A stretch of DNA of 64,000 nucleotides from Blasia pusilla (taxonomy: Eukaryota), in assembly GCA_050084515.1 (NCBI GenBank), contig CM114271.1:49352001-49416000 (forward strand), written 5' to 3'. Positions 1-64,000 of this stretch are shown piece after piece (position 1 is the stretch's first letter; every line of letters starts with the position of its first letter). The notes below the pieces were generated by a model. It did no database searches. It had not been told where the DNA came from and worked only from the letters and a program-made list of their open reading frames with translations. The position numbers and the translations under genes are program-made.

Positions 1-3000
1 CAAGAAGAAATTTCCAAGAAAAGACTTCAAATGCTTTTATTGTGGTAAGCTAGGTCATCTTATCAAAGATTGTAGAAAGAGGAGTCAGGATGAGAAGAAC
101 GGTTATTTAAGACCTAAGAAGGAGTCTGGAAATTCTGTAGAACTAGGAGAACATGAAGTAGATGCTTGGGTAGCAATAGAAGAGTTTTGCACACAGGTAG
201 AACATTCCACTAAGTCAAAGAGTGAAGATGCATGGGTGCTCGATAGTGGAGCATTTAGGCATATGACCAATCATAAGAATTGGTATAGCTCCTTACAGCC
301 TCTAAAGGAGCTCATCGTTGTTACTGTTGGGAATAATGCAAAGTGCCCTGTAGAAGGAAAAGGCACAATTTCTTTAGTCTCACAAAAAGGAGATGAAAAG
401 AAGTTAACTGATGTACTGTACGTACCAGAGTTGAAGCGAAATTTGATTTCAATGGCAGTATTATGTGATTGTAACCTAGAAGTTCGTTTCAAGAAAACTG
501 GAGCAGTCATTGAGGATGCCAATGGGAAAGTAGTGGGTGAAGGTATACGACGTGGAAATATCTACGAGTTGTATGCTTTCACGACAAGTGTAGGTACAGA
601 TCTTAGTAGCAGTAAGTTGTGGTATGAAAGATTTGGTCACCTTAGCTTTCTCTTACTAAGTCAAATGCAGAAATCTAGCATGGTTGTTGATTTACCAACA
701 ATTTTTGGAGTGTCGGATACTTATGAAGCTTGTATGATGGGAAAGCAACATCGACAGCCATTTCCACAAGAGTCCAGCAATAAGGCAAAGGCTCCTCTAG
801 AGTTGATACATGCTGACCTCTGTGGTAAAATGAGAACAGTGGCATTAGGTGGTTCTTCCTACTTCTTTTTAGTTGTCGACAATTATAGTATGAAGATGTG
901 GGTGTATTTCCTTCGTGATAAGGCAAGTGCTTTTGGAAAATTTAAAGTATGGCACAAGTTGGTTGAGAATGAGACAAGAAAGAAGGTACAAAAGCTTCGC
1001 ACCGATCGAGGAGGAGAATTCTTATCAACAGAATTCAACAAATATTTGGGGGAGCATGGAATCAGTTTATTGATTAACCACGGCACATACACCACAACAA
1101 ATTGGAGTTGTTGAGCGTCGAAACCGTACAGTGGTGGAGATGGCAAGATGTATGATGAAAGAAAAAGGTTTGACAGAAGGATTTTGGGCTGAAGCTGTTA
1201 ATACATTCGTATACATTCTAAATAGAAGTACTACCAAGTCAGTGCAAGGCGTGACTCCTCATCAATCATACTCAGGTAAGGTACCATCAGTCCAACATTT
1301 CAGGACTTTTGGTAGTGAGTGTTTTGTACATATTCCTGAAGCATCTAGGACCAAGCTAGAGTCCAAGAGCAGGAAGTGCATCTTTATGGGATACAGTGAT
1401 GAGTCTAAAGCTTATCGCCTTTGGTATCCTGAGGAAAAGAAGATGGTTGTGAGTCGTGATGTGGTGTTCCAAGAACAGCCTCGTCAAGTGGCGGATATCA
1501 ATGGTCCGTCCACATTATCATCAAACGAAGAGATAACCCACCAGAGCACACCACAAATGTTTACACCAAATCATCAAGAAGAAGAATTTGGTGATGATTA
1601 CAAAGAGCAACCTGCTCTTCCACTACGGTCGTCATACCCTAAGTGGATAAAGCAACTCTTGGATGATAAGGATCCACCAGCAACTGATGAAGTTGTTACA
1701 CATCCAAGGAGATCCAAGAGATTAGAGGAGCAGAATAGAGCTTCCGCATATCTCCTCAACATGGCCTTGATGACAAAGGTCTTGAAGGTGGAAGAGCCAT
1801 CATGCTTGGATGAGGCCCTTGCTCATCCTCAATGGAGAGAGGCCATGCAGATGGAGATGGACGCTATTCAGAGGAATGAAACTTGGACTTTGGTTGAAAA
1901 GCGAAAGGACATGAAGATAATACGCACCAAGTGGGTGTACAAGACCAAGTACAAGTCGGAAGGTACATTGGATAAATTCAAAGCGAGGTTGGTCGCACAA
2001 GGATGCTCACAAATCGAAGGTTTTGACTTCTATGAGACTTTTGCTCCTACTGCAAGGATGACAAACATTCGAATTGTTCTAGCGGTTATAGGAACAAGAT
2101 GTTGGTCTGTATACCAATACGATGTGAAGTCTACCTTTTTTAATGGGAGTCTCAAGGAGGAGGTATATGTTTCTCAACCACCAGGTTTTGAGACACCCAG
2201 ATCATAAGAGAAAGTTTTTTTACTTCATCGAGCATTGTATGGGTTGAAGCAAGCCCCAAGGGTATGGTATCAACGAATAGATACATTCTTTCGAGAGAAG
2301 GGTCTCATCAAGAGTCCGTCAGAAGCAAATTTGTATGTGTTTTACGAAGATGGGATGTATATGTTGATAGTCGTGTATGTGGATGATCTGATCATCACAG
2401 GAGACCAAAGTAAGAAAATAGAGGAAATGAAGGGAGTGTTGAAATCTGAGTTTGAAATGTCAGATTTAGGTCTTCTGCACTACTTTATAGGGCTGAAAAT
2501 TTGGCAACAGTCAGATTCTATTTTTCTCTCTCAGCAGAAGTATGCTAGAGAAATCTTGAAGGCATTCGGGATGACCAAGTGTAAAGCAGTGGTCTTGCCA
2601 ATGGAGATAGAATTGAAACTCTCGATGAAGGATGTTTCACCATTGGTAGATGAAAAGTTGTACAGAAAGCTTGTAGGCAGTTTGATATTTTTGTTTAATA
2701 CTAGACCAGACATTAGCTTCGATGTGGGAGTGTTGAGTAGGTTCTCAACTAAGCCTCGTGAGAACCATTGGAAGGCAGGGATGCGTGTGTTGAAGTACAT
2801 CAAAGGCACTATCGAGTACGGCATCACCTATGGAGCAGGGACGGAAATGACAGGTTTTTGTGACTCTGATTGGGCAGGAGATTCAGATTCTCGAAGATCA
2901 GTTTCAGGTTATTGCTTCTTGGTAGGATCAGGTGTGGTGTCATGGGTCAGCAAGAAGCAACCTACAATGGCTCTTTCTTCTACCGAGGCAGAGTACAAGG

Positions 3001-3317
3001 CGGCTTGTTATGCTTCTTGTGAAGGAGTGTGGTTGAGATGGATATTGGAGGACATAGGAGAAGCACCATAAAGTGCTAGTGTAATGTGGTGTGACAATCA
3101 GAGTTGCATTGCCATAGCACATAATCATGTGTTTCATGCTCGTACGAAGCACATAGAGATCCAGTATCATTTTTTTCGTGAATTGATCGAGAGAGAGATT
3201 TTGAAGTTAGTCTATTGTCCAACAGAGGATAACCATGCAGACATCTTCACGAAAGCTTTGAGCGGAGATCAGCTTCACCGACATCTGAAGGATCTTGGCA
3301 TAGGTCCAAGACAGTAG
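1..3317 (+). mobile_element. Ty1/copia LTR retrotransposon gag-pol (5' part outside window), mildly disrupted
   Basis: Frame 2 from base 2 gives a CCHC knuckle CFYCGKLGHLIKDC. Then protease WVLDSGAFRHM, integrase H..GH..C(Y)EAC, LIHADLCG, TDRGGEF, ERRNRTVVEMAR, RT KARLVAQG, LYGLKQAPR, YVDD and RNase H DSDWAG, TKHIEIQYHF, ADIFTKAL, in copia order PR-INT-RT-RH. Lesions: one frameshift ~1065-1080 and in-frame TAA at 2205-2207 and 3069-3071. Confidence 0.97.
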
Positions 3318-3337
3318 TCCACATGAGAGTGGATATT

Positions 3338-3345
3338 GAGGGGGG
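3338..3345 (+). promoter_or_regulatory. Polypurine tract of copia element
   Basis: GAGGGGGG lies 20 nt after the pol stop and directly before TGTTGG. Confidence 0.85.
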
Positions 3346-3802
3346 TGTTGGATTCTCAACATACACTTCTCTAAGCACCATTAATCTGATCGGGCCCCTT
3401 GTATGAGGAGAAGCCTAGATTGATGGTTCCGACTTAGACGTCGGAGGAGTCATAGTAATATGACGTAGGTGGTTTTAGGAGTAGCGTTACTAGGTTTATC
3501 TAACCCTAATGCGTCGCGAGGGTCGGCAAAATTTTTCTATTAATAGAAATAAAGAAAAATAAATAAAACCCTAGTTTTCCTGAGTAGTCAAATAGTCGGG
3601 AGTCGCAACGGTAGCGCATTCTCGTATGTCGAGTTATCTCCCAGTTCAAGTTCCATCGAAACTCTTTTGTAAGCGCTCGGACATACTAGACCATTTTGTA
3701 TCTCTAAATTTTGTAAAGATTTCAATAATTTCATTATTTTTTGTTTTGTCACGGAAAATAGAAAAAAAAAATTTCTCTTGAAACTAGAAAACTAAAACCT
3801 TC
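3346..3802 (+). repeat. 3' LTR of copia element (right end uncertain, possibly truncated by an insertion)
   Basis: Starts TGTTGG immediately after the PPT. No canonical ...CAACA end is seen before the Helitron-like terminus at ~3813. Confidence 0.7.
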
Positions 3803-3812
3803 CTATATTATA

Positions 3813-5918
3813 CTAGTAAGTTGCCCCGGTACGCACGGGTATACATTATTATTCGTTTAATTTAGCTCTTCTTCAAACGATAATTGTTTAATAATTGTTT
3901 GCGTAAGAGGAGTCCTGTATGGATTCTTTAAACCCATCCTCTCTTTAATAGTGACAATTCATTATTCACGAGGACAAAGAGAACCGACCGGAAGTGCGAC
4001 ATTTTATCCTAGTATGTGTTCATCATGATTGAGTTACGTTTCTCTTCAACTTGGATGTGTACATGTTGGAACCTCGGGGATTCATGCCCCATGCACGAAT
4101 CTCCTCGATATTCAACGATCGGCTTTGGAGTTCATGTGATATTTGGAATCTCACTCCTGCTGCAGTGATTAAGAATAAATTGTGAAAGTTAAAACTTAAT
4201 TAGTTGTCGCAGTCTACACGACGTTTCCCTACTTTACCCCCGATTCACAATACACTCCATATGTATGATATGTGATTGACAAGACTCAGGCTTCCCCCAC
4301 AAACCTTGAGACTGTCCACATGCTCACCGACATGAGATCTCCGGGTCCAGCAAATTTCAAACGAAGTCTGGTACCAGTTGCATGGTGGCAGTGAGTGGCA
4401 AATCTACAAACAATTTACGAACCTCTATGAAGAGCCAGACTAGCTTCGAGCTTATTCTAAACATGGGCCAGGACTATGTACCCATCATTTAGCAGCTCCT
4501 GCAAGTTCCGGCGTAGGTGGAGGCACCCAGGTCATCGACTAATCGAGCCTATTTCACCAATTGCATCTCGCAAGTAGCTTCACCAGTAGCATCCAGCGGT
4601 CTCTTCATGGAGATGGACGATCTCCAGGCCCAGGCTATTCCAGCAAATCTGTCATGTGCAAATCCTTTCTCTCGATCAATGACGGCTGGGACAGACGTGT
4701 GCAAAGCCAATCCGATCATCGATGACAGTTTTTGGAATAGTTTCCGCCGGAAGTTGAGCCAAACTAATCAAGGTCCCGCCCGCCATCCGCTGGTTCCGCT
4801 CGAGATCCCGGTTCTATATTCGGCAGTCCAGTACGTGCGTACAATTCAGGTGTATACACTACGGTTTCAAGATGCCAGCAATCGAGAATTATCGCCAATT
4901 CGAATCCGACAGTTTCCTAGATTTAGGTTTCTATCATCCCGCACTCGAACTCCAAGAGTCGAAGCTTGTCTTGAAAATAAAATTTCAGCAAGCCGGGCCG
5001 GATGGACGGATCGGTTGCGGATCTGGGCTGACCTCGATGTGTATCATGGACCGATTGGTTCAGGATCTATGGACGAATTACAAGGTGGGAGGATTGGACG
5101 GCTCGGGTTATCGAGAACACCGGCATACGTGCCACTCATTGTAGGACCCACATACCATAGACCAGCTTGTCTGAAGTCGATTTCGCTCGAAAAGAAGGAA
5201 AGAAACCGACCGACCGGGAAAAGTTGAGGGGAGAACCCTTCCATGTAAGCAGCAAGGGAGCACCCAGCCCACCTACATCAGTAGCGATTTGGGGCACGAT
5301 AAGGTAGTTGACTAAAACAACGGACTTCGACAATTCTCGGATCCGTAGAGGTCGTGGACGATGTTGATTCCTCCACAGCGAGCATACAAGGGTGCCACTT
5401 TTCCAAGACTAACAAGTAGGCAACCAACCGTGACTAAGACACGATGTGACCATGTAAATGATTGTATACTGCTCTCAGAGTACGACGCTGAAATATTGAC
5501 CGCCCTTCAATAGCTCAAACTCGAAAACCTGCCTGCCCTGGACGAATGGATATGAGGCGAGATTCAGCATTTGATGGTCTTGTCCGGACGACCTTGGGCG
5601 CCCCAAGACTCCTGGATAAACTTGCGAATTCAAATTTCTCAATCACTGACTGCTTCAAACTGTCGTCGCTTTCAGTTCGGAAAAGTTCCCCCCAACACCG
5701 TTGACTGCAAGTTGTGATACGAAATGGAATGTTGCGACTTATCCTTTCTAACTCCGAAAAAGTCTTCTACTAACACCTCCAACTTATCTATGCTGTTTTG
5801 TTTTTACCCAATGGGATCGTTTGTCTTTCGATTACTCCAAATTAATTTAAAACGGCACTCGAAAATCAATTATGGGAGATAATCTAATCTAATCTTACAC
5901 TAGTCTTCTAATATAGTG
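3813..5918 (-). mobile_element. Putative non-autonomous Helitron-like insertion carrying unidentified GC-richer sequence
   Basis: The minus strand reads CCCGTGCGTACCGGGG-CAACTTA-CTAG|T at 3839-3812, a GC hairpin followed by CTAG then T, which is the Helitron 3' signature. The far boundary is only guessed from an inverted CTATATTA..ACTAG motif at 5900-5916. Confidence 0.45.
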
Positions 5919-6021
5919 CCAAAATATACACTCATAATTTTTGGAGCTTATAGACATGTGGGAAGTCTCAAAGAGTTTATATCCTCAAAAGAAGGAAAAA
6001 ACTTATAAAAATACAATTGCA

Positions 6022-6170
6022 CAAGAAAGAAACAAAACAATGCCAAGTTTATCTCTAGAGACCAAGGCCCGTAATATATTCACGACTCGAAACAATGAAA
6101 AAGAAAGAAACAAAACAATGCAAAGTTTATCTCTAGTGTCCAAGGCCCGTAGTATATTTTCAACTCAATC
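6022..6170. repeat. ~81-bp tandem duplication (2 copies)
   Basis: AAGAAAGAAACAAAACAATG(C/CA)AAGTTTATCTCTAG..CCAAGGCCCGTA.TATATT occurs at ~6023 and ~6101. Confidence 0.85.
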
Positions 6171-6249
6171 TATGATTACAAAGGTTAAGTGGCCCCAAAC
6201 ACAATTCGTACTAGGTTTATGGGTTTATATATCCTCTAATTTTAACACA

Positions 6250-6950
6250 TAGTCCCAACATATTTTTACAAGCAATGAACTTAGCTCTAGATAGTGGTTT
6301 TGTGAAGATATATGCTTCCATATGCTTTGTTGGATCAAAGTAATTATGTTCCACTTCCCCTTTCTCCATGCACTTCCTCATGAAGTGGTGGAAGTGGTGT
6401 TGAATATCAAAATGCTTGGTCTAACGATTGTGAGTAGAATTCCTCACAATCTCAAGACACAATTGATCATCCTCATGAATAAGGATTGCAAATATTTGCT
6501 CAATCCCATAATCTCCTATTTCCTTTTGAAGCCACAGAGCCTCCTTGCTGCAATATAGTGGTATTGCGCCTTTGTTCATAATAGATATTTTTTTACTCTT
6601 TCTTGCTTGACCAAGAGACAAGTGCTCTGCCTAGTATGAAAGCAAAGCCTCCAATTGAACATCACGTCTCCTTGCAACCTCCCCAATTTGCATCATTGTA
6701 TCCTACTAGCTACAAGCTTGTATGTTTGTTGCCATACTACAACATTAAATTCTTAGTTCCATGAAAGGAGCAAAGTACTCGTTACACTCGTTGCTAATGT
6801 AATGTGCAAGGTCAAGACATATACTATTCAAAGTGCTATTAAGCAAAAGAGATACCAAAACTAGTTGCATTTTCTACATAAAAAAATATCCCAATGCTTG
6901 TTGATACAATTTGAATTCTCTTGAGTCGAGTGGCATATCATTCTCATGAA
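6250..6950 (-). pseudogene. Degenerate Ty1/copia RT C-terminus/RNase H fragment
   Basis: Minus translation includes LVGYNDANWGG, ALVSWSSKK, KEALWL, HEDDQLCLEIV, TKHFDIQHHF and YIFTKPLS, with stops and frameshifts. Confidence 0.85.
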
Positions 6951-9380
6951 TGGTCGAATGTCTTGGCTCACCGGACTGCCATCCTGGTCTGTAGAACGCT
7001 GACTCCTCCCAATAATCCAGGGAAAATCCCATCGGGTACAACACTGCTCCACCAACCAAGACTTTGTAGGACTCTGCATCGGTCACGATCGCTTTGGCTC
7101 ACACGACGGACTCATCTGTAGGATGTCCTAGACGAACCCTCACCACGACCTCCTGTCGGGTGATAAATTGTGTGGTACTCGCTCCACTCAAGGATGTATG
7201 TATCCTGAATGGACAGCACTCCACATCGGCCCTCGTCAGGCCCAACCCTGTAAATACCGCCTTCCCCAACATCAGGGGTTGTGCTCTTGAATCTAACAAG
7301 AAACATTGCGGGCAAAACAATCTACCTCCTGGGCTCACCAACTCGACGATCTCTCCCCGGTTATCCAGCAATACAACACCTAGAGCAACCATGGCACGCT
7401 CTATCGCGGGTCTAGCGGGCATCTCCGCCATCCTAGCAGCCGCAACTTGCCATGAATCTGAAGTGGACAGCCCGAGCATCGGCTCCAAGCGCAAGTCCAT
7501 CACCTCCTATGCAATCACCTCTAAATGTGATGCAAAAACACCATCTCCACGCTCACGTAGCGTAGCGGCCAGCCGGAAAACTTCGGCGGGCATACCTCCC
7601 AACGACATAATATCCGAAGCAAAAAATAGCAGAGCAGAGTACACCATTGTGGCCTCCCCCAACATCATACTCGACACATGCTCCTCTTGAGCATCAGCAA
7701 TAGGAGTTGTCGCACACGCTTCTCCCATTGCCCTCCGTGTCTGCACACCAACACTATCGACTCTCCGGGAACTTTGATCAAGACCCATCGATGGGGTCCT
7801 TATCGCCTCAGACAACATGAAAGACTGAGGAAGCCTGGTCTGTTTCCTGGCTTTCCCCCTCTGTGGATCCAACTCCACGGTGGCTCCACGTGTAACAATA
7901 GTAGCTGCCTCCAATTGGACAGTCGCACACATCCAACCAAGATCCTCCATATCTATGGCTGCTCCATACGACGTCGATGCCACTGATCCGGCATCGGGTA
8001 ACCACAATGCCATAGCGGAAATATATTGTAGCCGCTCTATTTGAGCAGCCATTCCAGACATACCCGACGTCTCCCTCGACGCGTCTAAGTGGTGGAACCC
8101 TACCTCTTCTACGGGCAACTCCAACTCCTTGTCCCCCAACGGAACGACCTTGTGCATGACCTTTAGGCCCACCCAGATCGAAAACTCGCTCTAGTGCCCT
8201 CTCTAGCTCTCGGTCCAGACGTAACTCGGGGTGTAAGCTGAAACACCTAGCGCTTATATGACTGTACCTCTAACAATAGTCACATTGATAGCCTCTTGGT
8301 GTAGCACCATCTCCTCCTTCATGCTGAGGCACACGTCCATAATCCTGATGAGTGCAATCGCGTTGGTGATGGGTTCCACCTCAAGCCCAAAAAATAATTG
8401 CAAACAAATACTCCTGAGCCACATATGAAGGCGCATCGTGACCATGTCGCCGCATTCCATCGGCCCTATTAGCTTCCCTTCCACTGCCTACCATAGACGC
8501 GTACTCCTCTTGCCCGCCTGTCCTTGTCGTTGCTTGAATGTGGCCGCATGCCCAAGGTTGAATGATCCACCGCTGTCTTAATTGCTATTTCCCTTCTAGC
8601 CGGGAGCTCATGCGCGCCTAGGTGGTCACGGCGGAACTGCCTAAAGTGGCTGCCGAACTGCACTTTTTCCCTTACGCGCATTCTACTGGCCGCCTAGTTG
8701 CCTACTCGATCGTGGCTACCCTGACTATGATCACGCTTACAATCCTAGAACCTTGCCTGAGCCGCTAGCGCTGATATCCGCCCTGCTGCATTCGCCGGCC
8801 ACCTAGCGGGACTGCGGCTTGCCTTTTTCATTGCCTGTCTACGTCCATACCTACTGTAGTTTGGGGCCGCCATAGTTTATGGCCGTGCGTATACTTCGTT
8901 CGTCTTGCCCACTGCATTCTGTTGCTGACCGACTGACTCCGTCCAACATCGTTAGCCAATTGATGGCCATTGCCTTATCAACAGTCGGAACACGTACGCC
9001 TACGACAATTCAGCCGCCGCCGCTACTCAATTATTGGTCACTACGTTACCAACGACGACGGGTGATTTTTTTCTTGGATTGATGGGGACCGATTTTTCTT
9101 GCGGCTTTGCTATGTCTTGATTGGTAGCCGTTTGACTACAATCGAGTACCATACCGTGACGCCCGTAACCGCAATGCGTCGCCGATTGCCGCGCCGTGTC
9201 GCTCGTAGCCGTACTGCTCCGTCTCGATCGTGGAGCCGCATCATCATTGGAGCATAGCGTGTGTTGGTGTTGAGGAGGGTATGCCGTTGAGTGCCGCATC
9301 CCATTCCCGAGAGCCATGCTGATTGTAGCCATTATGTGCCACCAATGCCGTACCGTATGACTGAACCCGCATCGCACATC
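6950..9380 (-). mobile_element. Ty3/gypsy fragment (copy 1, 3' half): decayed Zn knuckles and aspartic protease
   Basis: FLLDSRAQPLMLGK (D-S-G-type active site decayed), CPFRIHTSL and SYKVLVGGAVLYPMGFSLDYWEESAFYRPGWQSG. Knuckle-like RCGFSHTVRHW and HCGYGRHGMVLDC occur at ~9140-9375. Homologous to 15500-17100. Confidence 0.8.
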
Positions 9381-9479
9381 TAGGAGATTTGAGCATCGTC
9401 AGTACCAGGGCGTACGACCTGCTATTTGGAGGAGTTTGTCTTCATGACCAAGTTGGGGTCGAGATTTGAAATTTCTGAA

Positions 9480-10850
9480 GAGCGACACAGACATTTATTC
9501 GGGTTACCCATTCTAGTCTTTTGCCTTGCACGTGTTAGGGAATTCTGGGTATTGGGTAGTTATTTGGGATATTGGGTTTCGTGTTGATGCACAAAGCATC
9601 ATTGATGTATGGGTTTAAGGGACATAGACCTGTGTGGGATGTCCAAAGTTGAGGGTATGTCATGTCAATGAGATGATAGGACACTAGCCGATTTGCTGCA
9701 TCACGCCACTTGTTGCCACATAGCACACGTCTCAGTGAGAGAGTGTAGATTGAGTGCCGCATGTTAGATTGAGTGATTACTCACGAGGTTGAGAGTGATG
9801 ACGTGAGAGGGGCATAAGGGCATCATGGCGTCCTTTTGGGACTTTGAGAGGCGAGATGGTGGACCTAAGGGTAGCTCTAGAGGGTTTACGCGGTATGGCA
9901 CGAGGTTTTGAGGGTCTACACGTGAAAGACCGCCTCAACCTCTTTTTTGTCGTCTTCAAACAAGGGGGAGAGTGTAGAGGAGCATGTTAGTGATTCACCA
10001 TACATATTAAGTGGTCCTACCAGTTGGGCGTACGAGATGGACAACCAAGGTAGAGGACTGCGTAGGTTTTCGGGTGCTATAGGCACGATAGAGTTGCACG
10101 ACTTTATTGCACAGTTTAGGAGTTGGTGTGACTCAGAGCGGGCTAGGAACTCCAAAGAGTTCAACCCGTTAACAGCATGGAATGGAATGTTCCAGCATTT
10201 AGAGGGGATGCCTATGGACGATTACCATGAGTCCTCTCATAGATATGCCTAGGAGATTGAAGCATGGTGACTCTACTATTACCCACATTTTGTGTCATGG
10301 AGTGAGCCATTTCCTAATGAGGAGGAGGAGTCAAGAGAGGCTTCTTCCTTTTCCACCAGTGATGTTTTAGGAGGGGTAACTCACACTAGAGCAGTTGCAC
10401 CGTCTAGTTAGGCTCGTCCCAAGTTCAACCCCGTGGTTGAGTTCTTTGCGGAGTTGAGGACGAGCTACCATGGGGTACGGATTGAGAAGTTGCGGAGCAT
10501 CCACGACTTCGAGAGGCGCTCGGGTGACAGCTTGCGTGAGGCCTACACTCGCTTACGTTGGTTGATTAACGTCACTCAGGGGCGACAGAGTCCTAGGCTA
10601 ACCAGTCATGGTACGCAATGTTGGACGGAACCCTGTGGACACGATTGCGGGAGGGGGTGCTTCTTAAGAGCACCTCACCTACATTGAGAGATGTTTTTAT
10701 AACCACCAAGAACATTAAGCACAACATGGCAGAGGAGAGCGTAGCCACTATGGGTTCTAGGCGAGAGCAGTCACGATTGCCTGCACCACCAATGCAACAA
10801 CGTGGATTTCGAGATAGGTCTATGGCACCACGAGCTTAGGAAGGATACCG
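9480..10850 (+). mobile_element. Ty3/gypsy fragment (copy 1, 5' half): leader and gag, opposite strand to its protease
   Basis: MDNQGRGLRRFSGAIGTIELHDF..AWNGMFQHLEGMPMDDY and VEFFAELRTSYHGVRIEKLRSIHDFERRSGDSLREAY match the gag on the minus strand at 17134-17990. The leader motif GGTTACCCATTC..GGGTATTGGGTAG is shared with 18375-18445 (-). Confidence 0.8.
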
Positions 10851-11573
10851 GGAGGCCGTGCCATAGAGACCTGCACCTTTGAAGATATTGGAGGATAGGC
10901 TCACGAGGTTGAGGATGACCGGTTGAGGCCACGGGTAACTTGAGAAAGCATGTTTCTCCTTCGTTTCGGCTCATTTGGAGCCACGTAGAGAAACTTGATA
11001 TTTTTGTTTATTTGTAATATAGTTGACTTTCTACTTTAGGAAGTGGCCCTTGACCCGCTATAGCAAGTCAAGAGCCAAGGAGGTGACCTGAAAGCATAGG
11101 TTATCGAGGAGAGAGTTTGGGAGAGGGAAGGGGCTATACCTCCAAGAGAGAGAGCTTAAGAGCTCATTCTCTCTTTGTTGAACCTCTTGGCATGATGCGG
11201 CGGAGCTATGGAACTCCTTGCCTTGTGTGTGTAATCCAAGCCTCTCATTAGGAGAATGGGTTTGGTTTGACATGAGAGAGAGTGCACACCATGGAGAGCT
11301 TGGCGTGAGATGTTGAGAGAGATTTGATTGATTTATTGGAGATATTTTGGTACTTCTCGTCGCTTTGTTTAGATGCCATAAGTTAGCATGGGATCGTGTG
11401 TTTTTGTATGTATGTTCGTTGACAGCAATATCTGTTGTGTAGCGATGTGTATGCGTACGACAGAGCACCTTGTGATGATCTTGAGAGATAAACACATATT
11501 AGACACAAAAATAAGACACAATAAGATCTCGTAGCTAAAAATTATGTCAAAGAATTTTCAAGGTTACACAGAA

Positions 11574-12108
11574 ATGGACATGTCCATGGACAAACTGCCT
11601 GCTTACCTGCAAGCTTGCCCCCTCTTGGCCACGGGCCATAAAACTGACGTGGGCTCGGCCAGCCTAGGTGCCCACCACGGGCTCGGTGGGCTTCAGGGCC
11701 GGGCTCAGGTTCAAGCCATGGATACCCGGGCTCGCACGGACATGTCCATCCTAGGGACGGACATACGTCTGCGGATATGGACTTTGTCCGACGTGTATAA
11801 CCCTGAGCATTTTGCACGTACCATGCAAGTCCATCGCGAACCAACCATGGCTTGATTTTTGCTATACTACATGACTAAATGACACTTTTGACTTGCACAA
11901 GATATGCAAAAAAAATGGAATTAGAAACTTTGTGACTATGTTGCAACTCTCAAAATTGAGAGTTTTTAGATGTATTGTAGCTATGCAATGGCCAACTTGC
12001 AACTCTTGGAACTTGTAAAATTCCATACGGACAAGTCCTTCCATAGGAAGGACATGGACATGTCCATAGACACAGACTTTTTCCACATGCAACCCTTGCC
12101 ACATGTCC
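11574..12108. repeat. Cluster of GGACATGTCC-type palindromes in an unclassified repeat
   Basis: ATGGACATGTCCAT at 11574 and ~12055, CGGACATGTCCAT at ~11737, and variants at ~11758, 11777, 12028 and 12101. Confidence 0.7.
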
Positions 12109-14235
12109 TCTTTATTTAAGAGTATCACAATGGTAAGTTAATGATATCACTTGTAAGGTGATATGCAAGTAGATGGTGTCTTTGGTATGACTATCGCACG
12201 AATGTGAAAAACACCAAGCTTTAGAGTTGCACAAAAATCACAAAACTAGAAAGTTACGAACCATATGTGGCAATTGTGTGGCTATTACATTCACACAATT
12301 TCAAATTTCAATGGTTTGAGATTGTGTCGAGATTGGATTTAGAGAGCCAAATTTGCACCTTTTATACTATCCCACTCCCTTAAGTAAACCATCCGAAGCC
12401 TTCTAGAATTAAATCATTTCCCCACTCCCCAAATTAACCATTACTTTAATAATTTAATTTCCACTTAGCTAATACTAATTGTAAAAGAGGAGACTCAAGA
12501 TTAGGAACTCCAAAATATAAGCTTAAGGTAGAGCATTTCATGAGAAAATTTGCAAAAAAATTCAAGTGTTTCTATCTTATTGTTTAGTAATAAGCAATAT
12601 TAACTACAATAATATGGAAAAGGAACGTTTAAAAAATTCTTTCATCTTTAAAAATTATTCTTACAGTTTAAATTTTGAAAAATATAAAAAATTAATGATG
12701 GCATGTTCAAAGTAAAATTTAAATTTTACATAGAAATTTATCTAAATTTTATGAAACCTTGTTAAATATTGAATAGTATTTTCTTAATATCCTAATTTTC
12801 ACTTTGCAAATTATTTCCTTGCCTAGATTAATTTTCATCTATTAGGGATTATACTCTAATATAAAGATTCGTTCTTCCATACCTTGAATGGTAAAAGAAA
12901 GGAAAGGGTAGGAATTTAGATTCATTACAAATGATGTGACCAGATTTCAAAAATCTACACTCTAATTTGAGGAGTGTTTCTAACAAGAGGATATCTCTAG
13001 AGTATGACACGTGGCATCCTCAGCTCGGCACGTATATATTTCAAGATGTATATGGACAAGAGCATGCAGCACACAATCCCTCACAAGTACTAACTAGTAT
13101 ATTTAAAAAAAAATTATGGGGAAAAAAATAGAGGAAGGAATAGACAAATATTCAAATCTTATCATTACACGTTACAATTTTCAAAATCACATCATTTGTC
13201 AAGTAAACGTGGCATTTTCTTGAGTGACAAAAGTAAAGGACTTTGTGTCAGGGGAAAAATTGTCTCAATTTTGTAGCAAAAGGTTTATTTTTTATATTAA
13301 CTAAAATTTTGCAAAATGAAGTTGTGTGCTTTTAAATTCTTTCTTTTTTGAAAGAAGAGTGGGGATCCTATTTAGAATAGTTATGAAGAATTGGTACAAT
13401 ACAAGGAGAATTCTATTATCATAAAATCATCCAAACATAATGATTATAATCAGTATAATTCTTCATATTTTTAAATTATTAAAACCTATTTCACCAAAAT
13501 AAATATTTTATTAGAGTATATTTCCAAAAATTCAAGATTTTCCAATTTTCATCCCATTTTTATTCCAAGAAACTAGCAATCACAGCTCAAAAAGAATAGA
13601 TTCACTCTATTTCCCCATTTGGAATAAGAAGGGTAAGAAAATGTTATGGAACCTTTTAAAAAAAAATTCCATGGTAATATAAAGATAAGCTAGCTAAATG
13701 TAGAACTAATTGATGCCTGCATTGTGCATACCCAAGAGTTCTAATGTCTTCGTAATTGCCAAAATTTGTGTTATGATCGTTAAGTTCATAGTTCATTCCC
13801 CAAGAAGACCACATTTCTCTTGTGAATTAAGAATCTCTCCAAAAAATTATAAATAAGTTAGATAAGGTACCATCTCAATTCCCATATTTTTCAAGAATTT
13901 GACCTACACTAGATCTCCAAGCCTGATAGTATTAGTTCCTCCCTTAGCCAATACCTTCTTAAGTGGAAATGGAAAGTATTGCCATCCTTTATGAATTCTT
14001 ATTTAGCTAAGAGAATCAAAGAATGATTAGACAATAACTAGAAAGATTTTCCTAATTTCAAAATTTAATGCGGCCGTCTTCGCCGGTTACTCTTTGTTTG
14101 ATAGATTTCAAACACCCTCGTTACTTTGCTCTCTCGCTCTCTACAAAATTCACATTTGGAAAATTTAATGCATCTTGAAAACCCAATGTGATAAAGATTG
14201 ACATCTCTGCACATCAAGATATGAAATTGCATACG

Positions 14236-14373
14236 TGTTGTGCACATGCACATCGCTACACAACCCACATCGCTGGTCACATCTACATACCACACAACAC
14301 CAATCTCCCCCAACATACGGGTAGATCCACACATAAATGAAACATACTCATGCATATATATTGGGACCCCAAA
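14236..14373. repeat. Direct repeat B, copy 2 (~137 bp)
   Basis: Aligns with 14997-15133 (ACCCACATCGCTGGTCACATCTACATACCACACAACACC..CATACGGGTAGATCCACACA). Confidence 0.93.
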
Positions 14374-14375
14374 AC

Positions 14376-14994
<619 letters not shown>

Positions 14995-14996
14995 AT

Positions 14997-15133
14997 TGTC
15001 GTGCGCATACACATCATTACATAACCCACATCGCTGGTCACATCTACATACCACACAACACCGATCTCTCCCAACATACGGGTAGATCCACACAAAATGA
15101 AAGATACTCATGCATATACACTGGGATCCTACA
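14997..15133. repeat. Direct repeat B, copy 1 (TG...CA bounded, follows PPT on minus strand)
   Basis: Runs TGTCG...CTACA and is adjacent to the purine tract at 15135-15144. Confidence 0.9.
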
Positions 15134-18100
15134 ACTGCCCCCCTAGCTGTCAGTTGGGTCCCCCTAACTCTAGATAGCACACACATATGTACCCAACATG
15201 ATCTACTATCCTATGCACATCTAGCACCATCGGTGCCATCGTCCCCGCAACACTGCCACACTACAGCAACCCGTCGTGTTGATCCCTCCGAAGAGATATG
15301 ACACTCTCGTATCCTGCTCCAACCATAGGCACGGCTCCACGCCTGCCTCACAAGCTTGTCTCCACTCCATGCATTTCAACGCTCGTCCCCAACAACAATA
15401 AAGCAACTTTGTACCATGGGAAGAGACATCCACCTTGGCATGTCTCTCCATGGGACTATCCGCTATAGGAATATCCTCCACATGTGTGATCCTCACCCCA
15501 AACCCTCCTGATCAACTAACACCATCTGTGAATTTTTCCAACGTGGTCACCGTACCCTCATTTGGTCGACCATCACTACTCCATGCAAACAACATCGGTA
15601 GATGGCTCACCCATCCATCACCTGATCGCCACCCTAGCCGATAAGAAACCGTCTCCTCCCAAAAATCCAGAATGAAACCAAAGGAATACAACACCGTACT
15701 CCCTACCAACATATCATACGACTCTACACGTGTCGTAATCGCCCAAGTGCACACCATCGCACTCTCCCACTCATGTTCTAGTTGGATTCTAACCACCAAC
15801 TCTTGTCGAGTCATGTAGTGCGTGGGTGATACACCCCCAATAGAGGTCTATATCTAAAAGGGACAACGCTCAATGTCGCCTTTCTGTAAATCCAACGCCA
15901 AACACGATGCCTTCCCTAGCATCAACGGTTGCACTCCCAAATCAAGTAGGACACGCTGCGGGTGGTACACTGTACTTGTGGGACTTACCAAGCAAAAAAC
16001 TCATGCTTGGTTATCTAACAACACCACACCTGGTGTGATCATGGCTAGCTCTATCGCAGGCCTAGCTGGCATATCCACCAACTTTGTTGCCGCTGCATGC
16101 CATGACTCAGTGGAGGACACCCCAAGCACTTGCTCCGAGGGCAAGTCCACCATCTCCTCAACTACCTTTGAATGAGAGGCAGTCACCTCTCCATGCTCAC
16201 AAAACATGGCGGCCAGCCGAAACACGTGTACAACTCCCACCGTCGCCAACTCCATGGCAGAAAACAACGGAGCGTGGCTCACCCTTGTGGCCACCTCCAA
16301 CAACATGGTTGACACTGGCTCCTCCTGATCTGGCATAAGAGTTGTCTCTCCAAATCCTCGTGACATCGATGCATCTGCCTCACCCGTGGGTACTACCGGT
16401 TGTCAAGGCACCATTGACGGTGTATGAAGCACCTCCGACAACGTGAACAATTTGGGAACCCTGGCTTGCCGCCTATTGGTTCCCTCTTATGGGTCAATCT
16501 CAACCCCACCTCTTGATGGCTCGGTTACTCTCGCAGCACCCCGAGTCACCACCACAGTAGGCTGATCTGCACTACACATAAATCCCATCCCCGTAGAATC
16601 CTCACTAGCATCGTGGTAAGATATGGAGGTTGGCACCACACTAGCTACACTCAGCTCCGTGCCTATCACTGGCTCCATCGTCATCATGGCAACAACCCTC
16701 TACTCCAACTGATGAGCATTGCATCGGGTGCACGTCCTCCATCTCTTGTGATTGGTGATGGAAGTCTACCACCACGATCATCCACTACTCGATCTCCACC
16801 AAATCTCTCGCCCCCAAGTCCTCTACCTACCTCTAGGCATACCTCTCGGCAAAGATCGTAACACCTATCCCTAGTGTGACCATATCAGTGACAATGATCA
16901 TATTGCAACTATGGTGGGGCCATCCTCTATGGCTCCTGAGCAATCGGAGATGCCCGTGGCCCTCTCTCATGGTGTGGGCAGTCCCTCTCTCTATGTGAAC
17001 CACCACATGTCCAACAAGCCAACCCTGGTCCCTACTCGGAAATATATGTCGGTACGGGCGGTTTCCTCATCGGCTCACGATACCCGCCCTGCTCTCTGGG
17101 CCTAGCGGCCCACTCCCATGGTACTGGTGCATGTTAGAGCACATGTAGCTCTACTCCTACTAGTTGACCCGTCGTATCCCGTGAAAATCCCGTGGTCACC
17201 ACCTTCTCCTCACTCATGTTGAGCTCTACCCGCTCAGACAACTCGAAGACCACATTCAATGTGGGCTTTGCCATGTGAAGCAACATTGCATCCCGAACAC
17301 TCCTCCGTAGCTCCTTGTCCAGCACCCTGTACCAATACTATATTGACTACGCCTTAGTCACTCCATATGTGGCAACAATCAACCGTCGCATGCGTGTGAT
17401 CGCCTCCCTCAAACTCTCACCCGATCTCCGCTGAAAATAATGTAGACTCTTCAGCTTGTTAGTTCGCACGCCCTCGTAGCTCCTCCCCAGCTGCCGGAAG
17501 AACTCCACTGTAGGAATGAAACTCGGTGGTCCTCTACCACAAGAGGTCTTTTCCATCTCACCACTCTCACTACCATCCTCTCCATCTAGTCCCCGAGCTG
17601 ATGGTGTAGGTCTCTCCGCCCTCACTATCCCATCATACGCCTTGAGATCACTAGTGGACACATACCCTAGAGCCCAATACACCCTCCAAGTATCAATCTC
17701 TACAGAGTATAGAAATCAGAACTCCATGTAGTCATCCATCGGCGGACCCTCCAAGTGCTAGAACAACCCCTTCCATGCCATAAAAGGGTTGAACCACGTA
17801 GGGGTCCGTATCTCCTGGATGTTGCACATACGTGCCAAACTCCTAGATGAAATCGTCAAGATCTATGGTGCCTACCGCACCCGAGAAATGACGCACGCCT
17901 CGGTGGCCCATGTCGTCCATCTCTCTCCACGTATCATCGTCCCTATCTGAGATTTCGTCACCAGACCCGCTAGTGAGTTTCATTCCTACAGTGGAGTTCT
18001 TCCGGCAGCTGGGGAGGTATTTTGAATAGACATGGTGTTTTGAAACCCCTCGATACCCCGTTCTTCCGAACCCTGGAAGAACACCGTGATGATAACCTTT

Positions 18101-18949
18101 CTCACCCGCTCAAGCACTCAGACTCACCAAAAATCTCCCACACTCCTCACTAGCTCACCTACACTAATAGTAATCCAGTGACAACACACCCGACCTCACG
18201 CGCACTCAACACTCGATCTCACCATGAGCCTCCTAACTAACTCACCTAAACTACCGACACTCTCAAGTCATAGATATGACTCCCACTCGGCAACCGCCGT
18301 ATATCCATAGACATGCTACGCATGCATGGAGACTACACTCGTCACCATCGCCACACCCATCTAACACCATTAGCTACCCAATACCCAATACTCTCAATCA
18401 CACAAGATAAGTGCGGGAAAAGGCTAGGGACTTGAATGGGTAACCTGATCATGCCCTCCAATCTACGGCACCATCAACACTCACTCCTCCATGTGGTGCG
18501 GCAACCTCCGCAACACGACATTCTCTTCGACCAACACGTCGAGCCTCCCATCAACATCGGCGTGTGTGTCTCTAGCACAACCCTCACATCCACACTCGAT
18601 GAAGAACTACTGCTTCGACCCCCAATCGACTCATAATAACTGCCAAACTCCTCTCGCGAATCCACCATGCTCGCAAAACACCAAGTCTCAACAATGCTCT
18701 CCCTCTACGTAACTCACCTCAACCACGTCTGACCCCAACCATGTCTATCGTCTACCACGTTGCTCGAGCCTCTACCATGTTGTCTGTGCCTCTACCACAT
18801 CCATTCGGCGTACCATGTGTGCCCTACCTACTACGTCCTCCTGTCATACCATGTGCGACTTTCCTACCATGTCGGGAAGGCGCCAACCATGGCACTCCCA
18901 ACCACGTGGAGGGGGGGGAAGGGTCTTGACGCGACCCTCCTTAAATGCC

Positions 18950-19090
18950 GGGAGAGGCCGTAGTCCGCGGTGCCTCCCTAACTTTTGGCGCATGCTGCAA
19001 CCCTAAACCCTACGGCCGCCCCCCGCAGTGCAGAGAGCGGACGTAGTCCCTATGCGTGCCTCCCTAACTTTTGGCATAGGCTGCAACCAT
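18950..19090. repeat. ~85-bp period tandem duplication with a telomere-like AACCCTAAACCCTA between the copies
   Basis: CGTAGTCC..GTGCCTCCCTAACTTTTGGC..GCTGCAACC occurs twice. Confidence 0.8.
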
Positions 19091-19891
19091 CTACTCCCGG
19101 CTGCAACTCCTGCGATCAGCTTTCGATTGCGTCCGACCCTGACTTCGTATGCACAATTCCATCCATGTCGACTTGCACAGCCACGTCCTTTCACCCCAAC
19201 ATCTTCCTTCCTTCCTTCTGCCTTATCCAACACGCGCCCCTATGCATGGGTGTCACTACGACCGTGTCACCCATGCCTACATGTGGCATCTCCTTATGCG
19301 CCACTTCACGCATCTATCTATGTTTGATCGCACAACCCTATGCTTCTCCGAACTCAATAGCCCCGCCTCTCGACTTGGCATGTGCACGGTGCCCTATACA
19401 CCTCCTAGCTTCCTATCTCCGCGGCAGCCTTGGCCGCCACATGGCAAACTCTCATTACTCGTCAGCTTTGCGGACTACTCTAGAGTTGATTCGCGCCTCC
19501 TCAAAACCAACATACCCTAACCCTATAACCTGATCTTTTAACAACCTAACGACTACTTTGTGACCTAAACGACTACGGCTCTGACTTAGCCGCCTTCACT
19601 TAATATCCCCCCACGGCTGCAAGACTGGACATATTATATCTTCCCGAATATTCTCATTACTCACTTGTGACCGTCCGTAGCCACACCAAGCGCCACACTC
19701 AACTGTTGTCACCCGTCAACCCACACCAACAAAATCTGAGCAAAATGAAAAGGGCTTCCGCGTAGAACCTTTAGAACAGAAAAAAAATACACAAAATGCC
19801 ACACATGCATCTCCAGTGGCTCCCCATCGAGGCAACTCGCTTGCCTACCTACAACCAATGAATTCCCTGCCCCCTCACATCTTTCTCATGT

Positions 19892-20376
19892 AAAATCAAG
19901 AGTAATAAAAACGGCTCACCCAGCCTAAAACTCCACTCATGAATCTACATCAGCATATCAAACCACATCCACCCTCCGCTATGAGGGAATCTAGACGCTA
20001 GCACCCTAACTCCTACACACCCACCCACATCTATGCAAGAGAGGCGCTCCTAAGGCTCAACATGAGAAAGATGCCTTGGGAAGTCATCTTCCTCACTCTT
20101 ATACCCTTGGGAAGAGCCAAAAGGCTCTTCCCCCAAAAATAGCCCTACCAACGGTAACCTACGAGCACAGGTTACCGGGTGACCATTGACTTGGTCAACG
20201 CGTCACTTGACAGACTAAAACCAAAATAGGAAAATCACCATAAACGACTTTCTTGACACAACAAACATGTTGCCAACCTCATCCGACATCTTGGGACGAA
20301 GTTACCCGAATAACCCGTTGACTCTCTATGTCGTCGACGCGATAGAACTCTACCTACATCAAAATAAGATGTGACA
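19892..20376. repeat. Direct repeat A, copy 1 (LTR-like)
   Basis: Aligns with 14376-14994. Begins TGTCACA on the minus strand. Confidence 0.93.
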
Positions 20377-20982
20377 TATGTTACTACGTCCATCAAAGAT
20401 CTATGGGGACCTTAAAAGATTACAATGCTCAAGAAGCTACTTCCTCTTAAGCCTAGACCATTCTGAAAACATATTGATGTTCTCCAAAAATGATGTCTTT
20501 CTTGTTCTAGTCTCTTCTTAAATAGGAAAAAGCTAAGGCCTTATAACAAATATGGAATGTCCTTTTTTCATGTCTATTCAAGGTTTTATCTTGGCCTAAG
20601 GTTGATCCCACCAAAATTGCGTGTTCTTTCCTAATGTTGCACCTCCCGGAAGCACCTTTCCCAAGTGTCGTGTCCTTTAGTGGACTTTATCCGATCTTCC
20701 TTGATTTTATAGTCTTCGTTAGGGAAGTCTTCAATCTCTGTGACTTTTTAGTAAGTACTTCATACTTGTGTCACATAGTCTTCATTGCTCAATTTTTGCC
20801 ACAAAGTACTTTGTAGCAAAGAACTTTGTTTATATTTTGCGCATACTATTCGCTGTCACTCATCAAACACATAAACCCTAGACTAACTCAATCATCCACC
20901 AAACACAACCACAAAGGAAAATTGTAATCAAAATATCTCCAATAAAATAAATGAAAATCTCACAACACACAAAGAGATCCTT

Positions 20983-20984
<2 letters not shown>

Positions 20985-21053
<69 letters not shown>
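20985..21053. repeat. (CT)n microsatellite
   Basis: Perfect dinucleotide run. Confidence 0.99.
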
Positions 21054-21057
<4 letters not shown>

Positions 21058-21296
21058 AAACTTATTCTCATGGTGAGAGGATGGGATTACTCATAAGGAA
21101 AGGACCATTATAGCCTCGTTGCCTCATGCTGAAGAGGTTCAACAAGGAGAGACCGATCCATCTATCTCTATATACTCGTGACATACACCTATATGATGCT
21201 AAGAGCAAGAAGGTCGGGTGCCCATGTGGCCCCATCATTAATCGGCCTCCCGTTATCCATGTCATTTAAGCAAGTCTAAATATCTAATTATAAAGC

Positions 21297-23960
21297 TTAT
21301 GTACATCTAGGGCACATTCATCGTCCCTGAGGAACTAGAATGAAAGGTGGTGTCAAACATGCCTTATGCCACCCTCTTGAACAACCATCACAAACTAGTA
21401 ATGTGGTTGCACCCCTAGCATTCCATACGACATAAATGGCAAACCTACAAATACCATTGTCAAGCTTAAGCTTGGATTAACTATACTATCAATATTAGGA
21501 AGGTGATATGGAAGACAATTATGCACGTAGTCCTTCCAAATCATACCATTATGTTCCTCTAATAGAACAACTTGAGATGGAAAAACCTCACGCATTCTCA
21601 AAATGGTGTGTCATGTTATCACATCCAAAGTTTTCAATGTTGTTTGCTAGGTAGAAAAAGTCTCTTTGATGGAATAGAACCTCTATATAAATCGTTGGTC
21701 AATGGCCTCCTCCCCAAATAGTTGTATACCTCAACATATCTCGATGTTTTTTAATCGCTAAATTCTCAAACATCATGGGCATGACTCTCCAAAATGTCTT
21801 CGCCCTTCTCGTAACCTCACGGTCATCAAGGTTTAGCACCTAACTAGCATCACGACAAAGGGCATGCACTAGGAAAATTTGGCTCTCGTCCATATAGCAA
21901 GAAGTAAGATGAAAAGGATGGCAAGGATGTTTGCCTACTAAACATGTACCTAATTGCCAACAACGACAATTATAGATCCTTATCTCCTAAGTGATCTATC
22001 TTCAAGCCATACTTACTCAATCCCCTAGGCCTCTTCGCCGTCTAGAGTGTAGACAATATGCTCGGCCGGACCATTTTAATTTCCTCTCGATGATCTGGAG
22101 ACATTGTGTGATAGTGGATCAGTGCCGCATCACACAAAGCTTGAAATTCCCCGTGAAACTCGATGCCCTAGTCTGCCAACACTTCTGTTGGTATGCCGTA
22201 TTGATTCAGCACTCAATCAAGGAAAGTTTGTGCCACTCTCTTACTCGCATGGTGGGGAATGCAACCCACTCCATCCACTTTGAGAAATGGTCGACCATCA
22301 CCTACACAAATCTCTTGTAGCGCTTAATCAATGGATCATATAATCCAAACTCCATTGATAGCCTAAACCCATGATTGATAGTTACTATGCAAATACACAT
22401 CGCTGCCAATATACATCAGATGTCATGCACATAAGTCTAAGATCCCTCTACATATGAATCCTAACATATTTATACATGAATGGCTCGACAACCCCAATCG
22501 GCCCTATAGTTGGTGGTTAGTTCCCGAGTCTAAATACTATGCAAATTTTTGGCATTAAGATCATGAGATTGGGTGCTATATTGCCCATTGTTAGTCACCT
22601 TTCTTCAATCCAAAACATCAACAATTATCTTGTAATGTACCTATCACACCCATATGTATCTGGGACAAAGCCAACATGATTGAGGAACAAAGTCAAGAGG
22701 CTAAGTCAAGCACGATATATGTCATCCTTGAGAACATCCATCATAGATCAGCATAGTAGTTGCTCCTCTAGCACACCCACACAACATATATACATCTCAA
22801 GCCTACAAGAATAACTTCCGAGCTTGGATCAATAATCCCATCCACGTTTGGAAGATGATATGGCACACAGTTAGGCACATGATCTTTCCAAACAGTACTA
22901 TCACAACCCTAAAAAAATAGGACTCTTGAACAATGCGTGCCAACCGAACACCATCTCTCCAGCATTTTCACTGCTCTGGTTCGTGCATGGGTTACAACTT
23001 AACCCATCCGCATCCTAGTTCACATGTCTTGGGCAATGGACAAGCTGAAAATTGTACTCCTACAATAAGAGTGCCAATTTGGCAAGCTTCCCTATAAGCT
23101 TGTGAGTGGCCAATGATTAGTGATGAGCATGAAAGGATTCCCAAAAATAACATTTGAAATGGGCCATTGCCCATACAACAACTAAGCACTCCCCGTATAG
23201 GAATTGGACTTTTCAAACGCATCATTGTTCAAACAGCTTGTATATGCTACTACAAACTCCTTCCCTGCATCATCTCGTTGAGTGAGAAATGCTCTTAATC
23301 CCAATATACTCCAGTCCATGTATAACTAGAACGGAAGAGCACGCATAGCTATCCTCAAAATGGGTGAGGATGTGAACATGTCCTAAAGGTCCTAAAATGC
23401 TTGCTCCTGATCATCTCCCCAAAACCACTCTTGGTCAAGCCTAGTCAGCCAAGTTAGTGCCTTTGCAATTGCACTAAATTCTTTCATCTACCGTTGGTAG
23501 TAGTTTTCCAATGCCATGTAAGCTCAAACTCGACTCGTGTGTGTAGGGTCATGAATGCGCGTTATCGCCTCCACTTTCATCTATTGAACTCCAATACACT
23601 ATGGATAAATGGTGTGTCCTAGATACTAGATCTGATCATGAAAGAACCTCTTGGATGTAACTTCATCCCATGTAACTCCAATCGTCAAAACACCTCTTGT
23701 AGATGTCTCTCATAGTCTTCAACGGTGACATTGAAGATGATGATGACATTGATATAACATCTTATGAGATCCAAATCCGCCAGAATCCTATCCATAACTT
23801 GTTAAGAATCTACAAGGGCATTCTTCAACCCAAATGGTAAGAACGGCCATTGGTACAAACAATCGTTCCCTAAAGGACCTATATCCCAAAATACTACCTT
23901 CTCCTTGTCCTCTACCTGTATGGGCAATTGAAACTAGAAGAAATTAAGTCTATAGCCACT
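21297..23960 (-). mobile_element. Degenerate Ty3/gypsy pol (RT-RNase H-integrase) with C-terminal PHD finger (copy 3)
   Basis: RT DKEKVVFW..LYQWPFLPFGLKNA and RCYINVIIIF (YIDD decayed). RNase H DHQP/E-W-L region. Integrase DHFSKWMEWVAF and YGIPTEVLAD*GIEF. C-terminus LLVCDGCSRGWHKACLTPP..VPQGR*MCPRCT* at 21297-21400. Order RT-RH-INT is gypsy. Many stops. Confidence 0.9.
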
Positions 23961-25429
23961 AGATTTTAAGACTAGATTTAGTTCTACCGGATCAATAACA
24001 CTAGCTTATAACTAGAAAAAATTTAAGGACTCGTCATAAAGGATTTCTAGTGTAAAAATGACATGTTGGCATAATGTCTTATGTTGAGTTGGAAAACGAA
24101 TGATTGAAGAGAATCCTGGTCATTAATCCAATGAGTATGACATGGAATTTCACGATGCTTATGTGCCAGGATTTTTGTACAATTTTGACATGTAGACAAG
24201 GATGAGCAGTTGAAGTATACGTCTGACACATGGACGACTGCAATAGATGTAGTGTTAATAAATTTTCCCTGCCACATATCATTATTTGACACTAAATATA
24301 GTTATTCTAGTTATTAATTTATGTAGAATCCCTCGTAGGTGTTTTACTTGAAACTATTTGTAGATTTCCTAAACTAGTGGTTATTTTCTTCTCATCCCCT
24401 CCAATTGAATTGGTATGCATGTTTCAACTTGGAGTAGTAAAAAAGAGTCACCGATCTAATGAGTCTTTCGCTCATTTGTAGGAGGACAATATCTTTTTGT
24501 ATAATTATAACGAAGTATAGTCATTCTTTTTTAGCTAGTAATATTTTTATACATGATTAAAAATTAATAATAGTTCCATTAGGTTACCAAGATAATTTCT
24601 TATTGCATGTCATTTATCAAACACTACAACTCATGAAATCAAATAGACCATACAATTTTCATGAGTGAATTTCTTACATACAATCAATTGGATTAACCAA
24701 GTTATCTCCATGAATAAAGATTGGCACACTAATTATATCATGGGCAGTAGATCAAAGGGAAAAAATACATCCAACTTTATTCTAGAGAGGATCAAAAATA
24801 AAATGGAATGTTTTGGAAGATTTCCTCAACTAGAACAAGAAGTAGAGCCAGTATGGAAAAAAAAATTAGCCCCAACTAATATAATTAAGCAGGGAGTGAA
24901 ATTGCCTCCTCTTATTTCTCTGGCCATAAGACACTAGTGCCAATAGCATGCTTTAGAAGTGTATGGAGGGGGGATCATCTTTCGAGTTTGGAAATGGAAG
25001 CTCTGCATCCCCATCAATAATGGTCAAAACATCCACTTGGTCAAGTCCAAGTAGAATAATTCTTCCATGACAAGAATCCCTACCAACAATGCCTGATATG
25101 CGTCCACTGACTACATGTTGCCAATCCCTCCAACTCTTTGATAGAAAGAATGTATCTCCCGCTCAACTACAAAAGCCAAACCATGCAATAAATCAACCCA
25201 CAAGAAATTACGTGAAGCATACATGGCATGGGTAGATAAAGCATTTATTTATTTTCAATCTGAAAATTGTATCTTCATGAAACTCCAAACATGGCTTGGA
25301 ATGTTGGATGTATAGCTCACATGTTGCAATCAATTAAATCATCAATGCAAAAATTGAACCACAAGTTCTCACTAAGTTCACCTCCCGTGTATTCATAGTG
25401 GGCATCAACATCCCTACGCACCGCTTTCA

Positions 25430-26420
25430 AATATTTTTATGTTCATTTAGCAACATCCACGATGCTAATGTCCAAGTGTCGATGCACTCAGTTAATTGGA
25501 GAGTACTATATTCTTCAACAGTAGTTTGGTGAGAATAGATAATGGGATTATCATAGGCATATAAGGAGTGGACAAATAGAATGAGACTCACAAGTTGTCC
25601 TCCTACACAGCGTAACTCCTTAAATATGGCCACATGAGAAATTGAATTAAATGTGTTAGTCACATTGACTTGAATTACTACCCACTCTAAATGAATATCA
25701 AGAGTGGAATGGAAGATTCTCCCAATCTCCAAACATAAAGCACTGAATGTGTGTGAAGTTTTAAGGATGATCTGTCGCACCACCCCTTAGAGGGAGGACT
25801 AAAACCCATTGTGGGAAGAGTAATAAGAAATACCGAGCATTCATATTAGTAAGATCACACGCTTATCTTTCTAATGGGAAAAACAACATTTTTTGGGTGA
25901 TGGGATGAAGAGCAATAGGAATGCGAGTGTAGAGTCTCGCACGAGGGAGACCTAGATGGGAAGAGCGAAGGAATCAATTTGGCTTAACCAGGTCCAAGCA
26001 CTTGTTGTGGGGAGCGTAGTAGGAGGTGATATTGGGTTAGGGATTGAAGACCTATATATGAATCGATAATACCGCTGATATCTTTTGATCCCATTAGGAG
26101 CAAACTCCTTACCACAAGGTATGCAACAAACCTTTGGCACAAATGTAGGAGTAGAAGGGTTACAAGGAGAGGAGGTGGGAGATGCAGAGGTGGTGATGAA
26201 CTACGATGAGGGGATAAGTAGTGTGGGGAAGGAGGAGGAGGAGGAAGAGGAAGAGGGGAGATAAGGGTAGAAAAGATGGGATTTGGAAACAAAAAGACAT
26301 ATAAGATATGTGAGGGTGACAAAGTAGTAGGATTCGGTAATAATGGAATGAGATTAGGCTCCATAGGAAGAGACGAAGAGGGGAGAAGAGGAGAATATGG
26401 AAGAAATATAGCAAGCATAA
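25430..26420 (-). pseudogene. CRE-like (early-branching, RLE-type) non-LTR retrotransposon remnant: Zn finger and RT domain 2a-3 fragment
   Basis: STLDIHLEWVVIQVNVTNTFNSISHVAIFKELRCVGGQLVSLILFVHSLYAYDNPIIY resembles the CRE-type LQ.D..NAFNS.SR motif. Upstream CIPCGKEFAPNGIKR is a decayed C2H2-like finger, preceded by a Pro/Ser-rich tract. Confidence 0.6.
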
Positions 26421-28409
26421 TGGATGTATTAGTATCTAGAGGAAAATGGTGGGATCTACGATGAGGAGGGGAGAGTTTACAAAAGAAGGAAGGCGTGTAA
26501 AACCAAAGAAGTGAGTAGATGGATTATCCAACTCCATCTCGATGATTGATATGAGGGAATGAGGTTGTAATGTTGGGCCCAGCTCGTAACAAACGCTCGA
26601 GAAAAGCAAGGGGAATCCCTTGAACCGATGGTAACCCGCAAGCACACTAAAAAAAGAACGTTATGTGTGAAATTGCATAGAAATCTTTGAGCATATTTAG
26701 GAAAGAAGGAGGTCCAAAGATCTCCAAAAACTTTGGAAAACCCCAACTTAAGTGGAAAAAAGAAGACTCAAAATTTCATAATTGAGAAGATGAACCTTTG
26801 ATTGAAAAAAAAATTCGAGCACAATTAAAATAGTTACAGCAAAATCCTCCATCTCCTCCTTCCATAGTGCTCATCCTGCTTCAAACCCCAAAGCCCAATT
26901 TCCAAAGCAAAGCATAGGAACGAAATTTGGCACGTTCTAACCATTCGAAGCTGAATCTCGACAGTTAAAAGCTTAGGCGCCCTGCGGGACGAGGACGCGT
27001 GTAGGAGAGTGCAGACAGGGCCACCAGACATACACAACGTGGCGACCCGCGCCCCTTGAGCTTCCCGCGGAAACCTTCAAAATTTGTCTCCCATAATCTG
27101 CGGAATGGTTCGGACTATTCAAACTCGTCTTCCGGCGGTGGTGTTGAAAAGCGACACCTGTTATATGAATGCTTAATTAGCCATAAATAAATTTCTTTGC
27201 GTACTTACGACTTTTTACCGTAAGCCTCAACAGGTATCTTCCTAGTGGTAAGCCGTGAACCCAGTCTTACGGGAGTTGTCCTTGGACCAAGCCAGGCGCC
27301 AGGTAAGTAGACACGGTTGTCAACATTGTTCGAATGCCAACAAAAATTCTACCTTCGTGGATTTTTCTCTGCTCGAACACGCTCACAAGACCGCGTCAGC
27401 GCGGACGCACTCGTATGGGAGGGACTACGAGTGGTCAGAGAAAAAAATTACCCTCGGACGGAACGTCTACTCACGAAAACCCTGATTTGAGACGCCCTAT
27501 TAGACACATTCGAGGCCGAATCATCCCTCTGCTTGGTTTTGTACCTACTATGAGTGCACCGTGTCCGCAGGGCAGGGACTTTCTTTGGTTTGGAACTATG
27601 CCGTTCTTGAATTCTTTAAAAGTTGGGTCTTCAAATGTGGGTGTGAGCTGGCGGTGGGCATATGACCGAGATTTTATGGGCGGGTTGGATTCGTTATGAT
27701 TGGATGCTATTTACGACCGCCTGCACTGTGCGAACTGTGTCCACTAGAACCAATGATCGACCTAGCTTTTGGAAATTCGGCTGTCGGTGAAGAAGCTGCA
27801 GGATTCTTCAGGTGCCAGGCATCATTTCCCTCCAACAATTCAGTAGGAAAGATATTTTCTGGTGGCAAATTTCAATTCAAGACTATTACGGTGTCTAGTA
27901 TATAAACAGACCTCTCTGGCTGCCGATAGCTTGGGAATTCGATGTTCAGCAGTTTTTCGTGGACTGGAGGAAGATTCACCCTTCTTAAGCAGGACAAGTG
28001 ATGCCGCGGCCGAATGAAGTGAATCCTTGATCGATTGAGATGCCAATTCGCTGTGGAAAGTTGCAATACATGTCCCTGGCAAACTCGAGGTAGAGTCCAA
28101 TTGCTCCACGGGTACCGACTTTTTAACTAGTCGGATTAACCTCACTTGAAGAGTGCGATCTACTCATTGGATTCGGAAGTTGCAAGGAAGGGATATGGGA
28201 CGGAGGAACTATCGAAGGAAACGACCTTCAGAGTGATAAAGCATGCGATGCAGACTTCAATTTCACATCGGTACAAGCAGGGAGTCGTGAATCAGAGACA
28301 GTACTCTGTTGTCGATTCATCTGTGGCAATCGATAATGAGCGGCACGCAGTCTGAGGATTCCACGAGTAGCATTTTTTGAGGAACAAGTGAAAGAAGGAA
28401 ACCACAAAC

Positions 28410-31400
28410 ATGGCGTTCAGGGCAACAATGAAGCCCAGGAATGTGTATACAGCTCCGAGCTGGCGGAAGTTTGACGGACATCGGCATCGTTCATGGCCCC
28501 TTTCGGGCTTTTTTCTCGGTATCCTGCTGCTGCTTGTCCTCCTTCCTCAGATCGCCTACAAGGTCAGATATCTCTCTGGTCCCGTGCACAATAAATAAAT
28601 TACTGAGTCTCTCCCTTCAAGGCCTTTTGCCCTAGTGGGCCCTAACGGGCAATAAATCACTTCACTCACTCATTCATTCCCTCTCTTCCTCTTATCTACG
28701 AGTTCGATTTCCGTGCTTGTTTCCTGTGGGTCATGACCACTGACGCCGACATGACGAGATAACATGTAGCTCGTCATTCCTGGTTTGCTCTCATCGCCGA
28801 ATTCGAGGAAGCCGACGCAAAACAGACTTTTTTCCAATCCCCTTCGTCCATCTCCTCTTATGTCATACCAGTTGCGAATGCTTGAGAACGAAAATTTTCT
28901 TTCTCCGTGTGTCGGTCATGTTGTCATTTGGATCTTTTTGTGAGCCTGTGTCTGGATTGTGTTGCGATTCCACATGGTTTACTGAGGTTGTCAAAAGATT
29001 AGTTTGGGTTACTAGGAGGATTGCAGAAGGCCAAGAAATCAAGGAATTATTCCAAAGTCCACGGGAAGGCTACGGACGTAGGAATTCCCCTCCCTTTGCC
29101 TGCCTTTCTCAGGATCCTCTCCACAACCAGATTTCAATGCTCCATGCTTTCCCAACTTCTTATCGGGGACTCGCCACGGAGAATTCCTAAACATCAACTC
29201 AGGGACTAGTGGCTACCGAACTCCGTAGGTTTCATCCCGAGATCATATTCAGCTCCAAGGTTCTCAGCGGTAGTTAGTTGCCTACTGTGCCCTGCGAGGA
29301 ACACGATCGGACGAGTTCTCCATGTTTCCCAGAACATCCCAGCAGTCTAAAAACGTAAAACTGTCGAATTTACAGGCTCATGTCCGCGGCCACTCCAAGT
29401 CTTATTAAATAGTCAAGTCAGCCATGGCAGTTAAATCAGATTTTCTCACTACTCTGCTGGGTTTGGAGAGTTCAGTTAGCCTCCTGCGCAGAAGTGAATC
29501 TCACTCATCCTGACTCCACAAATTCATGGTTCCGTCAGAGAAGTAATTTCAAGCAGCTCAATTCGTCTCTGTCGATGCAAACTCCACATCTTGCGTCTAG
29601 AATATGTGAAATCTTTGGAAAACGTCCATGACTGAGGGGAGTCCCTATCCATCCATTTTTGCGAAAAAATAACGGCTGATTTGGTGATGCAGATCTCTTT
29701 GGAGAAGGAGGACATGCTTCGCAGACGGACTATTTTCGGGGACAACCTGGAACCAACACCCTGGCATTGGCATGTCAACCCTTTCGCACCTATCGACTTC
29801 AATTGGGATCGATCCGTGGAGATTAAAAAGTGCTCCATTCACAGTTGGCTTCTGCCAAACCCCCGCCCATTGCGACATTTATCTCAGAAAAAACAGAACG
29901 CAACTTCATGTCCTTCCTACTTCCAGTGGATTCGATCCGATCTGGCTCCTTGGGAGAAGACCGGAATCACGAGGAGCAATATTGAAATGGCCAAAGAACA
30001 TGCTGCTTTCAGAGTTGTGATCGTGGATGGGGAATTGTACATCGACAGCTACTACTCATGTGTACAGACGCGTGCTCTGTTCACAGTGTGGGGATTGCTC
30101 TTGCTTCTGGAGAAATATAAAGGGCATGTGCCGAATGTCGACCTTATGTTTGACTGCATGGATCGACCTCACATAGAGAAGGTGGAGAGCTCGACCGGAC
30201 TGTCCAGCCCGCCTATTCTATTCCGTTACTGCAGCACACCCAACCACTTCGACATTCCTTTTCCGGATTGGTCGTTCTGGGGCTGGTCAGTACTTCCACT
30301 CACCCTTTCCTCCACGCCCCATATCGAGCTTTGCTCTGTTTTCCTCATGATGTGCTGAATCCTAAATCTACAACTACTAGTAATCTGAACGTTTCAAGTG
30401 AGTTTCGCTCCTCAAGGTTTAGGGTTAACTCATCTTCCGAAAGAAAGAATGTAAGAACTCTGGTTTAGTGCCCACGGGCCGAGAGGTTTTGGGACCTCGA
30501 TGTGCATTGACAGGAGTACTGTGGGAGACTAGACATGCAAGAGAAATAAGAGACGTGTCGATGTCCTTGATACGGAACAACGTGGTCAGCTTGTGCTCAT
30601 TTGATGTACCCCTAAATTTTGTTCAGGACGGAAACGCAGCTGAAGCCTTGGGATCAGGAGCGTGAAAACATTTTGAGGGCTTCTGAAAAGCAACCCTGGG
30701 CGGAAAAAGTCAAGAAAGCTTTCTGGAGAGGAAACCCTGACGTAGGTTCTCCTCTGCGGATGGAACTTTTAAAGTGCAATAACGGCTCTCGCAAATTTCC
30801 TTCCCGTGCAGAAATTCAAAATCAGGTACGGTTATAAATCTAACTGTTTCCGTCCTGGTTAAATGATATGTTGGCTTATATCCATAGATGCTCAAACGGA
30901 AAACGTTTGATCGTGCAGTTTGGAGCGGCAGTAGGCCTCGTTTCAACGGTTTGAGGTATACTCCTGTTCAAGGGGTACCCTTGAGACTCGATAAAAAGTG
31001 ACTCACGGAAGGAAATTTCTAGTAAATTGAGACACGAAGATTCCTTCTAATCATTCATGAAGATTGCTATGCATACAGCTTGCTGTTTTCACTTCAAACT
31101 GATCGAGCAGAACTCGTGGTTTGCTAGTATCTTTCGAGTGTTCGCGACTTTTTGTCAACAGTAGAACGTTTTAAGAGTATGCTAAATCTTGGAATTATGA
31201 AGTTGATTGCTGCAATATGTGGTCGCAAGACAGGTACTGATGTTGGGTTTTGTGTTTCCCGAGTTGGTCAACAGAACTGGGATGTGGAACTTGCATCTGG
31301 TGCCAAAAACTCCAGACTGGAGGACCAGTGCACACACAGGTGTGCTCTTCTGCCCCTTCGTCCTGATCTGAAGTCTTTGGAAGCTATGCCATGTGATTTT

Positions 31401-32758
31401 CTTTGGAAGAAAATCACATGGCTTTTAAACTAGTATCTGATGACAGGCATGCGCGTGAAGTGCCTGAGTAGCACCATGCTCACTAAGAATGGGAGTCTCA
31501 GATGGCTTGAGCTGGCCTACAACGTGTTCTTCAAATTTCAGCGAGTTTGCTCGTTTATCCATTTAGACGCGATTCTGAGGCTTTTTTTGTGGGATTTTGT
31601 GTTTCCTTTCTCTTTTTCGAACCTCAAGTTTCTTTCTGTAGTCTAGCGTTGCCCTTACAGCAGTTTTTGTAGAAACTCGTTGGAAATAAGCATTCGTTGT
31701 TGAAGTCAACAAAGATATGGAGAAATTCTTACGCAGATTAATCCGAGCAGTAACTCGCATGAACTTACTGGTTTCGACTTTCGCAATGTGTGGGATGTAG
31801 GTATAAGATCTACTCGGAGGGCTTCGCATGGTCGGTCAGTTTCAAGTACATAATGGCGTGTGGATCTACCACTCTGGCAATCTCTCCTGCCTACCACGAT
31901 TTCTTCATGAGGGGACTTGAACCCTGGGTGCATTACGTGCCTGTGCGTCCGACAGAGATCTGTGCCAACAAACTTTGTTCGGCCATAAACTCCGCTGTGA
32001 AATGGGGCGAAGCAAATACACAGAAGGTAAGCCGTCGCTTCCCCGCTGGCGTCGTTCCTTGTGCTATCGGAGGTCGTTGAGTGGGATTTTGCCAGGAGAC
32101 TGCCACTAGGGTGCTTTTGACGATTGAGGAATTAAGGACCATCTGCATCTACCCTTTGCCTTCCTTAAAGTGATTTTAAATGATGATTCTTGAAAGTAGA
32201 TTGAAAGACATCGAGTGGACTGGAAACCTGCCAACATACGCTTTTGAGACACTCCCACCTTTAGGATATGTCGTGGTTGATGTGGAAGTAAACCTTTTCA
32301 TAGCTGTGATAACTGATCCCTGCGGCCGAATCCGGTTGCGCATGCAGGCGGAGGCAATTGGAAGGGCTGGACAAGAATTTGTGAGGAATGAACTGGATAT
32401 GAACAATGTGTATGACTATATTTATCATCTTCTGGTGGAGTATGCGGGTTTACAAACGTTCAAACCGACAATACCAGCAACAGCCCAGAAGTACTCCCAG
32501 AATTTCCTCTTATGTCTTGCCCAGCCCCATCAAAGACGATTTCTAAAAGAGGCACGCCAGTTCATGTCTCTGGGTTCGACACCTTGTCAAATGCCTGAAT
32601 CAGCAGGCAATGTGAAGGATTTTCAGTGGGAAGCTAAAGAGCATAGCTCAAGCGATTGGTCTCAGCGGAAATGTAAATCGAGAAGACGCAAAACGGGAAC
32701 TCGCAAGACACAGCGTCACGACACGTCACTAAACGCAACGTCTACCAGAAGTGGATAG
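28410..32758 (+). CDS. Glycosyltransferase family 90 (CAP10/DUF821, O-glucosyltransferase Rumi-like), type II membrane protein, 548 aa
   Basis: GT-AG exons 28410-28562, 29693-30285, 30627-30825, 31275-31339, 31801-32026 and 32348-32758 splice in frame (1647 nt). Signal anchor GFFLGILLLLVLL. Motifs CPSYFQWIRSDLAPW, VPNVDLMFDCMDRP, DIPFPDWSFWGW, FWRGNP, YKIYSEGFAWSVSFKYIMAC and YDYIYHLLVEYA. Confidence 0.95.
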
Positions 32759-33960
32759 TTGAGCAAACCTCTGAATGTGGCGACCTCCAGGAATGCAATC
32801 CCGTTACACCGGACTATCCAGTGTCTAAACGTGGATCACTTCAGATCTGAAGATTTGAGTCGGGAGAAAATCATTATTTCCCACGTCCATGTATTCGACT
32901 CATCCGTAGATAGGTCTTACGATGGCTTTCTCGGGACATTGGCTACCTAGGCCATTCTACTCCCAGCCTCGCATGCAACTACTCTCTTTTCCAGAGGCAC
33001 GGTGTTCATAATTATTGTTCCAAGCCAATCCTGATCCGAGACGGAAGAAAGAAATCTCTTACACAAGTTCTTGGAAAATATACAGGATAGGAAAGATGCG
33101 ACGCTATGAAATGGAAGAGCTCATCATGAAGGATTGTCCTCACGAGAGGATTGTAAGGCCTTGTCACGTGTATAATGCTATCTTTACACTTCCATTCAAT
33201 TATTACTCTAATCTGGATCCAGATGTTTCTATTCACCAGGTCCGGTTCACCGTGGGTAGAATGGTTCTAAAGATCATTCAATTTTATTTCCTTTTGTCTT
33301 TGTTTAAGGGTTTGCATTTCTTTGATATGATTCATGTTCTAGTGTCCATGTCGCCTTTCTGTGCTCGATTTCTAGGATTTCAAATTTTCGCAATTTAGAA
33401 AAATAGTGGTGACGCTCATTGAATTTTATTTCTTTTCGTCAGTTTTTTGGGTTTTGGTCTCATGGCGTTTGCTTTGGTAGGATACAATTCCTTAATGCCT
33501 ACATCTCCTATGCTATGCCCCAAGTTCAAGAATTGTATCGTCCCCATCATGTTCCTCCCAACTCAGCCTTCCTCGAGTCTTTCCGTTTAAATTATGAATA
33601 CCGTTCGGATAATGCAGTCGACAGTACTGGCTGTAGCGGCAACTAACCGATTTTTTAACATGTTTTGAAGATTTCCATGGGAAACCTTAAAATTTTGATG
33701 TAGTAGTCATCAATGTGTTACATTTTAATGTAACACATCTTTTGAAAACCCCGGCTACCAAAATTTCTATATTGATTTTTGACCTCAACATACATACATG
33801 GACAAATCAACCTCATCTAATAATCCATGAGACAACACATACATTTGATTTAGCAACGCCAGATAGGCATGTTTGATGATCTTTAATAACTCCAAGGGGA
33901 ATGAACAAGGGTTTTGGTTCCTCCACGCACATCCGTCTCTCATATCAACAGTAATACTAG

Positions 33961-34263
33961 GGCCACTCATCCCCGGAGGGCCCAGGAGGTTTATTGAGGG
34001 AGAATCCCCGCCTACAGAAACGGATATCGAAATAGGTGTACCATTCGTGTAAACGCCGTTCTAGGGACGTTCGTAAGAGAATTGTCTGCTCCTCAAGGGC
34101 AGGGGCTACGCATTTTAGGCCCTTCGCGTGTAAGTTAAGGCCGGTTTCATCCGTGCATCGCTCGGGCACCGGCTGGCATTAATTATTCGACAAAGGCCAC
34201 TCGTGTTGACCGAACTACATTGGCTCGCCTCCCCCAATTTCCCCGACCTTCGAAGTGAGTGGC
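33961..34263 (+). other. GC-richer ~300-nt self-complementary island (candidate structured ncRNA or old MITE)
   Basis: The ends pair over ~40 nt (GCCACTCAT/GTGAGTGGC, CGGAGG/CCTTCG, ATTG/CAAT, GGGAG/CTCCC). Internal hairpins include CTGCTCCTCAAGGGCAG. Confidence 0.4.
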
Positions 34264-35143
34264 AATACAACCCCAAAGGGTATACATTTCCAACCACCAC
34301 AGGGTTGGAAGAGGTTAAAGGGCTGTTATTGATTTTTGAAAGGAAACATGGAACATGCGGTCAGGTGAGGAGTTTGAAGGTAGGTTGTAGTCAGTACCCA
34401 GAAACCCAGGAACTCAGGAACCCATCCACATTACTCTGCACCACACCACGTCGCCAAGATTTTTGTACAGTTCCCACAGACGTTATTTCCTCACAGATGA
34501 ATAGGCCAGAAAGATACTTCCAAAGAACCTTGAGAATATTTCTTCTCTACACAAGTAATCTGGTAACACCACTGATTCAACCTTTACAAGATTGAGAAAC
34601 TTTTAACAGCATCCAAGTCGCGTAAGACCAATTGAGCATGGTAAACATTTTCAATGTTTTCTCTGATATGCAAGAAACATTTTGGAGGATGAGGAAACCA
34701 TCGACAAATATACTTTTATTACAGAGCACCACTGACTCAAGCTTGACAAGATTCAAAAACTTTTGGCAGCATCTCCTGGCCTGAGAGCTACAAACTGATT
34801 GAGCATAATACATATTTTTTCATTTACACACTCGAGCTACAGGTAGTTGCATAACTTTCAAAATGTAAGTGGAACTGTGCTTCTGTATAGCTGCACACTT
34901 CAGGATCTTGGCGAAAACAATTTGAACTGCACAGAATACTTTAAAGCCCCACTGAAGAAATAACTGCCTTCACTAGCTCTAAAACTTCAATATTTCTTCT
35001 GAAGAAACAAATCACATTGATATAGCATGCCAACATAGCACAGCTCCATCAACATTCCATGAGGGGGCAAAGTGCAGTCGTGACACAAACCAATCCGGTT
35101 TGGACCAGAAAATCTAGATGCAAACACAGCCAAGCTAATCATT

Positions 35144-38100
35144 TTACCGGTCGTTACTGAAAGGTGGTTGTGGTGATTGTGCTGGCTGAATTGTTTGATT
35201 TAACAGTGGCCCTTGCCTATTTTGATCTGATGACGCAGCTGCTTGTGCTGCTGGGAGAGGTCTCTGGAGTGGTCTCAGTGCTGCCATCAGTTGTGAAAAC
35301 GTGGGCCTCAGGTTTGGATCACTGCAAAACCATCATCCATTAACACATCATTTAGTAACCAGATATCCCGCAAGTATCTCAGTAAGTTCCGATACCTTAG
35401 AATAAGTCTAGAATCATGGGCATGAATGGGTTAAAAACTTTTATCACTACTCCTGAAGCTGAAGGAAGCAATTTTTAAACCATTTAAAAAAAAATAGAAA
35501 CAAAAATATTGGCTTACTTCTGCCAGCATTCACGAATGATGTTTCCAAGGAGAGGATCCATATCTGCAGGGACATCAAGGCGCCTATGCTGGAATCCCAC
35601 AGCCCCAACCACCTGCATTGGGTTCATACCACTCCACGGTTGTTTCAGAGTCGCCAGCTCCCACAATATTACACCAAAGCTGTACACATCACATCTGCCA
35701 GTACAACACAACACAAAATTCCGTCAAGCACCACTACCTCAATGTAACACCACAGCTGTACATGGCATCTGCAGATACAACTCAGCACAGAATTGCATCA
35801 AGAGCCACACACACAACAAAAACACTTCACAACTCACATCAATTAAAACGACTAAGAAGATAAATATTGAGACTTAGGGTGAGCCTCCCTTACTTTTCAT
35901 TGGAGGGCTCATTTCGCAACATTTCAGGTGCCATCCACTCCGGCTGCACAACAAACAGGGTGACTATTACATAGAGTGAAAAGAAGAGCAGACAACCTCA
36001 GATACCTCTAACTATATCACCTCAAGGACATTTATATTAATACTTGCTCAGTTGAAAGGATGCATCTTTTGTTTCACAGGTATACTAAGGGAAGATATAT
36101 GAAAGAGTTCCATGAAGTGTTTTAAGTAGCATGAGATCAAACATTACAACAAAAAGGTGCTCCTCGACCTCAGATCTCCAGGGATTGATAAAGATTCCCA
36201 GATCTAAATGACAAACTCGTCCTCAAGAAATGAAGAATGAAGGCATGAAAAGAAACAAGAGGCATCACACAATCCATCAAATGAACATACTATGTTCTTC
36301 AGGGTGTTGGACTTACTGTTCCTGCAGTTGACTTCGATGATAGAAAGGTGTTGTTCTTCATTCGAGAGAGTCCAAAATCACAAACCTGATCCAACGTCAC
36401 CAAAAGTAATCTTTACAGATCCGTATAAGACAACAAAATATTCATACTAAACACAAAATCAGACAAAAGTTGGGAATTCAGGACTCAAGGATGATAATTG
36501 AGATTTCTGATCTTGGAACTAATGTCAGGCAGGTACACTGATTCTTATCATAAGGTGAGCCCATATCCCTCACCTTCACAACCCAGTTCTTGTCAACTAG
36601 AAGATTTGGAGACTTCAAATCTCGATGCACAATAACCGGTGAGCTGCTGTGTAAATAATTCATACCTTTTGCCTGTAAACCCATCAGCAGATGTTCACCC
36701 CACATAATCAACCTTGATAAATACTCTCATGAATTAGCACAAATCATCCTCAAATTTTCCAGTATGATGACTACCAGAAGAAGAAAAGCTCATGCAACTG
36801 GTCACTACACATAACTACACAGGGGTCAAGAGGCTCTCGATGACCAAAACAATTACCACATCAAGAGCCATTCGTAATCGTCTTCTCTCATCAAGCTGAT
36901 TATTGGGACGATGAATAAGCCTGTACAAACTTCCTCTGCAAAAGACGTCCACGTATTTCAAATGTTGTATAAGAATGATGACTATGGACTAATAACTGCT
37001 TGCTCCACTTCCTTCACAATTCCAGCTACTCCAACGAAGGGATCAAGTTACCAATGGCCAGCAAGTCAAATAAAAGTTGGCATCTTAATCATCTGCTCAC
37101 CTTGGAAGAAACTCAGTGACAATTGAAAGATGTGGGGGCCGAGTTACAGCACCCATGAACAAAACCACGTTGGGATGGCGCAATCTTCTCATGATCCGCA
37201 CCTGTCAAAAAGATAAGGAGAATGATAGGGGGATAAGCCATCCACCTTCAGTACTTCATCTGAAGATCTACCTGACACACAAAACAAGAGGAAGGGGACA
37301 AAAATCAATGACATGTACTACATCAACAATCCAATCTAACCTTACCTCGAGTCTGAATTCCTCCAATGCATCTCCTGAAAGATCTTGGTCAAGAAACTTC
37401 TTGACTGCAACTTCCTGAAACAATTGATGACCACAACAAAGCTGAGAATGAAAAACATACACAGAGGATCTCCTTGATCAGCAAACCGCAACAACAATTG
37501 GAATCACAGAAGTTAGTTTAACAGCACCACTTCGATGGGCAAGAATACTCTATGCACTGCATTGACAGACCATCAGCTAGGTACATCAATGAACACAAAT
37601 AAACAGGGGTTAGATGATCTTACAGATCCATGCCAATCTCCACGGTAAACCTCGCCATATGATCCTGACCAAAATTAAGGCAGGAATCCACAATGAGAAA
37701 GCGACCACACAGAACAGAACGACAAACTATGAATAAAACTGGAAGGGAGGGTCCATGGAAAGTACTAAAGGGGGAAACTCCCATAAACAACAAAGTCCAA
37801 GGCCACAACTGGCCGGAGGGAAATGCGATGCAAGAGACCCTCTTGAAGCTAACTTCAACAACATTAGAAAAGACATCAGCAACAGCTAGGGAGAAATGAC
37901 TACAAAACCAGCTTCACATATGTAATTGGGACATGGACAATGTTGGTAAGCAGTTCCCCAGGAAATAGAAAGTATACAATGCTGGCACAGTTTGACAATA
38001 CTCATTCTTGTCAACCTGTGCATCCTTTGGATATTGTTATTAAAGCCTCAAAGAGCATCCAGAAATCTCAAAGGAATGCACGATCACAACTTGATGGCTT

Positions 38101-41100
38101 TGTGTTGGTTCACCTAAACCAATTCGATCTCCTATAACAATGTCTTCCCATGGGATCTCCCACTCTGCAACATCCTTCAGCATGGATTCAAATTTATTTT
38201 GTTGAGCACCACTCAGACCATCAGAATTCCTCTCTTCTTCCACGCTGACTTCACCATCCAGACCATCACCAAAGCTACTGCCCTGTCTCCCACTGCCTCC
38301 TTTCCCATCACTGTCATCTCTACCCACACTGTCTCCAGGAGAACTTGTACTTGTTTCATCAAATCTCTTCTCCCCATGTTGCCTTCCTCTCCCACTCCCA
38401 ACCTTCTCTTTCTCATCATGGGCCCCCCTTCTCCCACTACTACCGCCCTTCTCTTCATTCTCTATCTGTATCTGCTTTCCACCACTGGTCGGCCCCTCAC
38501 TGTTAGAAGGTGATGATTCATTGCTTTCTAGCCTTCGCCCTGCAGCAGCTGATGTTGCAGCTACCACTGCTGCTGTTGCAGTGGCAGCAGCAGCCATTGG
38601 GACTTCCAGTTTGCCATCCCCATCACCTTTGGCAGCTGCAGCCACCATAGTAGAGGCCACAACTGCAGCAGTAGCAGCTGCTGCAGCAGCAACAGGAACA
38701 TGGAGTATCATATCCGCCTGGAGGAAACCCTCAAGTGCAACAGGTGGGACTCCAGCCCTTCCTGGCGGCGAATTAGGCTGCACAAGTGGAAAATTTGGTG
38801 TGTTCCCCTGGGCAGTCCCTAGTGGGCGTCTGTCTCCTAATCCTTCAACTGAGTTCAACCTCTGAAGCCTCTCTCGTGAATTTGATCCTTCATCAGCAAT
38901 TTGCTGTGACGGTTTCGAATTCCCAGGAGGTGGCCGACCTCGACCAAACCCTTTCTTTTTTGGAGACGAACTAGAAGAAGATAGTTTGCTTTCTAGAACC
39001 ACATTTCTGTCGTCCGCTGCCTTTTTCTCCTCCACATTGTGAGCTTGGAATTGCTTTGGTGAAATTCCCGAAAGTAATTCAGGACCTGTAACAACACCAC
39101 TTTCCACGAGCACATCATGCAGTTTCTGTGCAAACTCTGGATTCTCCTTCGCGGCATCCATGACTGAGTCCATCACAATTTGGACAGATGAAACATTGTT
39201 TATCGCCCGTCCAGGGCGTCCACCAGGTAACCCTACTTCCTTCATACCCTCAGTCCATGAGGGTGATCGCCCATGGGAAAGACGTACAGGCTTTGTAAAA
39301 AGGCCCTCCAAATCATCCGGTTCACTATGACGTCTACTTTCAAGCTTCGCATTATTTCCTTTCGGATCTGCTACTTCACTGGCTCCTCTTCCATAGTTCA
39401 GAAACCTTTTATCCTTGTGGAGATCCCTTGACTCTGGAGTTGAATGTGTGGAATGTGCAGATCCTGAAGGTGAAGAGTTCTCTGCCCTTGAACTCTGGGG
39501 GCTCACATCTGCTGAAGAAGGGATATCTGACCCACTTTCGCGTGGCACTGCCTCTGGTTTATCAGGAGGAATTAGAGTTCCTGGAGCTCCCATTAGATCA
39601 ATTATATACTCCCTGCGACAATCAAAGCAAAGTATCAATCTCCTCTCCATATCTATGAACTTATTGGAAAATGCCAACCACAATTGAAATTTCATGACAT
39701 TTCCCAAGGAGGTTGTGAGTTCAATCCTAGCTGCACACATGGGGCAGGGGTTCTGGCAACCATAAAAGTATTCATCCATGCTCATGAGATCACTGTTGTG
39801 CACCACATGTTTGTGAAGTTTGGCTTCATACTGAGTCAAATCATGGAAAAATCCAACATATCCTAACTATATAGGCCAGCCTAAAAGGCTTGAAACCTAG
39901 TCATGCAGGGTAGTCGATGAATGTGATTCCAAGGCCCAGATTGAAAGAAACTCATGATCTAATTGGTTTCTGGAAGACTAGAAAATCAAATTTGATCAAT
40001 TACTCTTCGTGGACAATGGATTTATGATTTCTAGGCTACAACATGCACTACTATAGCAGGAAATGAGGTCATCCTTGTAACGTGGTATAAGCGAAGCACA
40101 GTGTGAACTCTCATAGCAGCACAGCAATGTCCTAGGAAGCCACACAAAATTTAACCTTTCTCTGCCAAGTGGATACCCTGAATCAGCAGACTTCAAGAAC
40201 TACCTCCATGGATGCCTTTTTCAATATGTCTAGAGCAGGTAATGGACAGGACATTAACGTTCATAGAAAAAGCTCCTACTCTATTCAAAAGGTCCATGCT
40301 GATCCTAATAATCCTCTGCTGTGTGGTAAACCGAGATGTACATAGATTCATAATGATATTTGGCATAGGTAGTTTTGCCCACCTATCATCATCCACCCTT
40401 ACAATGTTCACTGCCCCTTCCTCCTCGACCCCTGGGTAATGTCGACCTTTGACAAGCTGACAGGGAAGTCCAACACAATCTGCTAAGACCTGCATGTCAA
40501 AGAGAGGTCATTTCTTTAACTCCAATGTAGATAATGTCTGAGGAATCAAGAAACTTCAGGTAAAAAGACATTGTGTGAACCAGAATACACAGCCTTCTTT
40601 AACATAACCAAGGCATCATCTTTCCAATAGAATGAGAAGAGCTAATGCTACTGACCATCCATATTTGAGGCATCCTGCAAGTAAATTTGAAGAAAAATTG
40701 ATGCGTGGTTTTAAGATTTGAACTTTGATGACATTTAATACTGACCTTTCTTCAACACGAAGTTCATATAACTGTGAGGTTGAAGCTAGCGAAGATCAAA
40801 AGAAACTAGGCAAGCGTCACTACTTCGTAATCTCATTGCCACTCAGAATATCTAGAAAACAAAATGTGTTCATGCGCAGGGAGATGTCAACAATTTCCCT
40901 TAACAGTTGGGTGACAGAACACAACAACAGGAAGAGCCATTTATAGATGCGGACTTTTAATGAACTACCAGACTTTACATCACACAAGTTCGGCATAATG
41001 TCCAACAACAGCACATGAAGCACAACAAGAGCTTAACACCAAATATTTCGTTAGTCTTCAGTCAGACACTCAGCTCCAAAGTTCCGTCACCTTAAAAAGT

Positions 41101-44100
41101 AAAGCCCGATGTCTTGTCAAGCCAATTTTAAGTCCTCCAAGAGTAAGAACGACGTTCTGCGAGGAAGTTTTAATCTCCCAGCTTGCCTTTCTCCAACGAC
41201 TCAGCATGTCAGTGTCACTACCAACTTTACCACCCATGTGTGCCACCACAATCCATGCGATTTTCCCTGACAGCTCAGTTTTTGATGTGCCTGTCTCTCC
41301 ATGATCATGCTTTGCAAGCAGCTTTACGACCCTCTCTTCAAGATCTACCAGAGCAGGATCTATAGTCCTGTCAACCACGACAGCCTCGATTTTTGAGGTC
41401 TCAGAAAAAGCCATCCTCTGTAAATCGGACAATAGTGGCATCCTCTCAGACAAATGAGACTCGCTGATGACTCCATAGACATCATAAAATCCATTTGGAA
41501 CAACATCTTCATAATCCACCACGTTGCATGCCTGCATCAAATAAGAACTCAGCATGAGTAAGTTGGCAAAGGCCAGACCCATCAATGCTAGGCCAGACCT
41601 TAACAAATTTGACAACACAATCATCTGATGGCCAGAAACTTTTCCCACCCAAAAACTATGGAAAATCCTATAAGGACACCATAAACCTCCCAGGGTCCAT
41701 TGACAAAGCAATGGTCCACATGTTTGTGCTAGTTTTCTTAATTCTATGGTAGATGCCATGTCGACAGCAATACCAATATCAAGATGGAGCTGGAGGAGGC
41801 TAGCCAGCAAATTAGGTCTTCATGGGTAGCACAGTCCCTTGATAATGTTGGCGCTGGTATCCTCAGGATTTCATCATTTTGTTTTGTTCCAGTAAGAGAT
41901 GCAATTGTCCAGCAAAACTGCCAGCAGCAGTCTGTTGTTTTGGTGCGCCAAATTTCCGTCACTTGCACACTCAACCACCAAATCCATGCAGGAGTGTAAT
42001 GATCTCCAGAAACAGGAAGCTTGGATTCTGTGTGCAGGAGAAAATCGAGCCAAGTCAGGGAATAAAATACCACTACCAGAGCTCACATATGAAGAGAATC
42101 CAGCTGAACGCCAGGGATTTGCTCTAGGAAAAGGGACTTGGCTGAGGTCATCGTATCCCTCTTCCAAACTCGTGTGTTGGAGGAGACCCTTGTGTTCATT
42201 TGTGAGAAACTAGCTACTGTTATCATATCCTGAACTAACAAGCTCAGCCCATGCAGCTCACAAGAAATTTCTACTAGTCCAGTTCACTCATAGTGGTAAA
42301 TAAGTGTATAAATCTAGGATAGGCAACAGCAGTTCGTCCTCTGGCACTATCACTCATGACATGACTGACCAAGGCAAACACCCATACCTGTATATCAGGA
42401 ACACACTTCCAGGTAACCTAAATTGTCCAACTCTGTCTTCTCAGAAAATGTACAATTATAGATCTTCCACTTGGAAAGAACATTCCTGCTAGTACTAACA
42501 TATTGATTATGGTGGAGCTTAGTTGACAATTGAATGTTTAGCCATTGGAAAGATTTTGTTGCATTGCCACAGCATTGGACAGAAGATAAGGATAGAGCTG
42601 TAGAATCGGATCTTAAACAAAACTCAGAGCTGCTCCTTCCTCATCCCAGCAAACCTAGAAAATTCTGTGAAACCTTCGCAGTTGCAATGTCTAGGCTTAA
42701 CATACTCCTGTTAAGCTCTGCCAGCTACATTTGATCGTATCTATGACTATCTGAGGTCAAGTGGAACTGTCAACATCAATTGCACGAGCTTCCTAGCTTT
42801 TCTCTAAGCCAGTAGGAGCATCCTTACATAACCATGAACATAACTACAAAATCTAGAATTCACAGCTGCTTTTGATCGCAGAAGCACCTCTAAAGTCTAA
42901 TTGTGGGAAAATTTGTATCTTCCAAATACATAAAACAATGCATCTCGAATGAAAGCTGTTTTCCACAGTCAAGTTGTGATTGTCTAAGATGGATTTTTTA
43001 GATGTTGGAAATTGCAGTTCATTTTCACCATTGATCAATATGGAGATGTGTCAAAGATGGCTCTCATATTTTACAACGGGAATAAGATAGATTCCATTTC
43101 TATTCAACGACTGTAACTAGACAAAGATAACTATAACTTATCTGCAATCTCCCAGCTGCCACACACCATTAATGTAAGACGCTTCCCACCAGTTGGACGA
43201 TTGTTTCTATTTCGTACATGTGTATAAGATACTGTACCTTCCTTCTCAGTTCCTTGTACAGAAACTCAAACATGTAGAATAGGGAAACTCTTTTGGACCA
43301 TCACAAGATCTGAGTCTCACATGATTGCAGACAATTGTTTCTCAGTTGTCTTCTACACTCCAGCCCGCTTTGTATTACCACTCCCTAATTAACTGAACAC
43401 CCACAGGCCCATCTTCAACCGTCTGTACAGATCCCTCAATGTCAAGAATGCTAAGCGGAATGGACCCCTAAAACCTCTACTTTCGATGGTGTGCCCAACT
43501 TTAAAGTCTGCTCAACTGTGATAGGGTTCTGCGAGGCATCCATGGTAGGACAGCTGTTCTTCTCAATTGAAGGTCAAGTCCTTTGCCATCCTGTTTCCGA
43601 GGTGAAAGTTCACTAATTTGATTGACATTCACTGTTTTGTAATTCCTGGGCCCTTGCCATTCCTTACAGACCTCCTATCCAGCTTAAAATCGTGCCTTTC
43701 TCAGAGACAGAAGAGCTTATTGTGTCTCACACTATCGAGCGTGAAGCAGAAATTTCCAAAACAATCAAACTACACTCGAGAAAACGCGTCTACGACTATC
43801 TCAGGGCAATCTCTTCCTTGATCCGACACAAAGACACCACATGCAATTCGTGAAGCAAGAGACCTACCCAATATCGGTATGAAACGATGTCGGATTGAGA
43901 ATTGCCCAGGGAAGGACTCAGCCCAAGACTGATCCTCTTCGCTACTTCGATTTGCGCCTTCTCCGCTTCATTAACAGCGCTGGCACTCGCGTAGCTATTC
44001 GAGACACTTAAGGCCATAGCCATCTGAACCTGATACTCCTCTTCGGACTGAAGAACCTGAAGTGACTGTATATCAACCTGATTCTCACCTCCAGTTGATG

Positions 44101-44524
44101 GGGTCCGTCTTTTGACATACTTAGAAGATGGTATCGACTCCAACTCCCTCGCCGACTCCCCGCTACTTGCACCGGAAGTCTCAAGTCTTTGTCTGGACTG
44201 CCCTCCAATTGTGACCTGGTTACTGTTGTTGTTGTTGTTATTGTTGTTGTTAGAAGAGGCTTGTCCAACCCTTCCAACAGCACTACCAACAGCACTCAAA
44301 AATGTCGAGAAACGATCAGGTTTGGTCTCCGCAGTAGCAACGACGGTACTGACTGAGGAGGGGCTTGAAGAAGCAGGAGCAGTTGGTGCTCCCGGCAAAG
44401 ATCCTCGAAGTCCTGAGCTTGTCGCACCAGAACCTTCGTAAGATCTTCCTTCAATGATTCGCCCAGCGTCCACTTGATCGTCATGATTTCCCCCGATATG
44501 AAGTTTCCGTAGGAGATTCTTCAT
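35144..44524 (-). CDS. EDR1/CTR1-family (B3) Raf-like MAP kinase kinase kinase, EDR1/SIS8-type, 1188 aa
   Basis: 13 GT-AG exons (minus): 44524-43868, 41531-41091, 40489-40383, 39612-38114, 37664-37624, 37414-37346, 37201-37101, 36935-36857, 36672-36574, 36385-36317, 35943-35894, 35694-35518 and 35321-35144 (3567 nt, in frame). N-terminus [14 protein letters not shown]1 domain [49 protein letters not shown]. Kinase [44 protein letters not shown]. Confidence 0.97.
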
Positions 44525-46317
44525 AGCATAGGCCCTAGAGATTGTAGACAAGAACGTGTTGAGGGAAGGGAGACTCAGGGGCAAACAAGTGCAGTTTAGA
44601 TCATCTTCTTAAGGACACTCTTCACCACCCCGCTTCTCCCCTCCCAACCGAGCCCAAAAACCCATCTCTTCGTCCGACACCAGGGCCCTTCAAGCAAGGA
44701 TGGGGGAGAGATAAAATACGGGGAAGTCGCCGAGAAAGGTAAAAAAGAAGACCACAATCAATTCAGAAAGTCGTTCTCATCTAAATGTCAAATTTTGATT
44801 CGCTAACAACGCACTTGCATCCCACATTTTTTCCCTTCAGTCGGCAAATATAATTAGTACTCTCACATTACTACATCAAGAAAATAATCTAGCAGCCACA
44901 GGTATTGCATTCCTGATGAGTACCAGGCAATCCGAGGGGATCATGGACACAACAGAGCAACCAGAGCGCGCAGCTGGGGACTAGTCCTCAACAGATATCA
45001 TCCAGTTCGTACCCCAGCCATATCACTCGGCTGGACATCATCCCACAGCATCGGCTGCCACACCTCCCAACCGACATTTTTCTTCTCATATATCTCGCAA
45101 TGTTTAAACCTGCTACCTGACCCTGGCTTCACCCCGCACCAAGATCATAGGTCAAACCCAACCGGGCATCGTCACGCCTCCACACACTCAAACCCAACCT
45201 AGTCTTCATTCACACTACGCCATACGGAATCATGAACACCCCACTCCCCCGTTATCGCAGTCTCAGGGTAACAGATTTACATTTCAGGCACTAAGTCCAT
45301 CTTCAGGTCTCTCCCTCGGCGGATCTTCACCCAGATCAGCACTCCTCCTCTCTCTTCACTTCCCTACCCTCAGAACCGTCTCCGCAGCGAAGAGATGAAC
45401 CACAGCACCACCACCATGAATCCGAAATCCAGGCAGCCCTGATTCCAACTCCCACGCGCACGCTGAGAGCCGAACAGGCAGTGAGTTGCACGGAGCGCCT
45501 ACAAAGATGTCAGGGAAGGCTGGACACCCGAAAAGGCGGCTAAACAAACTGTGGAACCACTGTCAAAGACGGGAGGAAAGAGGAAACTGCAAGGTGACGG
45601 AGTTCTAGTCCTTTTGCGGTGATTCGCACAGCGATGCAGGAACGGGAACGGGAAACGGGGAAAAAGTCCAAGACCCTCCGGGACGCTCAGTTTCTCTACC
45701 ACAATGTAAAAGCAACAAAGATTTGCCACAACTCAACTTACATTCGCTTGACCTTGAAGGAAAAAGAACTGTGTCTCAAGCCTAAAGGCCGACACCGCGC
45801 ACAAAAAACGGCTCATCCGGGTCCACGCGGCAGTACGACCAGAGCAAACAAATGCACCCCACGGTGCTGGGCCGGACCAAGCAATTGTACTCCGCCACGT
45901 TGACAAAAGCCTCCTGCTTCAAGCCCGACATCGGCAACATCGGGCCAGCCAGACTAGCAAGACTTACTAAACTGCCATTCCTGGCATTGTCGCGTGCTCC
46001 TACCCCTCCATGTACACCAATATGGCTGTCTGCCTCGGCCCAGCCGGGATCCCGCCGAACCTAATGGCAATCAATTATTTCCCCGGGCCTCCAAAATCGC
46101 ATGCGCGCCTCAACCGTCCTTCGGACCGGGCCGGTCACCCTTGAGTTGAACATCTCTCAATATGGTGGACCAAAATTACCCGTACAAGAAGTGGACTCGA
46201 AGTGGAGATTGCAAGTTCTCTACCTAGGATTTCTTAACGGTCGGATGTTAACCTTAGTGTTAGTATTAATTTTTTAGTTTTAATTTTTGTTAGAATTATT
46301 TAATCTGATCCGTCTCT

Positions 46318-46470
46318 AGATTCGTGTTCTCCCAACAAAGATTAAAGACTTCGTCGTGTTCTATTCCGATTCGTGTTCTCCGAACCATGCCAAGTTAAAG
46401 ATTTCGCCGTGTTCTATTTCGATTCGTGCCAAGTTAAAGATTTCTCCGTGTTCTGATTCCGATTCCTGTT
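46318..46470. repeat. Imperfect ~40-55 bp tandem repeat (3 copies) upstream of the kinase gene
   Basis: TTAAAGA(C/T)TTC..CGTGTTCT.ATT(C/T)CGATTC occurs three times. Confidence 0.8.
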
Positions 46471-47031
46471 ACTCCTGACTATTTAGTGTACTCGTATTTC
46501 CGAACTCTGTTATGAAACTCAAAACCCTGAAAAGGGGCCGCATATTGGTTTTAGACCTTCTACCTATATTATTAAGGGTTGGGTCCCATGGATTGCCTAC
46601 TTAGGGTGGTTGTTGCCTCAATGTATTGAGATAAAATCATTTTCCAATGGATAATTGAAAATATCCCAAAAGACAATGTTATTATGTGACTATCCAAGAT
46701 TGTCTCAACAACTTCTACACCCAAACATTTTGACCATATAGCAATCAATACCCCCTTGGTCGCAAGGATTCTACGATTTCAGGTGTCTCTGGGATCCAAA
46801 TCTTGCCCAATTCACATCGGGACGATATGCCTGTGCTTGGAGGCATGTCGTCCGAATACGCCAACTCCGTTCTAGCTCCGCACAAGCCAGACCGGAATGG
46901 AGCTGTAGTCCGACCATAATGGAGCCCTCAAACAGAGTGCTCCGTTTCCTACTCTTTCCTCCGTTTTGACATTATAAAAAGGGCAACGTAAAATCTTAGG
47001 ATGAACGGGCACTCCTTTCTCTCTTTCCCCC

Positions 47032-47093
47032 TTTTTGACAATCCAAGTATTCTAGAGAGCTCTTTTTGACAATCCAAGTATTCTAAAGAGCTC
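47032..47093. repeat. 31-bp tandem duplication
   Basis: TTTTTGACAATCCAAGTATTCTA(G/A)AGAGCTC occurs twice. Confidence 0.9.
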
Positions 47094-47559
47094 TTGTGCC
47101 CTTTTTTTGAAGGTGAGTTACATAAAATAGTTGTGAGAGTGTGTTAGACTAAGATAGTCATATCTTTATCGTCGCAAATCGCCACGCTTTATTATTAGAG
47201 TCAAAATTACCATTATTATAAAATCTTGAAACCTATTTTCCTATTTTTTGGATATGTGTATTTAATATACATTAAAATCTCTTTATTTCTGCGTAGAGTC
47301 ATTTGCACCATTCAATGAGGATTTGGCTTATGTTAAATTGTTTATCTGTGCTCTAGGTACAAGACATATCTGCATGCATGGAGAGGACTACCAACGTTTC
47401 AACAAACACTGTAGTACCTAACTCACAAAGAGCTATGACCTCAACCAAGACCAAGAAAAAAAAAATTAGGTATGGTTTTTTATATGATTCTAATCCTTCA
47501 TGTTGCCTCATATGCATTGTTTGAGGGTTTTTTATCAGATTATGCTTATCATGAGGAAT

Positions 47560-48437
47560 TTTGTTATCCTTATTTAAGGTACTTCCTCTCTTAGAAAACC
47601 AAAAGTATAATGGAGTAAAGAGAATGAGAAAATATTTCTTGATTTGTATGAAGAATGTTACTTCCATCATTATAATCAAAGCAATGTGAGCCAAGATCAA
47701 TGGCGATTGCTTGAGATACACACGAATGAAAGATGTCAAGTGACCATACCATATGAGCCAACAAAATTTAGAAACAAATTAGATGGCTTAGTAAGAGTAA
47801 AAAAATGAAACAAGATCAAATGGGTGCTGAACCTAGTGAATGGGAATATTATGCTCACATACATAGGTTTAAAGGTTCTTCACCAAAGGAATCAAGAATA
47901 TCACGTACATTTGATGTTGATACTAACATCCAAAAATCTGTTGGTGTGGACGATTTTGTTGATTTGAGTGAAGAAGATCTCATTCATACTGAATCTCAAC
48001 CGTCATTTATTCACATTCTATCCAATGAGAGTGCAAAATTTGTGGATCAATTAAGCGATCCACCTATTCATTCATCCATCCATAGATATATCATTATATG
48101 AACCAATAGATATATCTTGAATCCACACATCCCATATGAGTTCAAGTGAATCTCTACCTAGAAAAAAGTCCAAGAAGCAAAGCATGTTCCTAATCGGATA
48201 TTGCACGAAAACCAAAAAAAAAAGTCGAGAGATGCAAGCGACACTATTACACAATCAATGAATGCCTTCATTCAAGTTTTGAAGGAGACAAGTGAGAATA
48301 AAGCACAAAAAGAAGATAAAAAATTGGAGCTCATATCTCAAATATGTTCGAACTTCACTATATGGAGCTTCAATTGGACAGAGAAAAGCAAGGACAATCA
48401 TCAACAACATCCACTTCTGAAAAATAAGTATGTATGA
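47560..48437 (+). pseudogene. Decayed Myb/SANT(trihelix)-like ORF of a PIF/Harbinger transposon
   Basis: W...KFRNKLDGL..KKMKQDQMGAEPSEWEYY pattern followed by an acidic/low-complexity tail. It is convergent with the Harbinger transposase, the usual two-gene layout. Confidence 0.55.
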
Positions 48438-48443
48438 TCTACC

Positions 48444-51250
48444 TCAAGCTCTATCATTGCTCAAGTAAGCATATGTGTTACAAAACTCTTTAAGCAATGT
48501 TTGTCGCACTAGTTCATCTAAGATTATTCTTCTCCTCTCAATTGTACTTATAGGTTGTGGTTGGATAATTCCACCATTCATCTTGTCATCCAGTAGATTG
48601 ATGTCATGTTGTAAGGATTCTCCATGTAGGATAACAAAGTTATTTAGGACTCCACATGCAAGTATTACTTTAGAAACCATTTCTACAAACATTGGACAAT
48701 CACATAGAATTGTCCATCTTCATTTGAAATGACCAAAAGTATTTTCTATTTTGTCACTTTTGCCTTTAATATATGTCTATCAAATATATTTTCCAATGGA
48801 TTGCCTTGATGTAGTTGTCGATAGAAACACTTCAATAGCCATGGTCGTAGGGGATAGGCGGTATCCCAAAGTTTTATGGGCGGAATGACTTGAACTTACC
48901 TCTCTATGATCAAGATGCAATGTGATTTCTGGTTGAGAAAGGAAAAGTTTATCTTCAATGCATTGAACCACTATGGATTGCCTTAAATGTGCAACATCAT
49001 TAGTGGATCCAAGATTTAGTACAACATAAGTCCCAAAACTTCAAATCGACATCACATAAACCTTGGAGAAGCACCAAATAATCAAAGTGATGATTCTTAT
49101 AATGCTTTGGGAAATATTTCATAACACGTTTGAATTTAAGTTTTATATGAGATCCATCAATAGCTCCTATGATTTGTGAAATGTGATAACCCACTCTTTT
49201 CAACATTTTGTAGTTGGGATGTTTTTTTATACATAAATAGGTAAAAGTCTTTATGAAGGAAGGTTGAAGATTGAAGATTTCGTAGAAGATTGTAAATATG
49301 AATAGAGGAAGAGAAATAGTTGGAAGAGTACTTGATAAGGCTAGTAAATGAAACTCCATTCAGAAGATAAAGAGATTAGAAGATCAGGGAATTCTCTTAG
49401 AGGAGTGAGAACTATTGTAAGCGGAGGAAAGGAGAAGGGACAAGAAAGAAGTAAGAATAAGAGTCGCGGGTGCTTCGTAGCAAAGATTGCAAAGGAAACC
49501 GCAAGAAGGAAAGAGGGTGGAAGACTATGACCAAAGAACAAAGAATGAAGACCAAAGAGCGAAGACTAAGAAATCCAAGAAGTAAGAGAAAGAAGAAGAG
49601 GAAATCAAAGAGTCTTTACAAAGCGGAAAAGATGCATAAAAAGTATGAATATGAAAGAAAGAAGGGTCACGAGGAGGACTTCTTTCGAGGTGGCAACAAA
49701 AGAAGTATAGTCTTTGGGAAGATAGGATAAGAGTCTTTGCAAAGATAGGATAAGAGTCTTTGAGAAGACATGATGGAAGTTCTTTGCGCCGAGCAAGGAT
49801 TGTAAATAATGGATCTTCGCAACAATTTTGGAAGGTAGAAATGGAGGGGCGCCATGGTTCCGTTGGAAGAGGAAGAGACACCAACCGACTTAAGGGAAGT
49901 GAAGGGTTGGAGGATCTGAAGCACGGGGTTAACAGTTAGAAATCTAGATAAGAATAGAAAGAGCCACGAATTGTACAAAGACTATTTAAAGAATAAAGCA
50001 GAAGAGCGAGGGATCATTCCCTCGTGTCTTGATTTCCTGGTACTCTAGTGGATTGTGTGAAGAAGCTCTTGAGGAATGATCCGAGCCAAAGAGTCTAGTG
50101 CACTCTAAAGCTTGTACTACATTCTTGTTTCCTCCACTCTTTGATGTAGTAGAAGTGTTCTTATTCATTCTTGCTGATGCGCGGAAGCAATTGTCAATCT
50201 TATTGGGCTACCGTGAGGAGGAGTATATAGTCTTTGATTTCATATTTTCAGAAGAATAATTGGGAAAAGCGTATGAAAGCTGTTAGAAAGTATGTAACCT
50301 GCAGATTAAGTTATAAAAGTAGGATAAGCCGCAACCGTCTTGAGGTCTCTTTGAGCTCCTTGTTTTAACTTTGGTATCCAAGATTTGTAGGATTCTTCCC
50401 CTACACTTGAGAAGAGTTGTGCTTGGAGGGAAGAAAACCATTTAATCTTTTGTACCAGTGAAGACAATGTCGTTGCAGTTAGTGAAGAAGAAATTCCTTA
50501 TAATTCTTATAAAACCTCTCTTTACACAAGAAACAATGATCTCTTGGGAACGAACTTAATACTTTGCGATTAAAAGAGTACATTTTCCTTGAGTTGTACG
50601 TTACATGAAACTCCACAAATACGCTTATGTTTGTGTATTTGTTCAATCATTTCATCAATTGATGGCCATCTAACATATTTGACGTACAATTTATGTCTAC
50701 TTGTTAGAATGTCAATGATGATGGATGTGCATTTGACAATTTTTTATTGTCCAATCTCGTATAAGTCACTTAAGATTTGAATGGTGGATTGTGGGAAAAT
50801 TGGTGGATAATCATCGCAATACACTTTGATGTATCAACTCTTTTACTTGCTTTCTCCCACGTTGGCATAAGTGGCATGAATGGTTCAATCTACTAGTTTC
50901 TGGAAATTTTCAAAAGATACTCTATATCGACTTCTCATGTGAGTGTAAAGAAAATCGTCATTATAAGTCCAAACCTCTTTATGAATGATCTCCTACCAAG
51001 TGGATTGTCTTGGTATTACCCAAAATTCTCTTCCTCCATTTGATTGACTTCGATGCGACTCTTCGATCATGAAATAGAACCTGAATAACCTTTGAATCTT
51101 AACTTCATCATCTTCCGTGGTCCCCATCATAAAAGTAACAAGCTCGATTTCACTAAACATTCCACCTTCAAGAAACCATGCACAAGACAAGTCATAAACA
51201 TCCATAATGATAACTAAAATAGTCTTAATGAAAATCTCCTTCTTTACCAC
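48444..51250 (-). mobile_element. PIF/Harbinger DDE transposase pseudogene, interrupted by a solo LTR
   Basis: REFWVIPRQSTW, KYVRWPS, then (after removing the insertion) CGVSQIIGAIDGSHI, YKNHHFDY.VLLQGLCDVDLKFWD and VILACGVLNNF. These are HARBI1/DDE_Tnp_4-type motifs. Confidence 0.88.
49182..50605. mobile_element. Solo LTR (1424 bp) with 5-bp TSD
   Basis: Runs TGTGAT...GTTACA and is flanked by TGAAA at 49177-49181 and 50606-50610. Excision restores the transposase frame. Confidence 0.9.
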
Positions 51251-51699
51251 CTACTAGAATATGTATGTCCTCCTTGTTGTTCCAAATAAAACTAGTAAAA
51301 AAAATTAAACACCACAACATATGGTAATACGATATAAAATATTGTGTTCTATATGTGAAGTGCTCTATGTATGAAATGCTCTATGCTTTGTGTATGTGAA
51401 AAGCTCTCTCTGTGTACCCTATCTCTTCAACCCGTGAAATACCTACCTTTCTTGAAATTTTTGAAAAATAATACTAAAAGAAGAAGTTGAACAAAGGCAA
51501 ACGGAACCAGACACGTTTTGGAGGCTCTGTTTCCAGGGTTCCCCAATCATTCATATTGTCGGAGGAAATACACACACTATCAATGATGCTTAGATGACCA
51601 ATAGTACCCACGTAAAGGATGAGTATGTTGACATCAAAAGGAGTTGGAGAGGAAACTCCTATTCTAGCTAAAGTGGAGCTAATGTGAAGAATGAATTTT

Positions 51700-52475
51700 G
51701 TGAGGATGGCCAAAGCGTTGTGTTAGGCTCCATTTTTTACACCATGGATTTTGCGATAGTAAGAGTTGGACTAGAAGAGGTGTTTCATTTGACTCTTATG
51801 CTATAGGAGCGTGAAGAGGTTATTACCTCTCGTACGGAGGCAATAGTTGAGGAGATAGTTTAGGGTTCCCTAAGAGCAAGTGCTGGAGATGTCGCCCACT
51901 TATTCATAATAGGTTCCAGTTGCTAGGTTAGTAGATATGCCAACTAGACCCGTGATGGAGTGAGCTATGGTGATACCAGATGTAGTGTTGTTGCCACTTG
52001 TTGGACAACCAAACCCGAGTGTTCCCCTTAGTTAGCCTGACACGTATTATGTACCATCCGCATCGCCTTCTACTTGATTTAAGAATGCAGCCCTTGATGT
52101 TAGGGAAGACAATGTATTTAGCATTGAGTTAAGGACATGAGACATTGAGCCATGTCCCTTCCATAAAGAGACCTTTATTAGGGCTATGTCACCTAAGTAG
52201 TTTATGACTTGACAAGAGCTAGTTATTAGAGTCCAACTAGAGCATGCTACAAATAGTGTTATGGTGCATAATCACAATATCCATAGAGTCATATGATGTC
52301 TTGGTGGGGAGTACGGTTTTATGTCCCCTTAGGTTTATCATTGATTTTGGGAGGAGAAGGTGTCCTATAGGCAAGGGTAGAAATCATGTGATGATCAAAT
52401 GAGCAAATTACCTATGCGGGTTGCAAGGCATAGTAGTTGCCATGGTCCATGAGGAGACATAGTGACCACCTTGAT
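51700..52475 (+). mobile_element. Ty3/gypsy protease fragment (copy 4 of the same lineage)
   Basis: LLLDLRMQPLMLGK, DIEPCPF and ESYDVLVGSTVLCP..IIDFWEEKVSYRQG across frameshifts. Confidence 0.8.
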
Positions 52476-53869
52476 CTATGTTTTCTCTCTCTCTGTGAAA
52501 TAGTAAATTTCTCTATATGGCTCCAGATGAGCCGAAACGAAGGGAAAATTTGCTCTCTCAATTTACCCGTGGCTTCAGCAAGTCATCTTCAACCTCTCGA
52601 GGTTGTCATCCATTAAATGCGAAGGCTCTTTACTAGATCTCGTCAATCTATCCTAAAATACTTGACAAATCCTCTATCTACATTCTCACAAAAAGTCTGA
52701 TATCTCTTCTAGTAGGATGATAAAGAAATAGAGAAGTTGATTAAATCCCTACAAATGAGCTACAAGCATGCTAAGTTTGGATGCTCTAGGATGATCCCTT
52801 GAACGACGATCTCTGTCTCAAAGTATCTCGCTTTATGAGTCATATGAACCTTTTGCATCTCAAAAATAAGAATGCCTCACCTCCTGATGCCATAGCTTCA
52901 ACCCGTTCTTGAAGAAGTAGATCCCCATCATCTAGTACAACTATTGTGACGTCGGCGCCACGATCTTGCCAAACCATATTGAAATCAGAGAACTTGAGCA
53001 TCCCTCCTCCTACTTTCTTTTTCTCTTATGGGAGGAAAGCCTATCGAATCGAACAGATCTAATTTCATGTTCCTTTGTCCTCATAAAGGAATACATCGCT
53101 GAATTCCTTTGGAGGACAAAGGAATTCACTATGTTCCCAAGTTTGATCCGCCCATGAGCTCAACTTCCACTTCCACCTCACTCCTCTAATTCACTCTTCC
53201 AAGTTGTCCAATGTACTGCCCTTGCCTTCAGAAAGAGAAAGAGAGAAAGATAGATTTTTGTCATCCACGTGAATCCTCATCGGAATCACAAGAAGGAAAT
53301 TCATGTTTTTAACCTAGGATATTTACAACTACATGATGTGGTATTAGTATTATATTGTTTATTAAATTTATTCGGATAATTATTAATCTTATGATTTCCA
53401 AAACGATGACATGTTATATATAGATACTAACTTTAGTTGATAAAACTAAATATATTTACAACTAGTTTTAATATAGATACTAAATAATATAAATGTGTAA
53501 ATTTTGGAATGATCATAAATTACTTTGAAAAAGCTATTTTTTTATATCAATGACATTGAATTTATAATACTAGATCTTGTACTAATAGAAGTCTAGTACC
53601 AAATAATATTACATGACATAGCCAAACACGATTGGCCAACAAATAAGAATGTATTTATGTTCGCAAGAGTTTTTTTTTATTTTCGAGAAGAAGATTTGAA
53701 ATATGTGACCTCTCCCACATGAATGCTTTGCCTTTCCCAAAGCCCTAGTCCTTCATACTAATAGGAAATCAGAGTTTGAAGAAGGGCCCAATATTGTGGA
53801 AGGAGCTAGAAGTTGCATCAATGATTTCATAATCCTCTTATTCATTCTCGACCACGTAGCTCCTTCCAC

Positions 53870-53873
<4 letters not shown>

Positions 53874-53919
<46 letters not shown>
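53874..53919. repeat. (CT)n microsatellite
   Basis: Perfect dinucleotide run. Confidence 0.99.
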
Positions 53920-53922
<3 letters not shown>

Positions 53923-54191
53923 ATCATTCGTCTTCTCTAAAATCAGATATTGGCACTCGCGCAGGCACTTGCGGCTTCTTCTAGTACGCTTTAGTAATTT
54001 GATGTTTGAAGGAATGCGCATATAGGCTATGGTCTTGGGAAGAAATTTTGGTACAATTCTAATATTCATATAAGCTCATTCAAGTAGGTCCAATTGATGG
54101 TTGGGAACGAGATTCACTTTCTGTAGTCAATGTGGGTAGTCATAAGAATTATTGCAATGACGGTTGCATTCTCAAGAATTCTCGCGAGATG

Positions 54192-54193
<2 letters not shown>

Positions 54194-54262
<69 letters not shown>
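54194..54262. repeat. (CT)n microsatellite abutting the LINE 5' break
   Basis: Perfect dinucleotide run. Confidence 0.99.
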
Positions 54263-54266
<4 letters not shown>

Positions 54267-56130
54267 GGTGGGCAGAAGTCATCCCACAAAGATGGCGGAT
54301 GGGAGTCATTGTGAACCTCTTCAAGAAGGGTGAGCGAGAAGACCCTGGAAACTACATGGGTATTACATTGCTGAGTGTAGTCGGGAAGCTCTTCTGCTGT
54401 ATACTCAACAATAAGATCTCTGTGTACCTGGAGGAGAATTTTGTCATCAAGGAAGGCCAGGCTGGCTTCCGGCAAGCTCGAGGATGCGTGGACCACATCT
54501 TCACTTTCAGTCAGATCATCCAGGGTAGGAAAAAAGAGGGGAAACCCACCTATTGCTTCTTCTTGGACCTCAAGAAGGCATACGACACTGTATGGCATGA
54601 CAAGCTTTCTTATAGCTCGTGGAAGGCGGGGCTGAGAGGGAAATGTGAAGGGTGGTGGAGAAGATGTATCAAAACACAAGGAGTAGAGTTCTGGTGAATG
54701 GCCAAAAGAGTGGGACATTCGACATCAAGCAAGGTGTGGCTCAAGGATGCCCGCTCTCCCCCACCCTCTTCAACATTTTCGTGAATTCCCTATTGGAAGA
54801 AATGGAGGATAGTGGACTAGGCATACGGATGGGCAAAAACTCTATTTTTGCCCTCATGTTTGCTGATGACTTTGGTGGCCTCGAGGAAACAGGAGAGAAA
54901 CTCCAAGAGATGATCTCCCTGACCAAAATCTGGTGTGACATGTGGGGCATGGAGGCAAATGTACTGAAGTGCGGTGTGATGATTTTCAATGGCAAGGAGG
55001 AGGACCAAGACCAACAGTGGTACTAGGGTGACCAAGAGATCCCCCGTGTGGCTACATACACCTATCTGGGCATAGAATTCTCGGAAGATTGCATGTGGGA
55101 TGCACACATTAAAAAGACTACTAAGAAAGGCCACAAGAAGGTGAACGGTGTGTCCAGATTCCTATCCAGTAGTGTGGGATGCCAACACCAAACAAAGGGA
55201 TAGGCTTGAAGCTGTGCAGCTAAAGTCATTTCGGGGTATGATGTCAACCTCATCACGAACATCCCGAGTTGGTGTGAGATCAGAACTAGGTGTGGAACCC
55301 TTGGAGGATAGACGTGACATTGCCAAGTTGAAATGGCGGAGGCAGCTGGAGACAATAGACTCCCATCGCTATCCTAAAGAGGTGATGGGGAAAACCTGGA
55401 CCCAAAAAAGACCCGTAAAGCAGGCCAAATCTTGGACGGAAAAGGGTCAAGAGATTGTGCAAGCTTCCAAGCTCCCAGCAGGGCCTGAATTGTGGGAGCA
55501 AGATGAGAAAGCATTCGTTAACACCATAACCAAAGCAGTGGGCAAACGCTCATAGCAGAACAACACGGAGGAAGCCATGAAAATGTCTGACCTCTCTCTT
55601 TTGAAGATATCCGAGAGAGGCAGAATGAAGAACTATTTTGCGGGAAACCCTTGTTTGGGGAAGTGGCTCAAGTTCAAGTTTAGGACGGGACAACCCTCGA
55701 ACCATAAGAAAAGCAGGATGGGAACACAACTAAACTCTTGCGCCTTTGTCCGACGATGGGGACGAAACCTCTAGTCATTACTTGGTCTCTGCGCAAAATT
55801 CACAACACTGAGCAAGAGCATATGATGATATTGCTAAGTGGTAGTACCAGAATTTTTCAACACATTCATGAGGGCTTGATTCATTGCCCAAAGTCATGTA
55901 ATCTTTGGTAAGTAATGTCTGTTGGGGATCCCAATGAGGTAAAATAGATGGTGCGGTGAAGAGTTTCTTGGTTGACACTTGAAGCTCCAGACAAACACGT
56001 TGTTTGGTCAAGACTCACACTATATGAGAGTGTCTCCCTCCTCTCATATGGTACCTTCTTCACTTGCTTCTCTCTCTACACCCATCCTAGTCTCAAGCAC
56101 CGTCCAACCAGGCGCGGGGTCTATGGGAGG
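54263..56130 (+). mobile_element. 5'-truncated LINE, RTEX/RTE-group-like reverse transcriptase, frameshifted
   Basis: IVNLFKKGEREDPGNYMGITLLSVVGKLF, EGQAGFR, FLDLKKAYDTVW, QGVAQGCPLSPTLFNIF, MFADD, YTYLGI and a decayed C-terminal C..C..ET..H...C. Stop at 55024-55026 and several frameshifts. Confidence 0.92.
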
Positions 56131-56191
56131 CTCTCTCTACTCTCTCTCTCTCACTCTCACGTCTGATCTCTCTCTATATATATGATTCAAT

Positions 56192-56290
56192 ATTCAATAG
56201 ATTGATTCGGTCAATCCCCAACTTGCTGATTCAATAGATTAATTTGGTCAATCCCTAACTTGCATATTCAACATATCGATTAGGTCTATT
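56192..56290. repeat. 36-bp tandem repeat (~2.5 copies)
   Basis: TTCAATAGATT(G/A)ATT(C/T)GGTCAATCCC(C/T)AACTTGC is repeated. Confidence 0.85.
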
Positions 56291-57344
56291 TCTCCTGCTC
56301 TTTGTATTGGAGATATTTAGGTTGTTGCATCAAAATGTACGAGAATGCTCTACGGATCGCATTATTTTCTAAAGTAGTTGAAGATATGATAAAGTTTGCA
56401 CTTCAATTTAATTCTTTATCCCACGATTTATTTCGTTGCTTGTAACTCTCTGTTGCATTTTTTGGGAGATATAGATCATAGTTGTTTTGTCGGCCAAAAT
56501 TTCGCGAGAGAGGATGAATTTGAAAGGTTTTTGCATGGACGCATGAAAGATGTGAAGCGTCTCCTTATGAGAATTAGTACAATCATTTGTCTTCTTCAAA
56601 TCATATGAAGCTAGAAATTTGCACTTGTGAGGATTGTTTCATGCTCTTGCAAAAAGGTGCTTATGAGAGTAGATGTTATTAGGCCGAAGCGAAAGAGTTC
56701 GAAGTCACCTTGGCAGATTTCAGACAATGTAATCATGGTGTTTATCACTCTATGATAAACACCATGCCAATTTGCTCAAAACTCATATGTCTATAAGCTC
56801 GGATAACCACCAAAAGTTGTAGGAGAGGAAGCATAATCAGTATGGGGAAATGATAGATGGATGTGGAATTCACAAACTCTCACTGATATTGAGAGATCTG
56901 CAAAGCATGCATCTTACATCTCTGATTCCATGTCCATTAAACTTTTAGCTAAATTTAGATGTGTTCCAACCGACATGGAATGAGAGAAGAGAGAATTCTC
57001 ATAATTGAAATGTGAAGACAAAGCGATTCAGGGATGCTTAATGACAAACAACATTACGTTTCCAACTGCAAGCATCATGATGAATGACTTCGGACTAGCT
57101 TGTTCTCTTTCGAGGACTTGTCCTCAATGTTACCAATTTTGTAGCTTTCAAGAGCTAAATTCTTATATTGATGTGTGAAGGCTACGAATCACAACCTAGA
57201 TGAAAGGATTTGGTAGGACCTTGTAAATTGCGCTCTGTTCCTTTCTATTGTTCCAAATTCTGCAAATCAAACTACTATGGCCTTATTGGGTTCCTGTGGA
57301 TAATAAATTTCTTCACTTATTCATTCTCAAATCTCATCTGCACA

Positions 57345-58992
57345 AGTAAGGAAAGTGTTTTGGGGATCCCAATCAAGTAAGGTAGATGGTGTTGTAAGGA
57401 GCTTGTTGGTTGATACACGGAAGCTTTACCCCAATCCTATGCACTTGCACTATATGAGACAATATTCCTCCTCTCATTCCTTATGTCTCCCTCTCTTTGC
57501 ATCCATCCTAGTACATAGCTCTGTCCAACCTAGGCAGAAGGTCTATGGTCATAAGGCTACAATATGCACTACTTAAATGAGTGCAGTCTCAACCAAGTGA
57601 CGTAAATATTGTTGCTTCCAGGTTGATACTTGGAAGTTTAACGTCAACACTCTGTATGGTGAGCACTCACACTATATGAAAGTTTTCGTCTATATAGTAC
57701 ATTCTTCTTCTACACCTATCAGAGTCTCTGACAAGGGTGTGGAGTCTACAGTCGCACGACTACAACACGCCCTACTTAATGGGTCTATGCTTGCAAGGAT
57801 ACAACAAGGACTATTGAATGAGTAAAGTTTCATATCCTCTTGTTATGGAGCCACTAGACTAGAAACTCACGTACCCCGTCTTCTTGCCAAAGAATGTGAT
57901 AGGATCTACAGTTAGGGTCAATTGAAAGCTTAAAATATATTTCAAGTGTTATAACATTTTCTTCCTCTTTTGATAGAAGATTCACAAGCTCTGCTGCATA
58001 GGCTAGGTTTCCTACACTACTAAGTGCAAGAAACTTGTTGTACTACAGGGGTACTGTATATACTCGAGATTATGGCTAAAAATTCACTCTTGTGGTGATT
58101 TTATGCAGCTCAAGGTGAGCATTTTGAAGTTGTATAGCATGAAGTTTGGGAGCATCATCAGGTGCTCCTCTAATAACTAGATTCCTCACGGGCGTATCTC
58201 ACTCTCCATATCCATGCATAATTCTACATTCTTGTAACAAGTACGGCTTCTACTTCTATACTTCATGAATGTGGACAGTGTAGCTCAGGAACTTTAGATG
58301 ATGAAGAGTATTTTTTCTTCAAATTGAGAAACCTCAAGTTTGTTTGACTTAACTTCTCAGATCTCTTGCAAGGTCAGACTCTCATAGTTGTTGATTTCAT
58401 GACTTGGAAGACCAAGTTCAGATTGCTAGATTCTTACAAAGGTATGTGAAGGCCTAGGAACACTTCATGGAATCTCTCTAATTTTGGTCCCATGGACCTG
58501 TGGGATCTCGGTGCACAGTAAATCTATTCATTCATTCTCTTGTTACACTTCCTATTGAACTCTTTGACACATTCAATAGCCTCGATCTGCTGCCCAAAGC
58601 TATTGCATTGGTAAGTAATGTTTATTGGGGATCCCAATCAACTAAACTAGATAATGGATAATGTTGTAAAGACCTTCTTGGTTGACACTTGGAAGCTCTA
58701 TATCAATACTTTTTATCATCATCACTCTCACTAAATGAGAGTGACTCTCTTTGTCTCATATGGTACCTCCTTCACTTCTTCCTCTCTCTACACCCATCCC
58801 AATCTCTAGCACCACCCAACCAAGGTGTGGGGTCTATGGTCACAAGGCTATGACACATACTACTTAATGAATACACTCTCTTAGATTGATTTTCCACAAC
58901 TGCTGCAATGCTTAGTAATGTGTAGTGGGAATCCCAACAAGGTAAGGTAGATATTCTTATAAAAAGCCTCTTGGATGATACTTGGAAGCTCT
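57345..58992 (+). mobile_element. Four short retrocopies of the LINE 3' end (~57345-57576, 57620-57780, 58610-58868, 58913-58992)
   Basis: Each aligns with 55910-56128 (TGGGGATCCCAA..TAGAT..GTTGA(C/T)AC(T/G)TGGAAG..CACTATATGAG..CCATCC..GTCTATGG). Three end in a hairpin followed by CTACTTAA. Confidence 0.85.
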
Positions 58993-59719
58993 TCACCAAA
59001 GCAACAATGTATTTTGAATTTGCCAAGATGATGTCACAAACATGCTATCCAAGTTTAGTAGCAAAGATTCAGTGCTAAAAGTTGATGCTTTGACTAGTAC
59101 TGTGTTTTTGGGCCCTAACTCGAGCATTGATAGTTGTGTTTGAAGGAGCTCCTCAATGAAATTATAGCGAGTCTCCCCTCTAAGAAAAAGTCTATTCTTG
59201 TCTTGTAGTTGAACTTTTTGCTCCAAATTCTTATGTCGTTCTAGTATTGGCTCATTCCCATCCCATAGGATAGGTTGGTTGCTATTTCTACATAAATTAT
59301 ACTCTCTTGGAATCATCAATGAAATGAAATTGGAATAAGTTGGCTTACCCAAGAGCAATGTCATGTTTGGTCAATACCTTCCATCTCAGACTACTATAGT
59401 TTTTGATTAAATTAATTGTAGGAATGATCTATAAAGGGACGCTATGAAGAAGTGTGAAATTTTTTTTTTCCCTACCATTGAGAAGTGGAAAAACTTGTAA
59501 TAATGTAATGTACTTATTTATGTAGGGTTTAGAGACGGTTTGTGAAATGTGCCACATAACTCTTCACAAAAATGCAATCTTTGGAGACAAAAATGCTTTG
59601 GCTCCAAAAGGGGTGCGCATAGGTAAGGTCTTGGATGCTTAGTGCCAGTTATGTGGTTTTGGGTGAGTCACATAATGAAATCAAATTAACATTGACAAAG
59701 GTAGAATAGGCTTTAGGGT

Positions 59720-62620
59720 TTAGCATTCACGATGATATCGATGTTCTTGAATATTTGTGCCGCCCACAACATCCCAAATGTTGTTATTGATGAGATTTTG
59801 AAATTCTTAAGCTTACAAATCCTTCCAAGTGACAACCATGTCCCTAAGAACCACTATGCAGTAAAGAAACTCATTAGAAAGCTTTGACTTAATTATGTCC
59901 AAATCCACGCTTGTCCCAATGGTTGTATGTTGTTCCAAGGTGCATGCAAAGACCTGGTTGTACGTACCAAGTGCAAAGCACCAAGATTCAAGGAGGCGGG
60001 GAAGAGCAAAGTGGCATTGAAGGTGCTTCGACACTTCCCTATAATTCCAAGTTTGAAGCACATGTATATGTGCAAAACGAGTACTGAACTTATGACTTGG
60101 ACTTCAAAAAATAAGAGTATTGACGACTTGGTGAGGCACACGGGGGATTGTAAGCAAAGGAGGGAAATTGATCGCCAATAGCCTGATTTCATGAATGAGC
60201 CTCAAAATTGTAGATTTGGTTTGGCATTGGATGGAGTTAATCCTGTTAGTGACAATAATTATGTAAGATCTACCTGGCCCGTAATCTTGGTCAATTACAA
60301 TTTTTCCCCTTGGTTATGTACCAAGATGTTCTTCCTCGATCCAATTGGCTCTTATAATATGTGGGAAGAATCTGTTAGTTCATAAAACCTATACTTTTAC
60401 CTTGCTCCCCTTATTGATGAGTTACAAATATTCAGGAAGGGGGTTATTGCTTTTGACATTAGTGGTATAGAAGGAAGCAGAAAGTTCCATCTTCGAGCCA
60501 TGATCATATGGACAATCAGTGACTACCCAAGGTTGGATATTGCCTTTGGACAAGCCATTAGAGGCAAATTAGGATGTGTTGTATGTGGGCCAAATGTTGA
60601 TTCTTTCTATTCTAAACCATTGCATAAACCCATATTTCAAGGCCATCGACTTAACAAAGAAAGAGATCATCCATATAGGAATAGATAGGTTGCCCATCAT
60701 TTCAATTCTTGAGTGGAGACCCATTCCTCTCCAAGGCGAGTATCTAGTGTTGATATAGTATAGAGGTTTGAATTGAAAAAAGCATATGATAACAAGCCAA
60801 AGGCAAGGCTAAGGAGAGGTGGAGAAACCCTTATTCATCCATACAAGCAAATTGGAGTGTTACGACGGAGCATTTTGTTTGATCTTCCTTATTGGAAGGT
60901 ATCACTCAAAAGCTCATCAATGAAACAATTTGTCGTGATTCATTTTGTTCATTTGTATGCATCCTATGATGTTTTATCGATTGTGAATATTCAGTTTTTT
61001 GTTGTCTGAATATTTATATTCTTTGGTTTTTTTCAAGACTTACTAATTTGATATACATTAGATTTGATGCATTGCAAAAAAAATGGAGTAGACAATACCC
61101 TCAAGATCCATTTCGTTCAAAGAAGAAGGATTCAATAGAGGTAAGGCAAGACATGGAAGTAAGAGGTATTCGAATAAATCTTTGGTTGCAAGCCCATCCG
61201 GGTCAAGTTGGGGCCAAGTTCAAACCTAGAGTAGATTATGTGTTAAGTCCAGGAGAGATCGAAGTAATCAATGTAAGAGTAGAATCACTTATATTCAAAA
61301 GTCCCGAGTGGATATGTTGGTGCATTACAAAAACATCTTTTAAGAAAGAAATTAGGCAGTTTGAAGTCTCATGACCTCCACATATTCATATAACAACTTT
61401 TGCCTTACTTTTTACGAGTCTCTTGAAAACTCATGTGAGAATAACAAACATGCATATGTCGCGAGTTTTCCAATGGCTTGCGTGAAAACTTGGGATCCAG
61501 TCTAGTTTGCTTCTTTGAAAGAGGATGTGACAACTACCTTGTGCCTCATGGAAGTCCACTTAACCCCCTCTTTCTTTGATATCATAACTCATCTCATGGT
61601 TCATTTGGTGGAAGAGCTCGATATATGTGGTCTAGTTGGATATAGATGGATGTAACCTATTCAGCCTTATTTGGGGGGTGTTAAAAGGTTATGTCCGATC
61701 TTGTGCTCAACCAGAAGGATGTGTGAATGAAGGGTATATCCTTGATAAGGCCCTAGGGTTTATTACAGAGTGTATGCAAGATTAGAGTGTGGTGGAAACG
61801 AGGATTTGGGATGCTTTTGAGGAGGAAGGTGTAATTGGCGAAGTTTTGGAAGGGGCATGCATGAAGCGATAATTAATTTCTGAACTTGTAGTTGTGGCCC
61901 ATGAGTATGTATTGCAAAATATGAAGTACTTCACTGGTTGGATGGAGTAAGTTATAACAATTCATGCCCTTGATTCAAGTTCTATCATTCTTTATTTACT
62001 ATTGTTGTATCATTGGTACTTTGGTGTAAAATTTGATTTGTATATGTTGCGCACAATATATAAACACTCTGGTGAATGTGAATGCACGTTAATTGAGTGA
62101 ATACGTGGAAAGATAAAATAAGAGATTGCCAAAGGTAACAAGATAGATGAAGTAGTATTGAAGTTGTTAGTGCCTCCATTGCTCTCATATCTCTCTTTCA
62201 AGATAATGAAAGCATATGGAATCACTATAGGGTGGATGATGGTAGCTCATTCCCTACATATGACTCACGTATAGCATCTACATTTCTATCACAAAAATCT
62301 TACCAAGATAAATCTCGTAGTCAAATCTCTTACGTGGGAATCCTTGTAGATATTTTTCAATTAGATTATGGCATTTTGGATGAGCTTATTTTGCTTATGA
62401 GAGGCAAGTAGGTTCAATCATCCCATAATAGGCTTGATGCTATAATGATCCATGATGAAAATGGTTTTCTCTTGGCAGAATTTAGAAGATTCCTACCATG
62501 TAACTCAGATCCTTTTGTTTTTCCCAGCCAAGTCAAACAAGTATTTTATGCCCCTATTGAGGAACAACCTGGTTGGAAAGTTGTTATGCAGAAAGCTGCC
62601 CGATCTTGACGAGTAGTTGG
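59720..62620 (+). mobile_element. Decayed CACTA/En-Spm Tnp2-type transposase (Transposase_21 plus DUF4218/DUF4216-like regions)
   Basis: IHACPNGCMLF, KVLRHFPIIPSLKHMY, RFGLALDGVNP, STWPVILVNYNFSPW, AMIIWTISDYP, ILFDLPYWK, KSHDLH, PSFFDIITHLMVHLVEELDICG and DPFVFPSQVKQVFY. Many stops and frameshifts; probable introns near 60899 and 61948. Confidence 0.92.
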
Positions 62621-64000
62621 GTGGAGGCCACACATATGCACTAATGATCATGTGGACCTAGGGGGGATGAAGGCTTCAACAAGCTTGTAAATGGAAATGC
62701 CAAACATTTCTCTAGCTGATGCAATCCACTTATCAAATGTTGAATTAGATCTAGCCTCTATAGAATTATATTTACGACTAGTGAAGAACTGGGTGAAAGT
62801 TCCAAAGACAACGATGAGATCAGAAGTAACTCTCATAGTGAGTAAGGAAGTGCATTTTGTAATACACTAATAAGCTTAATCTATCTAGATCAAATCAAAT
62901 GCATGATCCAAGTATGATAAGAGTTGGCTATGAATATTTTGATGGTGATGGTGATGGTTCAAGGTCTTGTGTATGTCTTTATAATGAGGTATATGGATTA
63001 ATCAACCTAATGTTGCTATAATCTAATCTTCATCACAAATTGCTAATTTGAAGTTATGGGCATACCTTTGCTTATGCAAGAAGTATCTGACTTTTTGTGG
63101 AAAGCTATTGTGACGTGGGTTTTTATTTCAGGATGCAGATTAATTATAGAGTCAAGTGGGGTTGAAGAGTCGAATAGTGGAGATAATCTAACCACTTTTG
63201 GATCCAAATTTTGTACAAATGATGTAGGAACAATATTGTTGGAGGAGGCAAACATAGAGTACTTCAAGCTGAGAGAGTGAGAGCAACAACACGTCTCCTT
63301 GTTGCCAAGTGGAGATTTGAATCACCTTAGATCTCATGAAAAATGTCATCATTCTAGTTATTTAACATTGTATTCTATGTTAGTGAATAGATGTTCCGAA
63401 TACTTCCATGAGTTTTTCTGCCATTAAGGAGTTTCATATCCCTAGATTGTTTGCTCTTTCCTTGGGCATCTAAAGTATTATTATCTTACATAGTGTTTTG
63501 TAGGTCAATTTTTCTAAAAGAGATACTTAAAGCGAAAGCAACTTTAGTATATGCTAGAAGAAGGTTACATACATCAACACTTAAAGTCCATTTCATTCGC
63601 CAACGGTGCTTACAATTAAAGATGGATCAATTTGGGTCTTCACATGGTGAAGCCAATCTCTTTACATGTTACATTCTTAATGAAATCTTATCTAATAATA
63701 TATTCTTTTGTTTAGCAAGGCCAGTTCCTCCAAGTTGGGTTCCAATTGGAAACTTGTATCCACCCCACCCATCACAGGGATTCAATGTACCAAAACCTAC
63801 TCATGATCACCCATCAAAAGAAGCTCATGAGTGGAGAGACCAGCAAACCCGCTTGGTAAGTTTGCAGTTATAGATCAATACCTGACACAATGATTTGAAA
63901 TTCTGGACGCATCCATTCTTACCCATAAGAAATCCTCTTGTCTATAGATTTTATAGCTTTATCTAACTTCTCATTTGTTTGTTGTAGACTCATATGTCAA

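Follow-up and report, generated by a model that had tools for sequence, protein, structure and literature searches.

A Ty3/Gypsy Retrotransposon of Blasia pusilla That Joins Gag, a DNMT3-Type Methyltransferase, and a PHD within Split Terminal Repeats

Four retrotransposon stretches lie in a 64,000-nucleotide window of the Blasia pusilla genome (GCA_050084515.1, contig CM114271.1, positions 49,352,001 to 49,416,000). A preliminary description combined them into one composite element with gag, zinc knuckles, protease (PR), DNA methyltransferase (DNMT), reverse transcriptase (RT), RNase H (RH), integrase (INT), and PHD. Does such an element exist, and how do the pieces in the window relate to it? 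Here, we report that the gag-to-PHD element exists as a single genomic unit. The explanation that we hold probable as a whole, architecture and mechanism together, is that the pieces in the window are dead and deletion-bearing members of an abundant Ty3/Gypsy clade in this plant.

Pfam searches of two genomic loci (L021 and L024) recovered gag, knuckles, PR, DNMT, RT, RH, INT, and PHD in one element, about 10.3 kb long when complete. The knuckles, originally called multiple, are present but number just two (CCHC type). All six pol domains (PR-DNMT-RT-RH-INT-PHD) occurred in order in 17 of 20 genomic loci (10 kb each) picked by the window's protease and in 8 of 20 picked by integrase, and the link between PR and RT, earlier only inferred, is now seen directly in single elements. 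The order PR-RT-RH-INT with a DDE integrase (catalytic motifs counted) is that of Ty3/Gypsy; in place of two full flanking LTRs, there are split repeats. The complete element reads A1-PBS-UTR-(gag, two knuckles, protease, DNMT3)-UAG CAA CCA-(RT, RNase H, integrase, PHD)-PPT-B1-NN-A2-B2, where PPT is the polypurine tract; the domain order, repeats, TG...CA ends, and 4-bp duplications were observed directly. The integrase C-terminus carries a PHD, not a chromovirus-type chromodomain (Pfam); the scan of L021 and L024 found neither chromodomain nor DAM and, in element-strand frames, no tyrosine recombinase, with integrase domains present instead. Exact terminal junctions of the family number over 1,400 genome-wide, and young copies exist (A1/A2 divergence, 0.8-6.8% in 12 pairs); every copy examined contains breaks.

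The following features were mapped in the window (comparison or method in parentheses).

6968..8435, minus: fragment A, inverted part; two zinc knuckles, spacer, and aspartic protease, stopping before DNMT (81-84% identity to L021 2390-3890 and L024 2429-3888)
9108..10879, plus: fragment A, forward part; 5' UTR and N-terminal gag (78-81% to L024 667-2396 and L021 614-2397)
10886..11462, plus: fragment A, 3' repeats; most of repeat A, then repeat B with CA end (82-88% to L024 repeats)
11135-11139, plus: TATA-like box in the fragment A repeats (sequence reading)
11163-11178, plus: putative 16-nt self-primer site in the fragment A repeats (primer-site definition from genomic loci)
14236..20376, minus: fragment B, whole nonautonomous element of 6.1 kb, A1-PBS-UTR-gag-PR-(deletion)-PPT-B1-AT-A2-B2 (repeat pairs, junctions)
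14375-14236, minus: fragment B, repeat B2 (repeat pairs)
14994-14376, minus: fragment B, repeat A2 with a (CA)80 microsatellite (repeat pairs)
15135-14997, minus: fragment B, repeat B1, followed by a 2-nt spacer (repeat pairs)
15156-15136, minus: fragment B, polypurine tract (junction analysis)
15253..15320, minus: DNMT motif I remnant, FGGI-T (77% over 69 nt to L021 4262-4328; end of a tblastn alignment with P0003)
15615..17900, minus: decayed gag with two knuckles and protease of fragment B (42-46% identity to Marchantia protein P0008)
about 19891-19878, minus: PBS of fragment B, directly after A1 (14-nt complement within A1)
19892..20376, minus: fragment B, repeat A1 with TATA-like box and 14-nt complement of the PBS (sequence comparison)
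20930..22380, minus: fragment C2, old, closer to the L024 type; integrase core, PHD, piece of repeat A, (CT)34, and A/B junction (69-71% to L023, L024, and L052 versus 65-66% to the second subfamily)
21406-21298, minus: PHD of fragment C2 (Pfam, E 5e-8)
22388..23931, minus: fragment C1, second autonomous subfamily; partial RT, RNase H, integrase with deleted core, integrase C-terminus with PHD, decayed PPT, and repeat B (75-83% to L152, L156, L157, and L158 versus 68-70% to L024)
51533..52420, plus: fragment D, very old spacer and protease piece (67-69% to fragment B and relatives)
52498..52667, minus: start of an L024-type repeat A adjoining D in opposite orientation (76% to L024 8923-9090)

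All four stretches align to one full-length genomic element, L024. They had been taken for complementary pieces of one copy or subfamily, which they are not: fragment A is 78-84% like L024, B is nonautonomous, and C consists of two abutting elements of different subfamilies; at least three subfamilies are represented in the window. The protease noticed in three stretches is indeed the same (7376-6968 minus, 16024-15616 minus, and about 51865-52420 plus). Fragment A, first delimited as 6950-10850, belongs to the family but extends to 11462 and is rearranged, with gag on the plus strand and knuckles and protease on the minus strand; its forward part breaks off at the point where the inverted part starts in the intact element, and 8436-9107 had no match among the fetched genomic loci. 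Fragment B ends in TG...CA with a candidate 4-bp duplication (TACG/TATG), and its repeat pairs rule out ordinary LTRs. None of its 10 nearest relatives has DNMT, RT, RH, INT, or PHD between PR and B, a pattern that marks it as a member of a nonautonomous gag-PR offshoot family. The pre-LTR tract said to be shared by B and C was a misalignment: that of B is the true polypurine tract, whereas the one in C corresponds to a part of the L024 3' UTR some 140 nt before the polypurine tract.

RT, RNase H, and PHD were detected by Pfam in 21100-24100 (minus), and integrase there by comparison with full copies. Across the 18 read-through frames of the four stretches, Pfam found no DNMT, gag, or protease, the full DNMT query P0001 had no match in the window, and the motif I remnant in fragment B is the only methyltransferase trace there; the proposed composite holds for single genomic elements, and the pieces in the window are all decayed. 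Taken alone, pieces from different subfamilies with an undetectable DNMT domain would suit a chimera of separate protease-bearing and PHD-bearing families without a DNMT. Since all six domains lie within single loci (the 17 and 8 above), the full-length loci refute this reading, to which we give practically no credence. DNMT is carried by both autonomous subfamilies (7 of 10 C1 relatives retain over half of it, one of the seven from a neighbouring copy), and DNMT and RT are found within one protein in database entries from Marchantia, Closterium, and Klebsormidium.

Among 18 copies with both ends, the repeats were split as A...B-A-B in 14 and arranged as A-int-B in 4. The ends are TG...CA, flanked by a 4-bp target duplication that was exact in 12 of the 18 and had one mismatch in 4 (control, 4 of 306 cross pairs); duplications of 3, 5, or 6 bp were ruled out, none being found at those lengths. 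Genome-wide, the A/B join has one A (1346) or two (454), both occurring in each spacer class (AC, GC, and GT). The form A-B-A-int-B was found in 0 of 18 mapped copies, 0 of 30 B/A junction loci, and at most 1 of 30 A/PBS loci (partial, L127), which counts against a free two-LTR circle, because such a circle should yield this form too.

At a fixed place within A, 24 of 30 loci hold a complement of at least 13 nt to the sequence behind A1 (shuffle control, 1 of 20000). In fragment B, the PBS differs and its complement differs in step, i.e., the two covary. In L116, L125, and L136, complementarity of the sequence behind A extends past the primer site to the bases upstream of it. In L117 and L137, a primer copy is kept inside the A/B join. 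Among the B relatives, a usable A1 was present in just 2 of 10 upstream stretches, whose complements (8 and 10 nt) add little. The PBS appears complementary to the predicted RNA 5' end, as in self-priming elements. A tRNA primer is unlikely, as the sequence behind A does not start with TGG. RNA reads did not begin abruptly at the predicted primer site, and read starts gave neither transcription start nor end.

We propose that transcription starts in A about 28 nt after the TATA-like box and that the first 14-16 nt of the RNA would pair with the sequence just behind A1, priming reverse transcription without tRNA, as in Tf1. Because the PPT precedes B and the PBS follows A, the RT-made repeat would be B-NN-A. 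The integrase sites would then lie inside this repeat at CA-NN-TG, and integrase would cut that junction; the two RT-made ends (end of A and start of B) would be end-joined, in a two-LTR circle before insertion or by repair afterwards, giving A-int-B-A-B. The A-int-B form may derive from a one-LTR circle or a double cut, and the A/B joins would be freshly made LTR-LTR joins. Alternatively, replication could resemble that of DIRS/Ngaro elements: RNA would reach B2, both ends would be regenerated from internal B1-A2 in a circular intermediate, integrase would merely replace the tyrosine recombinase, and the A/B join would be inherited. This reading, which we judge unlikely, fits the Ngaro/PAT-like order A1...B1-A2-B2 (PMC6681497; PMC5890265, Fig. 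4 legend) and explains, without extra assumptions, why A-int-B-A-B alone is observed. However, the purine tract in front of B1 (1362 exact matches) and the putative self-primer site behind A1 are what an LTR B-A would have. The A/B join also takes several forms (with one A, with two, with deletions, or with a primer copy retained), whatever the spacer class; the lower RNA depth in the last bin argues weakly in the same direction.

The triplets TAG CAA CCA were present in 20 of 22 copies and in frame with DNMT in 13; 9 of the 22 do not keep that frame across the UAG, and counting frames from gag to PR (7, 9, and 5) gave no usable signal. UAG CAA CCA fits the UAG-CAR-YYA motif (PMC3542737), and relatives are split into gag-PR-DNMT and RT-RH-INT-PHD proteins (P0008, P0024, P0079, and P0080). 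The conserved stop leaves DNMT in the Gag-side open reading frame. Occasional read-through of the UAG would yield RT-RH-IN-PHD, so that DNMT would be a Gag-side product, packaged in large amounts. RNA reads from three runs of one study covered all 30 bins of the element, mostly on one strand; these runs are tied to the best-matching sequencing run just by species label, and the matches listed included no run recorded as RNA.

The DNMT is of the DNMT3 type (best PDB matches, DNMT3A, E 1.6e-13; structure model pLDDT, 86.5, with Foldseek top matches to DNMT3A/B at TM 0.7-0.8). It is intronless, non-rearranged, and inside the polyprotein, with conserved catalytic residues; motifs I, IV (PC), VI (ENV), VIII, and IX are retained in most genomic copies, and PC and ENV also across 30 homologues. 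The dN/dS check suggested earlier gave, between subfamilies and with dS close to saturation, 0.16 for DNMT (76 pairs; net, 0.11), 0.23 for PHD, 0.12 for PR, 0.11 for RT, and 0.09 for INT, values that indicate purifying selection on both DNMT and PHD. CpG observed/expected in young copies was 0.83-0.85, and a strong long-term methylation mark in the active lineage is therefore not indicated. By analogy, the likeliest role of the PHD would be to anchor integrase to histone H3 tails that lack methylation at K4. The most likely DNMT substrate would be either freshly made cDNA of the element itself or the site of insertion, a step to which we assign slightly less than even chances. A possibility that we take seriously while leaning against it is that DNMT serves not cDNA methylation in the particle but, once the element has inserted, self-restraint or mimicry (tagging fresh copies or their flanks for silencing or for CG methylation of the gene-body kind) or is a noncatalytic binding module. 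The Klebsormidium homologue produced no methylation in yeast, a result that its authors term inconclusive (PMC5890265), and a successful nonautonomous family dropped DNMT while retaining gag and PR; since it spread without one, a cis-encoded DNMT is unnecessary for spread, although that family could be served in trans. The conservation of PC and ENV, in the homologues and within the genome, argues for catalysis and against a noncatalytic module. More speculatively, and on balance doubtfully, the elements may form a streptophyte-wide clade with its own integration route, in which cDNA is self-primed, a DDE integrase cuts CA-NN-TG inside U3 rather than at cDNA ends, the true ends are end-joined, new DNA is methylated by a DNMT3 present at Gag stoichiometry, and a PHD on the integrase recognizes chromatin lacking H3K4 methylation. 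A single mobile element would then have recreated the pairing of writer and reader seen in animal DNMT3, and over a thousand transcribed copies would contribute to the host methylome.

The element is probably a land-plant relative of KnitGypsy-Dnmt3 of Klebsormidium nitens, a Gypsy element with DNMT3 described from one alga in few copies and with activity undemonstrated (de Mendoza et al. 2018, PMC5890265). The system, thought to be under-described, is therefore of a kind already described, here in a land-plant form with added features. Both share the Gypsy domain set, an intronless, non-rearranged DNMT3 in the polyprotein, a DIRS-like repeat layout, and purifying selection on DNMT (PMC5890265); they differ in the land-plant host and far higher copy number found here. 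K. nitens protein P0145 (DNMT-RT-RH-INT), presumably KnitGypsy-Dnmt3 itself given its species and architecture, is 46% identical over 260 amino acids to the Blasia DNMT. A quick RT-RH tree (midpoint root; 2 of 52 rows dropped as too short; built without Tcn1 or the REXdb plant lineages Phygy, Selgy, and OTA) placed 41 rows in one clade (SH-aLRT, 99) against 9 animal-type rows, with P0145 on a long unresolved branch. Close relatives of the family are present in Marchantia. The main text of PMC5890265 contains no occurrence of PHD and no self-priming, target duplications, or read-through, all seen or predicted here, and our literature search, with thin coverage of subscription journals, returned no paper on land-plant members, PHD in such elements, or an internal integrase site.

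New relative to the 2018 description are the putative Tf1-like self-priming with covarying sequences, the UAG CAA CCA stop, the candidate fresh LTR-LTR joins, the nonautonomous gag-PR offshoot, the >1,400 exact terminal junctions, and the one-strand RNA reads. The repeat layout, noted without explanation in 2018, gains a concrete, sequence-supported model (internal integrase site, self-priming, and fresh LTR-LTR joins), and an internal site would run counter to the textbook picture, in which integrase works at the ends of the cDNA. With high copy number, young copies, RNA reads, and close relatives in the experimentally tractable Marchantia, the question of why a retrotransposon would retain a cytosine methyltransferase can now be put to the test in a land plant. 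Software that searches for LTRs misses such elements, and bryophyte annotations count too many DNMT genes because of them.

Other systems share single features. EpiLTRs of Cymbomonas and Euglena are likewise LTR elements joining a DNA methyltransferase to a chromatin reader, but theirs are a DNMT4-related enzyme, an adenine methyltransferase, and a chromodomain, versus DNMT3 and PHD here (bioRxiv 10.64898/2026.05.21.726589). Tf1/Sushi and plant Tcn1 have a PBS complementary to the predicted RNA 5' end in place of a tRNA, as proposed here, and Tj1 also has a stop codon behind gag; Tf1/Sushi and Tcn1 are, however, chromoviruses with ordinary LTRs, in contrast to the PHD, DNMT, and split repeats of this element (PMC4600332, PMC6317226). 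The Ngaro/PAT-like and VIPER tyrosine-recombinase retrotransposons share the order A1...B1-A2-B2 (PMC6681497), whereas the Blasia element has a DDE integrase, TG...CA ends, and 4-bp duplications.

The preliminary description had proposed, from four stretches of the window (fragments A to D), a retrotransposon uniting a protease (PR), DNA methyltransferase (DNMT), reverse transcriptase (RT), RNase H (RH), integrase (INT) and PHD finger, and single genomic loci bear this out. The window protease had at least 150 scored genome matches (79 to 86% identity), and a C5 methyltransferase profile had 123, several of which followed one of these protease matches at a distance of 0.6 to 0.7 kb. For the protease and for the integrase, the best 20 loci each were fetched, and a domain was counted as present when at least half of its length was found. 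All six domains stood in order in 17/20 protease-picked and 8/20 integrase-picked loci, with DNMT in 19/20 of the former; in two fetched loci, Pfam placed DNA_methylase, RVT_1, RNase H, integrase zinc finger, rve, and PHD on one strand in one order. A single full-length element (L024) matched all four stretches. The gag knuckles described as multiple are present and number two (CCHC). The four strongest methyltransferase matches (L011 to L014, on small contigs C20 and C23 of G000) extended over more of the profile than the retrotransposon matches did and are possibly bacterial or viral sequence within the assembly.

All four stretches were full of stops, and among their 18 read-through frames Pfam found no methyltransferase, only RT, RNase H, and PHD, all in fragment C. 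Their parts were as follows:

8435-6968, inverted: fragment A, knuckles and protease, upstream of the forward part
9108-10879, + strand: fragment A, UTR and gag, joined to the 3' repeats
10886-11462: fragment A, 3' repeats, joined to the UTR and gag part
14236-20376: fragment B
23931-22388: C1, second autonomous subfamily, DNMT upstream in most nearest relatives
22380-20930: C2, nearer the L024 type
51533-52420: fragment D, an old protease scrap

Fragment A was one rearranged copy close to L024, its two parts meeting at points no more than 8 nt apart on the intact element; the GC-rich sequence between them (8436-9107) matched none of the fetched loci. Fragment B was complete end to end yet non-autonomous: in 10/10 nearest relatives, the protease was followed directly by the purine tract and repeats, the DNMT in one of its relatives (L142) being part of a neighbouring element. 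A trace of DNMT motif I was retained in fragment B. A perfect 43-nt inverted copy there (17482-17524 and 17975-18017), missing at that place in four relatives, is a templated insertion that arose recently within a fragment that is otherwise old. Fragment C comprised two separate elements, and its RT and integrase core therefore come from different copies. The four stretches, earlier taken as complementary pieces, do all match one element, but B is non-autonomous and C joins different subfamilies; the shared pre-LTR tract said to link them was a misalignment.

The best solved relatives of the DNMT were DNMT3A, 3C, and 3B, and its model (30-sequence alignment; pLDDT, 86.5) had DNMT3A/B as best structural matches; motif order was non-rearranged. 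Among 17 main-subfamily copies, GWPC was kept in 14 and ENV in 13. Between subfamilies, dN/dS was 0.16 for DNMT, 0.23 for PHD, and 0.07 to 0.12 for PR, RT, RH, and INT, with dS close to saturation; within subfamilies it was 0.28 to 0.77, as expected of decaying copies. The PHD matched solved fingers of CHD4, MLL3, PHF12, KDM5A/B, DPF3, BHC80, and ATXR5 best, many of which bind H3 unmethylated at K4, and presumably lacks the aromatic cage of K4me3 readers. Between DNMT and RT, 20/22 copies carried TAG CAA CCA (sharing the frame of DNMT motif X in 13 copies), which matches the read-through motif UAG-CAR-YYA as given in an excerpt of PMC3542737. Database relatives formed two groups, gag-PR-DNMT versus RT-RH-INT-PHD proteins, and some gene models joined DNMT and RT. 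In four proteins of related elements (P0046, P0049, P0068, and P0178), DNMT lay between RNase H and integrase, not before RT; these grouped separately in the RT tree, so DNMT moved or was captured twice.

Both ends were recovered for 18/20 protease-picked elements, whose terminal repeats were split into repeat A (~510 nt) and repeat B (128 nt), arranged A...B-A-B in 14 and A...B in 4, with TG at the start and CA at the end. Four-base-pair duplications were exact in 12, had one mismatch in 4, and were worse in 2, one of them exact once an outer A was included (control, 4/306 cross pairs). The second subfamily and the fragment-B family had the same layout in different sequences. Exact genome counts were 1,413 for A|PBS (primer-binding site), 1,362 for PPT|B (polypurine tract), 1,346 (one A) plus 454 (two A) for A|B joins, and 449 for B|NN|A, whose search pattern is CpG rich; no matches came from reversed-pattern controls. 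The sequence of the B|A junction was ACA-NN-TGT, and each common class of this NN spacer included both one-A and two-A joins of A|B. Family members stood in tandem or nested at four loci (L124, L142, L159, and L160), which suggests frequent insertion of the family into or next to its own copies.

The sequence behind repeat copy A1 was the reverse complement of a stretch ~160 to 190 nt before the A end, itself ~28 nt behind a TATA-like box. The complement reached at least 13 nt in 24/30 loci (chance, 1/20000), and the PBS and its complement were paired in both folds (z, −2.1 and −3.3); in fragment B, both partners were changed. In three loci, the sequence behind A ran on as the complement of the bases that precede the primer site, and two loci had a copy of the primer within the A|B join, as would be expected of a sequence copied from an RNA primer and of a newly made join. 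On the simplest reading, RT would make an ordinary B-A terminal repeat, integrase would cut inside it, and the true ends of the RT product would be joined. The weak point of this internal-cut model is asymmetry: the alternative product A-B-A-interior-B was found at 0/30 B|A loci, at most 1/30 A|PBS loci, and 0/18 mapped elements. A speculative reason would be that the PBS-side repeat is the first both to become double-stranded and to be engaged. The asymmetry would also follow from DIRS-like replication, with RNA reaching B2, ends rebuilt from an internal B1-A2 copy in a circular intermediate, and the A|B join inherited; we consider this an unlikely source of the layout, as it leaves the purine tract, primer site, and variable join unexplained.

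Three stranded RNA runs from one study, chosen by species label and sampled at 6 to 12% each, gave 5,084 to 5,360 reads per run on L024, across all 30 bins. First mates lay mostly on minus, which is sense RNA in most such libraries, and most reads were 90 to 95% alike to L024, as for a family of copies.

The window is plant DNA (assembly, 390 Mb) and also held the following:

2-3071, + strand: Ty1/copia remnant, fairly young, its knuckle, protease, integrase, and RT spread over three long frames
29636-32758, + strand: glycosyltransferase family 90 gene
~37000-44608, − strand: EDR1/CTR1-like kinase gene, several exons
54161-55555, + strand: LINE-type RT fragment, with a (CT)35 tract at its start
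55905-59000 and 60386-60688: four dispersed repeats (70 to 80% similar) and a CACTA Tnp2 transposase scrap

The nearest named relatives of the element were from Calypogeia, Marchantia, Riccia, and Sphagnum, which makes a liverwort or some other bryophyte the probable host. A quick, midpoint-rooted RT tree placed liverwort, Closterium, Klebsormidium, Tetraselmis, and other elements in one clade versus animal-type rows. KnitGypsy-Dnmt3, in the consulted portion of de Mendoza et al. 2018 (PMC5890265), has DNMT3 in pol, DIRS-like repeats, Ka/Ks below 0.2, and an enzyme without activity in yeast. One K. nitens protein (P0145, on a long, poorly placed branch of the tree) has the same domain order as our element (DNMT, 46% identical), and another likewise carries the integrase PHD. 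EpiLTRs, as summarized in part of a 2026 preprint (bioRxiv 10.64898/2026.05.21.726589), are reader-plus-writer LTR elements of other make. Among the papers reached by our literature search, none described land-plant members, the PHD, self-priming, or the internal integrase site, though the figures or supplements of the 2018 paper may show a PHD. The element itself is real, a land-plant variant of the known but little-studied KnitGypsy-Dnmt3-like kind, and the mechanistic clues are new.
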